From: Candidatus Hadarchaeota archaeon | Lineage (GTDB): Archaea; CAYQAE01; CAYVLA01 | Length of the DNA stretch: 64,000 bases | Direction of reading: 5' to 3' | Assembly (NCBI GenBank): GCA_964621445.1 | Contig: CAZUNO010000002.1 | Location: 13,640 to 77,639, forward strand | In this document: positions 1 through 64,000 of the stretch, in pieces | Layout of the letters: each line of letters begins with the position of its first letter | Numbering within the stretch: position 1 is the stretch's first letter | Translations under genes and position numbers: made by a program | The notes under the pieces: model-generated | Databases searched by the model: none | The model's input: only the letters and a program-made list of their open reading frames with translations | Told to the model about the DNA's origin: nothing

Positions 1-816
1 CTGCGGTATCTCGTTCCTTGTCGCCAGAAAGGCGATATTTGCCACATAATCGGGATAATACTTCCATTTCCTGACGTCGGAGGCGCCTCCAGGTGTCCAG
101 TCCGATGAGTGGGCCACGGACCGGCCTTCCCCAAATTCCATATAGGAAAGGGGCGGGTAGCTGATCTCGTCCGAGGTCAGAAGCTGGGTAGCCGCATTCT
201 TCAAGGTGATTTTATTGGTCCCGTGGAAGAATGGAATACTCTCCCAGGGAAGTGACTGGGTAAAAGGGTGTTCAATTGCCGGCCTTACCTTGAAGGAGGT
301 ATAGACCCACGGCCCCATATTGAAATTGACCGGCAACACATCTTCAAGGGGTGTCCATGGTTGTCCTCTGGGAGCTCCAAAGCTCTCCATGCCCCCAATC
401 ATGGCCAGCCCGAGTCCGACATCACGCACAGCATCCTCTATCCACTTCACGTGATTGTGGCCCATGAAGATGATATTGGCGTCGCTCAACACGATAAAAT
501 CATAATCACTTACCAGTGCTTCGAAAGTCCTAGGCATGTAAAGTCTAACGAACTTCTTCATCTTCCGGTTATCGAATGTATGTGCACTCCCTGTATGCAA
601 TTCGCTGGTTGGAACCGACATGACGGTGAACGCGGGGTCCACCTGGAATTTTGGAACGGGGGATGGGCCCCAACCGTCTCCGATATATAAGATCCTAACC
701 CTACCCGTCTCGCTATCACGCCTCCCACCCAGAACCGGGGGGAAAAATCCCGAGATTAGAATCATAGGGATCGTAATAAAAACTAACCAAGATGAAAACG
801 GCCTCAAGACCAGCAT
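1..816 (-). CDS. Membrane-anchored GATase1-like (DUF1355-type) protein. Only the N-terminal part is present; the C-terminus runs off the window start.
   Basis: It is absent from the ORF track because no stop lies in the window. My manual reverse-strand translation from the ATG (complement of 814-816) is open to position 1: MLVLRPFSSWLVFITIPMILISG...RLYMPRTFEALVSDYDFIVLSDA...MIGGMESFGAP...DVLPVNF...HSSDWTPGGASDVRKWKYYPDYVANIAFLATRNEIPQ. It is colinear with the 4176..5441 product (RIYMPRSY, VLVLSD, MVGGFETFGAG, EVLPVEI, SHDWTPGGG, RYYGDYAINL). Confidence 0.75.
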   Translation of the reverse strand, partial: MLVLRPFSSWLVFITIPMILISGFFPPVLGGRRDSETGRVRILYIGDGWGPSPVPKFQVDPAFTVMSVPTSELHTGSAHTFDNRKMKKFVRLYMPRTFEALVSDYDFIVLSDANIIFMGHNHVKWIEDAVRDVGLGLAMIGGMESFGAPRGQPWTPLEDVLPVNFNMGPWVYTSFKVRPAIEHPFTQSLPWESIPFFHGTNKITLKNAATQLLTSDEISYPPLSYMEFGEGRSVAHSSDWTPGGASDVRKWKYYPDYVANIAFLATRNEIPQ

Positions 817-872
817 CTATGATCTAGTAAGACCCACACTTATTAGGATTTCCAAACTCGTTAAGGGATATA

Positions 873-3056
873 ATGAACCAGAATCTCGATTTGAGCTACG
901 AAAACGGGGTTATCTCCGTTCTTGACAGGGAAACCCAGAGGAGATGGAGGACCATAAAGCCATGTGCTGCTCTGAGATTGGGAAGCATGGAAGCCGACCA
1001 TCTGGATATCGACCGGGGAGGCGACATATACCTAAAGGAAAGCAAAGGTAAACTGCGAGGTAAAATTTCCACTGAAAAAGAGGGGGTCACCATAACGGTC
1101 CCTCTAGAAATCCTTATGGAGGACGGAGTTCTCGATATCTGGGTGGGCGAGGTAAAGGGCCTGCCCGAAGATATCCGGCTTGAATTGGAATTCCCCCGAT
1201 GCTTTGCCCACCTCCAGGCAGGTGCAGAAGGTTACCTGATAATTCCTATAGGTATGGGAGCTCTATGTGATTTCTCCCCCTCCAGATCTAGCAGGATTAT
1301 CACCAAGCAAATCTACTCCGGTGGCCAGACTGGCATTACCATGCCCCTGTCCGGCATCATATCCAGGGAACATACATGGGGATGCATCGTGGGAACCCCG
1401 TATGATTGTAGTATCAAGACCAGGGTAAATACGGGAAAGGACCACGTTTACGGGCAGACCCCGGTATGGACATTCGATCGAAGACTAAACTACCCGCGAG
1501 AGGCGCACTACTTTCTACTCCCGGGGGGCGATTACGTCGATGCCGCCAGAAGGTACCGTGAGGAAATGGGAAGGTCAGGGCGATGGCACTCTTTGCGGAG
1601 AAAGGCTAAGAAAAATCCTATACTGGAACTCACCATCGGGTCTCTCCTTGGTCATAGGAGATTATCCTATGAAAAACCTACCTGCGATGGGAACCTAGAT
1701 ATGGATAACTCCTACGGCTTCTTCCAAACCGCTCTAAAATCGGGTTTTGACAGAGTGGTCGTACATAATGTACTTCGTGGAGACCCGGATACCATGTCCG
1801 AGGCATCCCAATATGCCCGCTCCCTATCACCAGGTTTTCGGCTCTCCGTTTACGAGAACTACCTTGATATATTCCGTCCAGGAGAGCAGCCCGAAAAGGC
1901 GGGCGTAAAGAGATATCCAGAGTGGGACGAATCCCTTATAGCCCGGAAAGCCGACGGATCCCTCCGCCCAAACTGGAGGGTAAAGCGCAAGGGTAAACCA
2001 GATCTCTGGACCTACACGGTATGCCCTGCACGGAGGCTGAAAGTCGCCCGGCCCCAGATGGAAAGGATGTCGAGGATTTTGGGAAGGGGCTCCATCTATA
2101 TCGATGTCGAGGGCGCAGTGCCTCTTTTTGAGTGCTTTGATCGGGACCACCCGGTTACCAGGGCAGATGACGCCCAACTCCGAAGGGAACTCATCAATGC
2201 TGTTAAGCATATTTTTGGCGTGGTTTCCACCGAGGCGCTCCCCCAGGATTTTCTGGCAAAAGAGGTCGATGTTGGATCATATTTCTCCGTCTTTCCCTAT
2301 AGCGGATTTGGGAATAGCGACTCGAGGATCATGCCACCCCTAATTCCAATCCCCCTTCACCCCCTCGTTTGGCATGGATCGATACTAAACCAAACGGGAA
2401 CGGGAACCACCTTCTATCAATCTGACCCTCCCCATGCAGCGCTATTCGCATGGCTCGCGGATACTATGGATGACAAGGGAAGGCGAATAGCGTACAAGCT
2501 TAGAAACACGGGCTATGCCGAAATGGTTAATCATGAATTCCTGACCGAGCCCAGGGTAATTGTGGGGCCGGACGATGCCTTCCACTGCGATGACGTACAG
2601 AAAACCGAGTTCTCTGACGGAACTACCGTAATCGCCAACTTCGCTAGTATTCCTTACCATTGGGAAGGGAGGAAGATACCCCCCATGGACTTTATCATCA
2701 TCAACAGGAGGGTCGTGCTGAGGCTTGAGCATCCCATCAAGGCCAGCGTCGGGGAAGAGATCGAGGTGATTTTAACCGTTGAGAACACCTGGGACAGGGA
2801 GATATCCCTGGATGCTATTAAGATCGAGGGGCGAGGTCTAATACATTCGGAAAGGCCTCTAATGGAGGCTGATGTTTCCAGACTAGGTATTGGTGAAAGA
2901 ATTACGGAATCGGTATCCCTCAAGTTACCAGGGGAATCCGGTAAATTATGGTTGGTTGCTACCATACAGGTCGATGATGAGGAGCCATGGAGCGTCACCG
3001 AGCTGGCCACCTGCCAGGTATCGAGCCAAACTCCGATGGACTGCCAAATGGATTGA
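873..3056 (+). CDS. Hypothetical 727-aa protein, possibly a TIM-barrel glycoside hydrolase-like enzyme
   Basis: It is a long uninterrupted ORF with no signal peptide. The segment SIYIDVEGAVPLFECFDRDHPVTRADD resembles catalytic-barrel segments of DUF5696/GH101-129-like proteins. The function is only a guess from this and from the glycan-related neighbourhood. Confidence 0.6.
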   Translation: MNQNLDLSYENGVISVLDRETQRRWRTIKPCAALRLGSMEADHLDIDRGGDIYLKESKGKLRGKISTEKEGVTITVPLEILMEDGVLDIWVGEVKGLPEDIRLELEFPRCFAHLQAGAEGYLIIPIGMGALCDFSPSRSSRIITKQIYSGGQTGITMPLSGIISREHTWGCIVGTPYDCSIKTRVNTGKDHVYGQTPVWTFDRRLNYPREAHYFLLPGGDYVDAARRYREEMGRSGRWHSLRRKAKKNPILELTIGSLLGHRRLSYEKPTCDGNLDMDNSYGFFQTALKSGFDRVVVHNVLRGDPDTMSEASQYARSLSPGFRLSVYENYLDIFRPGEQPEKAGVKRYPEWDESLIARKADGSLRPNWRVKRKGKPDLWTYTVCPARRLKVARPQMERMSRILGRGSIYIDVEGAVPLFECFDRDHPVTRADDAQLRRELINAVKHIFGVVSTEALPQDFLAKEVDVGSYFSVFPYSGFGNSDSRIMPPLIPIPLHPLVWHGSILNQTGTGTTFYQSDPPHAALFAWLADTMDDKGRRIAYKLRNTGYAEMVNHEFLTEPRVIVGPDDAFHCDDVQKTEFSDGTTVIANFASIPYHWEGRKIPPMDFIIINRRVVLRLEHPIKASVGEEIEVILTVENTWDREISLDAIKIEGRGLIHSERPLMEADVSRLGIGERITESVSLKLPGESGKLWLVATIQVDDEEPWSVTELATCQVSSQTPMDCQMD

Positions 3057-3213
3057 TGGACAGCTGGTGCTAGGTCATTGGTTCTTTGGAAGCCAGACCA
3101 TGAAACTCTGTCCTCAGTTCATTCATCTCAGGTATTCTCTCCGGTCTTCTCTTCGGGTGTATTCTATTGGTCAGTAATATAGCCAGCATTTCCCTGGTTG
3201 GTTCTAGCCAGAT

Positions 3214-4048
3214 TTAAGTACCCGTAAACCCGGTGTGGCCGAATACCCGCCCCGAGATATCACTTCGAATCATATCTATGGGGTGCTTCCTCTTAAAGCA
3301 GGGAAGCCCATAGGCATTCTCCCCATCGGCGGACCATATCCTGGTCATTTCCCGTACAGTTCCCGGGGAGAGTAGCCTTATGCCTTTCCCGAGCATCATC
3401 CTGCAGAAGAGAGCCGGGTCCTTTACCGATGAGAATGCCCTGCTTGGCCACTCCCCCCCCCCCCCCTGAGATGGGCCCCCGTTGTGTACCTCTCCAACAA
3501 GGACATTGCCCCTTTTTGGAACCCTCTCGGTGGCGGCTATCCTCCTCCCCATACCTTTAGGAGGGCAGAACATGGTACTATACATATTCAGGGGTTTGTT
3601 TATCTCCTCACGGACATCACATCCAGATTTCGGTTAAATATCATCTCCAAAATCCGCCCCAGGAACATGAACCCGGCATCGCTAAACAGAGTTCTCTTCC
3701 CGGTCTCGTATCTCCTTTCGGCCCTGCACACGAGGTCAACTATTTGGGATTTGCTATCCGGCCTTCCAGGGGTATACCCGAGGGGAGGCTGGAACTGTGA
3801 GAGAGAAAGTGGCTAATCTTGACTCCGTCACGCCAACCCCCAGAAAAGCGGCGCACGTATCTCTTGACTGGATCCTCCGGGTCAACTTCTCCCTCCTCCG
3901 ATTTCTTCAAGAATAGGGTCCCGGTACATACCGGTTTGGTTAATGAGACCAGGTCGAACATGGTCTCCATGAACATCCCTCGCCTTTCAGGGGAAAGCTT
4001 CGCAAACCCGCTGCTCCCCTGTGATACTATCTCACCCTTCCTCTCCAC
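3214..4048 (-). pseudogene. Decayed beta-lactamase-fold serine hydrolase (class C / EstB-like), frameshifted and C-terminally truncated
   Basis: Two reverse-strand fragments lie in different frames. Fragment 3740..4048 carries FDLVSLTKPV (S-x-x-K nucleophile motif) and ISHFLSHSSSL. Fragment 3214..3585 carries LLSPGTVREM and FGHTGFTGT (KTG/HTG-type motif), followed directly by a stop where family members normally continue for tens of residues. A C14 homopolymer lies inside the second fragment. Confidence 0.6.
3453..3466. repeat. C14 homopolymer (G14 on the coding strand of the hydrolase remnant)
   Basis: Read directly from the sequence: ...ccact cccccccccccccc tgag... It encodes the GGGG run of the fragment. 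Confidence 0.95.
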
Positions 4049-4175
4049 GAGCCAAACTGCTCCCGGAAAAAGCCCCGATTCGATCTTATCATTCAGAAGT
4101 GAAGTTAACTCATGATGGATTACGAGATTTATTTTAAATAAACCCCACTGAACCGAGGAAAGTAGATCCTACCCG

Positions 4176-5441
4176 CTACCTGGAACCACGTCTAGTAATT
4201 TTTACCTCTTTGTACAACCTCTTCCTAATCATCAAGGTCCACAGGGTCACCCCTGCCACTATGCTTACCCCGGAGATACTTAGCCATTCGATTAGATAGA
4301 TCCAAAATAGGGCCTGTTCCTTTACCTTTACGGCCAGGCTCTGTATGGATTCCAGCTTACCCAAAGCTCGTCTAGCCTTTTCCAGACCGCCCGAATAATC
4401 CTGAGCCAGGTATAGATCCTCGGCCTCTCCCTTCATATCTTCCATTTCGATTATCTCATTTTCAATTTCCCTGGCACTACCTCCAAAGCTTTCCACGAAC
4501 TCTACCAGCGAGAACAGAGTACTCTTGCCCACCGAAAGTCTTTGGATGGCCTCCCTATATTGGTGAACGGTCAGGTAGTCATCGGGAAGATCCCACTGGG
4601 CCAAATAAAGCATGAGGTTGATTGCATAGTCCCCATAGTAGCGCCATCTTGACATCTCCCACCCTCCACCAGGAGTCCAATCGTGTGACATTGCATAGGT
4701 TCGTCCTTCCCCGATATCCCAGGTCGCATAGCACGGGGGATCATTGAACTTGGGGGATATCCACCTAGTCAACACCGTCGCCCCCTTCCTGGCGAATACA
4801 AGATTGCCGCCAGTGCCCAATCTAAGATATTCCGGGCGTGGTTCGTAAGGCAGGCTGGATATGAACTCGTTCTGGTATCCCTCAGGGGTTATTCTTATGG
4901 GTGCATTGCCACTTACCCAGTCCGGATCTCCGGCAGGTATCTCCACCGGTAGAACTTCCGCCGTAGGGGTACCGGCCCATGACTCGTGACCAAATCCCGC
5001 CCCAAAGGTCTCAAATCCCCCCACCATTACCAATCCCTTTCCCTCCTGAAATACCCCATCCCTTAGCCAGGAGTGTTGCTCGGATGTGAAAATCCTCCTG
5101 TTGGTATCGCTGAGTACCAAGACCTGGTATTTTTCGAGGTAATCCTGATAACTGCGGGGCATGTATATCCTCAGGGATTTATAGATGTCGGTCCAATCGA
5201 TGCCTGCGTAATGCTCCCTGGATCCCTGAACCGGGGTCACCGAAATCATAGCATCTTCTAGCATGGCCCGGTAGGGACTTACCCCGGGGTAGGGATCTCC
5301 GGTATATAGAACTCCCAGAACTCTCTCCCCTTGACCCTGAATTGGTGAAACAATTAGAATAAAACCAAAAACCAAAATGAGCACAATATTTTCCCTCATT
5401 TCAATATCGCCCAACCCAGTCCCTAAAATGGCAAAAAACAT
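4176..5441 (-). CDS. Membrane-anchored GATase1-like (DUF1355-type) protein, paralogue of 1..816
   Basis: There is an N-terminal signal/TM segment (MRENIVLILVFGFILIVSPIQG; an alternative start at 5399 is plausible). The motifs YQVLVLSDTN...GLVMVGGFETFGAG...TPTAEVLPVEIP match the putative glutamine-amidotransferase-like fold family. A C-terminal TM segment follows (ALFWIYLIEWLSISGVSIVAGVTLWTLMI). Confidence 0.8.
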   Translation of the reverse strand: MFFAILGTGLGDIEMRENIVLILVFGFILIVSPIQGQGERVLGVLYTGDPYPGVSPYRAMLEDAMISVTPVQGSREHYAGIDWTDIYKSLRIYMPRSYQDYLEKYQVLVLSDTNRRIFTSEQHSWLRDGVFQEGKGLVMVGGFETFGAGFGHESWAGTPTAEVLPVEIPAGDPDWVSGNAPIRITPEGYQNEFISSLPYEPRPEYLRLGTGGNLVFARKGATVLTRWISPKFNDPPCYATWDIGEGRTYAMSHDWTPGGGWEMSRWRYYGDYAINLMLYLAQWDLPDDYLTVHQYREAIQRLSVGKSTLFSLVEFVESFGGSAREIENEIIEMEDMKGEAEDLYLAQDYSGGLEKARRALGKLESIQSLAVKVKEQALFWIYLIEWLSISGVSIVAGVTLWTLMIRKRLYKEVKITRRGSR

Positions 5442-5506
5442 GAGATTTTATAAGTCATTTTGAGTTAACTCGTAATTACGCAATAAAAATCTACCTGGAA
5501 ACGCTT

Positions 5507-6208
5507 TTGACCGCGAGACACTTCAAGCAATCTAGGCCTTTTACAAAGACACTTATATCCCGTCATTTCAATTATCTATCGATAGGCTTGGCATATAAGT
5601 TCGCTTTCGATCTCACAGGTATTTCCCGCTCCTTCTTCCGAGAGATAGCCAAGGTATCGGAACAGAGAAATATTCACCGGAAACTTGGTAGCATCGCCGA
5701 ACATATGATGAACAAGTTCAATCTAAAGGAGGCCACCGGTCTTCCCCTAAATGATGCGGTCACCCTGCTAAACGATATGGTTGACATCTATGCAAAAAAC
5801 CTATCCCAGGAGGAGGACTTTCGAAGGACCGAGAAACGTGCGCTACTCCTCCCCCACTGCGCTAGAAAGTATATGGATAATAGATGCCAGGCAAAATTTG
5901 ATCCCCAGCTCTCAACCTACAGGTGTCAGCATTGCTCACAAGACTGCCTAATCAGCCAGGGCGTTGAAATTGGCGAGAGCCACGGGTATGATGTATACGT
6001 CCTCCCGGGGGGGTCATGTATCCACAAGCTACTAATCCACTGCAACTATGACGGCATAGTGGGAGTTGCCTGCCCAAACGAGATACAGCTCGGCATGCAG
6101 GAACTGGATGGCGTAATGCCCTTCCAGGCCGTCCCCCTGCTGAGAAACGGTTGCTCAAATACGAAATACAATCCCGAAACCCTTGAGGATGTTCTAATCA
6201 ACTCCTAA
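5507..6208 (+). CDS. DUF116 family Cys-rich protein
   Basis: LLLPHCARKYMDNRCQAKF...YRCQHCSQDC...VLPGGSCIHKL...VGVACPNE matches the conserved LLLPHC / C-x2-C / GGS pattern of DUF116. The start codon is uncertain. Confidence 0.6.
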   Translation: MTARHFKQSRPFTKTLISRHFNYLSIGLAYKFAFDLTGISRSFFREIAKVSEQRNIHRKLGSIAEHMMNKFNLKEATGLPLNDAVTLLNDMVDIYAKNLSQEEDFRRTEKRALLLPHCARKYMDNRCQAKFDPQLSTYRCQHCSQDCLISQGVEIGESHGYDVYVLPGGSCIHKLLIHCNYDGIVGVACPNEIQLGMQELDGVMPFQAVPLLRNGCSNTKYNPETLEDVLINS

Positions 6209-6335
6209 TCCCGCTACATATTTCCCCGGGCCTTCTGGAAGAGGCGTATTTCCATCCATTATTACAGGCTGGCAACATTTAAGATTCCGATTGGCCCTAC
6301 GCACTTTTACCCTCACTCGAGCTGGGGCATCTTCA

Positions 6336-7175
6336 ATGAGTGATGACATAACCAGGATCATGGTCGTTGGGCTGAAGGAGGTGGACGCCGGCAAGACCAC
6401 AGTATCCAGGGCCGCTTTGTCGCTGATGCGAGAAAGGGGATTGAATGCCTGCGGTTTCAAGCCCAAGGCAGGGAATAATATCTGGTACGATTTCGATGTC
6501 GTGGACGAAGCCCTTTCCCAGGGTAGGCTATTCGGCAAGGATTCCAAGCTTCTATGTAGGGCCTCCGGGACCGACCTACCGGAGGAAGCCATTAGCCCCT
6601 TCCACCGGCTGCTCGGTGTACCCCCGGAACATCGTACAAATGGTATTCCGGAGTCATTATACTTCATAGCCGATAGGGTCACCGCGTGGGAGGACGACCA
6701 GGAGCAAACACTGGTCCTGAACCGCATGTTTGACCTGGACATGGAAACCAATTCCCTTCTCTCCAAAGTCAAGCGTAATAGCGACACCAGGATTGAAGTT
6801 GGGTCATCGGAGAAGCTAAATGAGGTGTTCATAAACCGATACCTAAGGGCCATCGAATCCGCACATGAACTGGTATATGCCGAGAGCGATGCCATGGTCT
6901 ACGAAAGTTATGCTGACGTGGCCTTGCCCTGGTCCGGAATAGATAACCTCGATATGGTTCTCGGCGTGGAACCGGGATTTATCCTGGAATACGACCCGGA
7001 AAAATATCTTCAGGCAGCAAGGATGTACTCTAATTTTCTAAACGAAGGCACCACCCGGCGCATAATTAAGCTTCTGAAGCCACGCCGTAAAGCGACATTT
7101 CCCCCTTCCACCACAGATAGAAATGTTGAAACCGCAAAGGAAATTCTCAACGATGGCTGGTCGCTAGGCGAATAG
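6336..7175 (+). CDS. P-loop protein of the dethiobiotin-synthetase/CobQ-like (DTBS-like) fold
   Basis: MSDDITRIMVVGLKEVDAGKTTVSRAALSLMRERGLNACGFKP resembles the G-x-D-x-GKT P-loop plus the downstream 'KP' element of BioD-like ATPases. I chose the ATG at 6336 over the TTG at 6291 used by the track. Confidence 0.55.
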   Translation: MSDDITRIMVVGLKEVDAGKTTVSRAALSLMRERGLNACGFKPKAGNNIWYDFDVVDEALSQGRLFGKDSKLLCRASGTDLPEEAISPFHRLLGVPPEHRTNGIPESLYFIADRVTAWEDDQEQTLVLNRMFDLDMETNSLLSKVKRNSDTRIEVGSSEKLNEVFINRYLRAIESAHELVYAESDAMVYESYADVALPWSGIDNLDMVLGVEPGFILEYDPEKYLQAARMYSNFLNEGTTRRIIKLLKPRRKATFPPSTTDRNVETAKEILNDGWSLGE

Positions 7176-7303
7176 GGAATCTCCACCCTTAACCTTGCCT
7201 AAAAATATAAAACCCTCTCAGGGCAGCCAGCGTGCCAACAGTTTAATTATTCCCCGGCCAAACGGGTTTCGTTGTCCATCTGGAAACCCGAGGAAGATAT
7301 TCC

Positions 7304-8698
7304 ATGACTGATGAAAGATTCGTACGGCCAGAAGGCCCCAACATATTGATGGTTATGTCCGACCAACATAGAGGGGATTGGCTGGGCTGTGCGGGAGCGA
7401 GTTGGCTCAAGACTCCAAATATAGATGCTCTTGCCAAGAGAGGCGCCCACTTTCGCAATGCCGCCTGCAACTCTCCACTATGTGCCCCAAGTAGAGCCTC
7501 TCTCGCCAGCGGGCTACGCTGCAGCAACGTAGGGGTCTATCTAAATTCCCACCTTTACCCTCTTTCAACCCCCACATACTACCAGGTTCTCCGGCAAGGA
7601 GGGTATCGAGTGGGATGCGTGGGCAAGACCGACCTCCATAAGCGAGACCACTGGGAAGGGGTGAATGGTGACCGCCCGATTATGTATCACCTGGGCTTTA
7701 CAGATCCCATGGAAACCGAGGGAAAGGGCAGCGCATCTAGATATGCCCCCAAGGGAGTATGCCCATATACCAACTATCTCCTGAAGAGGGGGTTGGCGGA
7801 AAAATTCAACGAGGATTACAACAAGACCAGAAACACACAATGGTACAGCGCGGATTCAGTGCTGCCCCTTGAGGCTTATCACGACCACTTCGTTGGCCGC
7901 AACGCGTGTAAATTCCTGGAAAATGTAAATACCGAGTCCCCCTGGCACTATTTCGTCAGCTTTGTTGGTCCACACAGCCCCTGGGATGCCCCCAGTGAAT
8001 ACGCGGAGAAGTTCGACCCCGAGGACATGCCCGTTGAAAAGGCCGTACGTGATGACTGTACCGGGAAGCCGGAGAATGTCAAGAGGCGCCATGAAAAGGG
8101 GAGCAGAGGCCTAACCGACGAAAGACTGGCCGGTGCCTGGCAGCAATACGCGGGAATGATAAATCTCATAGACGATTTCATGGGTAGGTTCGTGGATATT
8201 CTGAAAGACCGGGGGATGTATGACAATACGGTCATCATATATTGCTCCGATCATGGGGAGATGATGGGTGATCACGGGATATTCCACAAGACGGTATTTT
8301 ACGAGGGCGCCTTGAGAATCCCCCTGGTGATTGCTGGGCCGGGAATAAAATCCATCGGAACCAGCGATGCCCTGGTGGAACTCGCGGATATGGCCCCCAC
8401 CATCCTGGAAATGGCCGGGCTGGAAGCCACCTTCCCAATGGATGCCAGATCGCTTGTACCAGTGCTCCGGGGCGATAGAAAGGAATTCCGAGAAAAACAG
8501 ATCAGTGAAGTCGGCTGCTCCAAGATGCTTTACGATGGCCGGTACAAATACATGGAGCATTCCAGGGACCTCGACGAACTATACGACCTGGAGAATGACC
8601 CCCAGGAGCTCGAAAACTTGGTCCAGAGCAACGAGGAGAAGGCAAATGATATGAGCTCCCGGCTAAGGGGAGGGCTTCGAGCCCCTGCTCCTGGCTGA
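7304..8698 (+). CDS. Sulfatase (formylglycine-dependent, Cys-type); no signal peptide
   Basis: NILMVMSDQHRGD, canonical C-x-P-x-R in NSPLCAPSRASLASG, CSDHGEMMGDHG, and C-terminal ELYDLENDPQELENL (typical sulfatase tail). Confidence 0.9.
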   Translation: MTDERFVRPEGPNILMVMSDQHRGDWLGCAGASWLKTPNIDALAKRGAHFRNAACNSPLCAPSRASLASGLRCSNVGVYLNSHLYPLSTPTYYQVLRQGGYRVGCVGKTDLHKRDHWEGVNGDRPIMYHLGFTDPMETEGKGSASRYAPKGVCPYTNYLLKRGLAEKFNEDYNKTRNTQWYSADSVLPLEAYHDHFVGRNACKFLENVNTESPWHYFVSFVGPHSPWDAPSEYAEKFDPEDMPVEKAVRDDCTGKPENVKRRHEKGSRGLTDERLAGAWQQYAGMINLIDDFMGRFVDILKDRGMYDNTVIIYCSDHGEMMGDHGIFHKTVFYEGALRIPLVIAGPGIKSIGTSDALVELADMAPTILEMAGLEATFPMDARSLVPVLRGDRKEFREKQISEVGCSKMLYDGRYKYMEHSRDLDELYDLENDPQELENLVQSNEEKANDMSSRLRGGLRAPAPG

Positions 8699-8766
8699 GG
8701 GGAGAGATTCGAGGCCCTTGAAGGAAACAAAGTTATTCAACGGTTTGACTTCTGAACCGTGGTAAA

Positions 8767-9051
8767 ATGGGATATGCAGCTGGTGCTTCAGCCGGGGCGG
8801 TAGCGGCCGCCGAAGCAAAAAAAGCGTTAATAGGTGGGTTGCTAGTTGAGGTTGAACCCCAGGTATTCACCAACCTGGCCTCCGAGAACAAGGAACAAAC
8901 CTGCGTCACCGGTGAGGTGGGCACAATACGCAAAAAGAAAGTATACGCATTCTCAATCAATGGCCTGGTAATAATGACCAAGAGTGATGAGGACCTGCCG
9001 CTATCCAACAAGATGATCAGGGCAGGAAAGATCTCGATACCCTCCCTGTGA
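8767..9051 (+). CDS. Hypothetical small protein (94 aa)
   Basis: The ORF fills the gap between two same-strand genes. I recognise no motif. Confidence 0.35.
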   Translation: MGYAAGASAGAVAAAEAKKALIGGLLVEVEPQVFTNLASENKEQTCVTGEVGTIRKKKVYAFSINGLVIMTKSDEDLPLSNKMIRAGKISIPSL

Positions 9052-9140
9052 TATAGTTCCCTTTTCCCACCCTTACCTTAATCAATTCGGGCCACCCCGG
9101 TTTCTCTAGCGAAGGTGTTAATCTGAAATCCTACCGGGAA

Positions 9141-10619
9141 ATGTTCGCTGACGAAATCGAGAAGATTGAGGGACAGAATCGTATTCTGCTGATGACCTTA
9201 CCCTCAATAGTTAACGTCGGAGAGGTGATGGATCTTAGGCTGGTAATGACCGATGCCTCCGGTATGCCCCACGAGAATTTTACCGGGAAGGTTGATCTCA
9301 AGCCCTCCTCGAACGGCCTTGAGGTCCCTGAATCCGTGGAGTTCACCGAAGCTGACAATGCCATTAAATCCGTGCCTGGTGTAAGGATTACCGAGCCAGG
9401 AGTACATTTCGTAGAGGGTTATGTTGAGGGTTCTCCCAGCAAACCTCAGGTGAGCAATCCCGTAAAAGCGGAGGAGGAAGTTGACCAGAGATTATACTGG
9501 GGAGACATACATGTCCATTCCGTTCTCGGAACCTGCCATGCAGATTATTCCAAGACACCAGAGTTCGGGTATTGGTTCGCCAAGGAGGTGTCCGACCTCG
9601 ACTTCTCCGCGGTTACCGATCATCTTAGGGGGATAACCGATGAGAAATGGGAGAAGCTGAAAAAGCTAACAAGGGAGGAAACAGAACCTGGCGAGTTCGT
9701 AGTTTTCCTCGCCTTCGAGTCCTCACACTCCAAGGATCACGGTGGAGACATCAATGTCTACTACCTGGAGGACGAGGCAGATTACTTCTGGCTCGACAGG
9801 GAAGATATGAAGGGAAACAACCCCAAGGTTGGTCTCGATGTGCTCTGGGATTGGCTCGATGAACAGGGTGTCCCCTATATTTCCATACCCCATCACACGG
9901 GAAGGGCCGGCAAGTTCCGGGACTTTGAATTGCCCTATTATGATGAGGAGAACGAGACCCTGCTGGAGATATTCTCAATGTGGGGCTCCTCTGAAGGAAG
10001 GCACGACGACTTCTACCTTAAAGGCGGGAAGACCGACAGCAAGGCATATCTCAGGGATGCACTTAAGCTTGGTTACAAATACGGAGTAATAGGTTCCAGT
10101 GACACCCACTTCACCATGCCGGGCACTCCATGTTCCCAGCTACCAAGACCATATACCCATCCCCAGAACAAGATGGTTAACCAGGGATTGGCGGCGGTAT
10201 ATGCAAGCGAGCTAAACAGAAAGGCCCTATTTGATTCCATGATCAATAGGAACTGTTTCGCCACGACCTCCACCAGGCCCATCCTCAAATTCTGGGTTGA
10301 CGGCATTCCCATGGGACAAACGAAAACCGTCAGCCAAGGCCAGGTAGGAGCGAGAGATATACGAATCGAGCTTTGCACCAGTGTTCTCTCACCGCAGGTT
10401 GAGCTATTCTGCAATAACAAGGTGATAGACAGGCGAAAGGCCGGTGAAAACCACACCATAATCAACCTCCAGGACGAACGCGATCCCAGCTCGCTTTGGA
10501 TCAAGGGATCCCCAAAGAATCCGAATCCCTTCTTCTACTACTACGTGAGGGTCAATTATCACGGATGCTATGACGGCATTACAGCCTGGTCCAGTCCAAT
10601 ATGGGTTGAGGCCCATTAG
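9141..10619 (+). CDS. PHP-like / DUF3604-type metal-dependent hydrolase with an N-terminal Ig-like domain
   Basis: YWGDIHVHSVLGTCHAD...FSAVTDHLRG and GVIGSSDTHFTMPG resemble the H-x-H, DH and SD-x-H metal-ligand motifs of DUF3604/PHP proteins. Confidence 0.6.
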   Translation: MFADEIEKIEGQNRILLMTLPSIVNVGEVMDLRLVMTDASGMPHENFTGKVDLKPSSNGLEVPESVEFTEADNAIKSVPGVRITEPGVHFVEGYVEGSPSKPQVSNPVKAEEEVDQRLYWGDIHVHSVLGTCHADYSKTPEFGYWFAKEVSDLDFSAVTDHLRGITDEKWEKLKKLTREETEPGEFVVFLAFESSHSKDHGGDINVYYLEDEADYFWLDREDMKGNNPKVGLDVLWDWLDEQGVPYISIPHHTGRAGKFRDFELPYYDEENETLLEIFSMWGSSEGRHDDFYLKGGKTDSKAYLRDALKLGYKYGVIGSSDTHFTMPGTPCSQLPRPYTHPQNKMVNQGLAAVYASELNRKALFDSMINRNCFATTSTRPILKFWVDGIPMGQTKTVSQGQVGARDIRIELCTSVLSPQVELFCNNKVIDRRKAGENHTIINLQDERDPSSLWIKGSPKNPNPFFYYYVRVNYHGCYDGITAWSSPIWVEAH

Positions 10620-10625
10620 AATAGG

Positions 10626-11504
10626 TTAATGGACCTGACAACTGCATTCATCAAGCAGCCTTTCCATGGCCTTCAAAGATGATCTGATTTGGTTTGGGCT
10701 ACCCGGGAAGTCGGAGGAACCTTCTATCTCGCCCATTAAGACCCCTCCATATTGTACCTCACACAGAGCGGAGGCTAAGCCCTCCCAGTCAATGATGCCC
10801 GAGAATGGCGGAATATGGTCTCTTTCCCCGTCGTAATCATGTATATGGGTTGTTCCAAGGTGGTCACCGAGCGCCCTAACCATTTGGGAGGGAGAATTGC
10901 CAATTCTCTGGCAGTGCCCGACGTCCAGGCAGACGCAGACATGTTCTGGATCGGTTTCCTCTATGATCCTAATTAGGTCCTGGACACTTGAACCATGGCC
11001 ATCCCGCCAACCGTTTTCCAACGCAATTTTGACCCCCAAATCGGATGCCATTTTCGCTAGAGGTCGAAGAGATTCCCTACTCTTTTCACCGATCCTGGAT
11101 TCATAACCTTCCGGTATCGATTCAAGGTTCCCAATGTGGACCACCAGAAACCGAGCACCTATTCGGGAGCATACACTCAGCATTACCCCCGTTTTCTCCA
11201 CGGCGAGCATTCTCTCCCGGTCATCGGGCTCGCAGAGACAGTATTCAGGAGCATGAACTTGAACAATCCCCACATCTAAGGAGGACGCGATTTCCAAAAT
11301 CTCCTTCAGGGGAATATCCTCCTCCCGGAGACGGAGTGCATTCCTTTCAGCGAGGTAATCCTTCTTAAGCCGGCTATCGCGGGAGGACATGATGAAATTA
11401 AAAGTAGCCAGCTCCACCCTGGACACGCCCTGTCTTGAAATCAGAGGCAACGCATCCTCTAGTCTTACACGTGGACAAATGCAGGTTGAAAGCCCAACTT
11501 CCAT
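10626..11504 (-). CDS. Sugar phosphate isomerase/epimerase (xylose isomerase-like TIM barrel)
   Basis: VQVHAPEY, FLVVHIG, KIALENGW, CVCLDVGHC, THIHDYDG: the typical metal-ligand pattern of the AP_endonuc_2 family. Confidence 0.8.
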   Translation of the reverse strand: MEVGLSTCICPRVRLEDALPLISRQGVSRVELATFNFIMSSRDSRLKKDYLAERNALRLREEDIPLKEILEIASSLDVGIVQVHAPEYCLCEPDDRERMLAVEKTGVMLSVCSRIGARFLVVHIGNLESIPEGYESRIGEKSRESLRPLAKMASDLGVKIALENGWRDGHGSSVQDLIRIIEETDPEHVCVCLDVGHCQRIGNSPSQMVRALGDHLGTTHIHDYDGERDHIPPFSGIIDWEGLASALCEVQYGGVLMGEIEGSSDFPGSPNQIRSSLKAMERLLDECSCQVH

Positions 11505-11597
11505 AGCCTCACCATGATACCAAGCAAATAAAATGAGTTCCTGTCAATGATAACCAGTCCGCTACACTTTTAGGCACCCGTCAACATCCTGACATGG

Positions 11598-13019
11598 ATG
11601 GATATGAAACCCAACATAATGATCCTGGTTTCGGACACGCTGAGATGGGATGCCCTGGGCATCAATGGTGGCCCCGGATGGCTCGATGTCAAGACCCCCG
11701 AGCTTGATGAATTTGCCCGGAATTCCATTCGCTTCGACGGGGCAAGAACCTCAAGCTTCCCAACCATACCGATGAGAACGGATTGTTTCGCCGGTATCTT
11801 CAGCCATCCTCGCTACGGTTGGCAAACACTTGAACCATCCCTCATCACACTACCAGGTATATTCAAGAATGCTGGCTACAACACGCAGCTTCTTGCCGAC
11901 ACCACACACCTTCTTCGATCCAACTTCTTCAAGCCCTTTGATCACTTTGATTTCCTGCGGGGCCACGAGGGCGACGCTCCTTTAGCCCGCACCAATGAAC
12001 CAATTCCCAGAATTGTTGATGATCTCGAAAAGACCAGGGTCGAGCGCGGGAACACATCGGGCGGGCCAACCATAGGGGAAATACATGCTCATCAAAATGC
12101 CTGGTGGAGATATGAGTCGGACAGGCTTAACAGCAGATTGGCCGAGAAGACGTGTCAATGGTTGGAGGACAACTGGCGAGGGGATCCCTTCTTCCTTTGG
12201 GTGGACTTCTTCGATGTGCATGAGCCCTGGGATCCCCCTGAATACCTTTGGCGCATGTACCAACCGGACTATGATGGAACGCCAATGATACACCCAAACT
12301 ATCATAGCGCCGATGCATACCAAAAGGAGGAACTGGCCAACCTCAGGGCCCACTACGCCGGGGAGGTGACCATGGATAGCAAGAACATAGGGAAGGTGCT
12401 GCGTATGACCCGGGATATGGGGCTAATGGAAAACACCATAATAGTACTTCTATCCGATCACGGCATTTACATCGGTGAGAGAGGTAGAACCGGCAAAAGT
12501 CTCATTAAGCCCAGCATTTTCGATGCCTTTCCCCATCACACCGAGCTCGCCCATTTGGTCTGGGTCATGCGGGTGCCGGGGAAGGAACCAGGTAGCCTTG
12601 ATGAAATAGTCCAGCCCCCCGACCTGATGCCCACGGTGCTGGATCTTTGCGGGATGAAGATACCGGAACAGGTCGAGGGAAGAAGCCTGGTTCCCTTCAT
12701 GGAGGGAAATAGACCTGAGGAACGTGATGTAGCAATTTCGACATGGACGATGCCAACCCACCACTCGGACGATATGGTTTACTGCAGGCGTCCTGCGGTT
12801 ACCGATGGGGAATGGACACTAGTCCTCCAGGAACCACCTGATCCCCGCCCATCCAGGCTATACCACGTATCCGAGGACCCGAAGGAGAAGGTAGATCTAT
12901 TAGGGGAAAGACCGGAGATCGCCAAAAGCCTCCACTCAAGGATGCTGAATTGGTTGCGGGACATGGGAACGCCACCCTCAGCAATCGACAGGCTCTCTCA
13001 CATACAGGACATACCCTAG
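11598..13019 (+). CDS. Sulfatase-fold (alkaline-phosphatase superfamily) protein with Thr at the nucleophile position
   Basis: IMILVSDTLRWDALG, VLLSDHGIYIGERGRTGK and LYHVSEDPKEKVDL are sulfatase-like. The C/S-x-P-x-R site reads T-I-P-M-R (SSFPTIPMRTDCFAGIF). There is no signal peptide. Confidence 0.8.
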   Translation: MDMKPNIMILVSDTLRWDALGINGGPGWLDVKTPELDEFARNSIRFDGARTSSFPTIPMRTDCFAGIFSHPRYGWQTLEPSLITLPGIFKNAGYNTQLLADTTHLLRSNFFKPFDHFDFLRGHEGDAPLARTNEPIPRIVDDLEKTRVERGNTSGGPTIGEIHAHQNAWWRYESDRLNSRLAEKTCQWLEDNWRGDPFFLWVDFFDVHEPWDPPEYLWRMYQPDYDGTPMIHPNYHSADAYQKEELANLRAHYAGEVTMDSKNIGKVLRMTRDMGLMENTIIVLLSDHGIYIGERGRTGKSLIKPSIFDAFPHHTELAHLVWVMRVPGKEPGSLDEIVQPPDLMPTVLDLCGMKIPEQVEGRSLVPFMEGNRPEERDVAISTWTMPTHHSDDMVYCRRPAVTDGEWTLVLQEPPDPRPSRLYHVSEDPKEKVDLLGERPEIAKSLHSRMLNWLRDMGTPPSAIDRLSHIQDIP

Positions 13020-13023
13020 TTGA

Positions 13024-13416
13024 TCACCGGGAATTCCGTTTGGCTTTCTCGAAACGCCCGTGTATCTCGTTACGGATCTCCCCATCCCTGACCGCGAGTG
13101 GTCCCCTGTAACCGCACTCCTTACAGTTCCACATATCTATCAGCCCCGGAATGACAAGGGATATCTTGGTGGAGCCGCAGCGAGGGCAGAACAATATTCC
13201 CTCCTCCGCGGCCTTGGAGGTCTCCCTTCGCAGCCATTCCCTTTCGCACTTGACCGAACAGAATACGTCATCGTCCTCGATGGCCTTACCGCAGTTTACG
13301 CATCTGGCCTCTTCACCCTCACTTTCGCCCTTTTTCGAATTCATCCCCGTTCGCCCCCCGCTGGGTATGTAAAGGTGATAAATATACTTGAAAATGTGGT
13401 TAATCGCCTGACCCAA
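13024..13416 (-). CDS. Zinc-ribbon protein (hypothetical)
   Basis: CVNCGKAIEDDDVFCSVKCE and CPRCGS...WNCKECGY give two C-x2-C pairs per ribbon. The more likely start is MNSKKGES at 13344. Confidence 0.55.
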   Translation of the reverse strand: MGQAINHIFKYIYHLYIPSGGRTGMNSKKGESEGEEARCVNCGKAIEDDDVFCSVKCEREWLRRETSKAAEEGILFCPRCGSTKISLVIPGLIDMWNCKECGYRGPLAVRDGEIRNEIHGRFEKAKRNSR

Positions 13417-13448
13417 ACAGATAATGGCGGCAAAGAAAAACCCGAGAT

Positions 13449-14228
13449 ATGGACCTAAGGAAATATGGATGGATCTGGGAAGGCCAGGGACTGGACCCTG
13501 GGGTCAAACCCTCCATATTTGGCGTTGGGGAGGGCGCGGAATACTTCGGAATAGACAGGGTCTGCTACATGTTCCATCCCAACGACGAATTGGCCATGAC
13601 CAAACTCAGGGATTTCGAGGAGGTCATTTGCGACATATCAAAGTGGAAGTGGAAGCAAACCGATGATGGAGGAGCAGCCAACTGGGTCGATTCCTCACCC
13701 CAATCTGTAAGGAAGGAGGCAAGAAAGGTAGGGCATCTTTCAACCAAGTTCACTAACATATCGGGGGCTTTGCATGATGATATGAGAGGGCTCATGGAAC
13801 GGGAAGGATATCGACCGGAGGACTATCAGGATATCTACAAGGCCCTGAAGAGCGAGAATGACGAAATCAAGCTCTGGGCTGTTGTATACTCCCACGAGCT
13901 GGATGAAGATTGGGGGGACTATGAACCATTCATCGACGTGGTTAACCTCTGGGTCTGGAATGCAAGGGATATTCCAAAACTTCAGGACTACATACGAAAG
14001 GCCAAGAGGGTCTTCCCGGACAGAGAAATTGTGGTAGGCTGCTATCTCAGAAATTACCCAAAAGAAGCACCGGTGCCTATGAACATGTTAAGGAAACAAT
14101 GGAATGCTGTAGGCCGTAATCTGAAAACGGGGGAGATTGATGGATACTCCATTCTAGGAACGGTGCTTATAGATGGCCACCAGGAGCAGGCTAACTGGAT
14201 ACGCGAATTTATTTCAAGGCCCTACTAA
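13449..14228 (+). CDS. Hypothetical protein (259 aa)
   Basis: A clean ORF in a coding-dense region. I recognise no motif. Confidence 0.55.
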   Translation: MDLRKYGWIWEGQGLDPGVKPSIFGVGEGAEYFGIDRVCYMFHPNDELAMTKLRDFEEVICDISKWKWKQTDDGGAANWVDSSPQSVRKEARKVGHLSTKFTNISGALHDDMRGLMEREGYRPEDYQDIYKALKSENDEIKLWAVVYSHELDEDWGDYEPFIDVVNLWVWNARDIPKLQDYIRKAKRVFPDREIVVGCYLRNYPKEAPVPMNMLRKQWNAVGRNLKTGEIDGYSILGTVLIDGHQEQANWIREFISRPY

Positions 14229-14470
14229 CACTCGCCGTGGCAACCGACGCATATTGCAGTCTGGGTTTCCATCACGCCACTGATCTCGTGTATCCGCTCG
14301 GCGACCAATGGACCGATGTCCCCCACTTCATCAACCTCAAAATGTACCACGACGTCGAAAAGGCCCGTCACCGCACACGATGAGGTGACATTCTCTATCT
14401 CCGATACCTCGCTGGCTACCCTCAAGGATTGACCCAAGTCAGCCGTCAGGAAAATATACCCGCAAACCAT
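14225..14470 (-). CDS. Stand-alone Lrp/AsnC ligand-binding (RAM) domain protein
   Basis: 81 aa. AVTGLFDVVVHFEVDEVGDIGPLVAERIHEISGVMETQT matches the pattern 'G-x-yD-ll-v...d...l..fv...l..i.GV..t.T'. Confidence 0.6.
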   Translation of the reverse strand: MVCGYIFLTADLGQSLRVASEVSEIENVTSSCAVTGLFDVVVHFEVDEVGDIGPLVAERIHEISGVMETQTAICVGCHGEC

Positions 14471-14882
14471 GGTTTATCCCGGATCATATTATACCAAAAG
14501 GTCTTATATAGATTCTGGAAAAAAGGGGACGGTAAAAGAGACCCCAAGGCGAAACAGGTTGAGAGGTTAGACCGTAGTTGAGAATCCCCTATTTCCCCTT
14601 TCCTGTGTCCATTTTGGAAGCCGACCGCGAATTCCTTGGGGTCTCGCAATTAAGGTAATTGTTACGTAAATATAGTGATTTTGTAGAAAGCGGATGTTAC
14701 CCCAACGTTGACCCTCTGATACAAGTAACCCACAACGCCTTAGCATATCAAACGGTAAAGGCTTGAGCCCAACGATCGTTATGATAATTTTTCTTTCAGG
14801 GTGAAAGGACTTAACAATATGAGAATTAAATCCCAGAACGCCAACCGGGTATACCGGGGCAGGCAATAGAGGAGATGATCTG

Positions 14883-15629
14883 GTGGATAGAATACCTATA
14901 GGTTTACAGCTCTACACGGTGCGGGACCAATGCGAGAAGGATTTCGTTGGAACCCTTGAACAAGTGGCCGAGATCGGGTTTGAGGGAGTCGAACTCGCGG
15001 GACTATACTCTCACTCTCCAGGGGAGGTCAGGGACATGCTTACCGACCTGGACCTGGAGATAGTTGGGAACCATATGTCTGGAGAGAGAGACCTGGACAA
15101 AATAATCGACGTAAACCAGGAACTAGGGTGCGATCTGGTCTGGGGTCCTTGCATCCCGGAAGGAGGATTTCCGGAGAACGAGAAGGAATGTGAGGAAATG
15201 GTGGAGTACGCAAATGGCGTGGGCCGCGAGCTCAAGAAAGCCGGCATACAGCTTTATTACCATAACCACTCCAAGGAATTTAACCAGGTCGGGGGAAGGT
15301 ACATCATGGACTGGTTGCTTCAGGACGTGGACCCCGATAACCTAGTGGCCGAAATAGACGTTATGTGGGTACAGTACGCCGGCGTCGACCCAGCTCCCTA
15401 TATCCGCCAGTACCCCGGCCGGGTTCCCCTGACCCACATAAAGGACATGGACCAGGAGCGAGAATTCACGCCTGTCGGTCAAGGCGTTCTGGACTTCGAT
15501 CCTATATTTGATGCCTGCCAAGAGGTTGGGACTGAGTGGTACATAGTGGAACAGGACAGATGCGAGATGCCCTCCATCGAAAGCGCGAGGATAAGCTTCG
15601 ATTTCTTCAAAGAGAAGGGAATGGTATAG
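14883..15629 (+). CDS. Sugar phosphate isomerase/epimerase (xylose isomerase-like TIM barrel)
   Basis: IGLQLYTVRD...IGFEGVELAG...YYHNHSKEF...EIDVMW...THIKD. The start is GTG. Confidence 0.8.
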   Translation: MDRIPIGLQLYTVRDQCEKDFVGTLEQVAEIGFEGVELAGLYSHSPGEVRDMLTDLDLEIVGNHMSGERDLDKIIDVNQELGCDLVWGPCIPEGGFPENEKECEEMVEYANGVGRELKKAGIQLYYHNHSKEFNQVGGRYIMDWLLQDVDPDNLVAEIDVMWVQYAGVDPAPYIRQYPGRVPLTHIKDMDQEREFTPVGQGVLDFDPIFDACQEVGTEWYIVEQDRCEMPSIESARISFDFFKEKGMV

Positions 15630-15664
15630 ACCGAGGTCCGTTTGACCGATCGCGGGGGTAACAA

Positions 15665-16792
15665 TTGAATTTCCGAGAGCTCACCCTGAGAACCTTTCAG
15701 AGGAAGCATATCGATCAGATCGTTTGGCAACCAAGAATACGTTACTGGTATAACGGAAACCAGGTGGGAAAGAAAAGGGACCAGGTCGAGGGAGAACTGG
15801 ATTACCCGGAGGTACCTGACCGATACAGGGGAAAAAGCCCCCTGGAGGTATATGATCAGCTGAACGCCTCTCCCAGATATCCCCATGAGGTCCTTGATAT
15901 CGGAGTATTCCGGACAAGTATCGACCCAGCTGCAGATATTGAACAGGAAACCAAAACCAGGAATGAAACCAAAATAACCATCACCAAGACCCCAAAAGGA
16001 GATCTAAGGACGGTGCGTCATGCCGGTTACCCGACGGAATTTCCGGTCAAGACGCCTGGTGACTGTAAGATAATGGAGTACGTCATACAGAATACCAGAT
16101 TCGAATTTGATGAGAAGTCCTATAGAAAGGCGGACCAGCTCTTTGGTCCCAGAGGAGTAATTCAAAGCTTCTACCCCCGTTCCCCCTTCCAGGCCCTCAT
16201 AGTGAGGTATATGGGGGCAAAAAACACCTTCATACAGCTTCATCGAAATAGAGAGGCAGTGGAGGGCCTTATGGAAAGCCTCGACAGGTGGGCCGACGAG
16301 ATATACGATACTCTGGTCAGCTGTCCGATAAAGATACTCAACTTCGGGGAGAATATCGACGCCAACCTAGCCTCACCCAAGTTTTTCAAGCGGTATCTAG
16401 TTCCATTCTATCAGAAGAGAATTGACCAGCTTCACCGTGCTGGAAAATTCTGCCACATTCATATCGATGGTGCGATCAAACCCCTCCTGCCCTACCTTCA
16501 CCTAGTCGAGTTCGATGGCATAGAGGCCGCCACTCCCAAGCCGCAAGGAGATGTTACTCTAGAGGACCTGAAAGAGGGTTTGGGGGACAAAATACTCCTG
16601 GATGGCATACCTGCCATTCTATTCCTTCCCGTCTATAGCAAGAGCACTTTGGAGGATTTTACCTCCAAGCTCATCGAAATGTTTTCCCCCAACCTCATAT
16701 TGGGAGTGTCGGATGAGCTCCCCCCGACCGCGGATATAAGAATGGTCGAGCTTGTATCAAATATTGTCCAGGCCCTGGAAATTGAACCATAG
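15665..16792 (+). CDS. Uroporphyrinogen-decarboxylase (URO-D)-like family protein
   Basis: ILNFGENIDANLASPKFFKRYLVPFYQKRIDQLHRAGKFCHIHIDGAIKPLLPYL...FDGIEAATP is typical of the URO-D/MtaA-like barrel. The start is TTG. Confidence 0.55.
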   Translation: MNFRELTLRTFQRKHIDQIVWQPRIRYWYNGNQVGKKRDQVEGELDYPEVPDRYRGKSPLEVYDQLNASPRYPHEVLDIGVFRTSIDPAADIEQETKTRNETKITITKTPKGDLRTVRHAGYPTEFPVKTPGDCKIMEYVIQNTRFEFDEKSYRKADQLFGPRGVIQSFYPRSPFQALIVRYMGAKNTFIQLHRNREAVEGLMESLDRWADEIYDTLVSCPIKILNFGENIDANLASPKFFKRYLVPFYQKRIDQLHRAGKFCHIHIDGAIKPLLPYLHLVEFDGIEAATPKPQGDVTLEDLKEGLGDKILLDGIPAILFLPVYSKSTLEDFTSKLIEMFSPNLILGVSDELPPTADIRMVELVSNIVQALEIEP

Positions 16793-16885
16793 CAAGCATG
16801 TGGCTCTCATACAGCTCGATAGAAAAGAATCGGGGGTCGGATGCCCTTGCATAGATTTTTCTTTGAACCGAAAATACCCTAAGGG

Positions 16886-18241
16886 ATGACCATTCAATCA
16901 GAAAAGGAAGAGGAAGCCGATAGGCCTTACAAATTAGCGATTGAATTTGCAGAGATTTACGGGGGAAAGGTAGGAATCTGCCCCCGGGTCCCGGTCCACA
17001 GGCTGGAGGACTTCGCAGTTTGGTACAGCCCTGGGGTTGCCGAGGTTTCCAGAAGGATCGAGAAACAAAAGGACCTTAGTTATAGATATACGAATAGAAG
17101 TAACGCCATTGCCGTTGTAACCGACGGAACCAGAGTTCTAGGCCTGGGCGATGTCGGCGCCGAGGCTTCCCTTCCCGTGATGGAGGGAAAGTCCCTACTT
17201 TTCAAGTACCTGGGAGGCGTTGATGCCTTTCCCCTCCCGATATCCTGCACCGACCCTGATCAGTTCATATCCGTGGTTAAGAGCCTGGAGCCAGGTCTTG
17301 GAGGGATTAATCTTGAGGACATAGCACATCCGAAGTGCTTCCGGATTTTGGAAACCCTCAGGGAAGAGATGAACATCCCGGTTTGGCATGACGACCAACA
17401 GGGAACCGCCGCCGCAACCGTTGCCGGCCTTCTGAATGCCCTGGAGCTGACCGGCAGAAAAATGTCGGAGACCCGCATGACCTTCATGGGGGCGGGAGCC
17501 GCCAACCTGTCCAATGCTCGCCTGGCGATTGAGGCGGGATTTCCTCCGGAGAACTTCATTATGATAGACAGCAAGGGCATAATACACTCCCAGAGAGAGG
17601 ATATTGAACGGATGGCAGTCCAAAACCCCTGGAAGCACGATTTCGCTCTCAAGACCAACCCCGAGGGACTAAGTGGGCCTGCCCAAAAGGCGTTTGAAGG
17701 GGCCGATGTCATCATTAGTGCATCCATACCAGGTCCCAGTGTTATAGATGGAAAGTGGATAAGGAAAATGGCAGAGGACCCCATAGTATTCGCCCTGGCT
17801 AACCCCACTCCTGAGATTTGGCCCTGGGAGGCCAGGAAGGAGGGAGCCGCCGTCGTGGCCACCGGAAGAGGAGATTTTCCCAACCAGATAAACAATAGCC
17901 TCATATTCCCTTCCGTGTTCCGGGGAGTTCTTGACGTTGGAGCAAGAACCATTACCGATGAAATGGCGGTTGCCGCCTCAAGGGAACTTGCGTCATTCGC
18001 CCGGGAAAAGGGCATTTCCTCGGAGTATGTCATACCCAAGATGACGGAATGGGAGGTATACCCCAGAGTAGCCTCCGCGACGGCCCAAAAAGCCATGTCC
18101 CAGGGAATAGCGGAAAGGCCCCTTCCCGAGGAAGAGCTGGTCAGCCGATGTAGACAAACCATAGCCAGCGCCAGGGAACAGCTCCAGGCATTGATGGATC
18201 GGGAGATAATTACACCTGCCCCTGGCGGGAAGATATACTAA
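16886..18241 (+). CDS. NAD(P)-dependent malic enzyme (malate dehydrogenase, oxaloacetate-decarboxylating)
   Basis: LAIEFAEIYGGK, YSPGVAEVSRRI, VVTDGTRVLGLGDVGAEASLPVMEGKSLLFK, INLEDIAHPKCF, VWHDDQQGTAA, FMGAGAA. Confidence 0.9.
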   Translation: MTIQSEKEEEADRPYKLAIEFAEIYGGKVGICPRVPVHRLEDFAVWYSPGVAEVSRRIEKQKDLSYRYTNRSNAIAVVTDGTRVLGLGDVGAEASLPVMEGKSLLFKYLGGVDAFPLPISCTDPDQFISVVKSLEPGLGGINLEDIAHPKCFRILETLREEMNIPVWHDDQQGTAAATVAGLLNALELTGRKMSETRMTFMGAGAANLSNARLAIEAGFPPENFIMIDSKGIIHSQREDIERMAVQNPWKHDFALKTNPEGLSGPAQKAFEGADVIISASIPGPSVIDGKWIRKMAEDPIVFALANPTPEIWPWEARKEGAAVVATGRGDFPNQINNSLIFPSVFRGVLDVGARTITDEMAVAASRELASFAREKGISSEYVIPKMTEWEVYPRVASATAQKAMSQGIAERPLPEEELVSRCRQTIASAREQLQALMDREIITPAPGGKIY

Positions 18242-18252
18242 ATCCAAATTCG

Positions 18253-19140
18253 CTATGAAAAGAAACCGGTGATGAGTTCCCGAGGGGTGCCTTCGTAGGA
18301 TGCCTCGGCCAGGAACTCGGTGCCTTTCTGGTTACCCCAGCTGTAGTTGATTACCGTCTCCCCCTCATGCTCACAAAAGTCCACGTCAGAGTTATTGATG
18401 TTAACCGCGTTCTCTATCTTCTCCCTCAACCCAGATGATAGAGAGGAATTTGCTATCCTCTTATCACCGGGTGAAGGTGATAGAAACGGGCCAAGGGAGC
18501 TCTCCTCCCAGCTGCTGAGATCCCTGGATCGAATGACGTGAGGCTCATATCTTGGACCTGGTTTTGACTCAAGGTATACCATGTAATAATTTTCATCAAA
18601 GAAGCGCAAGGCCGGGCAGGCAGTATACTTTTCTCTCGAAAACACATGATTAAATGGCATCATCTCCCATTCGCGGAGATTCTGTGACTGGGCAAAGAAG
18701 ATGGTGAATCTCGATCCCACCAATTCTGCCGGCCCTCCCAGCTCCAAAGCCATCACATACCTATTCCCTGACTTGCATACCGATGTATTATAGACCTCCT
18801 TATCCCCCAGCTCGAGAGCCGTGACCGAATCCCATTTCGATAGATCCCTGCTCCAAAACACCCGGATCTCCGAACCGCCGGGCTCATTTGTGCCATAGGC
18901 AAACAGCATCGGTCCTTCCACAAATGCGCAGCCAAAATGATAGCCGGGCGCAAATCGTGTCAAGACCTCTCCCGAAGCTGGATCAAGGAATCGGAAATAT
19001 GATCGTCCGGTGTGGTTTCCGTAATAATTCTCCCTGACGTATTCAAATCGAATTAGACGCTCCTTGTACACCACGGGCGTGGTCTCCACCATATCGCAGT
19101 CTATGGTACCCTTCTTGACGATTTCTGGCTTCAAGCCCAT
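18253..19140 (-). CDS. Hypothetical protein, possibly a beta-propeller glycoside-hydrolase-like protein
   Basis: Repeated beta-strand-rich segments (FGCAFVEGPMLFAYG, RVFWSRDLSKWDS, YVMALELGG, IFFAQSQNLREWE, YYMVYLES, HVIRSRDLSSWEE) suggest a 5-bladed propeller of the GH32/43/130 kind. The family is not resolved. Confidence 0.5.
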   Translation of the reverse strand: MGLKPEIVKKGTIDCDMVETTPVVYKERLIRFEYVRENYYGNHTGRSYFRFLDPASGEVLTRFAPGYHFGCAFVEGPMLFAYGTNEPGGSEIRVFWSRDLSKWDSVTALELGDKEVYNTSVCKSGNRYVMALELGGPAELVGSRFTIFFAQSQNLREWEMMPFNHVFSREKYTACPALRFFDENYYMVYLESKPGPRYEPHVIRSRDLSSWEESSLGPFLSPSPGDKRIANSSLSSGLREKIENAVNINNSDVDFCEHEGETVINYSWGNQKGTEFLAEASYEGTPRELITGFFS

Positions 19141-19249
19141 GCATCAACTTCTGGAAATTAACTAATAAAGCCATTGCTTCTCAAAAAGGCAAGCCAAATC
19201 ATTATTCAGCGTTGATCTGGTTTCAAAGCTACTCAAGGAGGACACGGAA

Positions 19250-20422
19250 ATGGGAATTAGCATAGGCGTGGTTGGCCTGGGTTCTTTCGGCTCCAGCTTT
19301 GCCCCGCTTTTCAAAAACCACCCGCTGGTTGATAGAATAGCTCTCTGCGACCGGGAGCCGGAAAGAGTCAAGGCCTTTTCAGAAAGGAATTCATTCCAGG
19401 ATAAATTCGACCCCTCAGATGCATATTACTCACTTGATGATATAGTGAAGAGCGATCTCGACGCCATAGCCCTGATTACCCAGCCATGGCTTCACGCTCC
19501 TCAGGCGGTTAAGGTAATGGAATCCGGAAAAAGTGTCTACAGCGCCGTCCCTATCATATCCTTGCCGTCGGGCAAGGAGATACTCAATTGGTGCGACAGG
19601 ATCATAAAGACCTGTATAGAAACGGATATGTATTACATGCTGGGAGAGACCACCTACTACAGACCACAGGCCATGTACTGCCGAAAGCGACGCGAACAGG
19701 GGGACTTCGGGGATTTCGTGTATGCTGAAGGTGAATATCTCCACGACATCGATAGCCCAACCAGCAGCTTGAGGAAGGTTAGAGCGAGTCGTTTGGCCTC
19801 AGCGGCTGGTAGAGAATGGATTCAGACCGAAAAGGAGTATGAAGAGCGGGGAGCGATAACCGGTCCCATGCACTATCCCACCCACTCCACATCCGGCCCC
19901 GTTTCCGTGATGAATGCTCACGCCACCAGGGTTTCAGCCCTGGCATATTATAGCAAACGCGAGGACGAGTATTTTGGCGGCTCTCCCAGTAACGAGACTG
20001 CGCTATTCAAGATGTCCAACGGGGCCCATGTACGTATCTGTGAATACAGGGAGATAGGCCTTCAGAATCGAGAGATCTTTCGCGTATATGGAAACGAGGG
20101 CAGCTTCGAAAATGATACCTGGTGTGACAAGCATTCGTGTACCACTCTGAGCACGGAGGAGATGAGGGACCCTCTTCCCCAGGATGTATATGATGCCTTT
20201 GCCAGGTACAAACCGGATGACATATACGGCGGTCATGGGGGTTCACACGCCTACTTGGTAAACGAGTTCGTCGAGGCCGTACATCAGGACCGCCAGCCGG
20301 CCATAAATGCCTGGGAAGCGACAAGATATATGGCCATGGGGGTCATGGCCCATCAATCGGCATTGAAGGACGGAAGGGTCTTGGATGTTCCGGACTGGGG
20401 AGATGCACCGGCAACCAGCTGA
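19250..20422 (+). CDS. Gfo/Idh/MocA family oxidoreductase
   Basis: N-terminal Rossmann motif IGVVGLGSFGSSFAPLFKNHPLVDRIALCDREPER; the size and C-terminal alpha/beta domain are typical. Confidence 0.8.
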   Translation: MGISIGVVGLGSFGSSFAPLFKNHPLVDRIALCDREPERVKAFSERNSFQDKFDPSDAYYSLDDIVKSDLDAIALITQPWLHAPQAVKVMESGKSVYSAVPIISLPSGKEILNWCDRIIKTCIETDMYYMLGETTYYRPQAMYCRKRREQGDFGDFVYAEGEYLHDIDSPTSSLRKVRASRLASAAGREWIQTEKEYEERGAITGPMHYPTHSTSGPVSVMNAHATRVSALAYYSKREDEYFGGSPSNETALFKMSNGAHVRICEYREIGLQNREIFRVYGNEGSFENDTWCDKHSCTTLSTEEMRDPLPQDVYDAFARYKPDDIYGGHGGSHAYLVNEFVEAVHQDRQPAINAWEATRYMAMGVMAHQSALKDGRVLDVPDWGDAPATS

Positions 20423-20465
20423 TAGTTAAGAGTCGCCCGGATGAAGCCATCTAGAGAAGATTCCA

Positions 20466-20903
20466 ATGAAGGACTGCATATTTTGCAGGATCGTCGATGG
20501 CCAGCAGGAGAGCGAAAGGGTCCTCGAAACGAAACAGGCCCTGGCCTTCCTGGACATAAATCCCAGAGCACCGGGCCACACCCTTATAATACCCAAGGAT
20601 CACGCTCGGACGCTCACCGATCTTGATCCTGACCCCGCCGCCGGGGTCTTCCTTACCACGAGGCGAATCTGCACCATGATCGAGGACGCCCTAAATCCGG
20701 AAGGATTTACCATAGGGATCAATGACGGACCTGAGGCGGGACAGGAAATACCGCATCTACACGTGAATGTGATTCCTCGATTTAAGGGAGACGGCGGTAC
20801 CTCGGTTCACTCCGTTGTCCAAAACCCCCCTGTCAAAGACCTATCAGAGATCGCGGAAAAGATAAGAGATGCCGGTTTGTCAGATATAAGTTCCCGGCCC
20901 TAA
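20466..20903 (+). CDS. HIT (histidine triad) family protein
   Basis: CIFCRIVDG...LAFLDINPRAPGHTLIIPKDH...GQEIPHLHVNVIPR (H-x-H-x-H-x-x motif). Confidence 0.9.
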   Translation: MKDCIFCRIVDGQQESERVLETKQALAFLDINPRAPGHTLIIPKDHARTLTDLDPDPAAGVFLTTRRICTMIEDALNPEGFTIGINDGPEAGQEIPHLHVNVIPRFKGDGGTSVHSVVQNPPVKDLSEIAEKIRDAGLSDISSRP

Positions 20904-20944
20904 ACCGAAAAGATACTTCAGTTCAACCTACTGATAGGAACTCA

Positions 20945-21235
20945 ATGAGTAGCCAGAAGACACTCCTGCTGGACGAGATGTACACTGGCTTCAAGGAATA
21001 TTTCGAGATAATGGAATGGGAAGTGGTCACCCTGGATGATCTGGACCTCCAGGGAGCCGATGATAAAGAAGTAGTGAGATGCGCAAAAGAGAAGGACCTC
21101 CTGCTCGTTACCCAGGATCAGAAACCGGCAGAACTAGCTGAAATCACCGGTGTCCCCTTCGTTTTAATCTCAAAACGTTTGGTGGCGGAATTGATCGATT
21201 CCGAGATTCGAAGGAAGTACCCGAATCTGAAATAA
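20945..21235 (+). CDS. DUF5615 / Mut7-C-like PIN-fold small protein
   Basis: LLLDEMYTGFKEYFEIMEWEVVTL...GADDKEVVRCAKEKDLLLVTQDQK matches the pattern 'flvDe.l...l...L...G.dv.....g..D.e.l..A..e.r.lvT.D.dF'. Confidence 0.5.
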   Translation: MSSQKTLLLDEMYTGFKEYFEIMEWEVVTLDDLDLQGADDKEVVRCAKEKDLLLVTQDQKPAELAEITGVPFVLISKRLVAELIDSEIRRKYPNLK

Positions 21236-21296
21236 GCTATCCCCGCCTACGGTAGCAGTAGGTAGATCGATTACCACTTTTTCCCAACCATAAGAG

Positions 21297-23543
21297 ATGC
21301 AGATTAAGATGAAAGAAAAGGTAAAACTACTAATTAGCGGATTGCCTGAGAACTCAGGCCCAGGGGACCTACTCGGTGCTATGGCCAACGATACACGAAT
21401 CGACGGCAAAGAGGTCGGCAGAATAGATATCAAAGGGTCCGTAGCCACCCTCTCGATTCCCTCGGGGGCCGCGGACAGCGTGATTGCCAATCTGGATGAG
21501 GTCTCCGGAAGACCAGTCACCGTGGCCAGGGCACGATCAAAAAATCTCAAGTCCCATCTCCTTGGCCTAGCAAGACTGGTGGAGATGGAAAGAGAGGAAG
21601 AAATGCGAAGGCACGAAAGGGAAATTCGAAATCTAACTGGTTTTCAGAGGGAAAAAGAGGGCCGTGCAATTCTCCATCTAAAGGGCAAGGACAAGGGAAC
21701 CGGCCTGGGTGGGAAATATCTAATCAAGTTCGTCCGCCAGAGGCCCGGTGAGCAGCTTCCGGATACGGAGATAACCGTAGGTGATCTGGTCATGTTATCC
21801 AGAGGGAATCCACTGAAGGCAAATAATCCAACTGGAACCGTTTCCAGCAAGACCAACTATTCCTTAACCATCGCCTTTGACCGTAAACCTCGCCGTTTCC
21901 TCTTTGGAAAGGGGCTAAGGTGCGATCTTTACGTAAACGACATAACCTATCAGCGCCAGCTTGAGGCCCTTAAGGAGGTTACTTCAAGGGATCAGAGTCG
22001 AGACCTGGCCAGCAAGGCTCTGGGACAGGACGGGCTGGAATTCGAGGATCAAGGGAACCTTCAAATCCTCAACAAGAATCTCAATACTTCGCAAATCGAG
22101 GCCGTCCGGAAGGCGCTAGCCGCCAACGACTTCTACCTGATACATGGTCCTCCCGGAACCGGGAAGACGGTGACCTGCATCGAGGCCGCACGCCAGCTAA
22201 TCAGGCGAGGAGAGAAAGTTCTATGCACGGCGGACTCAAACACCGCCGTCGATAATCTGGTTGAACGCCTCGCTGACTGGGGAGAAAACGTGGTTCGGGT
22301 TGGTCACCCAGCCCGAGTCACCCCGAACTTGAGGAGCCACACCTTGGATGAGATAATTCAAAATGACCCCAGCTATATCCAAAGCCAGGAAGCTCGGGAG
22401 GCCGCACTAAAGCTCGTCGATGAACAGGGCAAACTGACCCATCCCGGCGGCAGATGGCGCCGTGGAATGAGCAATGGAAAGATCCTTGCCCTGGCCCGTA
22501 GAGGTAAGGGCTCAAGGGGTGTTCCCCCTTCGAGAATTAAGGAGATGGCCAAGTGGATCCATCTCAAATCCAAGATAGATGACCTGTTTAACAAGGCGCA
22601 GAGGCTTGAGGAGGAAGCAATATCACACGTATTGGAATGGGCGGATGTGATCTGCGCCACGAACTCCGGTTCAGGCTCCGAATTGATGTCTGACCGGGAA
22701 TTTAACACCGTGATAATTGACGAGGCAACCCAGGCCACCGAACCCAGCTGTTGGATACCTATGGTACGTGCAAATAAAGTGGTGATGGCTGGCGACCATA
22801 AGCAGCTACCCCCTACAATACTGAGCCCCGACGCCGAGGGCCTGAGCAAGACCCTTTTTGAGTCCTTGGTCGAGGTGCACGGAAACCGATGCAGATCCAT
22901 GCTCAAGATTCAGTACAGGATGCACGAGAAGATCATGCAATTCTCCAACCAGCAGTTCTACGATGACCTGCTAGAGGCCGACGAATCCGTCGCCTCCCAT
23001 ACTATCCTTGACCTCCTCCCTGATTCCAAAGTAAGATCTCCAAGTGATTCCCTTGAGAGCCCGTTGGTCTTTGTGGATACTCGGCATATTGATGGGAACG
23101 AGAGGACAAGAACTGGCTCCACATCTAAGGAAAACCCGGTAGAAGCGGAAATAGTTGATTTCATAACCAGCCAGATTCTCGATCTGGGGATTCTCCAGAG
23201 AGATATCGCCGTCATCTCCCCCTATGACGATCAGGTGGATCTTCTGAGAAGACTTATTGGAATGGAGGAAATTGAAATAGACACCGTGGATGGATTCCAA
23301 GGTAGGGAAAAGGAAGTGGTAATCGTCTCACTTGTCCGGAGCAATTCGCGAAACAGCATCGGTTTTCTGAATGATATTCGCCGTCTTAATGTTGCGCTCA
23401 CCAGAGCCAAGAGAAAGCTGATTATCATAGGTGATAGTTCAACCATTACCTCCCACCAAACCTACGAACATCTCTTGGAGTATGTCCGTTCCACAGGAAA
23501 GGTAATCTCACTCGAAGAGCCCCCAAAGGCTTCAGCGCGGTAA
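21297..23543 (+). CDS. Superfamily-1 Upf1/IGHMBP2-like helicase with an N-terminal DbpA-like RNA-binding-type domain
   Basis: GPPGTGKT (Walker A), IIDEATQA, AGDHKQLPPT, VDGFQGREKEVVIVSLVRSN, RRLNVALTRAKRKLIIIGD. The N-terminal ~85 aa (GPGDLLGAMANDTRIDGKEVGRIDIKGSVATLSIP...VTVARA) resembles the DbpA C-terminal domain. Confidence 0.9.
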   Translation: MQIKMKEKVKLLISGLPENSGPGDLLGAMANDTRIDGKEVGRIDIKGSVATLSIPSGAADSVIANLDEVSGRPVTVARARSKNLKSHLLGLARLVEMEREEEMRRHEREIRNLTGFQREKEGRAILHLKGKDKGTGLGGKYLIKFVRQRPGEQLPDTEITVGDLVMLSRGNPLKANNPTGTVSSKTNYSLTIAFDRKPRRFLFGKGLRCDLYVNDITYQRQLEALKEVTSRDQSRDLASKALGQDGLEFEDQGNLQILNKNLNTSQIEAVRKALAANDFYLIHGPPGTGKTVTCIEAARQLIRRGEKVLCTADSNTAVDNLVERLADWGENVVRVGHPARVTPNLRSHTLDEIIQNDPSYIQSQEAREAALKLVDEQGKLTHPGGRWRRGMSNGKILALARRGKGSRGVPPSRIKEMAKWIHLKSKIDDLFNKAQRLEEEAISHVLEWADVICATNSGSGSELMSDREFNTVIIDEATQATEPSCWIPMVRANKVVMAGDHKQLPPTILSPDAEGLSKTLFESLVEVHGNRCRSMLKIQYRMHEKIMQFSNQQFYDDLLEADESVASHTILDLLPDSKVRSPSDSLESPLVFVDTRHIDGNERTRTGSTSKENPVEAEIVDFITSQILDLGILQRDIAVISPYDDQVDLLRRLIGMEEIEIDTVDGFQGREKEVVIVSLVRSNSRNSIGFLNDIRRLNVALTRAKRKLIIIGDSSTITSHQTYEHLLEYVRSTGKVISLEEPPKASAR

Positions 23544-23600
23544 GTACTGCCCCATCGGTAATCGCAAAGCTTATTACCGGTGTAGGTATTTCCCTATGCG

Positions 23601-25916
23601 TTGCCCAGGCCATTCATCCTGAGTTTCCAGGTATTTATCCTAAGTCTGATTTTTGCCAGTGTATTTCTAGGTACCGGGTTTGGGAAACCCTTTGAGGCAA
23701 CTCTGGTTCTGGAAACAAAGAACATCTCCATTGGCACCAGGATCGGGAATCCAAATCTTACCTTCGCCCTGGAGAATGAATTTGGAGAGGACGTCCAGGG
23801 AGCCGCCGGATATCTGACCATGCTGGCAGAAAATAAGACCCTATATGAGAATAATGGATCCTATTATGCGAATTTAACCGATGTCAGCGCCGGCACCTAT
23901 GACATAGTTGTCAGACTCCAGAAGGAGGGCTATCATATCCCAGAACTCCGGACCACCTTCTACCTGGAATATGAAAGAATCTACCAGGGCTACACAAACC
24001 TTACGAGGCTTTCCGGTCTATCATTTACCACCGATCGCCCCGAGGTTTGCACGGCGTCTTTCAACCAGGAACTGGTGGAAATATCTGTCGTCTACGACAA
24101 GTCCAGGATCCCCGTCGTCCACTTCCATCTTGTATTCCCGGAACCCCTGGACCTCTCCCGATTCGATCTTGTACGGATCAATATATCCCACCAAAACTGT
24201 CCCTCGCTACAAATCGGCCTTCAGGATGACGAGGGCTCAAAGACCATGTTAACCCTGGATACGGACGGGGATATGGATGTGAAATGGAAATATCGCGAGG
24301 CGACTGACTGGGTTAACTTCAAATCCATCAGCAAACTGGTTTTCCAGACCATGCAGCGGAGGGATGGAAAGAATCACAGGATTGCCTTGGAAAGCCTGGA
24401 ATGGGTCAGGAACCCACGGTATATCCACCAATGTCCTCCCACCTTGAAGGATGCCCTCCAAAACACCCTTTCCCATAGAGCCGATCCGATCTTCGTGCAT
24501 GGCCCCACCGGCCTACCCTTTGAATTCATCAACCTTTACGAGTACACGGTGCCCTCGGTCAGCGAGCTTGACATGACCATCGGGAATAATGAGATAGGGG
24601 AGGGATTGACCTCTTTCTGGATGTATTACCTGGGCTCGGGAGAGAAATGGGTAGAGGAATTCCTTCGACAGGCCGCAGTTGCCGAGGCGCGCTACCTGGA
24701 CCCGGGCGATGGTCTTATCGGTCTCCATCATTATTACAGAAGAACCGGAGAGCTAGACGATGACACCCACAATCTAAGGGGATGCAAGTTTCGGGGTGGG
24801 CCCGCGGGGGAGAGTTCTGCCCAACATGGTGCAGAGGAGGCCATGTACATGATGTTACCAGCGGCCTGGATCCTGGGTGAGGAGGAGGCATTGCACGCCC
24901 TGGAAAGATATAGCGAAACACTCCTCCAGCTAAATTCTGAACCTGATTTCCTCCATCTTCACCTCTACGTGAAGAAGTGTAATGGTGAATGGTATGTCGG
25001 GGACTGGAACGGAATGCACGACCAGAAGATGGAAGTCGTTGATCCTGACCCCTCGGCCTTCACGGATCTATCCGAGTTCTGGTGGATAACACCCATGCTG
25101 GGAACGGCCATTCTGACCGAGAACCAGACGCTGAGAACGCGAATAATCGATCGCTGCCGTCCAATCCTGGATAACGTTATCCAATACCAGGCGGTTAATG
25201 GAGAAATCCCCTTTGTATATACCCTAGACGGATCAAGGGCAATTTTTAACGCCACCGCAAAGGGCTGGAGCGGGTATAATGTCAACAGCTTCTACGCACG
25301 TTCGGCTTACCTCATGCATAACCTGACGGGGGATGAGAAATACCTGCATTCGCTTGAGAGGATGTACGACTTCTTCCTTCAGGATGGAACACCGGGCAGT
25401 TATCGATTCGCCCCCCAGATTATATTCCATTCCCTGTACACCGGAAATGAGACATTGGCAAGCCGCCTGGTCCAGGATATAAGATCGCGGTATACTTTGG
25501 ATAGAATAGAGCATTCCATATTGGATTGTACGTGGCGCCTTTTGCCCTGGATTTTTACCGGTAACTTAACCGATCTTCAGATCGCGCTCCGGGGGGAAAG
25601 CAGATTCAGGACCGAGAACTGGCTAGAGATACCGGGAGGTTCCGGAAGATACCACTACTATCCACCCTATGTAGTGGACACCATAGTGGAATGGGGTTGG
25701 TGCCCCCTCGATAAATTCGGGAGTGGGATCGAGGATTTCTACGCACTATCTCAATTAGGCCCCTCTTCGATGGGACTGGTGGAGCGCGACCTATTGACCA
25801 TGGGTTTTCTGGCCAGGATACCTGATTGTCCGGTCATCTCGTTGGCCCTCCTTGCAATCCTGGGCGCGTTGCTCAATAGAAATCGATCTAGCGGAAAATT
25901 CCGGGGAAAACCATAG
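23601..25916 (+). CDS. Secreted, C-terminally membrane-anchored, sequon-rich protein of unknown function (possible alpha/alpha-toroid glycan-active domain)
   Basis: There is a signal peptide (ILSFQVFILSLIFASVFLGTGFG), a C-terminal TM segment plus basic tail (VISLALLAILGALLNRNRSSGKFRGKP), and many N-x-S/T sites (NIS, NLT, NKT, NGS, NLT, NLT...). The start is TTG. Confidence 0.65.
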   Translation: MPRPFILSFQVFILSLIFASVFLGTGFGKPFEATLVLETKNISIGTRIGNPNLTFALENEFGEDVQGAAGYLTMLAENKTLYENNGSYYANLTDVSAGTYDIVVRLQKEGYHIPELRTTFYLEYERIYQGYTNLTRLSGLSFTTDRPEVCTASFNQELVEISVVYDKSRIPVVHFHLVFPEPLDLSRFDLVRINISHQNCPSLQIGLQDDEGSKTMLTLDTDGDMDVKWKYREATDWVNFKSISKLVFQTMQRRDGKNHRIALESLEWVRNPRYIHQCPPTLKDALQNTLSHRADPIFVHGPTGLPFEFINLYEYTVPSVSELDMTIGNNEIGEGLTSFWMYYLGSGEKWVEEFLRQAAVAEARYLDPGDGLIGLHHYYRRTGELDDDTHNLRGCKFRGGPAGESSAQHGAEEAMYMMLPAAWILGEEEALHALERYSETLLQLNSEPDFLHLHLYVKKCNGEWYVGDWNGMHDQKMEVVDPDPSAFTDLSEFWWITPMLGTAILTENQTLRTRIIDRCRPILDNVIQYQAVNGEIPFVYTLDGSRAIFNATAKGWSGYNVNSFYARSAYLMHNLTGDEKYLHSLERMYDFFLQDGTPGSYRFAPQIIFHSLYTGNETLASRLVQDIRSRYTLDRIEHSILDCTWRLLPWIFTGNLTDLQIALRGESRFRTENWLEIPGGSGRYHYYPPYVVDTIVEWGWCPLDKFGSGIEDFYALSQLGPSSMGLVERDLLTMGFLARIPDCPVISLALLAILGALLNRNRSSGKFRGKP

Positions 25917-25986
25917 TAACCAACTTTCCAGACCTTCTCGAGTCGTGGTTACATTATTCTTGAAAGGTCAAGGGGCATAAAAGGGA

Positions 25987-26358
25987 ATGAATCTCACCGA
26001 TGAGGATATCGAAGAAGCACGGGTCTATCTCGTTAACGAAATGGTGGAGGAAGAATTCCAGGAAATACTTTACCAAACGGATCTCACTTGTCGTCTCTGT
26101 ACCCGATGCTGCATAGACTATGGAATCCCTGAGATCTCAAAGCCGGCAGGTGTAAGATGCCCCTATCTAACCGAGGAGGGATTGTGTGAAATATACCAGG
26201 ACCGGCCACGGCGCTGCAGGGATTTCCCCCACCTCAAGAATCTAAACTACGTGAAGGCCAATAGCCGGTCAATCTTTCACGTGAAGAGCAGCTGTCCAGT
26301 TATCACTGAATTCATCGAGAATATTCTGGAAAGGATCAGGGAAATCAAAAAATGCTGA
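25987..26358 (+). CDS. YkgJ-family (CxxCxxCC) cysteine-cluster protein
   Basis: CRLCTRCCIDYG...CPYLTEEGLCEIYQDRPRRCRDFP. Confidence 0.75.
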   Translation: MNLTDEDIEEARVYLVNEMVEEEFQEILYQTDLTCRLCTRCCIDYGIPEISKPAGVRCPYLTEEGLCEIYQDRPRRCRDFPHLKNLNYVKANSRSIFHVKSSCPVITEFIENILERIREIKKC

Positions 26359-27224
26359 GCAGCCGTTTACCACTCCCGAATGTGATTCGAATGATGGGTA
26401 AGGATATTCTTGATCATTTCCTCTCCAGATCTGACTGGGTTGATGGAGAGAATACAGTTGACCGGGTAATAGTTGGCGATCCCGAACTCGATTCATCCTC
26501 CTGCCTGGTAACCTGGATGCCCTCACTTTCCGCACTCCGCACCATGCATGGAAAGGGCATCCCCCTCATGATTTGTCATGAACCGGTATTCTGGAATCAC
26601 CACGATCAGAGCCCCGGTTCCAGCCCCCAATCATCACGAAAATTGAACTACATCCAGGACCGCGAGCTAACAATAGTGAGGATTCATGATTGCTGGGATA
26701 GATGGCCGGAAGCCGGAATTCCCTTTGCATGGGCTCGATTCCTGGGTATTGGAACCAAGCCAGCGAAGATTGGAGCCAACGGCTATCAGCATAGATATGA
26801 TATCAAGGGGATAGGACTCCGCGAGTTCGCGCTCAAGGTCGCAGATAGGTGCTCAACTATCGGTGAACCGGTCATCCAAGTAACGGGGGATCCGGGAACC
26901 GAAATATCCCGGGTGGGTATAGGGACGGGATGTGCATGTGATATCAATATCTATCTGGAAATGGGTTGTGACTGCTCCGTGGTTTGTGACGACGGGTCCT
27001 CCTACTGGGCAGGAATCCAGATGGCCAAGGACATGGAACACCCAGTAATTCGAGTGAATCATGGAACATCAGAGGAGCCAGGGATGATCTCCCTTACCGG
27101 TTATGTAAATGAGAACCTGGAGGGCCTAAACGCGATCCACCTTCCCCATGGCTCGAGCTACCGGCCAATGGGATTACTCGAGTCAGGAGCCCACCAAAAT
27201 TCACGAAGGTTCCCAGGTCCGTGA
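26352..27224 (+). CDS. NIF3-like dinuclear-metal-centre family protein
   Basis: VDRVIVGDPE, LMICHEPVFWNHHD, IVRIHDCWD and VNHGTSEEPGM correspond to the conserved H-H-P, H-x-x-x-D and HxxSE elements of NIF3/YbgI. Confidence 0.5.
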   Translation: MLSSRLPLPNVIRMMGKDILDHFLSRSDWVDGENTVDRVIVGDPELDSSSCLVTWMPSLSALRTMHGKGIPLMICHEPVFWNHHDQSPGSSPQSSRKLNYIQDRELTIVRIHDCWDRWPEAGIPFAWARFLGIGTKPAKIGANGYQHRYDIKGIGLREFALKVADRCSTIGEPVIQVTGDPGTEISRVGIGTGCACDINIYLEMGCDCSVVCDDGSSYWAGIQMAKDMEHPVIRVNHGTSEEPGMISLTGYVNENLEGLNAIHLPHGSSYRPMGLLESGAHQNSRRFPGP

Positions 27225-28388
27225 ATGCTTACCCAGGAATAGGAATATCGATAGGCAAATGATCAACGGCAAATAGGGCAACTCCCCAATGATCCCCACA
27301 TCATCACCATAGGATGCCACGAAAAGTTCGGTGGATCGGGACCCACAGCCGATAAACTCCCCGGTCCAGGAGGGGCTGACGTCGTATGCGATATCTATAT
27401 TGGTAGGCACGAAGTCCAACTCCCATAGTAAATCCCCGTTTTTGTCCACTTTGAGAAAATGGGCCAGCATGGGATAAAGACCAGTAATGCCTCCGGCCAC
27501 GTAACCTCCTTCCACCTCGGTAACTGAATTAGCCTCATCCCTTTCGGGGGTTCCATATGCCTTCTCCCAGATCTTATTGCCTTCCTGGTCTATCTTAAGT
27601 AGGTAGAAATCCCTTCCTCCTTCCCCAAAAGATTCGGTGAATCCGGCCATGAGATAGCCACCATCCTCGGTTGCAATTATGCTATCGGCAACTTCAAAAT
27701 CATCCCCGCCTTGGCTCTTTTCCCATAGGACCTCCCCTTCCTCATCTATCTTAAACACGTAGGCATCCCCACCTTTGAAGCCCGCGACAAGGTAGCCAGA
27801 GTCCCTGGCGGTGACGATGGAGTTGGCCTGACCCGTGCCATAGGTTCTGTTCCAGACAATTTCCCCGGCCGAATTCAGCTTTAACAGGTATATATCCACA
27901 TTAAGCCTCTGATAGAGCGAATAACCGGCCAGAATGAAACCACCGTCCCCGGTCTGTACGATGGACCTCCCATACTCCTCATTCTCCCGCTCGATTACCC
28001 TCTGCCAAATCATCTCTCCCGATTCATCGGTTCTTACCACGGAGATATCTAAACGATCATCGTCCACGCCACTACCGGCCGAGATCCCACACATGATATA
28101 CCCGTCCTCCAATGGCAATAAGTCAAAGGCGGAATTCTTTTTTTCCTCAACCGGATAGTAGCTTCTATTCCATATCACGTTTCCCATTTCGTCCAACTTG
28201 ACCAGGATATATTCTTTATCTGATCCAGTGCCCGCGAAAACGTAGCCATTATCAATGGCCCTGGTAATTGACCTGGCCTCAGAGCCATTCAAAGAGATAT
28301 TCCATAGCTGCTGTGGCAGCCCCATTGCCGGGATGCAGAGCATTACCATAAACGACAGCGCTAGTATTCCTTTCTTAAAGAAAGACAT
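27201..28388 (-). CDS. Secreted repeat (beta-propeller-like) cell-surface protein with a C-terminal TM anchor
   Basis: The signal peptide MSFFKKGILALSFMVMLCIPAMG places the start at 28388, which avoids overlap with the upstream gene. About seven repeats of ~50 aa follow the form DGGY-x-xAG-x-T-x-S-x-G-x-G-x-x-D-x-YLLK-x-D-x-x-G-x-x-xW-x-K-x-YG. The C-terminal hydrophobic segment is LPYLPLIICLSIFLFLGK. Confidence 0.7.
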   Translation of the reverse strand: MSFFKKGILALSFMVMLCIPAMGLPQQLWNISLNGSEARSITRAIDNGYVFAGTGSDKEYILVKLDEMGNVIWNRSYYPVEEKKNSAFDLLPLEDGYIMCGISAGSGVDDDRLDISVVRTDESGEMIWQRVIERENEEYGRSIVQTGDGGFILAGYSLYQRLNVDIYLLKLNSAGEIVWNRTYGTGQANSIVTARDSGYLVAGFKGGDAYVFKIDEEGEVLWEKSQGGDDFEVADSIIATEDGGYLMAGFTESFGEGGRDFYLLKIDQEGNKIWEKAYGTPERDEANSVTEVEGGYVAGGITGLYPMLAHFLKVDKNGDLLWELDFVPTNIDIAYDVSPSWTGEFIGCGSRSTELFVASYGDDVGIIGELPYLPLIICLSIFLFLGKHSRTWEPS

Positions 28389-28413
28389 GCCTCTGGCCGT
28401 CTGGCAATTATTT

Positions 28414-29316
28414 TTATCTCTTTCCCCCCGGAAGTCCGACTTCATCCACATAATGCCTCCTTAAATTGGTCAAGGTTCCTGGTACCACCTCGTATTTCTC
28501 CTTTAACTCTCCCAGGTATCCGATTAGGTCCAGCAATGTTCTCGTATGGTCCGTATCCTCCCTGTCATACCGGTAACAATTATGGGTAAACAGGCATAGG
28601 CATTGGAAATCGGCGGACCTATCCTCCATTTCTCTCAGTGCCCGATTTACTATCGGCAGATGCCATACATCGAACTCTCCGTGTTCTATTCGCAGCTCGT
28701 AAGGAAAGCCATTTGGATGGTGCCTGCTGGGGTCCGTGGTAACTGGAACTTCCAAGAAAGGCAGACCTCCCGCTTCCAGCCGGTTCTCCTCGTTGGTCCA
28801 GTGAGGATGACGGGAAGTATCCTTCCACTCGGCCGCAAAACATGGGACCTCCCTTCCCGGATCCGAAACCGATCCTTGCTCAAATCCCAGGGAATAAAGA
28901 ACGGGAAATGTATTGTCGTCGGCTGAGAAATTCCCGGGTCTAAAGGACTTCGGGGCCTTCCCAATTGCCTCCTGGAAAATCCTGCTGCCCTCCCCGATTA
29001 TTTCCTTCTGGCCATGGTAATCATATTGACCTAGATAATTGGAATATTGGCCATTTCCCATCGTCTGTGGGTGTATATGCAAACCCATCTCAACCCCCAG
29101 TTTTGAGAGTTCACGGAATAGCTCTGCCTGTCTCTGGGCACACTCCGGCGTTAAGAAAAGGGTGGGCGGAATCCCGGAATCAAGAAGTCGTTTGGAAAAG
29201 CCGTATATGGCCTTTTCGCTCCTATCCCAGCTTTCTGGTCCTCCGAGTTCATTGGGGAACTCCCCAACGCTTCGTTCACAGTCCATAGTGAACGCTATGT
29301 ATAGCCTTGGAGCCAT
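28414..29316 (-). CDS. Putative polysaccharide deacetylase / NodB-like carbohydrate esterase
   Basis: YIAFTMDCER (compare FTFDDG) ...PPTLFLTPECA...GVEMGLHIHPQ (H-x-x-x-H-like). It abuts the beta-helix gene with no gap (29316/29317). Confidence 0.45.
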   Translation of the reverse strand: MAPRLYIAFTMDCERSVGEFPNELGGPESWDRSEKAIYGFSKRLLDSGIPPTLFLTPECAQRQAELFRELSKLGVEMGLHIHPQTMGNGQYSNYLGQYDYHGQKEIIGEGSRIFQEAIGKAPKSFRPGNFSADDNTFPVLYSLGFEQGSVSDPGREVPCFAAEWKDTSRHPHWTNEENRLEAGGLPFLEVPVTTDPSRHHPNGFPYELRIEHGEFDVWHLPIVNRALREMEDRSADFQCLCLFTHNCYRYDREDTDHTRTLLDLIGYLGELKEKYEVVPGTLTNLRRHYVDEVGLPGGKR

Positions 29317-30639
29317 TCAAGCCCCCTCTTGGCAGTCATTACCGAAAAATATCTCACTTGAATCAGCCTTTTCGGCAGTAATCCCACGCAGATGCCGGAA
29401 GTTTTTCCTCCTTGCGGCCTCTGCTCCATAGCTATATTTGGGAGGCTCCCGGGCCCGAGATTCCCTTTCACAGGATATATTGGGGGAGCAATAATCAAAT
29501 TCGTTATCCGATATCCAAATTTGTCTAGCCTCTGATTCAACTAAAATTCCTGTCTCATCGCCGCCAGCCATCCCGGAAATGGAGTTTTCCTGGATAGCGA
29601 TATCATGGGCGGGTCCACATATCTGGATCTGGCTATCCCCTGACTTGAAGGAATTTCCCTCGATTTGGCACCTTCTCACAAGACAGGCATGCATTTCAAC
29701 TGGTCTCTCCGTTTTTCGGAATATTATCCCTGGACCTCCGTTGCTTCCGATACTACAATTTTCGATCAGGTTATAGCAATCTCTGGTGCCAATGGATATG
29801 CCGGAGGAGAGATTACCTGTAAATTCACAATCCCGGACGGTGATATGATTGGCACGCACGCAGAAGAATAATCCATTTAAGTCATTATCTCTGGCCTTGC
29901 ATTTCTCGAATAGCATCCCTGTACTCCCTGCACCTGGGTGGTAACCATTTCCAGCATTTTTTTCCAGGAGACAGTCACTTACCCTAACCCTGCTACACAT
30001 CTGGAAACCAAATCCTTCCCCCTCAAATGCCCTTTCCTCGACTTTCTGAACTTCGATTTGATGGCTTCGGAGGAAATAGACCGCGGCACCTCTACATGGA
30101 CCTATCCCTGCTGGTTGTTCTTCCCTGTTTCCATCGATCACTAGATCGCTGACCTTGGCGTTTTCTATATCCAAACCATAGATGAGAGGGAATGCGGTCA
30201 CCAATACTGGATTGAATCTTTTCTGATAGTCAGCATGCAGACCAGTGTCAATACCTATCCAATTATCATCAACCCACGTAATGCGGCCGAAGGTCTCGTA
30301 AAAGCCCCGATGTTCATCGTCCCCTATAGTCACCGTCATACCAGGCTCAAGGCCTTTGGCATCGATTAGAGGAACATCAAGCATTCCATAATTATGATAC
30401 CCGGAGAGGGGATATATGGATCCTGGTGATTTCCTTAGAACCGTCTTTTTACCCTGACCCTGCAGAGTGGTGTTGGAACGCAATTCTATTCCCCTGTCGA
30501 TTTCAAGATCCATCTCCGGCAAGATAACACGGCCTCCGGCCGGAGATATGCCATCGATTTCCTTTTGAATATCGGTTGCGGAGGTTACGTCCGATTTCCT
30601 TAACCTGACGGAATGCATTGGGTTACCCTCACACCTCAT
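29317..30639 (-). CDS. Right-handed parallel beta-helix (pectin-lyase-fold) repeat protein
   Basis: Successive ~22-aa coils: NAGNGYHPGAGSTGMLFEKCKARDNDLNGLFFCVRANHITVRDCEFTGNLSSGISIGTRDCYNLIENCSIGSNGGPGIIF... Confidence 0.75.
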   Translation of the reverse strand: MRCEGNPMHSVRLRKSDVTSATDIQKEIDGISPAGGRVILPEMDLEIDRGIELRSNTTLQGQGKKTVLRKSPGSIYPLSGYHNYGMLDVPLIDAKGLEPGMTVTIGDDEHRGFYETFGRITWVDDNWIGIDTGLHADYQKRFNPVLVTAFPLIYGLDIENAKVSDLVIDGNREEQPAGIGPCRGAAVYFLRSHQIEVQKVEERAFEGEGFGFQMCSRVRVSDCLLEKNAGNGYHPGAGSTGMLFEKCKARDNDLNGLFFCVRANHITVRDCEFTGNLSSGISIGTRDCYNLIENCSIGSNGGPGIIFRKTERPVEMHACLVRRCQIEGNSFKSGDSQIQICGPAHDIAIQENSISGMAGGDETGILVESEARQIWISDNEFDYCSPNISCERESRAREPPKYSYGAEAARRKNFRHLRGITAEKADSSEIFFGNDCQEGA

Positions 30640-30750
30640 CCCCCTTCCAACAAAAAGGTGTATTCGACAATACGTCTCCTCTCCGATATTCAGAGGCAGA
30701 TGGAATAGCGGTCAAACAAGGCAAACACTATATAGACTGGCATTACCGAA

Positions 30751-32652
30751 TTGAGATCGATGGATATGATATTTCTCATTGAGGCCGGAATCCATTTTGC
30801 ATCTGCCTCGTCTATTTTGTGGCTGCTTCCGTTCATTGTCCTCGCCCTTCATGATGCTTCCGCTGGTGTTCCATGGAACTCGATAAGTAAATGGAAAATA
30901 AGATTGACCGGAAATCCAACAGCTAGCGAGCAGTATGCTGCCATTGAGCTACAGCGCTTTCTGAATGAAGCAGGCCAGGTAAAGCTCCAAATACAAAATG
31001 AGCTCTCGGAGAAGGGCCCTGCCATATTCATAGGGCCTGATGCCGTATCCATGGCTGAAGATATGGAGTTCAATATGGAGGATTTGGGCCCTGAGGATTT
31101 TCAGATCTCGGTTGATGAGACCGGGATCTTCATTGCTGGGGGCAGGCCCCGTGGCACGCTATATGGAGTATATGCCTTTCTTGAGGATGCGCTTGGAATC
31201 CGTTTTCTTACCCCGGACCACACCTTTATTCCCCATATGGATAATCAAAAAGCGATTCCCCATATGGATAAAAAGTTCTCACCGCCTTTCTCCTTCCGAT
31301 GGAGCAGATTTGGCGAAATCCTGGAAGACCACCTCTTCGCTACCAGAATGCGCACCAATACCGTTCAGGAAGAGGAAAAGCTTGGAGGCAAAACCCCGGT
31401 AAAACTGATTAACCACACATTTGGACAACTAATGCCCTGGTCTGAATACGGGGACGAGCATCCCGAATATTACAACGAAATTGATGGTAAGCGGCCTAAA
31501 AATATCTGGCATGATCAATATGACCCGGGAGTCCAGCTCTGCACCACGAATCCTGATGTCATCCGTATTGTCACGGAAAAGGTATTGCGGAAATTGGAAG
31601 AAACCCCTGACCTGGCCAACATCTCAGTTTCCCAAAATGACAACGGCCAATACTGTCAATGTGACCGATGTCGGGCCATAGATGAGAGAGAGGGATCCCA
31701 TATGGGGTCCCTTCTGACCTTAGTGAATGTCGTTGCCGACGAGGTGGCAAAACGATATCCCGGTGTAATGGTGGGCACCCTGGCATATGCCTACTCAAGA
31801 AAGCCGCCCAAGAATATCAAGCCCAGACCCAACGTCCAAATCCAGCTCTGCAGTATAGAATGCTGCCAAACCCATGCAATTGATGACCCGGACTGCCCCA
31901 AGAATCCTCCATTTTGCAAAGACCTAAAGAACTGGGGAAAGATCTGCGATAACGTATATGTCTGGGACTACGTGACCAACTTCCACAACTACCTTCTCCC
32001 CTGTCCAAATCTTCGTACATTGGGTAACAACGTGAGGTTCTTCCACCAGAACGGGGTTAGAGGATTGCACATGCAAGGGCCGGGGCCGGGAGCAGAGATG
32101 GGCGGACTTCGTAATTATATAATTAGCAATTTGATATGGGACCCATCTAAAGATGACGGAGTTCTTATGGATGAGTTCCTAAGGCTCCATTACGGCAAGG
32201 CCGCTGGTTTGGTAATGGATTATATTGATCTCATACACGACGCAGCGGAGGAGAACACCCAGCACCGTAACTGTTTCGGATCCGCATCAGAACATGGTTT
32301 GAACGCTGATCTGGGATGGAAAGGCCTGACTATTTTCCGGAAAGCGATTGATGAGGCGGATTCAAGGGCTATCCAGGAAAGGCTGGAAAAGGCGTCCATT
32401 GGCTGTCACGCACTTATCGTGGAAAGCGTAGTGAGTCAGGCTTTCCAGAAGATACGAAGTCGAAAGAAAAATAGGGACAAAACGCCTTTTGTTCTTGATG
32501 TTCAAGCCAGGAAGATCCGTCCCTATTTGGGGCCGTTTTTCGATCTTTGTCGAAAGCACGATATACCAAAGATGGGTGAATGGGCGACTTTGGACGAAGT
32601 TGAAGAGGTTGTCAGGGAGGGGTATAAAATGGAAGAGGGAGAATCATTCTAG
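30751..32652 (+). CDS. DUF4838 domain protein (GH20/GH67-like glycan-active family) with an N-terminal TM/signal segment
   Basis: GTLYGVYAFLEDALGIRFLTPD and CQCDRCRAIDEREGS are hallmark DUF4838 segments. The start could be the ATG at 30760. It contains an in-frame 27-nt tandem duplication (IPHMDNQKA/IPHMDKK). Confidence 0.75.
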   Translation: MRSMDMIFLIEAGIHFASASSILWLLPFIVLALHDASAGVPWNSISKWKIRLTGNPTASEQYAAIELQRFLNEAGQVKLQIQNELSEKGPAIFIGPDAVSMAEDMEFNMEDLGPEDFQISVDETGIFIAGGRPRGTLYGVYAFLEDALGIRFLTPDHTFIPHMDNQKAIPHMDKKFSPPFSFRWSRFGEILEDHLFATRMRTNTVQEEEKLGGKTPVKLINHTFGQLMPWSEYGDEHPEYYNEIDGKRPKNIWHDQYDPGVQLCTTNPDVIRIVTEKVLRKLEETPDLANISVSQNDNGQYCQCDRCRAIDEREGSHMGSLLTLVNVVADEVAKRYPGVMVGTLAYAYSRKPPKNIKPRPNVQIQLCSIECCQTHAIDDPDCPKNPPFCKDLKNWGKICDNVYVWDYVTNFHNYLLPCPNLRTLGNNVRFFHQNGVRGLHMQGPGPGAEMGGLRNYIISNLIWDPSKDDGVLMDEFLRLHYGKAAGLVMDYIDLIHDAAEENTQHRNCFGSASEHGLNADLGWKGLTIFRKAIDEADSRAIQERLEKASIGCHALIVESVVSQAFQKIRSRKKNRDKTPFVLDVQARKIRPYLGPFFDLCRKHDIPKMGEWATLDEVEEVVREGYKMEEGESF

Positions 32653-32755
32653 ATACCGGGCTTACTTATCAGGCAAAAAATTGATCCTGCCAATTTATAG
32701 CACTAAAGTCCCCTCCACCTAGGTAGTTTTATGGAGTTCCGTGAAGTACATACCG

Positions 32756-33490
32756 ATGTTAAGAGAAATCAGGCCTCTGCTCGGTTTCAGCGTTGAGGCC
32801 ATGGATGGAGATATCGGGAGTGTAAGAGATTTTCTTTTCCAAGCTAATAATTGGGAGGTGAGATACCTCGTTGTTGATACGGGGAATTTCCTCTCCGGCC
32901 GCAATGTACTCATAATTCCCGAGGCCCTTGGAAAGCCCCAGGAGGATTCAGAGGTGTTCCCGGTCCAATTGACCAGGGAACAGATAGAGAACAGCCCCGA
33001 TATGGATTGGGCAGAACCCGTATCCAAAGAGATGGAGGAGAATTTACGGCTCTATTTTGGCTTAAGGTTCTATTCAATCCCCCGGCAGGCCGAAGTCGCA
33101 TTATTTCCAAAATCAATATCCGAGCAGGAAGAGGCACAGGAGAAACCGGATAGTGATGAATCTAACATTCGGAGTCTGGACGAGGTGGAGGAATATTCCA
33201 TACATGCCACCGATGGTAAAGTGGGCCATGTTGATGATTTCCTCGTGGATGATGATGCGTGGATGATCCGATATATGACCGTTGAAACGGGTAATTGGTT
33301 ATCGGGTAAGACGGTGCTGATCTCCCCTAAATGGATAGATGGGGTAAGTTGGGTGAGGCGAGAGATCGATGTGGAACTTTCCCGTGAGGCGATTGAAAAC
33401 AGTCCAGAATATGACCCGTCAAGCCCGGTGGATAGGGAATACGAAGCCAGGCTCCACGAGCATTATGGAGTTCCAAAATATTGGTCCTAG
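32756..33490 (+). CDS. Tandem PRC-barrel domain protein
   Basis: There are two PRC-barrel modules: (GFSVEAMDGDIGSVRDFLFQANNWEVRYLVVDTGNFLSGRNVLIP) and (HATDGKVGHVDDFLVDDDAWMIRYMTVETGNWLSGKTVLISP). The start was chosen by homology to the MLQKIKDL start of the paralogue. Confidence 0.8.
   Translation: MLREIRPLLGFSVEAMDGDIGSVRDFLFQANNWEVRYLVVDTGNFLSGRNVLIIPEALGKPQEDSEVFPVQLTREQIENSPDMDWAEPVSKEMEENLRLYFGLRFYSIPRQAEVALFPKSISEQEEAQEKPDSDESNIRSLDEVEEYSIHATDGKVGHVDDFLVDDDAWMIRYMTVETGNWLSGKTVLISPKWIDGVSWVRREIDVELSREAIENSPEYDPSSPVDREYEARLHEHYGVPKYWS
32978..33042 (+). repeat. 65-nt tract identical to 33860..33924 (copy 1)
   Basis: gaacagatagagaacagccccgatatggattgggcagaacccgtatccaaagagatggaggagaa is present identically in both PRC-barrel paralogues, whereas the flanks are diverged. 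Confidence 0.95.
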
Positions 33491-33637
33491 CCTCCAAGAA
33501 TAGCGGAATGATTTACTGGAACTTCCGCATTGAATCCAGCAAATACATATTTGCCCTGCTCCTTTGGCCCGACAGGTCACTACATTCCCTTGGCTTCTCC
33601 GGATCCATTTTAAGAATAATCCAACATTTAGCAACTG

Positions 33638-34377
33638 ATGTTACAAAAAATCAAAGACCTACGTCGATTTACGATTGAGGCAAAGGATGGTGAAATAGGG
33701 AGCATTCACGACTTCCTTTTTCAAGAGAATAACTGGTCCGTAAGATATGTGGTTGTGGATCCTAGAAAATACTTGCCGGGAAGAAAGGTTCTAATTATAC
33801 CGGAGGCCCTGGGAAAGCCCGGTGTCAACCTTGAGGTCTTTCCGGTCATGTTGACCAATGAACAGATAGAGAACAGCCCCGATATGGATTGGGCAGAACC
33901 CGTATCCAAAGAGATGGAGGAGAAGCTTCATACTTTTTTCGGTTGGCCGCCGTACTGGATTCCTGAGGAATCAGGAACCGCCGTTTTCCCCAAATCGGAT
34001 TCCGGTGATAAGAAGAGAGAGGTTAGGGAGAAACCCGGAGAAGGAGAATCGAATCTCAGAAGCCTAAACGAAGTCGGTGATTACTCGTTCAACGCGATAG
34101 ATGGAGATATAGGGGAAGTGAGCGACTTCGTGGTGGATGATGATGACTGGAAAATACGTTATATGGTGGTCGACACCAGTGAATGGCTTCCGGGAGGGAG
34201 GTTATTATCTCGCCGGACTGGATCGATAGCATCAATTGGGCCGATAACAAGGTAGATGTCGATCTAAGCCGTGAAGCGGTGAAGCAAAGCCCAGAATTTG
34301 ACCCTGAAAAGCCCATAGGCAGAGAATATGAGGTTAAGCTCTACGAGCACTACAGAGAGCCCAAGTACTGGGTCTAG
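33638..34377 (+). pseudogene. Tandem PRC-barrel domain protein paralogue interrupted by a 1-nt frameshift near 34191-34196
   Basis: ORF 33638..34255 and ORF 34183..34377 together reproduce the full architecture of the 32756..33490 product. Frame 1 ends ...DTSEWLPGG then reads nonsense. The shifted frame reads REVIISPDWIDSINW...YREPKYWV, colinear with KTVLISPKWIDGVSW...YGVPKYWS. Confidence 0.7.
33860..33924 (+). repeat. 65-nt tract identical to 32978..33042 (copy 2)
   Basis: Direct comparison of the two sequence stretches. Confidence 0.95.
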
Positions 34378-34442
34378 ACCCGGGGATCAAAAAAAGTAAT
34401 GGCGGGAATCCAGTTATCAGCCCAGGCCAGGATGGTAAATCA

Positions 34443-35417
34443 ATGGCCTATTCGAACCTACATATCGAACATATCCAGAAGGTCTTCGATGACGGAAACC
34501 ACAACGCCTTTACCGACCTCTGTAATTTCAAGGGTGACTACTACCTGACCTTCCGCAGTTGCCCGGATGGACACGGCGTTAACTCGACCTCAAGGATAAT
34601 CATAATGTCCAGCAAAGAGGGTGAATCATGGAAGGAATCGTGCAGTTTCAAGGTCAACGATCGCGATACACGTGATCCCCACTTCCTTTCCTTCAGGGAC
34701 CATCTTTTCGTGTATACCGGTTGCTGGCAGGAACCCAAACCGGATGGTCAGCCCGATCTAAACGATCAGCTAGGGTTTGCCGTCCATACCTCCGACGGCC
34801 GTATATGGAAGGGCCCGACCCTGCTGGAAGGAACCTACGGGCACTACATCTGGCGCGCGGCCAAATTTCATGGTAAGGCCTATCTTTGTGCCAGGAGAAA
34901 GAAAAAATTCGCGCCCTCTTTCCGTAGGGGAGAATCGCCGGAGGAAGTCCAGGCCACCTATCTTGAAAGTAATAATGGACTGGTTTGGTCCTTTGGTGGC
35001 TATTTCGCCAAAACTATGGGTAACGAGACCGCCTTCCTTTTCGAGGAGGATGGATCCATGCTGGCCCTGGTTCGGGGCAGAGGAGATTTCCCGGCACGTA
35101 TCTGCCGTTCGAATCCCCCTTATACCGAATGGACCAGGAAGGAACTTGAACAGAACGTCGGTGGCCCACTACTTGTCAGATGGGGCAATGAATATCTGGT
35201 CGGCGGGCGAAACACCACCGAACCAGGGAACCCAAAAACCACTCTTTATTGGCTGGTGGGAGAACACCTGGAGGAAGCCTTGGAACTCCCAAGCGCTGGA
35301 GACAACTCATATCCTGGATTTGTCTCCCTGGGCAAAGATAGCGCATTAATATCCTATTACTCGGCCCACGAGAACCGACAACCCTCAATTTATCTTGCCA
35401 AGGTTGTGAGGGGATAG
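34443..35417 (+). CDS. BNR/Asp-box sialidase-like beta-propeller protein
   Basis: HNAFTDLCNFKGDYYLTFRSCPDGH..., Asp-box-like SSKEGESW and TSDGRIW, and repeated propeller-like strands. There is no signal peptide. Confidence 0.55.
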   Translation: MAYSNLHIEHIQKVFDDGNHNAFTDLCNFKGDYYLTFRSCPDGHGVNSTSRIIIMSSKEGESWKESCSFKVNDRDTRDPHFLSFRDHLFVYTGCWQEPKPDGQPDLNDQLGFAVHTSDGRIWKGPTLLEGTYGHYIWRAAKFHGKAYLCARRKKKFAPSFRRGESPEEVQATYLESNNGLVWSFGGYFAKTMGNETAFLFEEDGSMLALVRGRGDFPARICRSNPPYTEWTRKELEQNVGGPLLVRWGNEYLVGGRNTTEPGNPKTTLYWLVGEHLEEALELPSAGDNSYPGFVSLGKDSALISYYSAHENRQPSIYLAKVVRG

Positions 35418-35534
35418 GGAAAGTTTTCTTAGTTTGGTTATGGTTCCCTAATAGGACTAGATGGTTTACGTCTTCACCCAAAAATAACTGGGCGAAAACC
35501 CAGCTTGCAGGGATTCTAAGGAGGAACCAGCAGG

Positions 35535-37157
35535 ATGAGTAACGATAAAAAAACTAATTTTCTGTGGATATCATTTGAGGATACCAACCCCTTCTACGGT
35601 TGTTACGGTGACCACATCGCCCGCACTCCAAATCTTGATCGTCTTGCAGACGAGGGCTGCATATGGACCAACGCATTCTCCACCGCGGGCGTTTGTGCAC
35701 CCGCCCGCTCGGCCATAATAACCGGAATGTACCCCACCTCCATGGGCACTCATCACATGCGAACTACACATACCAACGAATTCGCTCCCGAATTACCCAC
35801 CCCATACTCAGCCGTAGTTCCCCATTACGTAACCTGTTTCACCGAGTACCTGCGTGCAGCCGGTTACTACTGCACAAATAACGTTAAAACCGATTACCAG
35901 TTCGATCCCCCCTTAACGGCCTGGGATGAATTGAGCAAAAACGGACACTGGCGTAATCGTCCAGATACCGAGCAACCTTTTTTCTCGGTATTCAACCTGG
36001 GACGCACCCATGAAAGTGGCATGTGGCCAGAGAAATGCCCCGAAATAGCTTTTGACCCCGATAAAATGGAATTGCCACCATATTTCCCGGACACGCCTAA
36101 GGTCCGCAGGGCCATGGCCCGAATGTATACCAACATCGAGCAGAACGACCGGGTTCTCGGGGATCTACTAGAACAACTTGAGGAAGACGGTCTGGCCGAG
36201 AATACGATAGTGTTTCACTGGAGCGATCACGGACCTCTGCCACGAGGCAAACGCTGGCCCTATGATTCCGGTATCCGCATTCCAATGATAATCCGCTGGC
36301 CAGGTAGACTGGAACCCGGAAGCGTGAATGAGAATCTGGTTAGCACCATTGACCTCGGTCCCACTGTACTATCACTCGCCGAAATCGATATACCCTGGCA
36401 TATGCAGGGGAAAGCATTTCTGGGATCACAAACCGGACCTAGCCGGGACTACATCTTTGCCAGCCGCGACCGGTATGACGAGTCCTATGACATGGTACGG
36501 GCCGTCCGGGACAAGCGCTTCAAGTACATCCGGAACTACTATCCTAACAAACCATACCTGCTCTGGATACCATACAGGAACAGGCATCCCATAGTACAGG
36601 AAATGTGGCGTTTGCACCTTGAGGACAAGCTAGAAGGAGCACAACGCCTGATGTTTCGGTCCCGGCCAGTAGAGGAACTCTATGATACACGACAGGATCC
36701 TCATGAAATTCATAATCTGGCGGATAACCCTGAATACCAACCGGAACTCAGGAGACTTCGTGAAGCCCTGGATGCTTGGATAAATGAGGTAGGGGACATG
36801 GGAGAAATCCCGGAAGAGGAGATGATACGCCGTTGGTACCCGACTGGGGAAAAACCACGCACCGCGCCACCATTATTTATTCCTATCACTAAGGATAACC
36901 CAGGGAAGGACCCAGCCCCACGTGGGGGAGAATATCAAGGGCCTTTTCTCATTCAGATCTATTGTGCCACGCAGGGGGCCTCTATCGCCTATACATTTGA
37001 TCAGGATGATAACCCCCATTGGCTGCTCTATACAAAACCAATTCGATTACCAGAGGGCGAGAACAGGCTGAGAGCTAAAGCAATTCGAATTGGGTACACA
37101 GAAAGCACGGAAAGAGCGGCAACCTTTTCCGTATCTAACCACGGATTGCCAGCTTAA
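35535..37157 (+). CDS. Sulfatase (Cys-type) with a C-terminal chitobiase/hexosaminidase-C-like beta-sandwich
   Basis: NFLWISFEDTNP, the C-x-P-x-R motif in AGVCAPARSAIITGMYP, WSDHGPLPRGKRW, ELYDTRQDPHEIHNL. The tail FLIQIYCATQGASIAYTFD...YTKPIRL resembles the CHB_HEX_C_1 domain. There is no signal peptide. Confidence 0.9.
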   Translation: MSNDKKTNFLWISFEDTNPFYGCYGDHIARTPNLDRLADEGCIWTNAFSTAGVCAPARSAIITGMYPTSMGTHHMRTTHTNEFAPELPTPYSAVVPHYVTCFTEYLRAAGYYCTNNVKTDYQFDPPLTAWDELSKNGHWRNRPDTEQPFFSVFNLGRTHESGMWPEKCPEIAFDPDKMELPPYFPDTPKVRRAMARMYTNIEQNDRVLGDLLEQLEEDGLAENTIVFHWSDHGPLPRGKRWPYDSGIRIPMIIRWPGRLEPGSVNENLVSTIDLGPTVLSLAEIDIPWHMQGKAFLGSQTGPSRDYIFASRDRYDESYDMVRAVRDKRFKYIRNYYPNKPYLLWIPYRNRHPIVQEMWRLHLEDKLEGAQRLMFRSRPVEELYDTRQDPHEIHNLADNPEYQPELRRLREALDAWINEVGDMGEIPEEEMIRRWYPTGEKPRTAPPLFIPITKDNPGKDPAPRGGEYQGPFLIQIYCATQGASIAYTFDQDDNPHWLLYTKPIRLPEGENRLRAKAIRIGYTESTERAATFSVSNHGLPA

Positions 37158-39577
37158 AGATCCTCGATTATCAGGGGATGAGCTGGGTCAGTGATTAACC
37201 ACTGGGGCAATCCCTTGTCAAGTGTAATGATCTCATAATTATCGGATTTATGCATCAGTATCTTCCAGAACCCCGGTTTGGATTCCCCCCGCGAAATAAG
37301 GATATGGGAAGATGACCCATGAACCTTGGGATTTTCCAAGCACCCCATATGCTCCTCATCCGGGGAAAAGACATCGGCTTTAGCTCCACTCTTGCCAAGA
37401 ATCAGGTTGAAGCTCTCCGTCCCTTCCGGTACGTGGAAATATAGGGGCAAATCTTCATCAAGGCACCTCCCATCCAGATCCAAGCCGTGAGGTGGAACAT
37501 GGAAAGCCATCCAAGCACCGTTAACCCTCATTTTCTCCAAGGCTGCCATACGGTACGGAGCTCTAAGAAAATAGACCTTGTTTGCCTTTCCCTGGAAGGT
37601 AATTGACCTTCCTTCGGCCACCATCCCGGTGTCAATCGATTTGCCCTTTTCATCTGTCAACACGTATTGTATAAATTCGGCCCTTCTATGGAATCTCTCA
37701 ATTTTGATCTTGACTGCTCCTTCGGACGAGCTGTATAGAAGCAAATCAATTCCACCCCTGCCCACTGGTACCAGGCAGTCCCTTGGACCTGTCTCACCCC
37801 CTATGGGCGGACTCTCCGTCACCGCCAACTCAGGGGGTTGAAAATCGATCTTTCTGGTTATCCTACATCCCTCTCGCTGATTTGCAAGAAGCTCATCGAT
37901 CTCATCCTCATCGAGGGTCAAAGGTGATTGGTAATCTGGCGGCAGGAAGCCGTAATCACGGAGGTTCCATTGGAGAAGTGACAAAACATGGCCAAAGATA
38001 TCCAGCCTTTTTTGTTGACTTGCCTTCTTCTCCACGGATAAGGCATCGAGATAGCAGCTCTCGATCTCTGGATAGAGGGGGGCATATAACTCCTCCAAAT
38101 GCCTCTCGGTGAGCAGGTATTTTGCACCTGAATTGCGGTTATAGAACCGAGAAAAGGCCCTATCGAGGAGACCGAAGAGTCTCTCCACGGATTTCCCTGC
38201 TTCATAACCATAGGCCTTCAGGTAATATTCGTGGAGTATCTCCCTCGCATCCTGGTCCGGGTTCCATAGCAGTCTGGCAATGGTATAGTTACCGGGACCA
38301 GAAACGGGCCAGACTGGGTTACCGTAGATATATCCTCCCTTGAAGCCATATTTAGACATATTTGAGAAGGTCGACTTCAGAAGCTCCGGTGACGGGGGGC
38401 ATATTATCCCATTTGGTTGCACCAGGGTCGTCGGCAGATCATAGTAGTAGATATCGAAGCCGTGTTTTCTTGATAGTTCACTCCAATCTCCCCATATGGA
38501 TTCGTCCCATCTTTGCTTGACCGAAGGACGATAGAGCCTGAAACCATAGGCAGGGCTATTGGGGATCACAAAGGCCAAGTTGGATTCAATATCCATTTCC
38601 TCGGAAGGCGGGTAACGATAATTCGCATACAGGTAACCCCCCAGCATGTGCTTCGGGAACTCCTTCTCCACAATCCGGGCCACATCGTTATAGAATTTCA
38701 AAACCAAAGGAGTAACCGAAATTTCACCATGGGGGTCAATTTCCTTAAGTGCCCCCGACTCCGGACTCTCGCTCCATGCCCCACCGTCGGCCGGTGATAG
38801 CGAGTACCACCGCCTTTTTGGATCCTCTCGAAATGCCTTGATGATTTTTTCGGCGAAATATTGGACCATCTCCTGGTTCGTGGTCTCCAGCTTGTAGTAT
38901 CGACCTATGGGCGGAACCCGATTTCCATCCCTCATGGCAAACCAGTCTGGGTGTTCATCGTAAAGAGAGGGAGGAACCGTCCTTATCCAACTATGATTAT
39001 GCTCGATTGGGCAGACCTGGTGCAATTTCATGCGCTTATCCCATTCGTCCTCCAGAGGGGCTTTGTCTCTAAACGAAATAACGCGGTAATCAAAGGGTGG
39101 ATGGTCTTCCCGGTCCATTTCGGGAATCACCAAATCTCCCATTTCCGTATATTCCTCCCCCATCTCACCCGGCATTAGCCATCGGACTTCTAGATATTCC
39201 TCAATGAATGAATACACTCCATTGGAAGTACCATGATTCACTCCTCCCTTGTCGTTAAGCTCCCCATCTGGCGTGTCGGGACCTAGAATGAAGAGATTGG
39301 AATCGAGAGCTACAATTCTGTAGCCATCAATGGGAATCTCCGAAGGGTCCAGCCCCTCTTCCCTGGCTGCGGCAGTGTAACCCAAACTGATATACGGATT
39401 GGAAGGTGGCTGCTCGGTGGATATAACCTCGGGTAAAGCTCCAGTCACCTTTCCAAAATAATTCCTTAGGTCCTTAGCCGCATTCCTTACGGATTCAGGA
39501 GCGGTTGGATCCAGGTAAATTGAATAATTGGTCTTTCTGTTCCGGACAATCGGGATTGATCCTCTTCCGGACTTCAA
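37154..39577 (-). CDS. DUF4838 domain protein (second, larger paralogue); no signal peptide
   Basis: GTSNGVYSFIEEYLEVRWLMPGE and overall colinearity with the N-terminal half of the 30751..32652 product. Its end overlaps the convergent sulfatase stop by 4 nt. Confidence 0.7.
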   Translation of the reverse strand: MKSGRGSIPIVRNRKTNYSIYLDPTAPESVRNAAKDLRNYFGKVTGALPEVISTEQPPSNPYISLGYTAAAREEGLDPSEIPIDGYRIVALDSNLFILGPDTPDGELNDKGGVNHGTSNGVYSFIEEYLEVRWLMPGEMGEEYTEMGDLVIPEMDREDHPPFDYRVISFRDKAPLEDEWDKRMKLHQVCPIEHNHSWIRTVPPSLYDEHPDWFAMRDGNRVPPIGRYYKLETTNQEMVQYFAEKIIKAFREDPKRRWYSLSPADGGAWSESPESGALKEIDPHGEISVTPLVLKFYNDVARIVEKEFPKHMLGGYLYANYRYPPSEEMDIESNLAFVIPNSPAYGFRLYRPSVKQRWDESIWGDWSELSRKHGFDIYYYDLPTTLVQPNGIICPPSPELLKSTFSNMSKYGFKGGYIYGNPVWPVSGPGNYTIARLLWNPDQDAREILHEYYLKAYGYEAGKSVERLFGLLDRAFSRFYNRNSGAKYLLTERHLEELYAPLYPEIESCYLDALSVEKKASQQKRLDIFGHVLSLLQWNLRDYGFLPPDYQSPLTLDEDEIDELLANQREGCRITRKIDFQPPELAVTESPPIGGETGPRDCLVPVGRGGIDLLLYSSSEGAVKIKIERFHRRAEFIQYVLTDEKGKSIDTGMVAEGRSITFQGKANKVYFLRAPYRMAALEKMRVNGAWMAFHVPPHGLDLDGRCLDEDLPLYFHVPEGTESFNLILGKSGAKADVFSPDEEHMGCLENPKVHGSSSHILISRGESKPGFWKILMHKSDNYEIITLDKGLPQWLITDPAHPLIIEDL

Positions 39578-39662
39578 GGTTCACACCTGCGTTAAATGCA
39601 TGGGGCTGAAATACAAAGACTCCTATTTTCATACATTATACATCGATTAAAATCAAATGGAG

Positions 39663-39667
39663 AAAAA
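39663..39667 (-). terminator. Oligo-T tract downstream of the tRNA (archaeal-type terminator candidate)
   Basis: The reverse strand reads ...GCG|CTTATTCCCGCTGGATTTTTCTCC. The T5 run starts 16 nt after the discriminator base. Confidence 0.35.
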
Positions 39668-39682
39668 TCCAGCGGGAATAAG

Positions 39683-39821
39683 CGCTGGGGAGGGGATTTG
39701 AACCCCTGAAGCCTTTCGGCAACTGACTAGCTGCTCCGATCTGGATTAGCAGGCATACGCTGCTAAGCATCAGCGCCCTTCCAGATTGCCCGTGGATTTC
39801 TCCACACTAGGCGACCCCAGC
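39683..39821 (-). tRNA. Over-long (139 nt) class-II tRNA gene, probably tRNA-Ser(GCU), with one or more non-canonical introns
   Basis: On the reverse strand the 7-bp acceptor stem is GCTGGGG/CCCCAGC, the discriminator is G, and no CCA is encoded. The T arm is AGGGG-TTCAAAT-CCCCT. The anticodon-type loop CTGCTAA (U33, GCU, A37) is closed by CTGGA/TCCAG. About 50 nt more than expected are distributed in the D region, 5' of the anticodon loop, and in the variable region. Confidence 0.6.
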
Positions 39822-39846
39822 TCCAAGAGTGTGGACTTACACGGGG

Positions 39847-39861
39847 AAATAAATCTTTTCG
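39847..39861 (-). promoter_or_regulatory. Archaeal BRE/TATA promoter candidate for the tRNA gene
   Basis: The reverse strand reads CGAAAAG-ATTTATTT. The A/T box spans about -26 to -33 relative to tRNA position +1 and is preceded by a purine-rich BRE-like CGAAAAG. Confidence 0.5.
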
Positions 39862-39893
39862 ACAGAAGCGGCTCTCAATTTATCTGCGGCGAA

Positions 39894-41588
39894 TTAAACT
39901 GAATCCCCTACAAGAGATGTTGACAAATCTGAGGTTCCCTGTTTATCGTAGGGTAGAACCAGCATGAATTTCGTCCCCTTTCTAGTTTTTCTCCGGACAT
40001 CGATGGTTCCGCCATGACCTTCCGCAATTTTCCTGCAAACGCACAGTCCGAACCCCTGCCCCTGTGCCTTCGTTGTAAACATGGGTTCGAAAATTCTATC
40101 CATATCCTCTTCGGGAATCCCTTCACCGGTATCACTAACGCTCATCTTAACGTTTCTGCCGTCAAAGGACGTGGATATGACGAGTTCTCCCCCATTGGGC
40201 ATGGCCTGAAATGCGTTGGTTATGAGGTTAATGAGAACCCTTCTTATGAGATGAGGGTCCACCTCGAATCCCTCCGGAGTGGGATCAATATCGGTTTGCA
40301 CCGTCACATTATCAGGAACATCTACGGAATCGAGGACCTTCATAATGAAATCATGAACATCCACCGACTGAAGCTCAGGTCTTATGGGCCTAGCATAATC
40401 CTGAAGGTCGGAGACTATCTTGTTCATGTAACCGGCCCGCTTTTCAATCGTATCCAGCCGATCCTTAACCTCCCTTAACGATCCCTTATCAAGTTCATTC
40501 TTAGCAAGATATAGGTTATTCACTATAACCTGCAGTGGATTCCGGAGGTCATGGCCAACCATGGCCGTGGTCTCGCCGATAGCAGCCATTCGCTCCCTTT
40601 CCTTCAACTGCTTGGTCCTCTCCTCCACGAGCTGCTCCAAATGCTGCGAGTACTTCCTCACCTTCTCTTCGGCCTCTTTCCTATCCGTTATATCCATTAT
40701 TACTCCACGAAGCCCACTAAAATTTCCCTCATTCCATATGGGAATTGCACGCAATAAGACGGGGAAGGTGGAGCCATCTTTTCTTATTGCCGTAAACTCC
40801 CCTGGACCGATTTCTTGTTCCTCCACTAGTTTTCCTAATTCATTCTTCGCCTTCCCCCGATCCTTCGGGGCCAACATATTAAACCCGTTTAGTCCGCGTT
40901 TAAGGTCTTCCTCACTGTAACCGAACATATTAAGAGCATTTTGATTCGTATAGGTCAAGTTTAGCTCCTCATCCGTTTCAAATATCGCCCCGGGCATCAT
41001 ATCGGCGACATTCCTGAAACGCTTCTCGCTTACCCTGCGACCCCACGAGGCCTCCTCCAAACTTCTTGCAGAAAGCCACGCAACGGTCGCCAAAATAAAA
41101 AAACCAATCATGGCCATCACATTGGGGAATCTTTGACCAGCGGGTCCTAACCCCACAATGGTAATCGTTATGCTACATATGATGGCGAAAACAAAACTTG
41201 CCCATCGCCTCAATATGAAACTTGACAGTACTATAGGGATGGAGAAGAAGAAAACATTACGCCCGTCTGCAACTTCAACCGGGGAGTCGGAGAGAACGAT
41301 GGCAATAATAAAGAGAAATAGTAATGCGAATGCCGCCGCTTCAACTGACCAATACCGGTAGAAGGCATATGTAAGCCCAATCGCCACGGTAATGATCCCA
41401 ATCCCGATAAAAAGACTGCGTGTCTCCTTAGGCGAACCTACTTCCCCAAAGGATACCGCAAATAACGTTATGATAAGGCCGACAATTAGGGCCATTGCCA
41501 GCGCTTCTAAAAAAAGCCGGACCAATCCCCTTCGCCGCTCACCTGGCATTTCGGATGAGAGATTGCCTTGATTACTCAATCCATTCAC
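39894..41588 (-). CDS. Membrane sensor histidine kinase (multi-TM N-terminus, PAS, HisKA, HATPase_c)
   Basis: About 6 N-terminal hydrophobic helices. PAS segment: FRNVADMMPGAIFETD...IMDITDRKEAE. H-box: MVGHDLRNPLQ. N/G boxes: LINLITNAFQAM, VSDTGEGIPEED, GQGFGLCVCRKIAEGHGG. No response regulator is adjacent. Confidence 0.9.
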   Translation of the reverse strand: MNGLSNQGNLSSEMPGERRRGLVRLFLEALAMALIVGLIITLFAVSFGEVGSPKETRSLFIGIGIITVAIGLTYAFYRYWSVEAAAFALLFLFIIAIVLSDSPVEVADGRNVFFFSIPIVLSSFILRRWASFVFAIICSITITIVGLGPAGQRFPNVMAMIGFFILATVAWLSARSLEEASWGRRVSEKRFRNVADMMPGAIFETDEELNLTYTNQNALNMFGYSEEDLKRGLNGFNMLAPKDRGKAKNELGKLVEEQEIGPGEFTAIRKDGSTFPVLLRAIPIWNEGNFSGLRGVIMDITDRKEAEEKVRKYSQHLEQLVEERTKQLKERERMAAIGETTAMVGHDLRNPLQVIVNNLYLAKNELDKGSLREVKDRLDTIEKRAGYMNKIVSDLQDYARPIRPELQSVDVHDFIMKVLDSVDVPDNVTVQTDIDPTPEGFEVDPHLIRRVLINLITNAFQAMPNGGELVISTSFDGRNVKMSVSDTGEGIPEEDMDRIFEPMFTTKAQGQGFGLCVCRKIAEGHGGTIDVRRKTRKGTKFMLVLPYDKQGTSDLSTSLVGDSV

Positions 41589-42417
41589 TTCCAGAAATGG
41601 CCTCCTTCAGTCAATATTGGCGGGGCCTCCTTCTTTCACATTCATGGAAAAACAACGAAGGAAGTTGGTTTGCCAGGATCCGAGAGGGTCTTCAATCATT
41701 AAAGCCCAGATGAACTAAAGAATCACTCTGAGATTAATAATTAGATTATGTAAAAATCGCAAATCGTGTGGACCGACAGATGTATCTTGATTAATTCAGT
41801 TCTACGTAATTTTACAAAACAACGTCAATAAATGATGAAAATTTATTTGTAAAAGAGGCTCTTTGCTTCTAAATCGGCTCCAAATGCCCCAAATGTGACA
41901 AGAATAGCGAAAACCGCTCCTGGTTATAGGTATTATAGCAAAAGGAGTAATCCTAATGCGCCGATATTACCTTTAAGACCAGAAAGGGCCAAGTTTAAGA
42001 ATAGAAATAACCAATAATTAAACATGGGGAAGGGGAAAAACGAGGACAATCTTCCAAAACTGCGTTTTATCCTGAGAGAACGTAGCATGGCCTGGGCTGC
42101 AGTAAAATTTGAACGGGAAGAAAAGAAATTGGAGATTGAGAAACCTGGGAGTCCATTAAGCTTGCTGAAATCCGACCGATTTGGTAGATCAGCCAAGAAT
42201 TCGGTGCCCAATCACTTGGAATAGAATTCTTGATTGGCGTGGCTGATGGATGAAAAGGCCCGGCTCGGACTCTACAAGTGTCTGGAATATGAGGGAAAAA
42301 TGGAGTTTAGGTAGGAATCTTGTTGAGGAGCCTACTTTATCATCCTGAAAATTGAGAATAGAGCTGGCAGCTCTCTTGCTATGATATTAATATGCGGATC
42401 ATCCAATTAACTGAGAA

Positions 42418-42909
42418 ATGGAAAGAAGTGAGGTTTTAAGGCTCTGTGGAGCAAAGGGAAAAACCATTCTGGATATCGGGGCTGGTCCCCTGGCAAGGAT
42501 CGCTGCAAAAAAGTTCAATTGTCGTGTTACCAGTATCGATATCGATGAATCAAAACTGAAAAGAGAAAAAGATCAGGTGGAAAGAGAAGAATTACAACAT
42601 CAAATAGAACTGCGTAAAATGGATGCGGCTAATCTCCACCTTGAGGATAATTCGTACCAGATTATTATCAGCTATGGTGCCCTTCACCACATTCCGTCGG
42701 AGGATCGGGAAAAATTCCTCTCTCACGCATTCCGGGTGGCGTCTGAGAAGCTGTGCATCGCTGATTTCAGACCTTCGGAATTTCCGCATTCCAAAGAGGA
42801 ATACCTACCGGTCGACTTAAAGTGGTTGGGCTCCGCGCTTACCAAGCTGGGTCCAACTGAAAAACGTGTTGGGCGTCGTATGAATCTCTACATATGTTCC
42901 ATCACATAG
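42418..42909 (+). CDS. Class I SAM-dependent methyltransferase
   Basis: Motif I ILDIGAGPLARIAA, followed by an acidic residue at the strand end (TSIDID), and YQIIISYGALHH. Confidence 0.8.
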   Translation: MERSEVLRLCGAKGKTILDIGAGPLARIAAKKFNCRVTSIDIDESKLKREKDQVEREELQHQIELRKMDAANLHLEDNSYQIIISYGALHHIPSEDREKFLSHAFRVASEKLCIADFRPSEFPHSKEEYLPVDLKWLGSALTKLGPTEKRVGRRMNLYICSIT

Positions 42910-42944
42910 AAAATATTAGTGGCATACCTCGGTTTTCTAGCATT

Positions 42945-43469
42945 ATGAAAGGAGCCGTAGTCGGCAGCACCAATCCCGTTAAGATCAATGCCGTCCGTGA
43001 AATCCTCGATTCTATTTTTGGAGATGTTCACGTTGAGGGCATATACGTCCCTTCTGGCATTTCAAGAATGCCGACCTCCCCAAAAGAGGCGATAAAAGGG
43101 GCCGAAAATAGGGCCCTGAAAGCCATGGAAAAGGGAGACTATGATATGGCATTTGGAATAGAGGGATTTACCCAGGAACTAGAACAGGGAATGTTCCTTT
43201 CCAGATGGTCTGTGGCAATGGATAGAGAGGGTAAGATGGGTTATGGGTGCAGCCATAAGTTTCAGCTGCCGAGTAAGATAGCCAAATCCATTAGAGCGGG
43301 GAGTGAGCTTGGCCCAATCATGGATGTTTTGACCGGTGAAGAGGGCGTTAGCAGGGAAAGGGGCGCCATCGGCGTCTTTACCAGGGGAACGGTAACCAGA
43401 AATGAAGCGGCCAAACAAAGCGTAATATGCTCACTGACCAGGTTCCTATCACCGGAACTATACCAATAG
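42945..43469 (+). CDS. Inosine/xanthosine triphosphatase (DUF84 / YjjX-type NTPase)
   Basis: MKGAVVGSTNPVKINAVREIL...VPSGISRMPTSPKEAIKGAENRA...FGIEGF. I used the ATG at 42945 rather than the track start at 42894. Confidence 0.75.
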   Translation: MKGAVVGSTNPVKINAVREILDSIFGDVHVEGIYVPSGISRMPTSPKEAIKGAENRALKAMEKGDYDMAFGIEGFTQELEQGMFLSRWSVAMDREGKMGYGCSHKFQLPSKIAKSIRAGSELGPIMDVLTGEEGVSRERGAIGVFTRGTVTRNEAAKQSVICSLTRFLSPELYQ

Positions 43470-43475
43470 GACGAA

Positions 43476-45224
43476 TCAGGCGAATTCGATATCCACTATC
43501 TGGCCCTGTTCATTGAACGTCGCTCTGAAAATGGCCACATCGCTCGAGAGCTCCTCTCTGTATTCCTCCGCATCCCCCTGCAGAATCTTCCATAATACCT
43601 TCACTGATGTCTCTATCCCCCTACGCCCCAGTCCCCCGACCGCCAGCCGCTGGCCCTTTCCGTGCTCGGTGTAAAGGCATAGGTAACCCCAGCTGGAGGC
43701 ATTACCTCCCAACTTTGGAATGCCGGTCTTAATCTCCTCAAGGGAGGCTTCCCTCCCCGGCGACATGGCTCTAAAGCGAAGCCGGCCAGAAGATTCGGAT
43801 ATTTCTAGACGACCCTCCTGTGATATATAGCCGGAAACGAAGTTTGCATCAGGCCCTCCCATCCCTATCACATCACGGTACGTGTGCTGGGAATCCAGGG
43901 TGTATCTACCACCTGTTTTTGATGCCACTTGGCTATGGTTAAGAACTCGCACTTCAATGCCCTGGTCGCTAATTATATCACTGGTTTCATTCCCCCAGAT
44001 CTCCAGCTCGGATGCAGAGACAATACCCGTCGTATTACCACCATAGGTAATCTCCGTTACATTGCCCAAAAGGTTCCCGAGATGAAACAGGTCAACATCA
44101 AATTCCAGGTTTACCGAGCGCAATACCTGCCTCTTGCTTTCATTCGCAACCCAATACTCCGCGGCGAGAACGATACTTTCGGAACCCTCTGGTGAGATTT
44201 CAGCAACGGCCTCAAGCTCCCTCAGTTCACCTGGCCCCAGACTATCAACGGTGATGTTGCCGGATAACAATTGGGCGCCACCACTTTGCTTGTATAGGTT
44301 GATATTTGACACCGAACCCGTTCCTTGATTCCATATCCCAATCGGTATGGCGGCGGTATAGTTACCATTCGGGGAGGGATGGACCTTTGGGGAGGTATCC
44401 AAAGCTAGCGCCTGTAGTTCCGCCTGCACTATATCCCCTGATACCCAGCGCACCATGTTTAGCAAAAATTGGTTATTATCAAACGAGTTTAAAAATCGGC
44501 TGCTCCAGAGATCATTGTCACCTATACAAGCTATCCTTCCCTTTCCGTAGGTCGAGATGGCGGCTATGGTCTTTTTTCCCGTATCCTCGTCATCGTCAAG
44601 TTCCAGATCACCATCGGTGTCCGCCCATGATTCCTCTGAAGTCCAGGCCACGGGAGAAGCATTTCCGGAGGTCTGCAATGAACATCCCGCGTGATAACTG
44701 ATACGATCCAAACCATCGGTCACCTCATCTCCGGAGAATGCATCTATCATTGGCCAATGTGCATATCTGGAATCCGAGATAAAGGGATTATTCGGGTCGC
44801 AAATGGTATTTCTCTCAAAAATTATACCAAACTCCGAGGTTATCTCGTTCACCCTTTCACGGGCCCATGGCTGATACTTTGAGCTCGAACCCTGACCAGC
44901 GATAATCATGCCGTTTCCCTCGGACACGTAATCCAGAAGCATATCGATGTCATTGGACAGGCTACCACCATCCCTTGGCGTTATTAACAGTACGGAGACC
45001 AGATCCGTCAGGTTATCCGGATGAAGTTTTTGCACGCCGGTATAGGGACTTAGCAAGTGGGCCCTGAAGCCTATTTTATCAAATGATACCGCGGCATGCC
45101 AGTAATCATAAATGCTGAGCTGTTCCTCCATATGAGTCTCTATAAAGGCAGCAGTTGGTTTTTCAACCGAGGAAATTGGCACAGCCGAGAATATAATAAC
45201 CAGCAAGATCAGGCCGGAAATCAT
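43476..45224 (-). CDS. Extracellular GldG/DUF4350-like (GATase1-fold) protein with a C-terminal Ig/CARDB-like region
   Basis: TM/signal segment MISGLILLVIIFSAVPISS. I used the start at 45224; the track start at 45326 would overlap ileS by 83 nt. LLITPRDGG...LLDYVSEGNGMIIAGQG and GKGRIACIGDNDLWSSRFLNSFDNNQFLLNMVRWVSG match the GldG/DUF4350 pattern. Confidence 0.65.
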   Translation of the reverse strand: MISGLILLVIIFSAVPISSVEKPTAAFIETHMEEQLSIYDYWHAAVSFDKIGFRAHLLSPYTGVQKLHPDNLTDLVSVLLITPRDGGSLSNDIDMLLDYVSEGNGMIIAGQGSSSKYQPWARERVNEITSEFGIIFERNTICDPNNPFISDSRYAHWPMIDAFSGDEVTDGLDRISYHAGCSLQTSGNASPVAWTSEESWADTDGDLELDDDEDTGKKTIAAISTYGKGRIACIGDNDLWSSRFLNSFDNNQFLLNMVRWVSGDIVQAELQALALDTSPKVHPSPNGNYTAAIPIGIWNQGTGSVSNINLYKQSGGAQLLSGNITVDSLGPGELRELEAVAEISPEGSESIVLAAEYWVANESKRQVLRSVNLEFDVDLFHLGNLLGNVTEITYGGNTTGIVSASELEIWGNETSDIISDQGIEVRVLNHSQVASKTGGRYTLDSQHTYRDVIGMGGPDANFVSGYISQEGRLEISESSGRLRFRAMSPGREASLEEIKTGIPKLGGNASSWGYLCLYTEHGKGQRLAVGGLGRRGIETSVKVLWKILQGDAEEYREELSSDVAIFRATFNEQGQIVDIEFA

Positions 45225-45243
45225 CCGCCTCCTCCAAATCACT

Positions 45244-48200
45244 CTAGGGAGCCCTGATAGAGATACGATATTCATCACCCTCCAATTGCCAGCTCTTTTG
45301 ATATGACTCCTCCAATCCACGTCCAAAACTCAGCGATTTAGCCCTTGTCTCGGTGGATATATAATCCTCATAATCGGCAAGCCTATCCAGGCCAGGACCA
45401 TCCACTGCCACCTCGATGAAGTCGTCAACATCAAGATCCATATCCTTTCTCATATCCTGGACTCGCCTCACTATCTCCTTGGCCATGCCCTCGCGTTTTA
45501 AATCCTTGCTGAGCCTGCAATCAACGACCACGGTTCCAGAGGCGAATTCGGAATCCGAATAGTACTCAGGCATCTCCTTTTCAAAGGATACATGTTCAGG
45601 GCGCACCCGGAAATCCCTCTTTTCGGTGTGCAAGATGAAATAATCCTGTTCGTCAAAGGCCTCCTTCACTTCCTTAGGATCCGAATTCAGCAGCCCATCA
45701 ATTACCCGGTTTGCATCGGATCTAAACTCCCTCCCAATACTTGGGAGCTCTGGTTTTATCTCCAGCACGGATTCCACTTCATCCACACACTCAACCGACT
45801 TGCAGTTCGTCTGCTCCGTAAATACCCTATCCAGGTCCCGAAGGGCTTGCTTTACCTCCTGATCCTCGGTTTTCACCATTATCCTGCCCACCGGCTGTCT
45901 GAGCTTTATCCCTGCCCTCTGCCTAGCCGCCAGGGAGGATTCGACCAGTGATCTAACGATCGCCATGGAACCTTCGAGACTTGAATCGGTCAGGCCCTCA
46001 TCGGCAGCTGGCCAGCCCTGGAGATGAACGCTATCCGGCGTCGAGGAGCTCCTAACCAGCTTCTGGAAGATCTCTTCCGTTATATGTGGGGTTATGGGTG
46101 CCATGAGTCTCAGGAGGCGTTCGATTGCATAGTGGAGGCTGAAATAGCAGGCCAGCTTGTCAGGATCCTCGGACTCTATCCAGGTTCTATCCCTGGCCAG
46201 TCTGACGTACCACCTGCTGAGGTCGTCCAGGATGAATTTCTGGAGATCCCTGGTGGCATGCAGAAAATTCATCCCATCCAGGGACTCGGTCGTGCTCTCT
46301 ATGAGCGAGTTAACCCTCGATATGAGCCAACGGTCCTCCGGTCTCAGGTGGCCCTCGACCCGCGAGGCTTCAAAATTCCGGGGGAATTCATCCAGCTCCA
46401 TGTAGGTGGAAGCAAAGACGCAAACGTTCCAGAAGACGTTGATCATGCGCTGTATGGTGGTGAGTTCGTCGAAATTAAACTTCAGGTCCTCCCAGGGAAG
46501 GGTAGCCCATAGCAGGTAGTACCTGAACACATCTGCGCCAAACCTATCCACCACATCGTCGGGGTCAACTGCATTTCCCAGAGATTTGGACATCTTCCTG
46601 CCCTCGGCATTGAGGGAGAATCCGTGCATCAACACCTTTCTATAGCAGGATTCATCGAAGGTTATCACGCTCGCCGCCTGAAGGGAATAGAACCACTTGC
46701 CTACCTGATCTGACCCCTCCATGATGAGATCAGCCGGCCATATGGACAGGGCATCTGGATCTGAAGGGTAGCCAAGGGAACTCCAGGACGCTATCCCCGA
46801 ATCGAACCACACATCTATTATGTCTGGGATCCTTGTCATCCTCCCTCCACATTCGCATTCCAGTTCTATTCTATCTACGCTGGGCCTGTGAGGATCGAAA
46901 TTATCGGGATCTATCTCCGACGTGGAGAGCGAAGCCAGCTCCGTATATGACCCCACCACGGTCATCTTCCCGCAATCGCCACATATCCAGATTGGCATTG
47001 GTATTCCCCAATACCTGTTTCTGGAAAGACACCAGTCCCCTGCATATTCCACGCCGTTCTCATATCTCTCGGACACCCAATCGGGTACCCAATCTACATC
47101 CCCATTCTCCTCGATTATCCTGTCCTTTATCTTGCTTATCTCCAGGAACCATTGTTCCCTGGCCATGAAAAGCAGGGGCGTCTTGCATCGCCAACAGTGA
47201 GGATAGCTATGTTTAATTATTCCCTCGTGGACGTAATAACCGCTTGACTTAAGGTCCTCTATCACCAGGGGGTCGGCATCCTTTACGTACATGCCGTTGT
47301 ACTTGCCGCCCTCTTCGGTGAATCTACCGCCGGCGTCCAGGGGCGAAAAGATCGGTGCCCCTACCTCGCGGCCTACCTCAAAGTCCTCCTCACCATGTCC
47401 AGGTGAGGTATGAACACAGCCGGTTCCCTCCTCGAGATCGACGTATTCCGCCAGGACCAGTCGGTGAAATTCATCCGCCCACTCCCCTTGCTTCGGGACC
47501 TGCTCCAGAAGCGGGTGTTCATATTGGAGACCCTCCAGTTCCGTTCCCGGCATGGTCTCCAAAATCTGGTAATCTTCTATCCCCGTCTGCTCCATAACCC
47601 TTTCCACGAGCTCGGAGGCCATTATCCACTTCTCATCCCCCACCAATACCCTGGCATACTCGAAATCGGGCTTTACCATAACCAATAGGTTTGAGGGAAG
47701 TGTCCATGGAGTAGTGGTCCACACCAGGACGTATTGGTCTGTAGCGTCCCTAATCTTGAATTTGATATAGATGGATGGATCCTCTCGGTCTTCATAAGCC
47801 CCCCTGACCTCATGTTCAGCTAGAGCCGTCTCACAGCGAGGGCACCAGTGCACTACTCTTACATCCTGAACCAGCAGGCCCTTTTCATAGGCCTTCTTTA
47901 TGGTGTCCCAGCCGGCCTCCATGTACTTGGAATTGAATGTGACGTAGGGATCGTCCCAATCCATCCACACGCCAAGCCTCTTAAACTGATCGGTCATGGT
48001 CTTCAAGTGGCTCTGGGCATAACTCTTGCAGGCATCGATGAACTTTTCGACCCCAACCACGTCCTCGATATCCTTCTTGCTTTTCAGATCGAGTTCCTTC
48101 TCCACCTTAACCTCGATGGGAAGTCCATGGGAGTCCCATCCAGGCTGCCTCCTCACGTTCTTCCCCTTCATTGATAGATATCTGAGCACCGCTCCCTTGA

Positions 48201-48420
48201 TGATCTTATTCCATGCCGTCCCGATGTGTATTCTACCACTACAATAGGGGGGCCCGTCAAGGAAGTAAAAGACGGGTTTGTCGGAGTTTCTCTCCTTGGA
48301 TCTGGGGTATATACGGTTCTCTACCCACCAGGACTGGACGTCTTCCTCCAGCCCCTTCAGATCCAGCTTCTTCTGAAGAGCTTCTACAGCCATTTTGTAG
48401 CCCGTCCGGCGGGCTTCCAT
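45244..48420 (-). CDS. ileS: Isoleucine--tRNA ligase (archaeal/eukaryotic type)
   Basis: PPYCSGRIHIGTAWNKI (HIGH), KMSKSLGN (KMSKS), an editing-domain-sized insertion, and Zn-type CPRC / CWRC / CGDCG / CECGG motifs. 1058 aa. Confidence 0.95.
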   Translation of the reverse strand: MEARRTGYKMAVEALQKKLDLKGLEEDVQSWWVENRIYPRSKERNSDKPVFYFLDGPPYCSGRIHIGTAWNKIIKGAVLRYLSMKGKNVRRQPGWDSHGLPIEVKVEKELDLKSKKDIEDVVGVEKFIDACKSYAQSHLKTMTDQFKRLGVWMDWDDPYVTFNSKYMEAGWDTIKKAYEKGLLVQDVRVVHWCPRCETALAEHEVRGAYEDREDPSIYIKFKIRDATDQYVLVWTTTPWTLPSNLLVMVKPDFEYARVLVGDEKWIMASELVERVMEQTGIEDYQILETMPGTELEGLQYEHPLLEQVPKQGEWADEFHRLVLAEYVDLEEGTGCVHTSPGHGEEDFEVGREVGAPIFSPLDAGGRFTEEGGKYNGMYVKDADPLVIEDLKSSGYYVHEGIIKHSYPHCWRCKTPLLFMAREQWFLEISKIKDRIIEENGDVDWVPDWVSERYENGVEYAGDWCLSRNRYWGIPMPIWICGDCGKMTVVGSYTELASLSTSEIDPDNFDPHRPSVDRIELECECGGRMTRIPDIIDVWFDSGIASWSSLGYPSDPDALSIWPADLIMEGSDQVGKWFYSLQAASVITFDESCYRKVLMHGFSLNAEGRKMSKSLGNAVDPDDVVDRFGADVFRYYLLWATLPWEDLKFNFDELTTIQRMINVFWNVCVFASTYMELDEFPRNFEASRVEGHLRPEDRWLISRVNSLIESTTESLDGMNFLHATRDLQKFILDDLSRWYVRLARDRTWIESEDPDKLACYFSLHYAIERLLRLMAPITPHITEEIFQKLVRSSSTPDSVHLQGWPAADEGLTDSSLEGSMAIVRSLVESSLAARQRAGIKLRQPVGRIMVKTEDQEVKQALRDLDRVFTEQTNCKSVECVDEVESVLEIKPELPSIGREFRSDANRVIDGLLNSDPKEVKEAFDEQDYFILHTEKRDFRVRPEHVSFEKEMPEYYSDSEFASGTVVVDCRLSKDLKREGMAKEIVRRVQDMRKDMDLDVDDFIEVAVDGPGLDRLADYEDYISTETRAKSLSFGRGLEESYQKSWQLEGDEYRISIRAP

Positions 48421-48519
48421 CGTTCAGCAGTTAATTAAGTGTTTCTCGTCAGAAAATTAACCCGCATGGTGCCCGACAACATTTAAGATAACTACACACG
48501 GTGCCTTCCCAAGCTAGGT

Positions 48520-49980
48520 GTGTCCTTGGAACCGTTCGAAATGAATGCCCATGATGCAGTAGAGGCAATTCGAGGCGGTGAGCTTACCTCGGTTGAAGTT
48601 ACTAGTTCCGTACTTTCCAGAATAGGTGATGTCGACGGCGATGTTCGTGCATATATATCCGTGGACCGGGAAGGGGCCCTGAAGCGGGCGGCACAAATCG
48701 ATAAACAGCTCTCGGATGGCAAATCGCCGGGCCTCCTGGCCGGTGTTCCGGTGGCCGTAAAGGACAGCATAGTGACCAAGGACCTTCGCACGACATGTGG
48801 TTCCCGGATGCTGGAGAATTTTTCTCCCCCCTATTCAGCCACCTCGGTCAGCAGGCTATTGGAGCAAGGAGCGGTCGTAGTTGGCAAGACCAACTGTGAC
48901 GAGTTCTGCATGGGAACCACGACGGAGACGAGTTACTTCGGGCCAACACATAATCCCTGGGACCTGGACCGGGTTCCAGGAGGTTCCTCGGGCGGTAGCG
49001 CTGCCTGCATAGCGGCGGACGAAGCACTTACCTCCCTGGGTACGGACACCGGGGGTTCCATTCGCTGTCCGGCAGCCTTCTGCGGAACTATTGGATTGAA
49101 GCCAACATACGGCAGGGTCAGTAGGTATGGCCTCATAGCTTATGCAAGCAGCCTCGACCAAATTGGGACCTTGACCAAGGACGTTCAGGACTCCGCACTT
49201 CTCCTATCTTCCCTGGCTGGAAAGGACGAGATGGATTCGACCAGTATTGACAAACCAGTGGAGGATTATCTTGGTTACCTGGATCAGGGCATAGAAGGAG
49301 ACCGCTTTGCGGTGCCCGGAGAATTCATATCCGACGCCACCGATGAATCGGTTGGGAAGGCCACCTGGAAGATTTCCGATGTACTCGAAAATCAGGGAGC
49401 CGAGAGGGTGGATGTGTCCCTTCCCTCCCTGGATTATTCTCTGCCCACCTATTACATCCTGGCCATGTGTGAGGCGAGCTCCAACCTGGCCCGTTATGAC
49501 GGGGTCAGGTACGGATATTCAGTCGAATCAAAGGCCGACTGGATCCAGGCATTCTCAAAGACCCGGGGTAGGGGTTTTGGCCCCGAGGTACGAAGACGAA
49601 TCATTCTTGGAACCTATGCCCTCTCGGCCGGGTATTATGACGCCTATTACAGCAAGGCATTAAAGATTCGGACCTTGATCAAGCGGGATTTTGAAAAGGC
49701 CTACGAGAAGGTGGATTACCTGGTCACCCCTACAATGCCCGTTCCTCCCTGGAAAATAGGGGAAATGGCAGATCCGTTGACCATGTATCTGCAGGACATA
49801 GACACCGTTCCGGTCAACCTTATTGGTGCACCGGCACTTTCCTACCCCTCAGGACTGTCCGATGGACTGCCCATAGGAGTGCAGCTAATCGGTAGGTATT
49901 TCGAGGAAGGCACCATACTCAGGGCTGCCCGGGCCCTGGAAAAGAAAATGCCCTTCCAAAATCGGCCTCCTATACGATAA
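48520..49980 (+). CDS. gatA: Glutamyl/aspartyl-tRNA amidotransferase subunit A
   Basis: AVKDSIVTKDLRTTCGSRMLENFSPPYSATSV, GKTNCDEFCMG, GGSSGGSAA, GTDTGGSIRCPAAFCG, KPTYGRVSRYGLIAYASSLDQIG. The start is GTG at 48520, or ATG at 48541. Confidence 0.9.
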   Translation: MSLEPFEMNAHDAVEAIRGGELTSVEVTSSVLSRIGDVDGDVRAYISVDREGALKRAAQIDKQLSDGKSPGLLAGVPVAVKDSIVTKDLRTTCGSRMLENFSPPYSATSVSRLLEQGAVVVGKTNCDEFCMGTTTETSYFGPTHNPWDLDRVPGGSSGGSAACIAADEALTSLGTDTGGSIRCPAAFCGTIGLKPTYGRVSRYGLIAYASSLDQIGTLTKDVQDSALLLSSLAGKDEMDSTSIDKPVEDYLGYLDQGIEGDRFAVPGEFISDATDESVGKATWKISDVLENQGAERVDVSLPSLDYSLPTYYILAMCEASSNLARYDGVRYGYSVESKADWIQAFSKTRGRGFGPEVRRRIILGTYALSAGYYDAYYSKALKIRTLIKRDFEKAYEKVDYLVTPTMPVPPWKIGEMADPLTMYLQDIDTVPVNLIGAPALSYPSGLSDGLPIGVQLIGRYFEEGTILRAARALEKKMPFQNRPPIR

Positions 49981-50011
49981 ACCATTTTTCAGCAAGGAAA
50001 CTCAACCCTGG

Positions 50012-50254
50012 ATGAGAATTAAAATGGCCATAAATTGGGTTCGACTGGCATGGACCTTGGGTTTCGCGGTGCTTGGGCTTACAGCCATCTTCATCTACAT
50101 AGGATATATGCAAAAATACAACAGGAATTCGCAACTGGTGGAAAAGGAGATCCAATCATCACCCCTTTCAAAGAGACCGGAACCAAAATCCTCATCCAAG
50201 AAAAGGAGAACTCCGAGACCCAGGGAAAGCAGAAGGTACAGGCGCAAGAAGTAA
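50012..50254 (+). CDS. Small single-TM protein with a Lys/Arg-rich tail (hypothetical)
   Basis: WVRLAWTLGFAVLGLTAIFIYIGY followed by ...SSSKKRRTPRPRESRRYRRKK. Confidence 0.4.
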   Translation: MRIKMAINWVRLAWTLGFAVLGLTAIFIYIGYMQKYNRNSQLVEKEIQSSPLSKRPEPKSSSKKRRTPRPRESRRYRRKK

Positions 50255-50286
50255 TCTAAGGATCGTCTCTGGGGCCAGGACATAAT

Positions 50287-51246
50287 CTAATCGGTGACCC
50301 CACCCTCGCCTATGGAAAACACGGTCTCCCCCTCCGCCAGATAGGGGCTGTCCACAAGCCTAGCGATCCTCTTATTTCCCTTGGCCTTTCTTAAAAATAC
50401 CCGGTGGGTGCACTGGTGGGCAACTATATTCCCCCCTACGGGGGCTACCTGATCACCCAGAAGCATATCCACCTTGGCAAGTACCTGATTGGTCACCAAA
50501 ACGGCAAGGTTGTGCATGTCCGCCAGTTTCTGTAGTTCGTGTACGTGCCGGTTCAGTTTTTGTTGTCTCTCGGCCAGCAGAGCCCTTCCCGCATATTCCG
50601 ACCTGAAATATGAGGTGAGGGAGTCAACGATCAGGATCCGGACATTCCAATCATCGGCGATATTCTCCACCTCGCGAACCAATTCCATCTGATGGTCCGA
50701 GCTCTTCGCCTTTCCCACCTTGATATTGGTCAGGATATCCGAGCCGTCCTTATCCAGGTATTCGGCCATCTGGATTATTCTCTCCGGCCTAAAGGTATTT
50801 TCGGTATCGATATACACCACCCTTCCACCAATGCCTCCCTTTTCCTCTGGAAGCTGTACCATTACCGCGGCCTGGTGGGCTATCTGGGTCTTGCCGGAGG
50901 CAAACTCGCCGTACAGTTCCGTAATGGCCTGTGTCTCGATCCCGCCTCCCAGAAGGGTGTCCAGACGCTCGCTTCCGGTGGGTACCTTGCGCACCTGTCC
51001 CCTCTTTTCAAGAATGATATCGGCGGTCTCGAAACCCATGTTCATTACCGATCTCGCCGATCTGATTATCCTCTCCGCCGTATCCTCTGAAATGGAAAGG
51101 TCCCCCGACAGTACTACCGGGGATTGTACGGCCAGGTTTCGTATGGTACTGTAACCAGCCTCCCGCAATTTCTTGGCCGTGGACGGTCCCACTGAATCCA
51201 GGGACTCGATATCATCGGCCTCTTGCTCCGGGCTAGTAGCGGCCAT
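50287..51246 (-). CDS. radA: DNA repair and recombination protein RadA
   Basis: N-terminal HhH (LDSVGPSTAKKLREAGYSTI), Walker A GEFASGKTQ, Walker B ILIVDSL, and the typical C-terminal PVGGNIVAH. Confidence 0.95.
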   Translation of the reverse strand: MAATSPEQEADDIESLDSVGPSTAKKLREAGYSTIRNLAVQSPVVLSGDLSISEDTAERIIRSARSVMNMGFETADIILEKRGQVRKVPTGSERLDTLLGGGIETQAITELYGEFASGKTQIAHQAAVMVQLPEEKGGIGGRVVYIDTENTFRPERIIQMAEYLDKDGSDILTNIKVGKAKSSDHQMELVREVENIADDWNVRILIVDSLTSYFRSEYAGRALLAERQQKLNRHVHELQKLADMHNLAVLVTNQVLAKVDMLLGDQVAPVGGNIVAHQCTHRVFLRKAKGNKRIARLVDSPYLAEGETVFSIGEGGVTD

Positions 51247-53087
51247 TAATTATCACCCGATAATTCCTCCACCATGGAGACTACCTCTTTCCTCGGGTCC
51301 GGTACCTCAACCTCTCCAACTCTAAGACATTCGTTGAGTAAAACCCCGGTGAACAGGAACTCCAATCCCTTTCGAAAACGGGACCTCATATCGTGAACGG
51401 GGCCATCATCGTTGAACAGGGGATCTGATCCCTTTCCGAAGATCGTGCATCGAACCTGGCCTGAGCCATCATCCAAAAGGCAGGAACAGATGGGTATTTC
51501 TTCGCCAAAAGAGGACGTGGTCCTGGCGTCAGTTAAAGCCACGGCTGCTGCGCGTATCTCTGACCTAACGGCGGGCTCCAGGTCCCTGATGGTGGTCCGG
51601 GAAGGGCTCCCCTCCGGGGGCTTTGGTACCTCCTCCTGCAGGTTATTAACCTGGCCCTGGGACGAGACATGGACTTCTCCCAGATCATTGACCTTGACAC
51701 CGGTCAACTTGATTGTGGCCCCCGGCTCCATATCCTTAACACTTTCCACGTGGCCATTCCAAAACACGGTGGTGGTTCTCCCGGTAACGTCTCCTACCAC
51801 CGTCCGTACCAGCTTTGAATCCTCGAACTCCTCGGGAAGCCCCACCTCAATCATACGAACATCAAGATCGACATTGGACATTCCGGGCTGCAGGTCGCAA
51901 ATCAAAGGCTCGAAATCCTCAACTTCGATCACCACACGGCCTCTCCAGCCCACGTGAATCTCAAGTTCATCGTTTCTACCCTTCTTGGTGTATGCGTTTT
52001 CAACCGTGACCTCCGAGCCCTCGACCAGGTTATCGGCCATATCCGCGGCCTCCCCCCAGAGAACGAGTCTGATCTCTCCTGTATCATCGCTAATTATTAG
52101 GTTGGCTACCTTACCTTCCTCACCATTTATGCGACTGAAGCTCCTCTTGCCAAAATTCCTCTCCACCCTGCCACGGACATCCACATCCCTCATCGAATCG
52201 GTTACCTTGGAAATGGGGGTCAGGTTTGATTCAATCTCCGGGAGATCGCCTCCGCTTTCCTCTTTTACCTCAATTTCCGAGGAGGAGGAACAGTGTATCT
52301 CCACGGCATCGTTAAAACCCTCCTTGGTATATGCCCCGGTTATCCTTACGACGCTCCCCTTTCTTAGCCTCCGTATACCTTCAGTTTTTTCATTCCAGAG
52401 GGAAACTCGGATCTCCCCAGTTTCGTCCCGGAGGAAAACAGACACAACCCTGCCCTCCCTACCATCGGCTCTATTGAAGGTGTTCACGCTGGACACGGAG
52501 GACACCACCCCCTCTATGGTCACGTCCCTCATGCCATTCTCGACGTCCCCCACCTTGACCTCGGTTTCCTCTAACTCGGGCATCGATTCCGATATGGCCG
52601 GATTCACCACCAGCCTGCCCCGACGACCTATATGGACTTCCACGTCTCCCGACAGCCCGGTCCTGGTATAACCCGACCTTACCTGAACAACATCTCCCCG
52701 TTTCACTCTCTTCTTCTCAACGGGCTTGGTCTTCTCCCCCCAAAGAACCAAACGAACGTCCCCCGTCTCATCCATGATCCTTAGATTGGCTACCTTACCT
52801 GAACCGTCATCCCGTTCAAATTCACGTACACCGTAGACCCTAAGCACCCGACCCGCAATGTCCACGCTGCTCATTCCCGGGCTAAGGTTCTTGATCTTGA
52901 AGCTGACTTCGGGCGCCTTGAACTTGGCTCCCATCTCCCTGGCCAGTAGCTTAGCCGCTCCTACCTCGCTCAGAAGTCCATAGTGTTCCTTAACCTTGTC
53001 CTGGATCCTGGACCTGAACTCCTCCAAAGTAACTCGGTCACTAACCTTCTCGTATACGTCCTTGATTGCTTGGAGGTCGTCTGACAT
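51246..53087 (-). CDS. rpa: Replication protein A-like ssDNA-binding protein with five tandem OB folds
   Basis: Repeated modules: VANLRIMDETGDVRLVLWGEK / VVSVFLRDETGEIRVSLWNEK / VANLIISDDTGEIRLVLWGEA, plus two more divergent OB units. The N-terminal segment is LSEVGAAKLLAREMG. The stop overlaps the radA ATG (TAATG). Confidence 0.85.
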   Translation of the reverse strand: MSDDLQAIKDVYEKVSDRVTLEEFRSRIQDKVKEHYGLLSEVGAAKLLAREMGAKFKAPEVSFKIKNLSPGMSSVDIAGRVLRVYGVREFERDDGSGKVANLRIMDETGDVRLVLWGEKTKPVEKKRVKRGDVVQVRSGYTRTGLSGDVEVHIGRRGRLVVNPAISESMPELEETEVKVGDVENGMRDVTIEGVVSSVSSVNTFNRADGREGRVVSVFLRDETGEIRVSLWNEKTEGIRRLRKGSVVRITGAYTKEGFNDAVEIHCSSSSEIEVKEESGGDLPEIESNLTPISKVTDSMRDVDVRGRVERNFGKRSFSRINGEEGKVANLIISDDTGEIRLVLWGEAADMADNLVEGSEVTVENAYTKKGRNDELEIHVGWRGRVVIEVEDFEPLICDLQPGMSNVDLDVRMIEVGLPEEFEDSKLVRTVVGDVTGRTTTVFWNGHVESVKDMEPGATIKLTGVKVNDLGEVHVSSQGQVNNLQEEVPKPPEGSPSRTTIRDLEPAVRSEIRAAAVALTDARTTSSFGEEIPICSCLLDDGSGQVRCTIFGKGSDPLFNDDGPVHDMRSRFRKGLEFLFTGVLLNECLRVGEVEVPDPRKEVVSMVEELSGDN

Positions 53088-53176
53088 TGGTATCCTCGCA
53101 GATCCCCATCACCCCAAACAGCATTTAGTCTTATATAGTTTACCGGAGGGGAATCTGAAATTTCCTGAAACAAGGT

Positions 53177-53560
53177 CTACTTATTGAAATCCAGGTCAAC
53201 ACCACAATCCGGGCATTGCCCTCCGTAAGAGCCAAAACAAATCTTGCAGAGGATCTTGCCGCACTCCGGACATGTGAAGTACCCCCTCTTCATGGAGGTC
53301 GTTCCACAAACCGCGCAGGAAATGGTCTCCTTCTCGAAATGTTCAAGATCAATGCCGCAATCGGGGCAATTCAGATCGTTCTCCTTTGCACACTTCTCGC
53401 AAAGCATCTTCCGGCAATATGGACAGCGATAATAACCGGTCTCTGGTAAGGGGGTCTCACAAAGGGCACATACTCTTTCTTTGGCCAATGGTTTCACCTG
53501 GGCTAGAGATATTATTGTCACCGGATCCCTCTCCTGACTTAATAATATATCCGTAACCAT
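53177..53560 (-). CDS. Duplicated 8-Cys zinc-ribbon protein (hypothetical)
   Basis: Two colinear modules: CALCETPLPETGYYRCPYCRKMLCEKCAKENDLNCPDCGIDL and CAVCGTTSMKRGYFTCPECGKILCKICFGSYGGQCPDCGVDL. Confidence 0.6.
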   Translation of the reverse strand: MVTDILLSQERDPVTIISLAQVKPLAKERVCALCETPLPETGYYRCPYCRKMLCEKCAKENDLNCPDCGIDLEHFEKETISCAVCGTTSMKRGYFTCPECGKILCKICFGSYGGQCPDCGVDLDFNK

Positions 53561-53619
53561 TCAAAACGGGCCGCCCGGGAGGGAAAACCTTTTTCCCAAA
53601 ATAATCCCCACCAATATGG

Positions 53620-54351
53620 ATGAAGAGAAGATTCAGGGTGATGCCCGCGGTCGACATTAAGGAAGGGAAGTGCGTGACCTTGGTGGGGGGAGACCCATCC
53701 AAGCGGATTTCCGAGCTCGAGGACCCACTCCTGCAGGCCAGGAGATGGGAGAGATGTGGGTCAAGCATACTACACGTCATAGACCTGGATGGCGCATTGG
53801 GGGGACTTCCCGCCAACCTCGACCTAGTCAAGGATATAGCCCGTAAACTGGATATACCGGTTCAGTTTGGAGGGGGCATTAGAAGCTTGGAAGCAGCGGA
53901 GAAGATATTGAATTCGGGCATTTGGAGGATAATTCTTGGAACCCTGGCCCTACATGAGCCATCGGTAATAGGGGACCTCTCATCAAGGTTTGACCCGGAG
54001 AGGATAATGGTCGCCCTTGATTTCAAGGAAGACAGGGTATTGACCCATGGCTGGAAATCCCGGTCGGATATTGACCCCTTTACTGCTGCCCAAAGATTCG
54101 AAAAATTGGGCGCGGGAAGCGTGCTATTCACAAACGTTGAAGTTGAGGGTAGGATGAAGGGGCTCCCTATGAAACCCATAAGGAAGATGGTTCGATCAGT
54201 TGATATGGAGGTCATTGCCAGCGGGGGCGTTTCCTCGATCGAGGACATAATCTCCATTAAGAGGGCAGGAGCACAAGGGGCGGTGGTGGGTGCCGCAATA
54301 TACACGGAAAGAATTAATCTGCGGGAAGCAATAGACCGAGCAGAGAGATAG
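53620..54351 (+). CDS. hisA: ProFAR isomerase (1-(5-phosphoribosyl)-5-[(5-phosphoribosylamino)methylideneamino]imidazole-4-carboxamide isomerase)
   Basis: RVMPAVDIKEGKCVTLVGGD, LHVIDLDGA, PVQFGGGIRS, VIASGGVSSIEDI, GAVVGAAIY. Confidence 0.9.
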   Translation: MKRRFRVMPAVDIKEGKCVTLVGGDPSKRISELEDPLLQARRWERCGSSILHVIDLDGALGGLPANLDLVKDIARKLDIPVQFGGGIRSLEAAEKILNSGIWRIILGTLALHEPSVIGDLSSRFDPERIMVALDFKEDRVLTHGWKSRSDIDPFTAAQRFEKLGAGSVLFTNVEVEGRMKGLPMKPIRKMVRSVDMEVIASGGVSSIEDIISIKRAGAQGAVVGAAIYTERINLREAIDRAER

Positions 54352-54948
54352 GTGAAGATAATGCTTAAGATAGAGAGGCAAAGGGAGACGAAGGAGACGG
54401 ATGTATCCATTACCATGGATTTTGATGGATCCGGAAAATCCTCGATAAGTACCGGACTACCCTTCTTCGACCACATGTTAACCTCCATGGCCAGACATGG
54501 AAGGATAGACACCGAGATAGATGTTGAGGGGGATCTTGATGTAGACGACCATCACGTTACCGAGGACGTGGGAATAGTTCTCGGCGAGGTGATCCTGCAG
54601 GCCCAAAAGGAAAGACCCTCGATCCGACGCTTTGGGAGCGCCATAATACCCATGGATGATGCGCTTATACTCATGGCCATTGACCTTGGGGGCCGGACCT
54701 ACGTGGATCTAAAGGTCGACTTCAAGAAGGAGTATGTCGGAAGCTTCGTCCTGGATAACATCAAGCACTTCATGAGATCGATGGCCGATACCGCCTACAT
54801 GAATCTCCATGCACACAAGTTATCGGGCAGCGACGATCACCACCTGGCGGAGGCACTATTCAAGAGCCTGGGAATAAGCCTCTCCCAAGCCCTGAAAAAG
54901 GATCCCTCACTCTCCGGAGAGATTCCCAGCACCAAGGGCAGGATCTAG
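54352..54948 (+). CDS. hisB: Imidazoleglycerol-phosphate dehydratase
   Basis: RETKETDVSITMDFDG, TGLPFFDHMLTSMARHG, DLDVDDHHVTEDVGIVLG, GSDDHHLAEALFKSLG. It begins immediately after the hisA stop. Confidence 0.9.
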   Translation: MKIMLKIERQRETKETDVSITMDFDGSGKSSISTGLPFFDHMLTSMARHGRIDTEIDVEGDLDVDDHHVTEDVGIVLGEVILQAQKERPSIRRFGSAIIPMDDALILMAIDLGGRTYVDLKVDFKKEYVGSFVLDNIKHFMRSMADTAYMNLHAHKLSGSDDHHLAEALFKSLGISLSQALKKDPSLSGEIPSTKGRI

Positions 54949-55610
54949 GACGCTTCATTTCTTAGGGCTTTTAGGATAAGGAAAATGGCCACCCTTATCC
55001 CGCACCACACGGTAACCCCCCGCACGTACTTTTCATACTTTACCGGTACCTCCTTTACCCGTAGACCCTTGCGCCTCGCCTCGTACAGCAGCTCCGACTC
55101 TATCTCGTACTGGTTGGCGGTTAGGTCCATTCCTTCAAGAGCCGAGGCTCGTATGGCCTTCAACCCGCTCTGGCTATCCCTGACTGGGTTTCGAGTAATC
55201 GCATTGGTCAGCTTGGTAAGTCCCCAGTTCCCGATCCTCATGATAAGGGGCGCCGAATCGAAATAATTGACCCGGTTTCCCAGAACTATGTCCGCCTCGT
55301 CATTGAGGATGGGCTCCACCAGGTTGGGGATGTCACTCGGGTAGTGCTCGCCATCACCGTCAAGCCTTAGAATGATCTCGGCGTCGTATTCCTCCGCTTT
55401 CTCCAGCCCTTTCCTGTATGCTGATCCAACTCCCTGGTTCCTATCGATCTTGAACACCTTAGCCCCTCCCGCAGTCGCCTCCTGGGAGGATAGATCGGTG
55501 CTCCCATCATCGATCACTATAACGTTGTCCACATACTTTGAGGCCTCACGGGCTATTTCCTGAATGGTTTTCTCCTCGTTGTGGACCGGGATCACGCAAA
55601 TGGTCTTCAA
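54945..55610 (-). CDS. Family-2 glycosyltransferase, polyprenyl/dolichyl-phosphate sugar synthase-like (DPM1/ArnC-like)
   Basis: VIPVHNEEKTIQEIAREA, VIVIDDGSTD, LRLDGDGEH (DxD-type), a short C-terminal hydrophobic helix, and 221 aa. Confidence 0.8.
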   Translation of the reverse strand: MKTICVIPVHNEEKTIQEIAREASKYVDNVIVIDDGSTDLSSQEATAGGAKVFKIDRNQGVGSAYRKGLEKAEEYDAEIILRLDGDGEHYPSDIPNLVEPILNDEADIVLGNRVNYFDSAPLIMRIGNWGLTKLTNAITRNPVRDSQSGLKAIRASALEGMDLTANQYEIESELLYEARRKGLRVKEVPVKYEKYVRGVTVWCGIRVAIFLILKALRNEAS

Positions 55611-55658
55611 GTATAATCCCTTACCGTTTGGCTTGAAAGATATCCCGAAAATGCCACC

Positions 55659-56360
55659 TCATTTTCTACTCCAGGCAGCGTCTGGTCCCTCATCCACTAT
55701 CTTTCCATCAACTATGACCAAACCTCTCTTGCAATGCTTAAGAAAGTTGGGATCATGGCTTACCGTGATAATGGTTACCCCCAGGTCCTCGTTTACCCTT
55801 CCCAGCAGCTCGTAAACCCTTTCCGATGACCTCGAGTCCAGATTTCCGGTCGGCTCGTCCGCCAGAAGTATTTTTGGATTATTCGCCAGTGCCCGGGCTA
55901 TGGCAATTCTCTGTTGTTCCCCACCGGATAGCTGATCAGGCTTATTTAAAGCCCTCTGCTTGAGCCCGATCAACCCAAGCAATTCGCTGGATCTACTGCT
56001 CCTGGACTGGCTATCCTTACCTGATAGGACCATGGGGAATTCGATGTTTTCAACCGCGGTTAGGGTTGGTATGAGATTATATGACTGGAATACAAATCCA
56101 ATGGTGTGCAGTCTAAGATCCGATAACTCGTCATCGGAAAGCTGTGAGGTATCGCGTCCGAATATCTCTACCAGTCCCGAATTTGGTCTATCCAGACAAC
56201 CCAAAACGTTCAGAAGGGTCGTTTTTCCGGACCCGGAAGGGCCGGAGACTAACACGAAATCAGCTTCATCTACACTCAAGCTTACTTCTAGGAGCGCTTC
56301 CACCTCGATTTCGCCCGCTTTGTAGATTTTTCGCACTTTACGAGTCTCTACTGCCTTCAA
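55659..56360 (-). CDS. ABC transporter ATP-binding protein, MacB/LolD/FtsE-type
   Basis: VSGPSGSGKTTLLN (Walker A), FQSYNLIPTLTAVENI (Q-loop region), LSGGEQQRIAIARAL (signature), ILLADEPTGNLD (Walker B), TVSHD (H-loop). Confidence 0.9.
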   Translation of the reverse strand: MKAVETRKVRKIYKAGEIEVEALLEVSLSVDEADFVLVSGPSGSGKTTLLNVLGCLDRPNSGLVEIFGRDTSQLSDDELSDLRLHTIGFVFQSYNLIPTLTAVENIEFPMVLSGKDSQSRSSRSSELLGLIGLKQRALNKPDQLSGGEQQRIAIARALANNPKILLADEPTGNLDSRSSERVYELLGRVNEDLGVTIITVSHDPNFLKHCKRGLVIVDGKIVDEGPDAAWSRK

Positions 56361-56416
56361 TTTGGCCCCTCAGGGAGCTGGGAAACCCTTTAAAAGTATT
56401 CTGATAAATATTCCCC

Positions 56417-57568
56417 ATGGCCGAGGCCCAATCGATCTGGAAGATGGCCTTTAGGAACCTCTCGAATCAGAACAAGACCACTATACTAACAGTGGCGGCC
56501 ATAGCAGTCTGTGTGATGACCTTTGTCTCCATCTTCTCAATCCTCGACGGCCTCCAGTTGTCCGTTGAGAAGGTAATTAGAGGCTTCTACGGGGAGGAAG
56601 GTAGAAGTGCATATGTACTTCCCGCTTCGGATGAAATCGAACAGGGACTTATACCCCGTGCGGTGGCCGAGGAATATAGAGGACTTGATGATGTATACGG
56701 CCTTTCCGAGGAGGATGTGGTGAATTCTTACTACCAGGGAAGAGAGGTGGACCTTCTCGGAGTTAATCTGGATGACCTTGACGCCACCCACGGATTCCAG
56801 GGAATTGATGGCAGGAGCATGGAGAAGGGACCGGAATGCATGGTGGGCTCCACGGCCGCCGAAATACTTGGCATAGATGTCGACCAAGAGATATCATTGG
56901 AACTGGATGACAGCACCGTCGACCTTTTGGTTACGGGAATATACGAGGCCAAGACGTCCCTCAATGCGAATATCCTGGTGAATAACGAATTCCTTTCCTC
57001 CAGAATTCCCCGGTTTAAGGTCAATACCTCCATGCTGCGTATTAAGCTCAAGACGGGAAACCTGGAATCGGTAGCCGAATTCACCGAGGAAAACCACCCC
57101 GAACTCAGAATCAAGGAATCTGTTCAGGTGAGCAAGTTCTTCCAGAAATCCATCATAAACATCTCCCGCCTTCTCAGCACCATCATTATTTTCGTTATAC
57201 TGCTGATGGTCCTTGGTATATACAATTCAATGAACATGGTGGTTTCGGAGCGAAAAAGGGAAATTGGGATAATAAGGGCTATGGGAGCCAGGAGGTCCTT
57301 CATAGTCAAACTGTTCATGGCCGAAAGTACTATGCTTTCACTTCTAGGGGGCTTATTCGGGGTCGGGTTGGGAATAGCCATGTCGCATGGAATCACATCG
57401 ATCTTTTCCATCTTCGTTGCCGGTTCCTCATCTGTCGCTCCCCTCACCAAGCTCACCACCATTGGCTGGGCCATGTTTGCCTCCCTGTCGATAGGGCTAA
57501 TTGGAGGAATTTCCCCGGCAAGTAATGCCTCCAAGGTGGAAATCTCAAGAGCCCTCACGGAGGTGTGA
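56417..57568 (+). CDS. ABC transporter permease, FtsX/MacB-type (TM1, periplasmic-core-like domain, FtsX TM2-4)
   Basis: MAFRNLSNQNKTTILTVAAIAVCVMTF, an extracytoplasmic domain of ~210 aa, then SERKREIGIIRAMGARRSFIVKLFMAES...LIGGISPASNASKVEISRAL. Confidence 0.85.
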   Translation: MAEAQSIWKMAFRNLSNQNKTTILTVAAIAVCVMTFVSIFSILDGLQLSVEKVIRGFYGEEGRSAYVLPASDEIEQGLIPRAVAEEYRGLDDVYGLSEEDVVNSYYQGREVDLLGVNLDDLDATHGFQGIDGRSMEKGPECMVGSTAAEILGIDVDQEISLELDDSTVDLLVTGIYEAKTSLNANILVNNEFLSSRIPRFKVNTSMLRIKLKTGNLESVAEFTEENHPELRIKESVQVSKFFQKSIINISRLLSTIIIFVILLMVLGIYNSMNMVVSERKREIGIIRAMGARRSFIVKLFMAESTMLSLLGGLFGVGLGIAMSHGITSIFSIFVAGSSSVAPLTKLTTIGWAMFASLSIGLIGGISPASNASKVEISRALTEV

Positions 57569-60500
57569 ACATAGAGAGCCGTCTTCTCCATGCCATGAAG
57601 ATATTTCCTCGTCACAGAATGTGGCTATCCTTAGCCGGGATAATGGTATGCGCCATTCTCTTCTTCGGGGTGCTCTCCGTGGTTCACTGGCTTAGCTATT
57701 CCTCAACCTCCTACTTCGGAGAGCAAGAGGGCATATACGTACTGGCGCAGGAGGAGGCGGCCACCGTCAAACAATCACAAGTTCCCCTCGCCCTGGCTCC
57801 GGCACTAACCAGGATGAATGGAATCCAGGTGGTTTGCCCCGAACTCTTCATATATGGGGTGTTAAATGATAAGGCTGTCATAATCCGTGGGATATTCCCA
57901 TCGGATTTCCAATCACTTGAACCGGTCACCCTGATTCAAGGGCGGTGGCTCAGGGACGACGATATCAAGGCCGCCGTGGCTGGCCAGAATCTAGCCCGAA
58001 AACTGGATCTGAAGGTGAACGATACCTACCTGCTTTCAGGATCCGAGGTTGATGACTTCGTCAGGATCAGGATCGTGGGCATCTTCAAGGGAGGGGGAAT
58101 GATTGATGACGACCTACTCATGAACATACACTACGCCAGGTATCTCCAACAGGAAACACAACCCGGTTATGCCTCAATAATCCGGGCCAAGGTCAACACC
58201 ACCATCTGGCCCAGCGTAGAAAGCATCTGGCAATCGGTCAGCGGACTTCCCAATATAACGCCGCTCCAATATGAACCAACTGCTCCCAACAACACCCAGA
58301 GACTGCATTTCACCTGCAATGCCACAGCTCATACCGAAGTGGGCTCGGTCATACTCTACTACAAAAAGCAGGGTCTCCATCGCACAATCCAAAAGACCAT
58401 GATAAAGGGAAATTCAAGTCAGTTTAGGACCCAGATCGGCCCTGTGAAGGACTCCTCATGGGTACTTTGTTGGGCCAACGCCACTGATATTTTGGGCCAC
58501 GATCGACGGACGCCTGAGGTTAACATCTCAATAACAGATGCCCTGGGACCGGACATATTCGATCTGACAATTGAACCGCCCCCGCCCCAGACAAAGGATC
58601 ACCTGGTAAACGTCTCCTTCAAGGTATTCGATACAAGCGAAATGGTCAGGAACGTAACCGTCCACACATATAATGTTGGACTTAATCGTACATTCCACGG
58701 AAAGGACTCCACGGGGCGGGCTTACGAGCTAACCCTGGGAAGGTTTGAACCGGGACCATTGACCCTTTGGATATCCGCCCGGGATAGATTCGGCAATCTG
58801 GCACGAACGGCTCGATACAGGTACAGGATCCTCAATAGGACCGATCAATCCCCTCCCGAAATAGGTGAGATGGTATTCGAGCCTGACCCCCCGAATGACA
58901 ACTCCACCCTGACCGTGAACGTTCCAATGTTCGATGACTCAGAGATCGTTACCGCCGACCTTATCTATGACTATCAGGTCAAGGGCATTCACTACAATGG
59001 GACCCTTAAGATGAATAGAAGCCAGGCCCAGGAGGGCCTTTGGGAAGCGGTAACCGGTTCCTTTCCGGGTGCCACAACGATTCATTTCAGGATATTCGCC
59101 AGGGACCAATTCGGGAACGCCGTATACTCGGAGACCAGGGATGTATTCGTGAGATACTCGGAGCCACCGGAGGAGCTCCAGGTCTACAGATTCCCCCAAT
59201 ATTCCACTCCCGGCCTCAATAATCTGGTATTCGCCGTTCTCTACGACGCGGCGGAGATCCAGGAGGTCAACTTCACCTTCGTGGAAGCGGGTAGATGGAC
59301 CAACCTCTCCATACCCGTGGGGATAACTACCTTTAGGGAACCCTTTCTCCTGGGGCGCCTATCAACCGGGTTCAAGGAATATAATCTCTCCATGGAGGAC
59401 AGGCGGGAAGAGGTGACCAGATATCCAGGACAGGGACTGGAAGGGTTCCTTGTTCAGCGAAAAAGACCCCACATAGAGGATATACAGTATTCCTCGACTG
59501 TAAGGAAGGGCTTTCCCCTAATGGTGACCTTCAGGGCAGTCGGCGTCTTCCCACTAAGCGAGGTATATACCACCGACTCCAGAGGGGTAGTGGAAAAATG
59601 CGAAAGGATTGAGGGTGAATATACCGCGATCCTGGGTCCATACTCCAAGCCGGGTGACTACTCCTTCAGTATAACTACCCAGGACTGGGCGGGCAATACA
59701 CGGACCATTGAAGACCGGGAATTCACCGTAGAGGAGGAATCGATAACCGATATCGACTTCACGCCAAAACCGCCCATTCTGGGAGAGGAGCTAACCGTGA
59801 CCTGTAGGGTGATCGGGGACTCTCCCCGCAAGAAGGTCCGGCTCATAGCACCTGTGGGCGGCAAGTACGTGTTGACTCCAATGGAATTGGAGGAGGGGAG
59901 GAGATTCGCGTCCATACCCATCGATAGCCCTGGTATTCTACCCTTCTCGGTACAGGTCGAGGATGGAGAGGATCTGATACGCTCAAAAACCGTACGGCTT
60001 AACGTCGGTTCCAACCACTCATCATTGTACCTGGCTCACAGCCCACCCCATCCTCTGAGTACCCAGAATATAACAATCTCCATCTTTGCCAGGTCGGGTC
60101 ATAACCTGAAATCGCTGGAACTGGAATGGAAAAATGGATCCCACGAGATTCCACATCGCAAGGTCTGGAGGCTAGAGGGGACGGAAACGAGATTAGACTT
60201 CAAACCGGGAAGGCAAATAGAGGGGACCCTTCTTTACAGGGCAATTCTTACCACTGAAATGGGTAGCCTTACCTATCCCCTGACGGAGGACGAGTGGCTC
60301 GGGATCTCCATCACCAAAAACCTGTTTACCCCCCCGGAAATTGGAAGATTATCCCTATCCCCCCAGACTTACGTGGGACTGGATGGGAACAGGGGACAGG
60401 ATTTCCTTGTTGAGGTCGGTTGCCCAATTTCCTTTGACCAGGGTATATCCTCGGTTGAGATAGATTACGTGGTAGACCAGAGAACCTATAACGAGCCACT

Positions 60501-63500
60501 CCTACCGGTTTCCCGGAAATACGGGCTCTCCTCAAGGTTTTATTCAGCCTATCTCGGTCCCTTCCCCACCAACGAGACCATAAGTTGTCAGGTCACTGCC
60601 AGAAGCATCTCGGGATTGGAATCCTCCACCCCGGAGGTGAGCTATGTCCTCCGGGATACGGAACCTCCGGAGATACAGGATATATATCACGACCCCCTAC
60701 ACCCTGAACCCAAAAAGGAAATAACCATTGGGTGCGAGGTAACCGATGACTCGGGTGTCAAGGACGTTTTGCTGCTGTACGGCGGCAATGGCACCCAAAA
60801 TGCAGAGCGCATGATGCGGTACGGAAATACCTACACTCTGGACCTTCTCTCCCCGCCCGCGGGCGAATCCCTCACCTATGCAATACAGGCCACGGATAAC
60901 TACGGCAACAGCAACCAGTCCTTGCCGGGTACCGTTACCTCTAGGGACGAAACCCCACCCGATATATGGGAGGTCACCCATGACCCGCTGGAACCAACGG
61001 ATAATGACAGCGTCAACATAACCGTCCGACTCATCGATCGGCAGGATGAAATCGAAAACGTGACCCTACTCTGGTACCAGTACACCTGGAAGAACCAGAC
61101 CAAGAAGGGGGGCAGCGGGTACATTACCAGGGTATTCCAGATCGATGCCTCTGAGTTTGACCCGGGAATGAACGTACGGTACAAGATCGAGGCCTTTGAC
61201 CGTTCGGGAAACAAGGCGGTCTACCCCAACGTAGAGCAGGGAGAAACGCCTCCTTCTCCACTTCTCTATGGCGATAATCCTAATTCCCTGAGACAGGAAG
61301 CATGGGAACCCTATCTCACCTTCCGGGTTGTCGACAGATCCCCTCCCGTTCTCACCCTTGATGCCCAGCCCGAAAGTCCAAATGAACTTGAAACCGTTAC
61401 CTTCGAGGTGTCAGCGGAGGACAATCACCTTCTCAGGAACTACACGCTTCACCTATGGGTGTCAGGGGTTTACAGGCCTTTCAGCGAGCAGGTAGGTCGT
61501 CCTAGCTTCAGGGACGAGTTCTCCTCCGGTCCCCTAGAACCGGCATCCACCATAGTTTGCTATCTTGAGGCATACGACAGGTCCGGTAATTATGCCCGGT
61601 TTCCGGCTCGCTCCAACCTTACCATAGATGTGGAGAGGTTCGAATGGGGAGGCGAGATGGCCGCCGTCGATCCCAGGGTTGACCTTGAAGTCGCCGGCCC
61701 GGCCGGTTTTTCTCAGGGAATGGCCAGACAGGGAGCGGGAAAGATAATCGCCAGCATAAATGGCATCCTTTTCATGACCTTTCTGGCCACCGTGGCCGGC
61801 ATCGGCAATATAGTCTACACCTCGGTTTTCAAATCGAAGAGGGAAATAGGCCTGGTCCGAACATTAGGGGGGAGCAAGAAATTCGTCACCCTTCTGGTGG
61901 CCTCGGTTACCGTCCTGCTGGGCCTGACCGCTGCCTTGATCGGGTGTGTAATTGCCTACCTGCTGATAACGGTGTTTTCTAACCTAGGAGCCTCCCTTGC
62001 CTGGGTCACCTTGAAGCCCACATTCAATATCCTTATTCTGGCAGCGACTTCAGCGGCCGCGGTGACCATTAGCCTCTTCGGTGGAATGGTAGCCCTTACC
62101 AGGCTTTTTTCATATACCCCTGTGGAATCGATAAGGACGGTGACCGCGCCCCAAGCGAAGAGGGAGCATCCAACCTACATCGAGAATACAAGGCGTTTCC
62201 CCGCAAAGACCATCGCCGTTTTACTCCTCATCACCATTAGTGCCGCTGCCATGATGCGCCTATATCCTACATATATCTCCGAGCAGCCCTTCGATCCCGA
62301 TTCCTGGTTGCACCTAACCGCTGCATCCGATATGCGGGAGACCGGCCATCTGAGACTCGATTACGCTTCCCGGGAAATGCAGGCGGTCAGCGCCCTCCCT
62401 GGCCTCAACATCCTGCTGGTCGTATCCCAGGTATTGACCGGGAGCGAGATGATCCCAGCGAGGATCATAACCCCCATCATATCATCACTTGGCTTGATCC
62501 TGGCCTTTGTACTGGCCAGGAAACTCTCCAGGAGCGATATCGTGGCAGGAATGACCGCGATCATACTGGCAGTGGTTGGCTTTTATGCCAACCGAACGGC
62601 AGCGCTTACCAAGGAGGCCCTCGCACTCCAGATGCTCCTACTCTGCCTCTACATGTTATACCTAAGCCACATCTCCAGAAGCACCAAGCACAAGACTCTG
62701 CTAGTTGCCATTTCCGTTGCCCTGATGCTGACCCATCACCTAACGGCCATCTATTTCATGCTGATTTTTGTGGGATACATCTTTCTGAGAATCTTCCACA
62801 AGTATTCCCAGGGTGTCATCGACCCCCTGGAGGTCAAGCAGGATGCCCTAACCGGTCTTGGGGTCCTAACCAGCTATCTTATCATCAGCTTCACCCTGGG
62901 CAAGTACGAAACTCCGATACCATTCCAGGACTCCCTTCTGATAATATCCCTGTTCTTCGTGACCATCGGATTCGGAAGAATTTTGCTTTCGTCATCATTC
63001 TTGGGCCAGCACCGGAGATCTATATCCCTGGTCGCAGCCCTGGGTACGGTTACCTTCCCCTTCATCGCCTACCGCGCCGGGCTCTTCTCCTACGCACCAT
63101 GGGAACAGGTCCTCCCCATGATAGCCCCCCACTTGTCCCTTCTGGCCATAGCGATCCTGGCCCTGTTCCCGGTCTCCCTGCTCTCAGAAAATCGAAAGTC
63201 CTTCATCTTGGCCTGGGCCTCTGCCGTGATTCCCTTCCTATTATTTGGACTTGTCAAAAGGGATATCTTCGGCTACATACTGCTCTTCAGGAACATCTCA
63301 TACGGTTATCAACTATCGGCCATATTGGTAGGCATCGCCTTCGTCTATGCCTACAAGCGTTTCGAGGCCGGAGGTCAGGATGGAATCCGCACCGGGCTGG
63401 TTGCCATAGCCGCGGTGCTCCTCATGACCAACCTTCTATTCGCCTCCCACATGGGTTTTCTGTCCCGCCCTTATGAGAAGAAGGACCTATACACGACCAC

Positions 63501-63861
63501 GGAGTTCAACGCGGCCTTGAAGGTGAACCAATCAACCCTAAGAGGTCAGCTGGTAGGGTCGGACGAACGTGGTCGCCGGCTTCTATTGTACGTAACTGGG
63601 GAGGATGGAGACCAGATCACGACCTACGTCTATATGATCAGGATGGAAAAATGGTTAATAAACAGGCTTAACGAACAGGTCAACTTGACCGAGAAGCCGC
63701 TGACCCATATCCTCACCTATGACGAGATGTTTGAGGTCGGTTTCGTGGATCAGGTACTGTTCAAGGATGTGGAAAGGCTAGAGCTCAATCGATATGAGGA
63801 CGTCATTCTGGACAACGGCGGTGAACACCTCATTTACGTGGCCAGGAAGGAATGGCCGTAG
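57565..63861 (+). CDS. Giant (2098 aa) fusion protein: an FtsX/MacB-type permease interrupted by ~11 Ig-like repeats and fused at the C-terminus to a 13-14-TM GT-C-like (ArnT/PMT-like) glycosyltransferase domain
   Basis: It is one continuous ORF, and its GTG start overlaps the upstream stop (GTGTGA). The N-terminus is TM1 plus a MacB_PCD-like domain (IIRGIFPSDF...AVAGQNLARKLDLKVNDTY...IVGIFKGGG). Nt ~58200-61640 hold ~100-aa repeats. Nt ~61740-62140 hold the FtsX TM2-4 (SKREIGLVRTLGGSKKFVTLLVAS...). From nt ~62200 there is a polytopic domain whose first external loop is EQPFDPDSWLH. Confidence 0.85.
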   Translation: MNIESRLLHAMKIFPRHRMWLSLAGIMVCAILFFGVLSVVHWLSYSSTSYFGEQEGIYVLAQEEAATVKQSQVPLALAPALTRMNGIQVVCPELFIYGVLNDKAVIIRGIFPSDFQSLEPVTLIQGRWLRDDDIKAAVAGQNLARKLDLKVNDTYLLSGSEVDDFVRIRIVGIFKGGGMIDDDLLMNIHYARYLQQETQPGYASIIRAKVNTTIWPSVESIWQSVSGLPNITPLQYEPTAPNNTQRLHFTCNATAHTEVGSVILYYKKQGLHRTIQKTMIKGNSSQFRTQIGPVKDSSWVLCWANATDILGHDRRTPEVNISITDALGPDIFDLTIEPPPPQTKDHLVNVSFKVFDTSEMVRNVTVHTYNVGLNRTFHGKDSTGRAYELTLGRFEPGPLTLWISARDRFGNLARTARYRYRILNRTDQSPPEIGEMVFEPDPPNDNSTLTVNVPMFDDSEIVTADLIYDYQVKGIHYNGTLKMNRSQAQEGLWEAVTGSFPGATTIHFRIFARDQFGNAVYSETRDVFVRYSEPPEELQVYRFPQYSTPGLNNLVFAVLYDAAEIQEVNFTFVEAGRWTNLSIPVGITTFREPFLLGRLSTGFKEYNLSMEDRREEVTRYPGQGLEGFLVQRKRPHIEDIQYSSTVRKGFPLMVTFRAVGVFPLSEVYTTDSRGVVEKCERIEGEYTAILGPYSKPGDYSFSITTQDWAGNTRTIEDREFTVEEESITDIDFTPKPPILGEELTVTCRVIGDSPRKKVRLIAPVGGKYVLTPMELEEGRRFASIPIDSPGILPFSVQVEDGEDLIRSKTVRLNVGSNHSSLYLAHSPPHPLSTQNITISIFARSGHNLKSLELEWKNGSHEIPHRKVWRLEGTETRLDFKPGRQIEGTLLYRAILTTEMGSLTYPLTEDEWLGISITKNLFTPPEIGRLSLSPQTYVGLDGNRGQDFLVEVGCPISFDQGISSVEIDYVVDQRTYNEPLLPVSRKYGLSSRFYSAYLGPFPTNETISCQVTARSISGLESSTPEVSYVLRDTEPPEIQDIYHDPLHPEPKKEITIGCEVTDDSGVKDVLLLYGGNGTQNAERMMRYGNTYTLDLLSPPAGESLTYAIQATDNYGNSNQSLPGTVTSRDETPPDIWEVTHDPLEPTDNDSVNITVRLIDRQDEIENVTLLWYQYTWKNQTKKGGSGYITRVFQIDASEFDPGMNVRYKIEAFDRSGNKAVYPNVEQGETPPSPLLYGDNPNSLRQEAWEPYLTFRVVDRSPPVLTLDAQPESPNELETVTFEVSAEDNHLLRNYTLHLWVSGVYRPFSEQVGRPSFRDEFSSGPLEPASTIVCYLEAYDRSGNYARFPARSNLTIDVERFEWGGEMAAVDPRVDLEVAGPAGFSQGMARQGAGKIIASINGILFMTFLATVAGIGNIVYTSVFKSKREIGLVRTLGGSKKFVTLLVASVTVLLGLTAALIGCVIAYLLITVFSNLGASLAWVTLKPTFNILILAATSAAAVTISLFGGMVALTRLFSYTPVESIRTVTAPQAKREHPTYIENTRRFPAKTIAVLLLITISAAAMMRLYPTYISEQPFDPDSWLHLTAASDMRETGHLRLDYASREMQAVSALPGLNILLVVSQVLTGSEMIPARIITPIISSLGLILAFVLARKLSRSDIVAGMTAIILAVVGFYANRTAALTKEALALQMLLLCLYMLYLSHISRSTKHKTLLVAISVALMLTHHLTAIYFMLIFVGYIFLRIFHKYSQGVIDPLEVKQDALTGLGVLTSYLIISFTLGKYETPIPFQDSLLIISLFFVTIGFGRILLSSSFLGQHRRSISLVAALGTVTFPFIAYRAGLFSYAPWEQVLPMIAPHLSLLAIAILALFPVSLLSENRKSFILAWASAVIPFLLFGLVKRDIFGYILLFRNISYGYQLSAILVGIAFVYAYKRFEAGGQDGIRTGLVAIAAVLLMTNLLFASHMGFLSRPYEKKDLYTTTEFNAALKVNQSTLRGQLVGSDERGRRLLLYVTGEDGDQITTYVYMIRMEKWLINRLNEQVNLTEKPLTHILTYDEMFEVGFVDQVLFKDVERLELNRYEDVILDNGGEHLIYVARKEWP

Positions 63862-64000
63862 GTGCTTGTCTTGGAGAGATCTTTGGCCATCAGAGTAGAC
63901 ATCGACACCATCAAGGGGCTCTTGGATGGGGTCCCCATTCTACTGGACATGTTCGACGACCTGGGAATCCAGGCCACGTTTTTCGGCTGTGTGGGGCCGG
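63862..64000 (+). CDS. ArnD-like polysaccharide deacetylase/deformylase; only the N-terminal 46 codons are present and the gene runs off the window end
   Basis: Manual translation from GTG 63862: (V)LVLERSLAIRVDIDTIKGLLDGVPILLDMFDDLGIQATFFGCVGP. It is strikingly colinear with the N-terminus of E. coli ArnD as I remember it ([38 protein letters not shown]). Confidence 0.6.
   Translation, partial: MLVLERSLAIRVDIDTIKGLLDGVPILLDMFDDLGIQATFFGCVGP

Follow-up and report, generated by a model that had tools for sequence, protein, structure and literature searches.

A divergent LolD-type ATPase, two FtsX permeases and a fused GT-C-fold domain in an archaeal gene cluster

Results

In a 64-kb window of DNA from an uncultured, Hadarchaeota-like archaeon (the whole stretch of 64,000 nucleotides that was analysed), we found a LolD-type ABC ATPase gene that is divergent from two FtsX permease genes, the second of which encodes an Ig-like ectodomain and a fused GT-C-fold domain. 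Such a fusion of an FtsX/MacB-type permease with a GT-C domain in a lipid-linked-sugar operon appears to be undescribed so far. A sequence-only reading of this DNA had known of no type VII ABC transporter joined to a GT-C transferase, and full-text literature searches agree, having returned no paper that describes an FtsX–GT-C fusion. We judge the chances evenly balanced that the locus encodes one membrane machine together with its supply genes.

Locus layout and the ABC module

ORF analysis of the window found all genes of the locus where the sequence-only reading had placed them, and the gap, divergent region and start-stop overlap that it had described were recovered from ORFs and sequence as well. 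On the minus strand, a GT2 glycosyltransferase gene (221 aa, 54945..55610) lies 48 nt from an ABC ATPase gene (233 aa, 55659..56360), which a divergent intergenic region of 56 nt (56361..56416) separates from an FtsX permease gene on the plus strand (FtsX1, 383 aa, 56417..57568). The following plus-strand ORF, 6.3 kb long, encodes a giant protein of 2098 aa (57565..63861), and its GTG overlaps the TGA of FtsX1 (gag GTG TGA); its start codon could be this GTG at 57565 or an ATG at codon 11. Directly past the TAG of the giant ORF, a GTG-initiated ArnD-like ORF begins at 63862 on the plus strand; the window holds its first 46 codons (63862..64000), and it continues beyond the window edge.

The divergent region has a mean column identity of 87% over five orthologous loci, with GGAAA..CTTTAAA invariant. 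A palindromic TATA-like box, CTTTAAAAG, is conserved within it at about 56388-56396; the ATG of FtsX1 is some 25 nt away and the TTG of the ATPase some 30 nt, and the box may serve as an archaeal BRE/TATA element.

Based on matches in Pfam (ABC_tran, 4.8e-31) and NCBIfam (LolD 4.9e-68, MacB NBD 4e-67, FtsE 4.5e-62), the predicted ATPase is of the LolD/MacB/FtsE (type VII) kind, and its motifs are all intact (Walker A GPSGSGKT, signature LSGGEQQR, Walker B-Glu LLADEPT and H-loop SHD). FtsX1 matches MacB_PCD (4.4e-11) and FtsX (3.8e-17) in Pfam and lolCE in NCBIfam (1.8e-19, under the cut-off), which identify it as a predicted ordinary MacB/LolC-type permease with TM1, a periplasmic core domain and TM2-4.

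Residues 1-230 of the giant protein (57565..58254) begin with a short stretch in the cytoplasm, followed by TM1 (residues 22-40) and an extracytoplasmic core domain of the MacB type, as judged from the hydropathy profile and a MacB_PCD match over residues 20-198 (8e-13). The FtsX TM2-TM4 part (residues 1390-1523, 61732..62133), seen in the hydropathy profile and matched by Pfam FtsX over residues 1401-1518 (8.7e-9), closes with PVESIR, the C-terminal motif of the family, which is kept in both fused lineages described below. The outer domain is interrupted by about 11 homologous Ig-like modules of about 100 aa each and about 1150 aa in total (residues ~225-1360, 58237..61644), which carry recurrent PPxI...DxxGN motifs. 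Profile-profile comparison relates module to module with a probability of up to 97.5% (E 6e-12), and Pfam-type models give weak Big_13/PKD/He_PIG matches. The array contains 30 N-glycosylation sequons (N-x-S/T) compared to 8.5±2.6 in shuffles, and it is the fastest-evolving stretch of the giant, with an orthologue identity of 48-60% compared to 74-85% for the FtsX TM part and 55-69% for the GT-C part.

Family matches and ORF layout thereby support the earlier proposal of one ATPase with two different FtsX permeases, divergent and tightly packed. The ATPase is of the type found in LolCDE and the other type VII systems (MacB, FtsEX, BceAB), and as in LolCDE a single ATPase gene accompanies two non-identical FtsX-fold permeases with MacB-like outer core domains. 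Judging from gene order, the permeases would pair as LolC and LolE do, in a heterodimer driven by a dimer of the ATPase. Unlike LolCDE, the system is archaeal, its second permease has the Ig-like array and a C-terminal GT-C domain, and its NCBIfam LolC/E and LolD scores are under the equivalog cut-offs; it also differs from LolCDE and FtsEX in having no LolA/LolB-type or EnvC-type partner.

A predicted GT-C fold in the C-terminal third of the giant

A basic linker of about 25 aa (RTVTAPQAKREHPTYIENTRRFPAK, 62134..62208) joins FtsX TM4 to the first helix of the C-terminal third (residues 1549-2098, 62209..63858). Sequence searches with these residues returned no match in Pfam or PDB. In the AF2 model (pLDDT 80.6, pTM 0.86), they form about 13 TM helices and a C-terminal outer domain of about 130 aa, and the best 27 Foldseek matches of this model in the PDB are all GT-C, with E values down to 3.4e-9 (in order, STT3 3.4e-9, AglB 6.8e-7, PglB 1.9e-6, DPY19, ArnT 3.7e-5, ALG9, AftA and the PMT protein Pmt4). 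The resemblance to GT-C glycosyltransferases claimed earlier thus holds by structure but not by Pfam or PDB sequence search: the predicted structure, with TM-scores of about 0.5-0.6, assigns the C-terminal third to the GT-C fold. By the positive-inside rule and what is known of FtsX and GT-C topology, the linker is predicted to be cytoplasmic. With TM4 of FtsX ending on the cytoplasmic side and the first GT-C helix crossing outwards, the active-site loop of the GT-C domain would lie outside, beside the FtsX ectodomains.

An exhaustive profile search collected 1242 relatives, mostly stand-alone proteins of about 560 aa, and members of the family show weak sequence links to PMT_2, PMT and DUF6541. 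The domain belongs to its own unannotated archaeal family and not to ArnT, PMT or STT3. The best structural matches are with AglB, STT3 and PglB (GT66; TM ~0.55-0.59, E 3e-9 to 2e-6), which share the 13 TM helices, the C-terminal outer domain and a DxD-like loop-1 motif. Nonetheless, the domain lacks the WWDYG motif and any STT3 match in Pfam or NCBIfam, its outer domain is much smaller and sequence identity is 11-15%. Of the parallel with ArnT drawn from the sequence alone, the GT-C fold stood, but the fold is closest to oligosaccharyltransferases rather than to ArnT.

Neighbouring sugar genes and the proposed machine

The GT2 matches Glycos_transf_2 in Pfam (3.4e-25), and its best NCBIfam matches, all under equivalog cut-offs, are AglJ (8.5e-35), PpgS (3e-26) and Dol-P-hexose transferase (3.5e-20). 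The NCBIfam ArnC model gives only 2e-8, and E. coli ArnC is 26% identical (E 9e-12). Accordingly, its earlier assignment as a polyprenyl/dolichyl-phosphate sugar synthase is upheld, and it is predicted to be AglJ/PpgS/Dol-P-hexose transferase-like; identity across orthologous loci is 78-81%.

The 46-aa fragment 3′ of the giant has no signal peptide and matches NCBIfam ArnD (8.8e-9). Its orthologues have 266-272 aa; for example, the one at L004:10800-11618 matches ArnD (9.7e-29, 100 bits for a cut-off of 382), Polysacc_deac_1 and DUF2334, and its identity to E. coli ArnD is 29% over 279 aa (E 2e-25). These matches confirm the proposed ArnD relationship and make the gene a predicted ArnD-like CE4 deacetylase/deformylase.

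We propose the following scheme for the Hadarchaeota-like lineage. The flanking GT2 would load a sugar, probably an N-acyl-amino sugar, onto dolichyl phosphate on the cytoplasmic face, where the signal-less ArnD-like enzyme would de-acylate the lipid-linked sugar. After translocation, the GT-C domain would move the sugar onto a cell-surface acceptor, a surface glycoprotein or glycan and possibly the machine's own sequon-rich ectodomain. Again judging from gene order, mechanotransmission by the FtsX pair would be ATP-driven, and its most plausible use would be to extract a lipid-anchored substrate, either donor or acceptor, or to position it for the fused enzyme. This step is modelled on LolCDE, which extracts lipoproteins, and on YbbAP-TesA, where the type VII ABC transporter YbbAP passes membrane lipids on to the enzyme TesA (PMC12646458). 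There too transporter and enzyme are physically coupled, the enzyme acts on membrane-derived hydrophobic substrates, and an extraction/presentation logic has been proposed. TesA, however, is a soluble hydrolase of the periplasm that binds non-covalently, whereas here a predicted integral-membrane glycosyltransferase is part of the same polypeptide, and TesA and the GT-C domain have no sequence relationship. The sequence-only reading had suggested ATP-driven control of glycosylation from the arrangement; this stays an inference.

The Arn pathway for lipid A aminoarabinose (ArnC/ArnD/ArnE-F/ArnT) likewise has a GT2 polyprenyl-phosphate sugar synthase, a cytoplasmic ArnD-like CE4 enzyme and a GT-C with a loop-1 Asp. 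Here, however, the GT2 is nearer to AglJ/PpgS than to ArnC, the GT-C is not GT83/PMT_2 and its fold is nearer to STT3, no ArnA or ArnB was found, no ArnE/F homologue was detected, and the lipid A acceptor is absent from Archaea. In the AglD/AglS-type step of Haloferax, a GT2 makes Dol-P-mannose and a multi-pass transferase transfers outside, onto surface glycoproteins. That step resembles the one proposed here in its archaeal GT2 Dol-P-hexose synthase and outer-face dolichol-phosphate-sugar-dependent transferase, but has neither ABC module nor deacetylase.

A rather unlikely but serious alternative is that this neighbourhood is coincidental. The ABC/FtsX::GT-C machine would then have no functional tie to the GT2, ArnD-like, GT4 and sugar-dehydrogenase genes on its flanks. 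These would belong to an agl-type island for N-glycosylation or for surface glycans in general, and another dolichol-linked donor would serve the GT-C. Stand-alone GT-C homologues do reside in housekeeping contexts, and adjacency in the Hadarchaeota-like lineage is little informative, as synteny there reaches hisA/hisB and a tRNA endonuclease, unrelated housekeeping genes. Moreover, a second fused lineage (L011/L005), the sole more distant one with the fusion, keeps only ATPase, FtsX1 and FtsX::GT-C, next to genes for a sulfatase, a phosphodiesterase, an RHS protein and DUF1616 and with no GT2 or deacetylase adjacent. Against coincidence, the stops and starts of the giant, CE4 and GT4 genes abut or overlap in all orthologues, and the short distance from the ATPase to the GT2 on the same strand implies co-transcription with the machine's ATPase. 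In the Arn pathway, GT2, ArnD-like enzyme and GT-C work as a functional triad, and the same recognised combination is found here. Conservation of the cluster therefore extends to related genomes and the second lineage for the core but to only one lineage for the GT2/ArnD-like linkage, so that an Arn-like supply line is plausible but has support from that lineage alone. Because the core recurs in a lineage without GT2 and deacetylase, the coupling of ABC and GT-C is the robust novelty.

Translocation of the lipid-linked sugar

Three-component glycosylation systems consisting of PPGT, flippase and GT-C are a precedent for our proposed machine (PMC11127046). As in GtrA/GtrB/Gtr* systems (PMC11127046), genes for a lipid-phosphate sugar synthase and for a GT-C that would serve outer-face glycosylation lie together. 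Here, however, the partner fused to the GT-C is an ATP-driven type VII ABC module instead of a recognisable small flippase, and a de-acylation step is proposed in addition.

It is distinctly unlikely, in our view, that the ABC part is itself the donor translocase, with the FtsX heterodimer and ATPase taking the flippase slot and moving or extracting Dol-P-sugar to the outer leaflet for the fused GT-C. In favour, a covalent link points to channelling of the substrate, the cluster shows no recognisable flippase of the GtrA/SMR/MATE/Wzx type, and three-component systems differ in their flippase family, which has rarely been proven (PMC11127046). Downstream, however, lies a conserved 125-aa four-helix membrane protein. 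It has no significant similarity to ArnE/F or EamA, but it is still a candidate and could be the true donor flippase, in which case the role of the ABC part would stay open. Type VII ABC transporters, furthermore, are described as having no path for substrates across the membrane, and their substrates as being already in the outer leaflet or periplasm.

Candidate active site of the GT-C domain

The Asp column of the first outer loop (D1579) is conserved in 67/69 family members, and D1579 is the candidate catalytic or metal-binding residue. A weak hhalign match (E 8e-4) places the D1577-P-D1579 motif (62293..62301) against PDE(T)RY in loop 1 of E. coli ArnT. The His-His columns (H1724-H1725 of the THHL motif, 62734..62739) are conserved in 67/69 and 68/69 members and the Arg column (R1909, 63289-63291) in 69/69; these residues may bind phosphate or metal.

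In the outer loops of the fused subfamily, several Gly and aromatic positions that the family conserves are replaced (G54D, G58W, G79S, G81E, Y85V and W254T), so that substrate, and even activity, may differ from the stand-alone enzymes. These substitutions favour a reading that we hold to be very unlikely, in which the domain is no longer an enzyme and serves as a membrane anchor, dolichyl-phosphate sensor or scaffold of an FtsEX-like regulator of surface-layer assembly or a BceAB-like sensor; FtsEX and BceAB are type VII precedents for regulation or sensing instead of transport. Nevertheless, the giant retains the key polar residues D1579, H1724, H1725, R1909 and D2000, the GT-C domain is conserved better than the ectodomain, and FDPDSW is invariant between two lineages at only 30% identity.

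Integrity of the fusion

The giant ORF has zero stops in four orthologous loci from independent assemblies (L004, L006, L007 and L016), and the full-length orthologue P0007 represents a 90%-identity cluster of five 2095-aa sequences from several sources. In the second lineage, L011 has a shorter fusion in the same divergent ATPase / FtsX1-FtsX::GT-C order with overlapping stop and start, and the FDPDSW, NRTAALTKE and THH motifs are common to both lineages. That the ORF is an artefact of assembly or gene calling, in which two separate genes for a permease and a GT-C were joined, is effectively refuted by these intact ORFs and by the second fusion, although two short relatives have a scaffold gap (run of N, L001) or a frameshift (L002) inside the GT-C part, the FtsX-to-C-domain junction being continuous in P0001 and, upstream of its frameshift, in L002. 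At least four related assemblies, independent of one another, thus carry the ORF without interruption; it is not an assembly join, and on this comparative sequence evidence the fusion is real and under selection.

Gene organization of the locus

The ORF map reproduces every coordinate of the gene map first read from the sequence. On the minus strand lie a GT2 gene (54945-55610) and, 48 nt upstream of it, an ABC ATPase gene (55659-56360). A 56-nt divergent spacer (56361-56416) separates the ATPase gene from FtsX1 (56417-57568, plus strand), which encodes an ordinary permease of 383 aa. The 2098-codon ORF of the second FtsX permease, hereafter the giant (57565-63861, plus strand), starts at a GTG that overlaps the TGA of FtsX1. 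One base past the giant's TAG, the GTG of a CE4 ORF opens at 63862 on the plus strand, and this ORF leaves the window after 46 codons. Other genes of the window encode RadA, an RPA-like OB-fold protein and IleRS, together with hisA and hisB, and mark the stretch as archaeal.

The nearest relatives at the genome level are MAGs that carry the label Candidatus Hadarchaeota and one labelled 'uncultured Thermococci archaeon'. Syntenic loci occur in GCA_964478645.1 and in further MAGs (contigs CAYVLA010000003.1 and CAZJVP010000088.1). The sequence-only reading had treated the genes as a cluster, and the co-occurrence search in related genomes bears this out: all Hadarchaeota-like loci keep the order hisA, hisB, GT2 (minus), ATPase (minus), then FtsX1, giant, CE4 and GT4. 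In all of them, these genes are followed by a 125-aa four-helix protein, an archaeosortase and a membrane protein of ~290 aa (all three on the minus strand), an NDP-sugar dehydrogenase and a tRNA endonuclease. The continuation past the window end is found at L004:12766-16224, in a full orthologous locus from another assembly, and also in the related loci L006, L007, L008, L014 and L016. The dehydrogenase is UDP-ManNAc dehydrogenase-like and the archaeosortase is ArtC-like (best model ArtC, below cut-off). The membrane protein beside the archaeosortase has no family match. The archaeosortase and its neighbours hint that the ATPase–permease machine may be linked to the way sorted surface proteins are anchored.

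The giant, CE4 and GT4 genes abut or overlap, and the GT2 gene lies 48 nt behind the ATPase gene; accordingly, co-transcription of these genes with the machine is probable. The divergent spacer shows 87% column identity across five loci, which is above most of the flanking coding DNA, and contains an invariant palindromic TTTAAA box located ~25-30 nt from both start codons. Its position would fit an archaeal TATA element common to the two units as well as leaderless transcripts, and such an element could serve both directions. A scan for sigma-70 promoters and terminators gave counts at shuffle level, and this model is not meaningful for an archaeon.

The giant ORF is an intact and conserved fusion

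An ORF of this length could result from an assembly join. Two short metagenomic relatives do contain breaks, namely a run of N marking a scaffold gap (L001:4364-4479) and a frameshift (L002:~3400). Gene callers split the giant at these breaks, so that database entries derived from them, P0002 and P0003 for example, resemble stand-alone fragments. We nonetheless reject the join because the ORF is uninterrupted both in the window and in the four full orthologous loci L004, L006, L007 and L016. In addition, the full-length orthologue P0007 has a 90%-identity cluster with five sequences of 2095 aa from several sources.

The same FtsX::GT-C fusion is found in a second lineage (proteins P0034 and P0173), which is 30% identical and only 1120 aa long, with an insert of only ~260 aa. 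This lineage also keeps the divergent layout, with the ATPase gene on one side and FtsX1 and the fusion on the other, as well as the stop/start overlap. The motifs FDPDSW, NRTAALTKE and THH are common to both fused lineages. Based on the retention of fusion and layout, the trio of ABC ATPase, FtsX1 and FtsX::GT-C forms the conserved core. A scan of the genome collection with a narrow alignment returned 3 loci and a metagenome scan only 3 further close loci, indicating that the family carrying the fusion is rare in these collections.

One ATPase and two type VII permeases

The ATPase has intact Walker A, signature, Walker B and H-loop motifs. Its best NCBIfam matches are LolD (4.9e-68), MacB (4e-67) and FtsE (4.5e-62), all below the equivalog cut-offs, and it is therefore the orthologue of no single one of them. 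FtsX1 and the giant both pass the Pfam gathering scores for MacB_PCD and FtsX, in agreement with hydropathy, and both have the four TM helices and the large outer domain between TM1 and TM2 that define type VII ABC permeases. One ATPase gene is thus accompanied by a pair of neighbouring permease genes, the stop codon of the first overlapping the start codon of the second, an arrangement kept in the second fused lineage. This gene order suggests a LolCDE-like permease heterodimer working with an ATPase dimer by mechanotransmission.

Residues 1-230 of the giant comprise TM1 (22-40) and the MacB core domain (20-198). They are followed by ~11 homologous modules of ~100 aa each (residues ~225-1360, window 58237-61644), by FtsX TM2-4 ending with the family PVESIR motif (1390-1523) and by a basic linker of 25 residues (1524-1548). 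FtsX TM4 ends in the cytoplasm, where GT-C enzymes also begin, so the fusion to the C-terminal domain is topologically coherent, and the inferred topology would place GT-C loop 1 outside.

Self-BLAST of the ectodomain found no repeats; profile-profile comparison of orthologue alignments was needed to detect the modules, which are related to one another with probabilities of up to 97.5% and give weak Big, PKD and He_PIG matches. This Ig-like array contains 30 N-x-S/T sequons compared to 8.5±2.6 in shuffled sequences (2000 shuffles, maximum 18) and is the fastest-evolving segment of the giant (48-60% identity among orthologues). Both features are expected for an exposed, N-glycosylated surface structure, and the array is likely to be heavily N-glycosylated. 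The fused transferase could have this sequon-rich ectodomain among its substrates.

The C-terminal third belongs to an unannotated GT-C family

Residues 1549-2098 form ~13 helices and a tail of ~130 aa. This domain has no Pfam match even at E ≤ 10, and nothing significant was found in NCBIfam or by phmmer against the PDB. A profile of 69 family sequences likewise gave nothing significant against the PDB, with STT3 appearing only at E = 4. Close homologues are few, and a word-indexed protein search with a broad profile returned only this close family, with no names. An exhaustive profile search uncovered a sizeable archaeal family, with 1242 representatives at 50% clustering and no Pfam model or annotation. 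Nearly all of these relatives are stand-alone proteins of ~560 aa without Pfam domains, and where cluster look-ups give any name, it is only 'hypothetical protein [Thermoplasmata archaeon]'.

An alignment of 7 sequences led to an unusable AlphaFold model (pLDDT 51), whereas the 69-sequence alignment drawn from the exhaustive search led to a usable AlphaFold2 model (pLDDT 80.6, pTM 0.86). With this predicted structure, the best 27 Foldseek matches in the PDB are all GT-C enzymes (probability 1.00, E 3e-9 to 1e-2, TM 0.4-0.59). They include STT3 (E 3.4e-9, TM 0.59), AglB (6.8e-7), PglB (1.9e-6), DPY19 (6e-6) and ArnT (3.7e-5) as well as ALG9, AftA and Pmt4. From its predicted fold, the C-terminal third is best described as a previously unrecognised and unannotated GT-C family. 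The assignment to GT-C made by the sequence-only reading thus holds, but its specific likeness to ArnT was an overreach.

Membership in PMT_2/ArnT (GT83/GT39) finds some echo in the family: PMT_2 is matched by 2 of the 69 relatives (best 2.6e-5) and PMT by one, while DUF6541 is matched by a few members. By hhalign, the family loop-1 motif WGSDxGEYY aligns with WQPDETRYAE of E. coli ArnT (E 8e-4), at a probability of 24% and over TM1-loop 1 only. We reject this membership since the window domain itself has no Pfam match at the permissive threshold. Orthology to AglB/STT3 (GT66), the families of the two best-scoring structures named here, is rejected because the WWDYG motif is absent (neither WWD nor W.D.G occurs in the giant) and no STT3 profile of Pfam or NCBIfam is matched.

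Near-invariant positions of the family are a loop-1 Asp, a His-His pair, an Arg and an Asp in the tail, and none of these is lost in the window (D1579, H1724/5, R1909 and D2000 of the giant). The Asp of the first outer loop, D1579, is shared by 67 of 69 family members, does not vary in either fused lineage and is aligned with the loop-1 D/E of ArnT in the weak hhalign match. The fused subfamily carries the loop-1 signature FDPDSW, which contains a DxD motif, and substitutions at several Gly and aromatic positions of the outer loops, which suggest an altered substrate. The donor may be polyprenyl- or dolichyl-phosph(at)e-linked, for which the neighbouring GT2 of Dol-P-sugar synthase type gives indirect support.

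The gene contexts of the stand-alone homologues are mostly housekeeping and uninformative. In front of the closest of them, P0008 and P0006, lies in each case the divergent gene of a large secreted protein, orthologous between the two. One copy is complete (L012:6488-9718, minus strand), with 1076 aa, a signal peptide, a C-terminal TM anchor and no recorded Pfam match; the other is cut by the contig end (L003:3-1961, minus strand). This protein could be an acceptor; the divergent pairing is seen in one lineage only.

Arn-like neighbours of the machine

The GT2 scores above the Pfam cut-off for Glycos_transf_2. Among NCBIfam models, AglJ, PpgS and the haloarchaeal Dol-P-hexose transferase score best without reaching their equivalog cut-offs; ArnC scores much weaker, and identity to E. 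coli ArnC is 26%. By these matches, the GT2 is of the polyprenyl-phosphate sugar synthase type.

For the 46-codon CE4 fragment in the window, ArnD is the sole model matched (8.8e-9). Its full-length orthologue (L004:10800-11618) matches Polysacc_deac_1/DUF2334 and shares 29% identity with E. coli ArnD across 279 aa. It scores 9.7e-29 against the ArnD model (100 bits, cut-off 382), with the next CE4 model 22 orders of magnitude behind (6.6e-7). Judged by these scores, the gene is ArnD-like and not an ArnD orthologue. With neither signal peptide nor TM helix, the enzyme is expected to be cytoplasmic, like ArnD.

Within the cluster, no gene was recognisable as that of a flippase. The 125-aa four-helix protein, present in all orthologous loci outside the window, has only lineage-restricted homologues. 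Its EamA matches are non-significant (E ~0.5), and it has neither similarity to ArnE/F nor a PDB match; it is a candidate flippase without statistical support.

In the second fused lineage, GT2 and CE4 are not found near the machine (L011 locus). Given that the synteny of the Hadarchaeota-like loci also spans housekeeping genes, a tie of the machine to the Arn-like genes is no more than plausible. The sequence-only reading was therefore largely right about the identities of the parts and about the unusual fusion, but went too far where it took the Arn-like genes for proven components of the system.

A possible mechanism and its implications

Gene content, fold, conservation and motifs are observed here, whereas the complex, its donor and acceptor and the energy coupling are inferred. 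The most likely reading would be a type VII ABC complex of composition ATPase₂–FtsX1–FtsX2 whose second permease carries the GT-C enzyme. In this scheme, a Dol-P-(N-acyl-amino)sugar made by the GT2 would lose its acyl group to the ArnD-like enzyme on the cytoplasmic face, would then be translocated, and would finally be passed by the GT-C domain to a surface acceptor. Systems of three components (GT2, flippase and GT-C) are the general model in which the flippase family is variable and rarely proven (PMC11127046).

Our best guess is that the fused enzyme has its lipid-anchored donor or acceptor extracted or positioned by the ABC part. LolCDE provides one analogy; another is YbbAP–TesA, in which a type VII transporter offers lipids of the membrane to the hydrolase that partners it (PMC12646458). 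A stronger version, in which the ABC part uses ATP to extract or translocate the dolichol-linked sugar or the lipid-anchored acceptor and hands it to the fused GT-C domain as an energy-coupled glycosyltransferase, seems to us rather unlikely. If true, it would be the first extracytoplasmic glycosyl transfer gated by cytoplasmic ATP and a candidate answer to how Dol-P-sugars are delivered to the outer face in some archaea.

GT-C enzymes act outside the cytoplasmic membrane, where ATP is absent, and type VII ABC transporters are the known route by which ATP-derived mechanical work crosses the membrane without a substrate passing through. The architecture is not an artefact, is conserved and has no description that we know of, and the covalent ABC–GT-C link suggests that energy coupling or gating is possible for glycosylation at the outer face or for surface assembly. 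The fusion also bears on the question of the route by which archaeal Dol-P-sugars get to the outer face. The giant also offers a single polypeptide in which to study how FtsX helices communicate with a partner enzyme. To our knowledge, next to nothing has been established about the envelope biology of Hadarchaeota, which are uncultured archaea of the deep subsurface.

All machine components are of known kinds, and a non-covalent precedent exists for an enzyme partnering a type VII ABC transporter. A full-text literature search found no description combining FtsX, GT-C and archaea, and a search on Hadarchaeota glycosyltransferases was unproductive. The claim that the fusion is undescribed agrees with this search, although rarer FtsX–GT-C fusions may exist in bacteria.

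Other genes of the window

A small C1_2/double-zinc-ribbon protein (53177-53560, minus strand) lies upstream of hisA and keeps its position in the orthologous loci with 67-78% identity. A 616-aa protein adjoining IleRS (43476-45326, minus strand) matches DUF4350/ABC_transp_aux, the auxiliary part of an uncharacterised ABC system, and is unrelated to the machine.

The first 40 kb of the window are rich in sulfatases (7304-8698, 11598-13019 and 35535-37157) and in glycan-degradation-like domains, namely DUF4838 (30751-32652 and 37154-39577), DUF5696 (873-3056) and DUF3604 (9141-10619). This content points to an island for the utilisation of sulfated polysaccharides. Directly adjoining the ATPase of the second fused lineage are a sulfatase and a phosphodiesterase (L011:1016-3808).

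Follow-up and report, generated by a model that had tools for sequence, protein, structure and literature searches.

A type VII ABC permease joined to a GT-C module points to probable ATP-coupled cell-surface glycosylation in archaea

A contig of Candidatus Hadarchaeota archaeon (GCA_964621445.1, CAZUNO010000002.1:13640-77639) was analyzed over a stretch of 64,000 nucleotides, hereafter the window. Near the end of the window, a single open reading frame begins as a transporter permease and continues into a second membrane module; the last 568 aa of the protein have no match in Pfam, NCBIfam or PDB sequences. What is this C-terminal module, and does its attachment to an ABC permease mean that the two work together? 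The features on which our answer is built are listed in Table 1.

Table 1. Position of the fusion gene, its parts and its neighbors in the window (counted from the first nucleotide of the window)
Feature	Coordinates	Strand	Basis or detail
GT2 glycosyltransferase, 221 aa, polyprenyl/dolichyl-phosphate sugar synthase-like	54945..55610	-	Pfam, PDB, NCBIfam
ABC ATPase, LolD/MacB/FtsE type, 233 aa	55659..56360	-	Pfam ABC_tran, NCBIfam
FtsX-A, ordinary MacB_PCD + FtsX permease, 383 aa	56417..57568	+	Pfam
Whole fusion ORF, FtsX-B + Ig-like array + GT-C	57565..63861	+	2098 aa, without internal stop
TM1 (residues 20-40) and MacB_PCD (residues 20-198)	57622..58158	+	Pfam, hydropathy
Extracellular insert, a tandem array of 11 Ig-like beta-sandwich domains, each ~95 aa (residues ~229-1353)	58249..61623	+	Iterated HMM
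FtsX domain, TM2-TM4 (residues 1401-1518)	61765..62118	+	Pfam FtsX, hydropathy
Basic cytoplasmic linker from FtsX TM4 to GT-C TM1 (residues 1519-1546)	62119..62202	+	
GT-C TM domain, 13 TM helices (residues 1547-1966)	62203..63462	+	AlphaFold2, Foldseek, hhalign
First external loop motif PFDPDSW (residues 1575-1581)	62287..62307	+	D1579 codon 62299-62301
C-terminal extracytoplasmic alpha/beta domain (residues 1967-2098, 132 aa) and stop	63463..63861	+	Model secondary structure
5' end of CE4 polysaccharide-deacetylase-like gene, which runs past the end of the window	63862..64000	+	Translation

The fusion begins with the 'B' subunit of a type VII ABC permease (MacB/LolCE type). Both of its Pfam domains score above their gathering cut-offs, MacB_PCD with an E-value of 8e-13 (49.6 bits, cut-off 27, profile positions 2-181 of 207) and FtsX with 8.7e-9 (35.9 bits, cut-off 25.5). 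TM1 has a hydropathy peak of 2.55, and the cytoplasmic coupling-helix motif KREIGLVRTLGGSKKF lies inside the FtsX domain. An earlier note on this DNA had the chain left in the cytoplasm after TM2-TM4 and followed by a basic linker, and the topology prediction agrees, with 7 K/R in an inside loop that spans residues 1509-1550 and includes the basic stretch 1514-1546.

Two neighboring genes encode the components expected of type VII systems (LolCDE, MacAB, FtsEX, YbbAP-TesA), which share the MacB_PCD + FtsX permease and the LolD-like ATPase with the archaeal system described here. The ATPase (ABC_tran E 4.8e-31; NCBIfam LolD 4.9e-68, MacB NBD 4.3e-67, FtsE 4.5e-62) has an intact Walker A, signature, Walker B-Glu and H-loop in its translation (GPSGSGKTT, LSGGEQQR, LLADEPT and VSHD, respectively) and is kept in the related loci L002, L005, L007 and L009. 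FtsX-A (FtsX 3.8e-17, MacB_PCD 4.4e-11) clusters with the 'A' paralogues of other loci and not with the fused 'B' part. Both paralogue lineages are kept across loci, and the subunit that is adjacent or fused to the GT-C module is always B. Given the gene order and these conserved lineages, FtsX-A is a candidate heterodimer partner of the fusion protein, an arrangement of two paralogous permeases as in LolC/LolE.

The type VII systems named above differ from the fusion in that it carries a long array of Ig-like domains in its external domain. The insert of ~1150 aa previously noticed between the MacB core and TM2 is present, measures ~1125 aa and resolves into 11 repeats, which were likewise tiled by the iterated HMM in the orthologues P0006, L002 and L003. 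The repeat alignment gives the consensus PPxI...D.sgV..V.L.Y...GP...A.D..GN, with weak Ig-like matches to SiiE BIg (2.8e-4), Dscam, titin, Big_13 and Big_7. We place the insert outside because its N-x-S/T sequons are enriched 3.5-fold (28 against 7.9 +/- 2.5 expected, a number reached in 0 of 2000 shuffles); the inserts of orthologues are likewise enriched. The fused protein P0185 has no insert and that of P0007 is only ~180 aa long, a comparison that therefore locates the insertion point between the PCD and TM2.

The C-terminal module is supported as a GT-C glycosyltransferase of an unnamed, mostly archaeal family. Neither the module nor its close orthologues match any Pfam or NCBIfam model even at E <= 10, and the fusion protein has no match to PF13231 or PF02366. 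Because the protein by itself matches no curated GT-C model, its assignment rests on the family profile and the predicted structure. The AlphaFold2 model of the module, made with 94 sequences, is of high confidence (pLDDT 92.6, pTM 0.93); it resolves the 13-14 hydrophobic helices and the soluble tail of ~130 aa read from the sequence into 13 TM helices and a 132-aa alpha/beta domain. All Foldseek matches in the PDB at E < 1e-2 are GT-C enzymes, as are the top 27 (E 5e-10 to 2e-3, TM-score up to 0.63), in agreement with the fold proposed earlier. The 17 best are STT3/AglB/PglB structures (E 5e-10 to 4e-6, TM-score 0.53-0.63), followed by DPY19, AftA, ArnT (0.42), ALG9/12 and Pmt4 (0.40).

Sequence profiles point to another branch of the same fold. 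A profile search with the module retrieved 247 distant relatives, and hhalign aligned a 66-sequence family with four PMT_2/GT39 proteins over 356 columns (98.6%, E 6e-16), which indicates homology at the profile-profile level; restricted to the 6 close orthologues, the comparison gave 64%. PMT_2 proteins come up at E 2e-11 in a search with the family profile, which matches proteins annotated in Pfam as PMT_2, PMT, DUF2206 and DUF6541. In Pfam, PMT_2 is touched by only 8 of 70 distant relatives, and weakly. A PDB profile search reached STT3 only at E = 1.4. With the known GT-C enzymes (STT3/AglB/PglB of GT66, DPY19, AftA, ArnT of GT83, ALG9/ALG12 and PMT of GT39) the module shares the 13-TM fold with the N-terminus inside, a helical first external loop with an invariant Asp, and an external C-terminal domain. 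It differs from the solved enzymes in the very small size of that external domain, in the distinctive invariant HH (THHLT) motif of its family, and in being covalently joined to an ABC permease.

The residues that may form the active site are conserved on one side of the membrane. Nucleotides 62290-62307 do encode FDPDSW (residues 1576-1581), and the topology prediction puts this loop outside, as had been claimed. The D-x-D taken there as a catalytic hallmark did not hold: of 94 aligned sequences only 7 have D1577, but D1579 is kept in 85 of 86 distant relatives (87/87 ungapped aligned sequences) within the family motif P-[FYW]-x-x-D-[SGA]-[WF]. This single Asp, where PMT and PglB have DE or DxD, lies at the N-terminus of the first EL1 helix in the AlphaFold model, and we propose it as the catalytic Asp. 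Other near-invariant polar residues across the 86 distant relatives include H1724 (84), R1909 (83), D2000 (72), H1725, K1683 and E1684, and G2059 is also conserved (77); D2000 and G2059 belong to the C-terminal alpha/beta domain. All conserved polar residues of the module are on the predicted outside, and D1579, K1683/E1684, H1724/H1725, R1909 and D2000 are predicted to be outward-facing, putative active-site residues.

The neighborhood offers a possible source of the sugar donor. The GT2 protein (Glycos_transf_2 E 3.4e-25) matches the Pyrococcus Dol-P-Man synthase (PDB 5mlz, E 3e-12) and ArnC (E 1e-5), and in NCBIfam AglJ (8.5e-35), PpgS (3e-26) and Dol-P hexose transferase (3.5e-20), none of which reaches its equivalog cut-off. 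Its position is kept in L002 and L003, and GT2 genes are also found near the GT-C family loci L009 and L012. We propose that this enzyme makes the lipid-linked sugar donor. The invariant R1909 and the fusion of one family member to a GT2 (P0102) are indirect signs that the GT-C module may use a sugar carried on polyprenyl phosphate. Downstream of the fusion, the truncated translation LAIRVDIDTIKGLLDGVP... corresponds to the N-terminal end of the deacetylase in L002; the orthologous loci go on to GT4, with Polysacc_deac_1 and GT4 (Pfam) in L002, L003 and L004, and the L002 cluster also contains a UDP-sugar dehydrogenase. No GtrA/SMR/MOP-type flippase was found among the ORFs at 44-64 kb of the window or downstream in L002.

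A DPMS/AglJ-like GT2 as neighbor favors mono-glycosyl transfer by the GT-C module. The earlier note had also preferred an ArnT/PMT-like enzyme over an oligosaccharyltransferase (OST), a choice that stands in part: the nearest profiles are PMT_2/GT39, and the WWDxG motif that defines OSTs is indeed absent from the protein (which lacks even a WW dipeptide) and from all six frames of the window, so that membership of the OST family is excluded; the nearest structures, on the other hand, are STT3/AglB/PglB and not ArnT. The module could be an oligosaccharyl- or polysaccharyl-transferase that takes a pre-assembled glycan off a dolichol carrier and transfers it en bloc to a protein or other acceptor. 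The glycan would then be built by the AglJ-like GT2, GT4 and other enzymes of the cluster, and the ABC part would play the role that PglK has for PglB, supplying or flipping the lipid-linked oligosaccharide. We regard this as rather unlikely. Its 13 TM helices and C-terminal external domain are OST-like, the Ig array fused to it is dense in sequons, and GT4, deacetylase and UDP-sugar dehydrogenase genes accompany it in L002. In NCBIfam the GT2 scores best against AglJ, the enzyme that starts the Dol-P-linked N-glycan in Haloferax (PMC3871713). Besides the missing WWDxG, however, the external domain is small and the loop after TM9 (EL5 in OSTs) appears short in the AlphaFold model, ~7-25 residues. 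The corresponding parts of OSTs are a long, flexible EL5 bearing a TIXE/SVSE acidic motif and a large external domain bearing a DK/MI motif. The profiles connect the family to PMT_2/GT39 and not to STT3, and we know of no MacB-type transporter that flips lipids.

Whether permease and enzyme act together can be approached from their distribution. The set of ATPase, FtsX-A, FtsX-B and GT-C is found fused in Hadarchaeota (L002, L003) and in L006, fused without the Ig insert in Thermoproteota (L005, L009, P0185), and as separate, contiguous genes in two MAGs of Thermoplasmatota (L007, L010), where a stop and restart with a 4-nt gap or overlap lie at the position of the linker. Elsewhere in the GT-C family the fusion partner is a GT2 (P0102) or a MatE/MOP-type domain (P0073). 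Some members (L008, L012) lack ABC genes in their vicinity, and the GT-C enzyme therefore does not need an ABC part in general. By Rosetta-stone logic, the recurring fusion or adjacency suggests that the ABC set and the GT-C module are functionally coupled.

Two known systems resemble this arrangement. In the bacterial three-component extracytoplasmic glycosylation systems GtrA/GtrB/GtrC (PMC8035078, PMC11127046) and in the archaeal GT2, flippase and GT-C route formed by AglD/AglR/AglS in Haloferax (PMC3871713), a GT2 polyprenyl-phosphate sugar synthase gene likewise accompanies a GT-C enzyme acting outside the membrane, and the GT2 and MatE/MOP fusions of P0102 and P0073 fit the same logic. 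Where those systems have a flippase, the present one has an ATPase and two FtsX permeases, one of them fused to the GT-C module. On the type VII side, the enzyme TesA has membrane lipids presented to it by YbbAP (PMC12646458), a precedent for a machine of this type giving lipids to an enzyme. The partner enzyme here is an integral-membrane glycosyltransferase covalently fused to the C-terminus of the permease and not a soluble periplasmic protein.

We think it probable that the locus encodes an ATP-coupled, three-component-like machine for extracytoplasmic glycosylation, in which we infer the donor, the acceptor and the role of the ABC part. The AglJ/DPMS-like GT2 would charge dolichyl phosphate with a sugar at the cytoplasmic face, and the lipid-linked sugar would arrive at the outer leaflet. 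There the GT-C module would pass the sugar to an acceptor outside the cytoplasm, for which a surface glycan or glycoprotein is the most likely candidate. A mechanotransducing ABC complex, made of an FtsX-A/FtsX-B heterodimer and the LolD-like ATPase in two copies, would be held in place against the GT-C module. In the outer leaflet this complex may spend ATP on extracting, presenting or clearing the dolichol-linked donor or product, or it may otherwise drive the extracellular step. To our knowledge, no type VII system working with a glycosyltransferase has been described.

The two halves could also be independent, with FtsX-A, FtsX-B and the ATPase moving or regulating the extracellular Ig array as a mechanotransducer like FtsEX or MacB, or acting as an exporter, and with the GT-C module tethered for co-localization or stoichiometry only and using no ATP in glycosyl transfer. 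Type VII ABC systems typically act on partner proteins via extracytoplasmic domains (PMC12646458), and the extracytoplasmic domain of FtsX-B is precisely where the large Ig-like insert lies. Members of the GT-C family without ABC neighbors also agree with such a reading. Against it, the association of ABC genes and GT-C is kept in P0185, L007 and L010, all of which have no Ig insert, and the insert is therefore not the reason for the link; moreover, it is paralogue B that is joined to the GT-C module in every fusion, and the junction does not vary. We judge independence of the halves to be improbable and retain the ATP-coupled machine as our preferred reading.

A loss of catalysis, with the GT-C fold then left to anchor the ABC complex or to bind dolichol or lipid for it, is very unlikely. 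It would agree with the failure of curated GT-C models to recognize the module and with its want of both D-x-D and WWDxG, but the near-invariance of the outer-face polar residues across 86 distant relatives is typical of a selected active site.

All of this presupposes that the reading frame is genuine, and the 2098-aa ORF is a real single polypeptide with 17 TM helices (4 + 13). It starts with GTG, 3' of a GGAGG, shares 4 nt with the TGA of the FtsX-A gene, and lies within ~10 codons of the start position in orthologues. Full-length orthologues of 2079-2125 aa come from independent assemblies and MAGs. P0006 and four other members of its 2095-aa cluster (NCBI, JGI, ENA, Logan), L002 (2079 aa) and L003 (2125 aa) all share this architecture and are free of stops. 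The FtsX/GT-C junction is unbroken in these three and in the fragment P0001, which crosses it without a stop, and more distant fused versions exist (P0007/P0176, 1120-1126 aa; P0185, 935 aa). The earlier note had argued for one chain, with its parts in this order, from the positive-inside rule. Each part was found (Pfam, repeat HMM, AlphaFold), the short loops hold 26 K+R on the predicted inside against 12 on the predicted outside, and no internal stop splits the frame here or in the four orthologues. The separate genes of Thermoplasmatota and a run of N at the junction in the related contig L001 might speak for an artefact, whether from faulty assembly or sequencing or from annotation that merged an FtsX gene with a membrane-protein gene. 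Such an artefact is effectively refuted by the uninterrupted frame in independent orthologues (five full-length copies from different sources in the case of P0006) and by the distant fused versions.

The pairing of an ABC machine with a GT-C module, recurrent in several archaeal phyla, points to an undescribed, ATP-coupled form of cell-surface glycosylation. More tentatively, it may be the first type VII (MacB/LolCE-like) ABC mechanotransducer physically coupled to a GT-C enzyme, with cytoplasmic ATP hydrolysis driving the extraction, presentation or recycling of dolichol-linked sugar at the outer leaflet for extracytoplasmic transfer. If this is true, it would be an energized alternative to the passive flippase of three-component systems, common to Hadarchaeota, Thermoproteota and Thermoplasmatota in fused or unfused form, and built on an unnamed GT-C family that is structurally closest to oligosaccharyltransferases.

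The fusion ORF runs as one frame of 2098 codons without an internal stop, as seen in the ORF listing and the translation. Its GTG start, preceded by GGAGG just upstream, shares 4 nt with the TGA of the upstream gene, and the start positions of the orthologues lie within about 10 codons of this GTG. All parts of the protein listed in the earlier note, from the first transmembrane (TM) helix to the soluble tail, were recovered by Pfam, hydropathy, a repeat HMM or the AlphaFold model, and the peptide FDPDSW was translated exactly where it had been placed.

Features of the fusion protein, its conserved residues (fusion numbering; conservation among 86 distant relatives) and other genes mentioned in the text
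Feature	Position	Evidence or description
Fusion ORF	window 57565-63861 (+)	ORF listing, translation
TM1	residues 20-40	hydropathy 2.55
MacB_PCD (periplasmic core domain)	residues 20-198	Pfam E 8e-13, above gathering score
Long insert	residues ~229-1353, window 58249-61623	repeat HMM
FtsX domain	residues 1401-1518	Pfam E 8.7e-9, above gathering score
Basic linker	residues 1514-1546	
Hydrophobic block	residues 1547-1966	13 TM helices in AlphaFold model
C-terminal tail	~130 aa	alpha/beta domain in AlphaFold model
FDPDSW	window 62290-62307	translation
Conserved Asp	D1579	85/86
Conserved Pro	P1612	82/86
Conserved Lys	K1683	67/86
Conserved Glu	E1684	64/86
Conserved His	H1724	84/86
Conserved His	H1725	74/86
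Conserved Arg	R1909	83/86
Conserved Asp	D2000	72/86
CE4 deacetylase-like gene, start	window 63862-64000	
DUF4838 protein	window 30751-32652 (+)	
DUF4838 protein	window 37154-39577 (-)	
Sulfatase	window 7304-8698 (+)	SGSH_C domain
DUF5696 protein	window 873-3056 (+)	
771-aa ORF	window 23601-25916 (+)	no Pfam match at E <= 1e-5
616-aa ORF	window 43476-45326 (-)	N-terminal hydrophobic segment, DUF4350 containing GATase1-like region
N run at FtsX/GT-C junction	L001 ~4365-4470	
EpsH exosortase/archaeosortase-family membrane protein	L002 14052-14882 (-)	
UDP-glucose/GDP-mannose dehydrogenase-family gene	L002 17814-19112 (+)	
DUF1616 (PF07760) membrane proteins	L006 4050-4391, L007 1036-1920, L009 5893-6465	

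The claim that this ORF is a genuine single polypeptide rather than an annotation fusion was borne out. A related protein, P0001, is unbroken from the end of the insert via FtsX into the C-terminal module, and no internal stop was seen in the orthologues checked. Three MAG loci from a GTDB genome scan, labelled as Hadarchaeota or 'uncultured Thermococci', all have an identical gene order, with ORFs of 2079 and 2125 aa (L002 and L003, respectively) and a third copy that is 5'-truncated. The exhaustive profile search yielded a cluster represented by the 2095-aa protein P0006, with five full-length copies from NCBI, JGI, ENA and Logan. Since the orthologues are unbroken and full-length copies come from several sources, an artefactual fusion was rejected. 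The 1375-aa ORF of L004 is not a short-insert variant but a 5'-truncated copy with only the last six repeats. The ENA contig L001 is collinear except for a stretch of Ns that falls exactly on the FtsX/GT-C junction. This stretch accounts for the 509-aa 'stand-alone' call of its protein P0002, which is no evidence for an unfused form.

On its own, the C-terminal 568 aa (the GT-C module) matched no Pfam or NCBIfam model and no PDB sequence at E <= 10, and neither the single sequence nor a six-sequence profile returned anything useful from these databases. A first homologue search with the 568 aa found close relatives only, the word-indexed search being too insensitive for this family (5, then 20 matches); an exhaustive hmmsearch brought the number of relatives to 247 (E <= 1e-3). 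Most of them are stand-alone proteins of 520-560 aa, and the family comprises about 250 clusters at 50% identity. Members with a source name come from Thermoplasmatota and Nitrososphaerales MAGs, and the source labels are limited to 'hypothetical protein' and a generic name for ABC permeases. Pfam PMT_2 is weakly matched by eight of 70 relatives and GT-C_AftD by one of 70, while the family profile retrieved proteins annotated as PMT_2, PMT/GT39, DUF2206 and DUF6541. With hhalign, a 66-sequence family alignment scored 98.6% against four PMT_2/GT39 proteins (E 6e-16, 356 columns), compared to 64% with close orthologues only; profiles of the broad family alignment (A2) and the PMT_2 set (A5), searched against the PDB, returned noise only. 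The nearest sequence family is PMT_2. The module belongs to an unannotated, unnamed archaeal GT-C family with the motif set P-[FYW]-x-x-D, K-E, H-H and R.

An AlphaFold model built from a shallow six-sequence alignment was discarded (pLDDT 46). With a 94-sequence alignment, the model reached a pLDDT of 92.6 and a pTM of 0.93, and contains 13 TM helices followed by an alpha/beta domain at the C-terminus; further helices lie inside external loop 1. In a Foldseek search of the PDB, the 27 best matches, with E-values up to 7e-3, are GT-C enzymes without exception, and unrelated folds start at E 1.6e-2 with low probability. STT3/AglB/PglB lead with 17 hits (E 5e-10 to 4e-6, TM-score 0.53-0.63), followed by DPY19 (E 3e-5, 0.54), AftA (E 1e-4, 0.39), ArnT (E 1.5e-4, 0.42), ALG12/ALG9 (E 4e-4 to 2e-3, 0.38-0.45) and Pmt4 (E 2e-3, 0.40). 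The GT-C assignment is well supported, and the ArnT, PMT (here as Pmt4) and AglB groups named in the earlier note are all represented among the matches (E 5e-10 to 2e-3). Its further proposal, an ArnT/PMT-like enzyme with an oligosaccharyltransferase (OST) being unlikely, holds in part: the PMT_2 profile link and the absence of WWDxG (the fusion protein lacks a WW dipeptide altogether, and none of the window's reading frames encodes WWDxG) agree with it, but STT3/AglB/PglB rank structurally ahead of ArnT, and the nearest structures of the modeled module are oligosaccharyltransferases. Membership of the OST family itself is ruled out because the WWDxG motif is absent.

FtsX domains have an N-in, C-in topology, and this rule was combined with the helices of the AlphaFold model to predict the topology of the module. 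The short loops carry 26 K/R inside versus 12 outside, in line with the positive-inside rule as previously argued. The conserved polar residues, including D1579 in the DPD loop, are all located on the predicted outer face and are, from their conservation, candidates for the active site. The D-x-D previously proposed as catalytic hallmark was rejected because the second Asp alone is conserved; the first, D1577, is present in only seven of 94 sequences. The family motif reads P-[FYW]-x-x-D-[SGA]-[WF] (PFHLDSW in the related protein P0185).

The long insert consists of 11 repeats of about 95 aa (iterated HMM), as in three orthologues, with the consensus PPxI...D.sgV..V.L.Y...GP...A.D..GN. The Ig-like matches of these repeats are all weak (SiiE BIg, Dscam, titin, Big_13, Big_7). 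P0185 has no insert and P0007 a short one; these relatives place the insertion point after the periplasmic core domain and before TM2, and they show the insert to be a lineage-specific accessory. Where 7.9 +/- 2.5 N-x-S/T sequons are expected, the insert contains 28 (about 3.5-fold). For the whole ectodomain, 30 were counted against 8.5 expected, a number reached in none of 2000 shuffles, and the same region of P0006, L002 and L003 holds 24-27 against about 7. This enrichment fits an external structure that is heavily N-glycosylated, and it implies that dense N-glycosylation of the external array is selected for.

Upstream of the fusion lie genes for a DPMS/AglJ/PpgS-like GT2, a LolD/MacB-type ATPase with intact motifs and an ordinary FtsX permease of 383 aa (FtsX-A). 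The window's final 139 nt hold the beginning of a CE4 deacetylase-like gene, which starts 1 nt after the stop of the fusion and has the conserved RVDIDT motif directly at its start; its product is probably cytoplasmic since it has no signal peptide or TM segment. Further downstream, the syntenic loci encode a GT4, an exosortase/archaeosortase-family protein and a UDP-sugar dehydrogenase, and the downstream genes of L002 suggest a wider cell-surface biogenesis neighbourhood. Two unassigned ORFs in this part of L002 were considered as membrane proteins or flippases and are neither.

Elsewhere in the window, the DUF4838, sulfatase and DUF5696 genes have a content resembling glycan degradation and are odd neighbours for the archaeal housekeeping genes RadA, RPA-like, IleRS, GatA and HisA/HisB. 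The DUF4350 ORF overlaps the region in which the IleRS ORF, as listed, begins.

The ABC-GT-C association predates the Hadarchaeota fusion. A Thermoproteota MAG (L005, L009) encodes ATPase, FtsX and FtsX::GT-C without the Ig insert, and L006 a fused version with a short insert. In two Thermoplasmatota MAGs (L007, L010), the GT-C is encoded by a gene of its own, which follows two FtsX genes and abuts them by 4 nt; a divergently transcribed ATPase gene precedes this set in L007, while on the short contig L010 a GT4 lies upstream and an ATPase gene is absent. The FtsX genes fall into two distinct lineages across the loci, A and B, and the neighbour or fusion partner of the GT-C is always B. Some family members occur in sugar-nucleotide clusters without ABC genes. 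Others carry an N-terminal GT2 (P0102, 1119 aa) or MatE/MOP-type domain (P0073, 1061 aa), or are extended by about 480 aa of unassigned sequence (P0076, 1020 aa), and provide additional Rosetta-stone links to the ways in which lipid-linked sugars are made and translocated. DUF1616 membrane proteins are found near the family at three loci, and in P0063 DUF1616 is fused to a family member as an additional partner.

One polypeptide combines a type VII ABC permease half with a GT-C half that has an outward-facing conserved site, and its association with a second FtsX and an ATPase is conserved, with GT2 or GT4 genes at most loci. We infer that FtsX-A, FtsX-B and two ATPase copies would form a LolC/LolE-like heterodimer complex. 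The neighbouring GT2 would produce a Dol-P-sugar from which the GT-C would transfer the sugar on the outside, and the ABC cycle may work in the outer leaflet, on either the donor or the product linked to dolichol. Such ATP-coupled glycosylation is plausible. As precedents, YbbAP is described as extracting lipids for TesA (PMC12646458), and Haloferax AglD/AglR/AglS is an archaeal system of GT2, flippase and GT-C (PMC3871713). In contrast to the latter, the cluster of the fusion showed no flippase of the GtrA or MOP type among the window ORFs from 44 to 64 kb and the downstream genes of L002.

Alternatively, the GT-C half could be an OST-like en bloc transferase supplied by the ABC part, as its ranking by structure and the neighbouring AglJ-like GT2 would suggest, but the absence of WWDxG, the very small external domain and the profile link to PMT_2 argue against this. 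That the ABC-GT-C association is kept in lineages without the Ig insert speaks against two independently acting halves. A non-catalytic GT-C module is at odds with its invariant outer-face residues.

GT-C enzymes and MacB-type ABC machines have each been studied well; full-text literature searches turned up nothing on FtsX/MacB and GT-C being fused, associated or working together. We rate as new both the unnamed GT-C family and the coupling between a membrane glycosyltransferase and an ABC machine of type VII. For uncultured Hadarchaeota, the many sequons of the Ig array suggest that a large surface structure is glycosylated. How polyprenyl-phosphate sugars reach and leave extracytoplasmic glycosyltransferases is a long-standing gap, and the conserved fusion to an ATP-driven, outer-leaflet-acting machine offers a concrete, testable candidate. 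The finding would give FtsX/MacB-type systems their first archaeal function.
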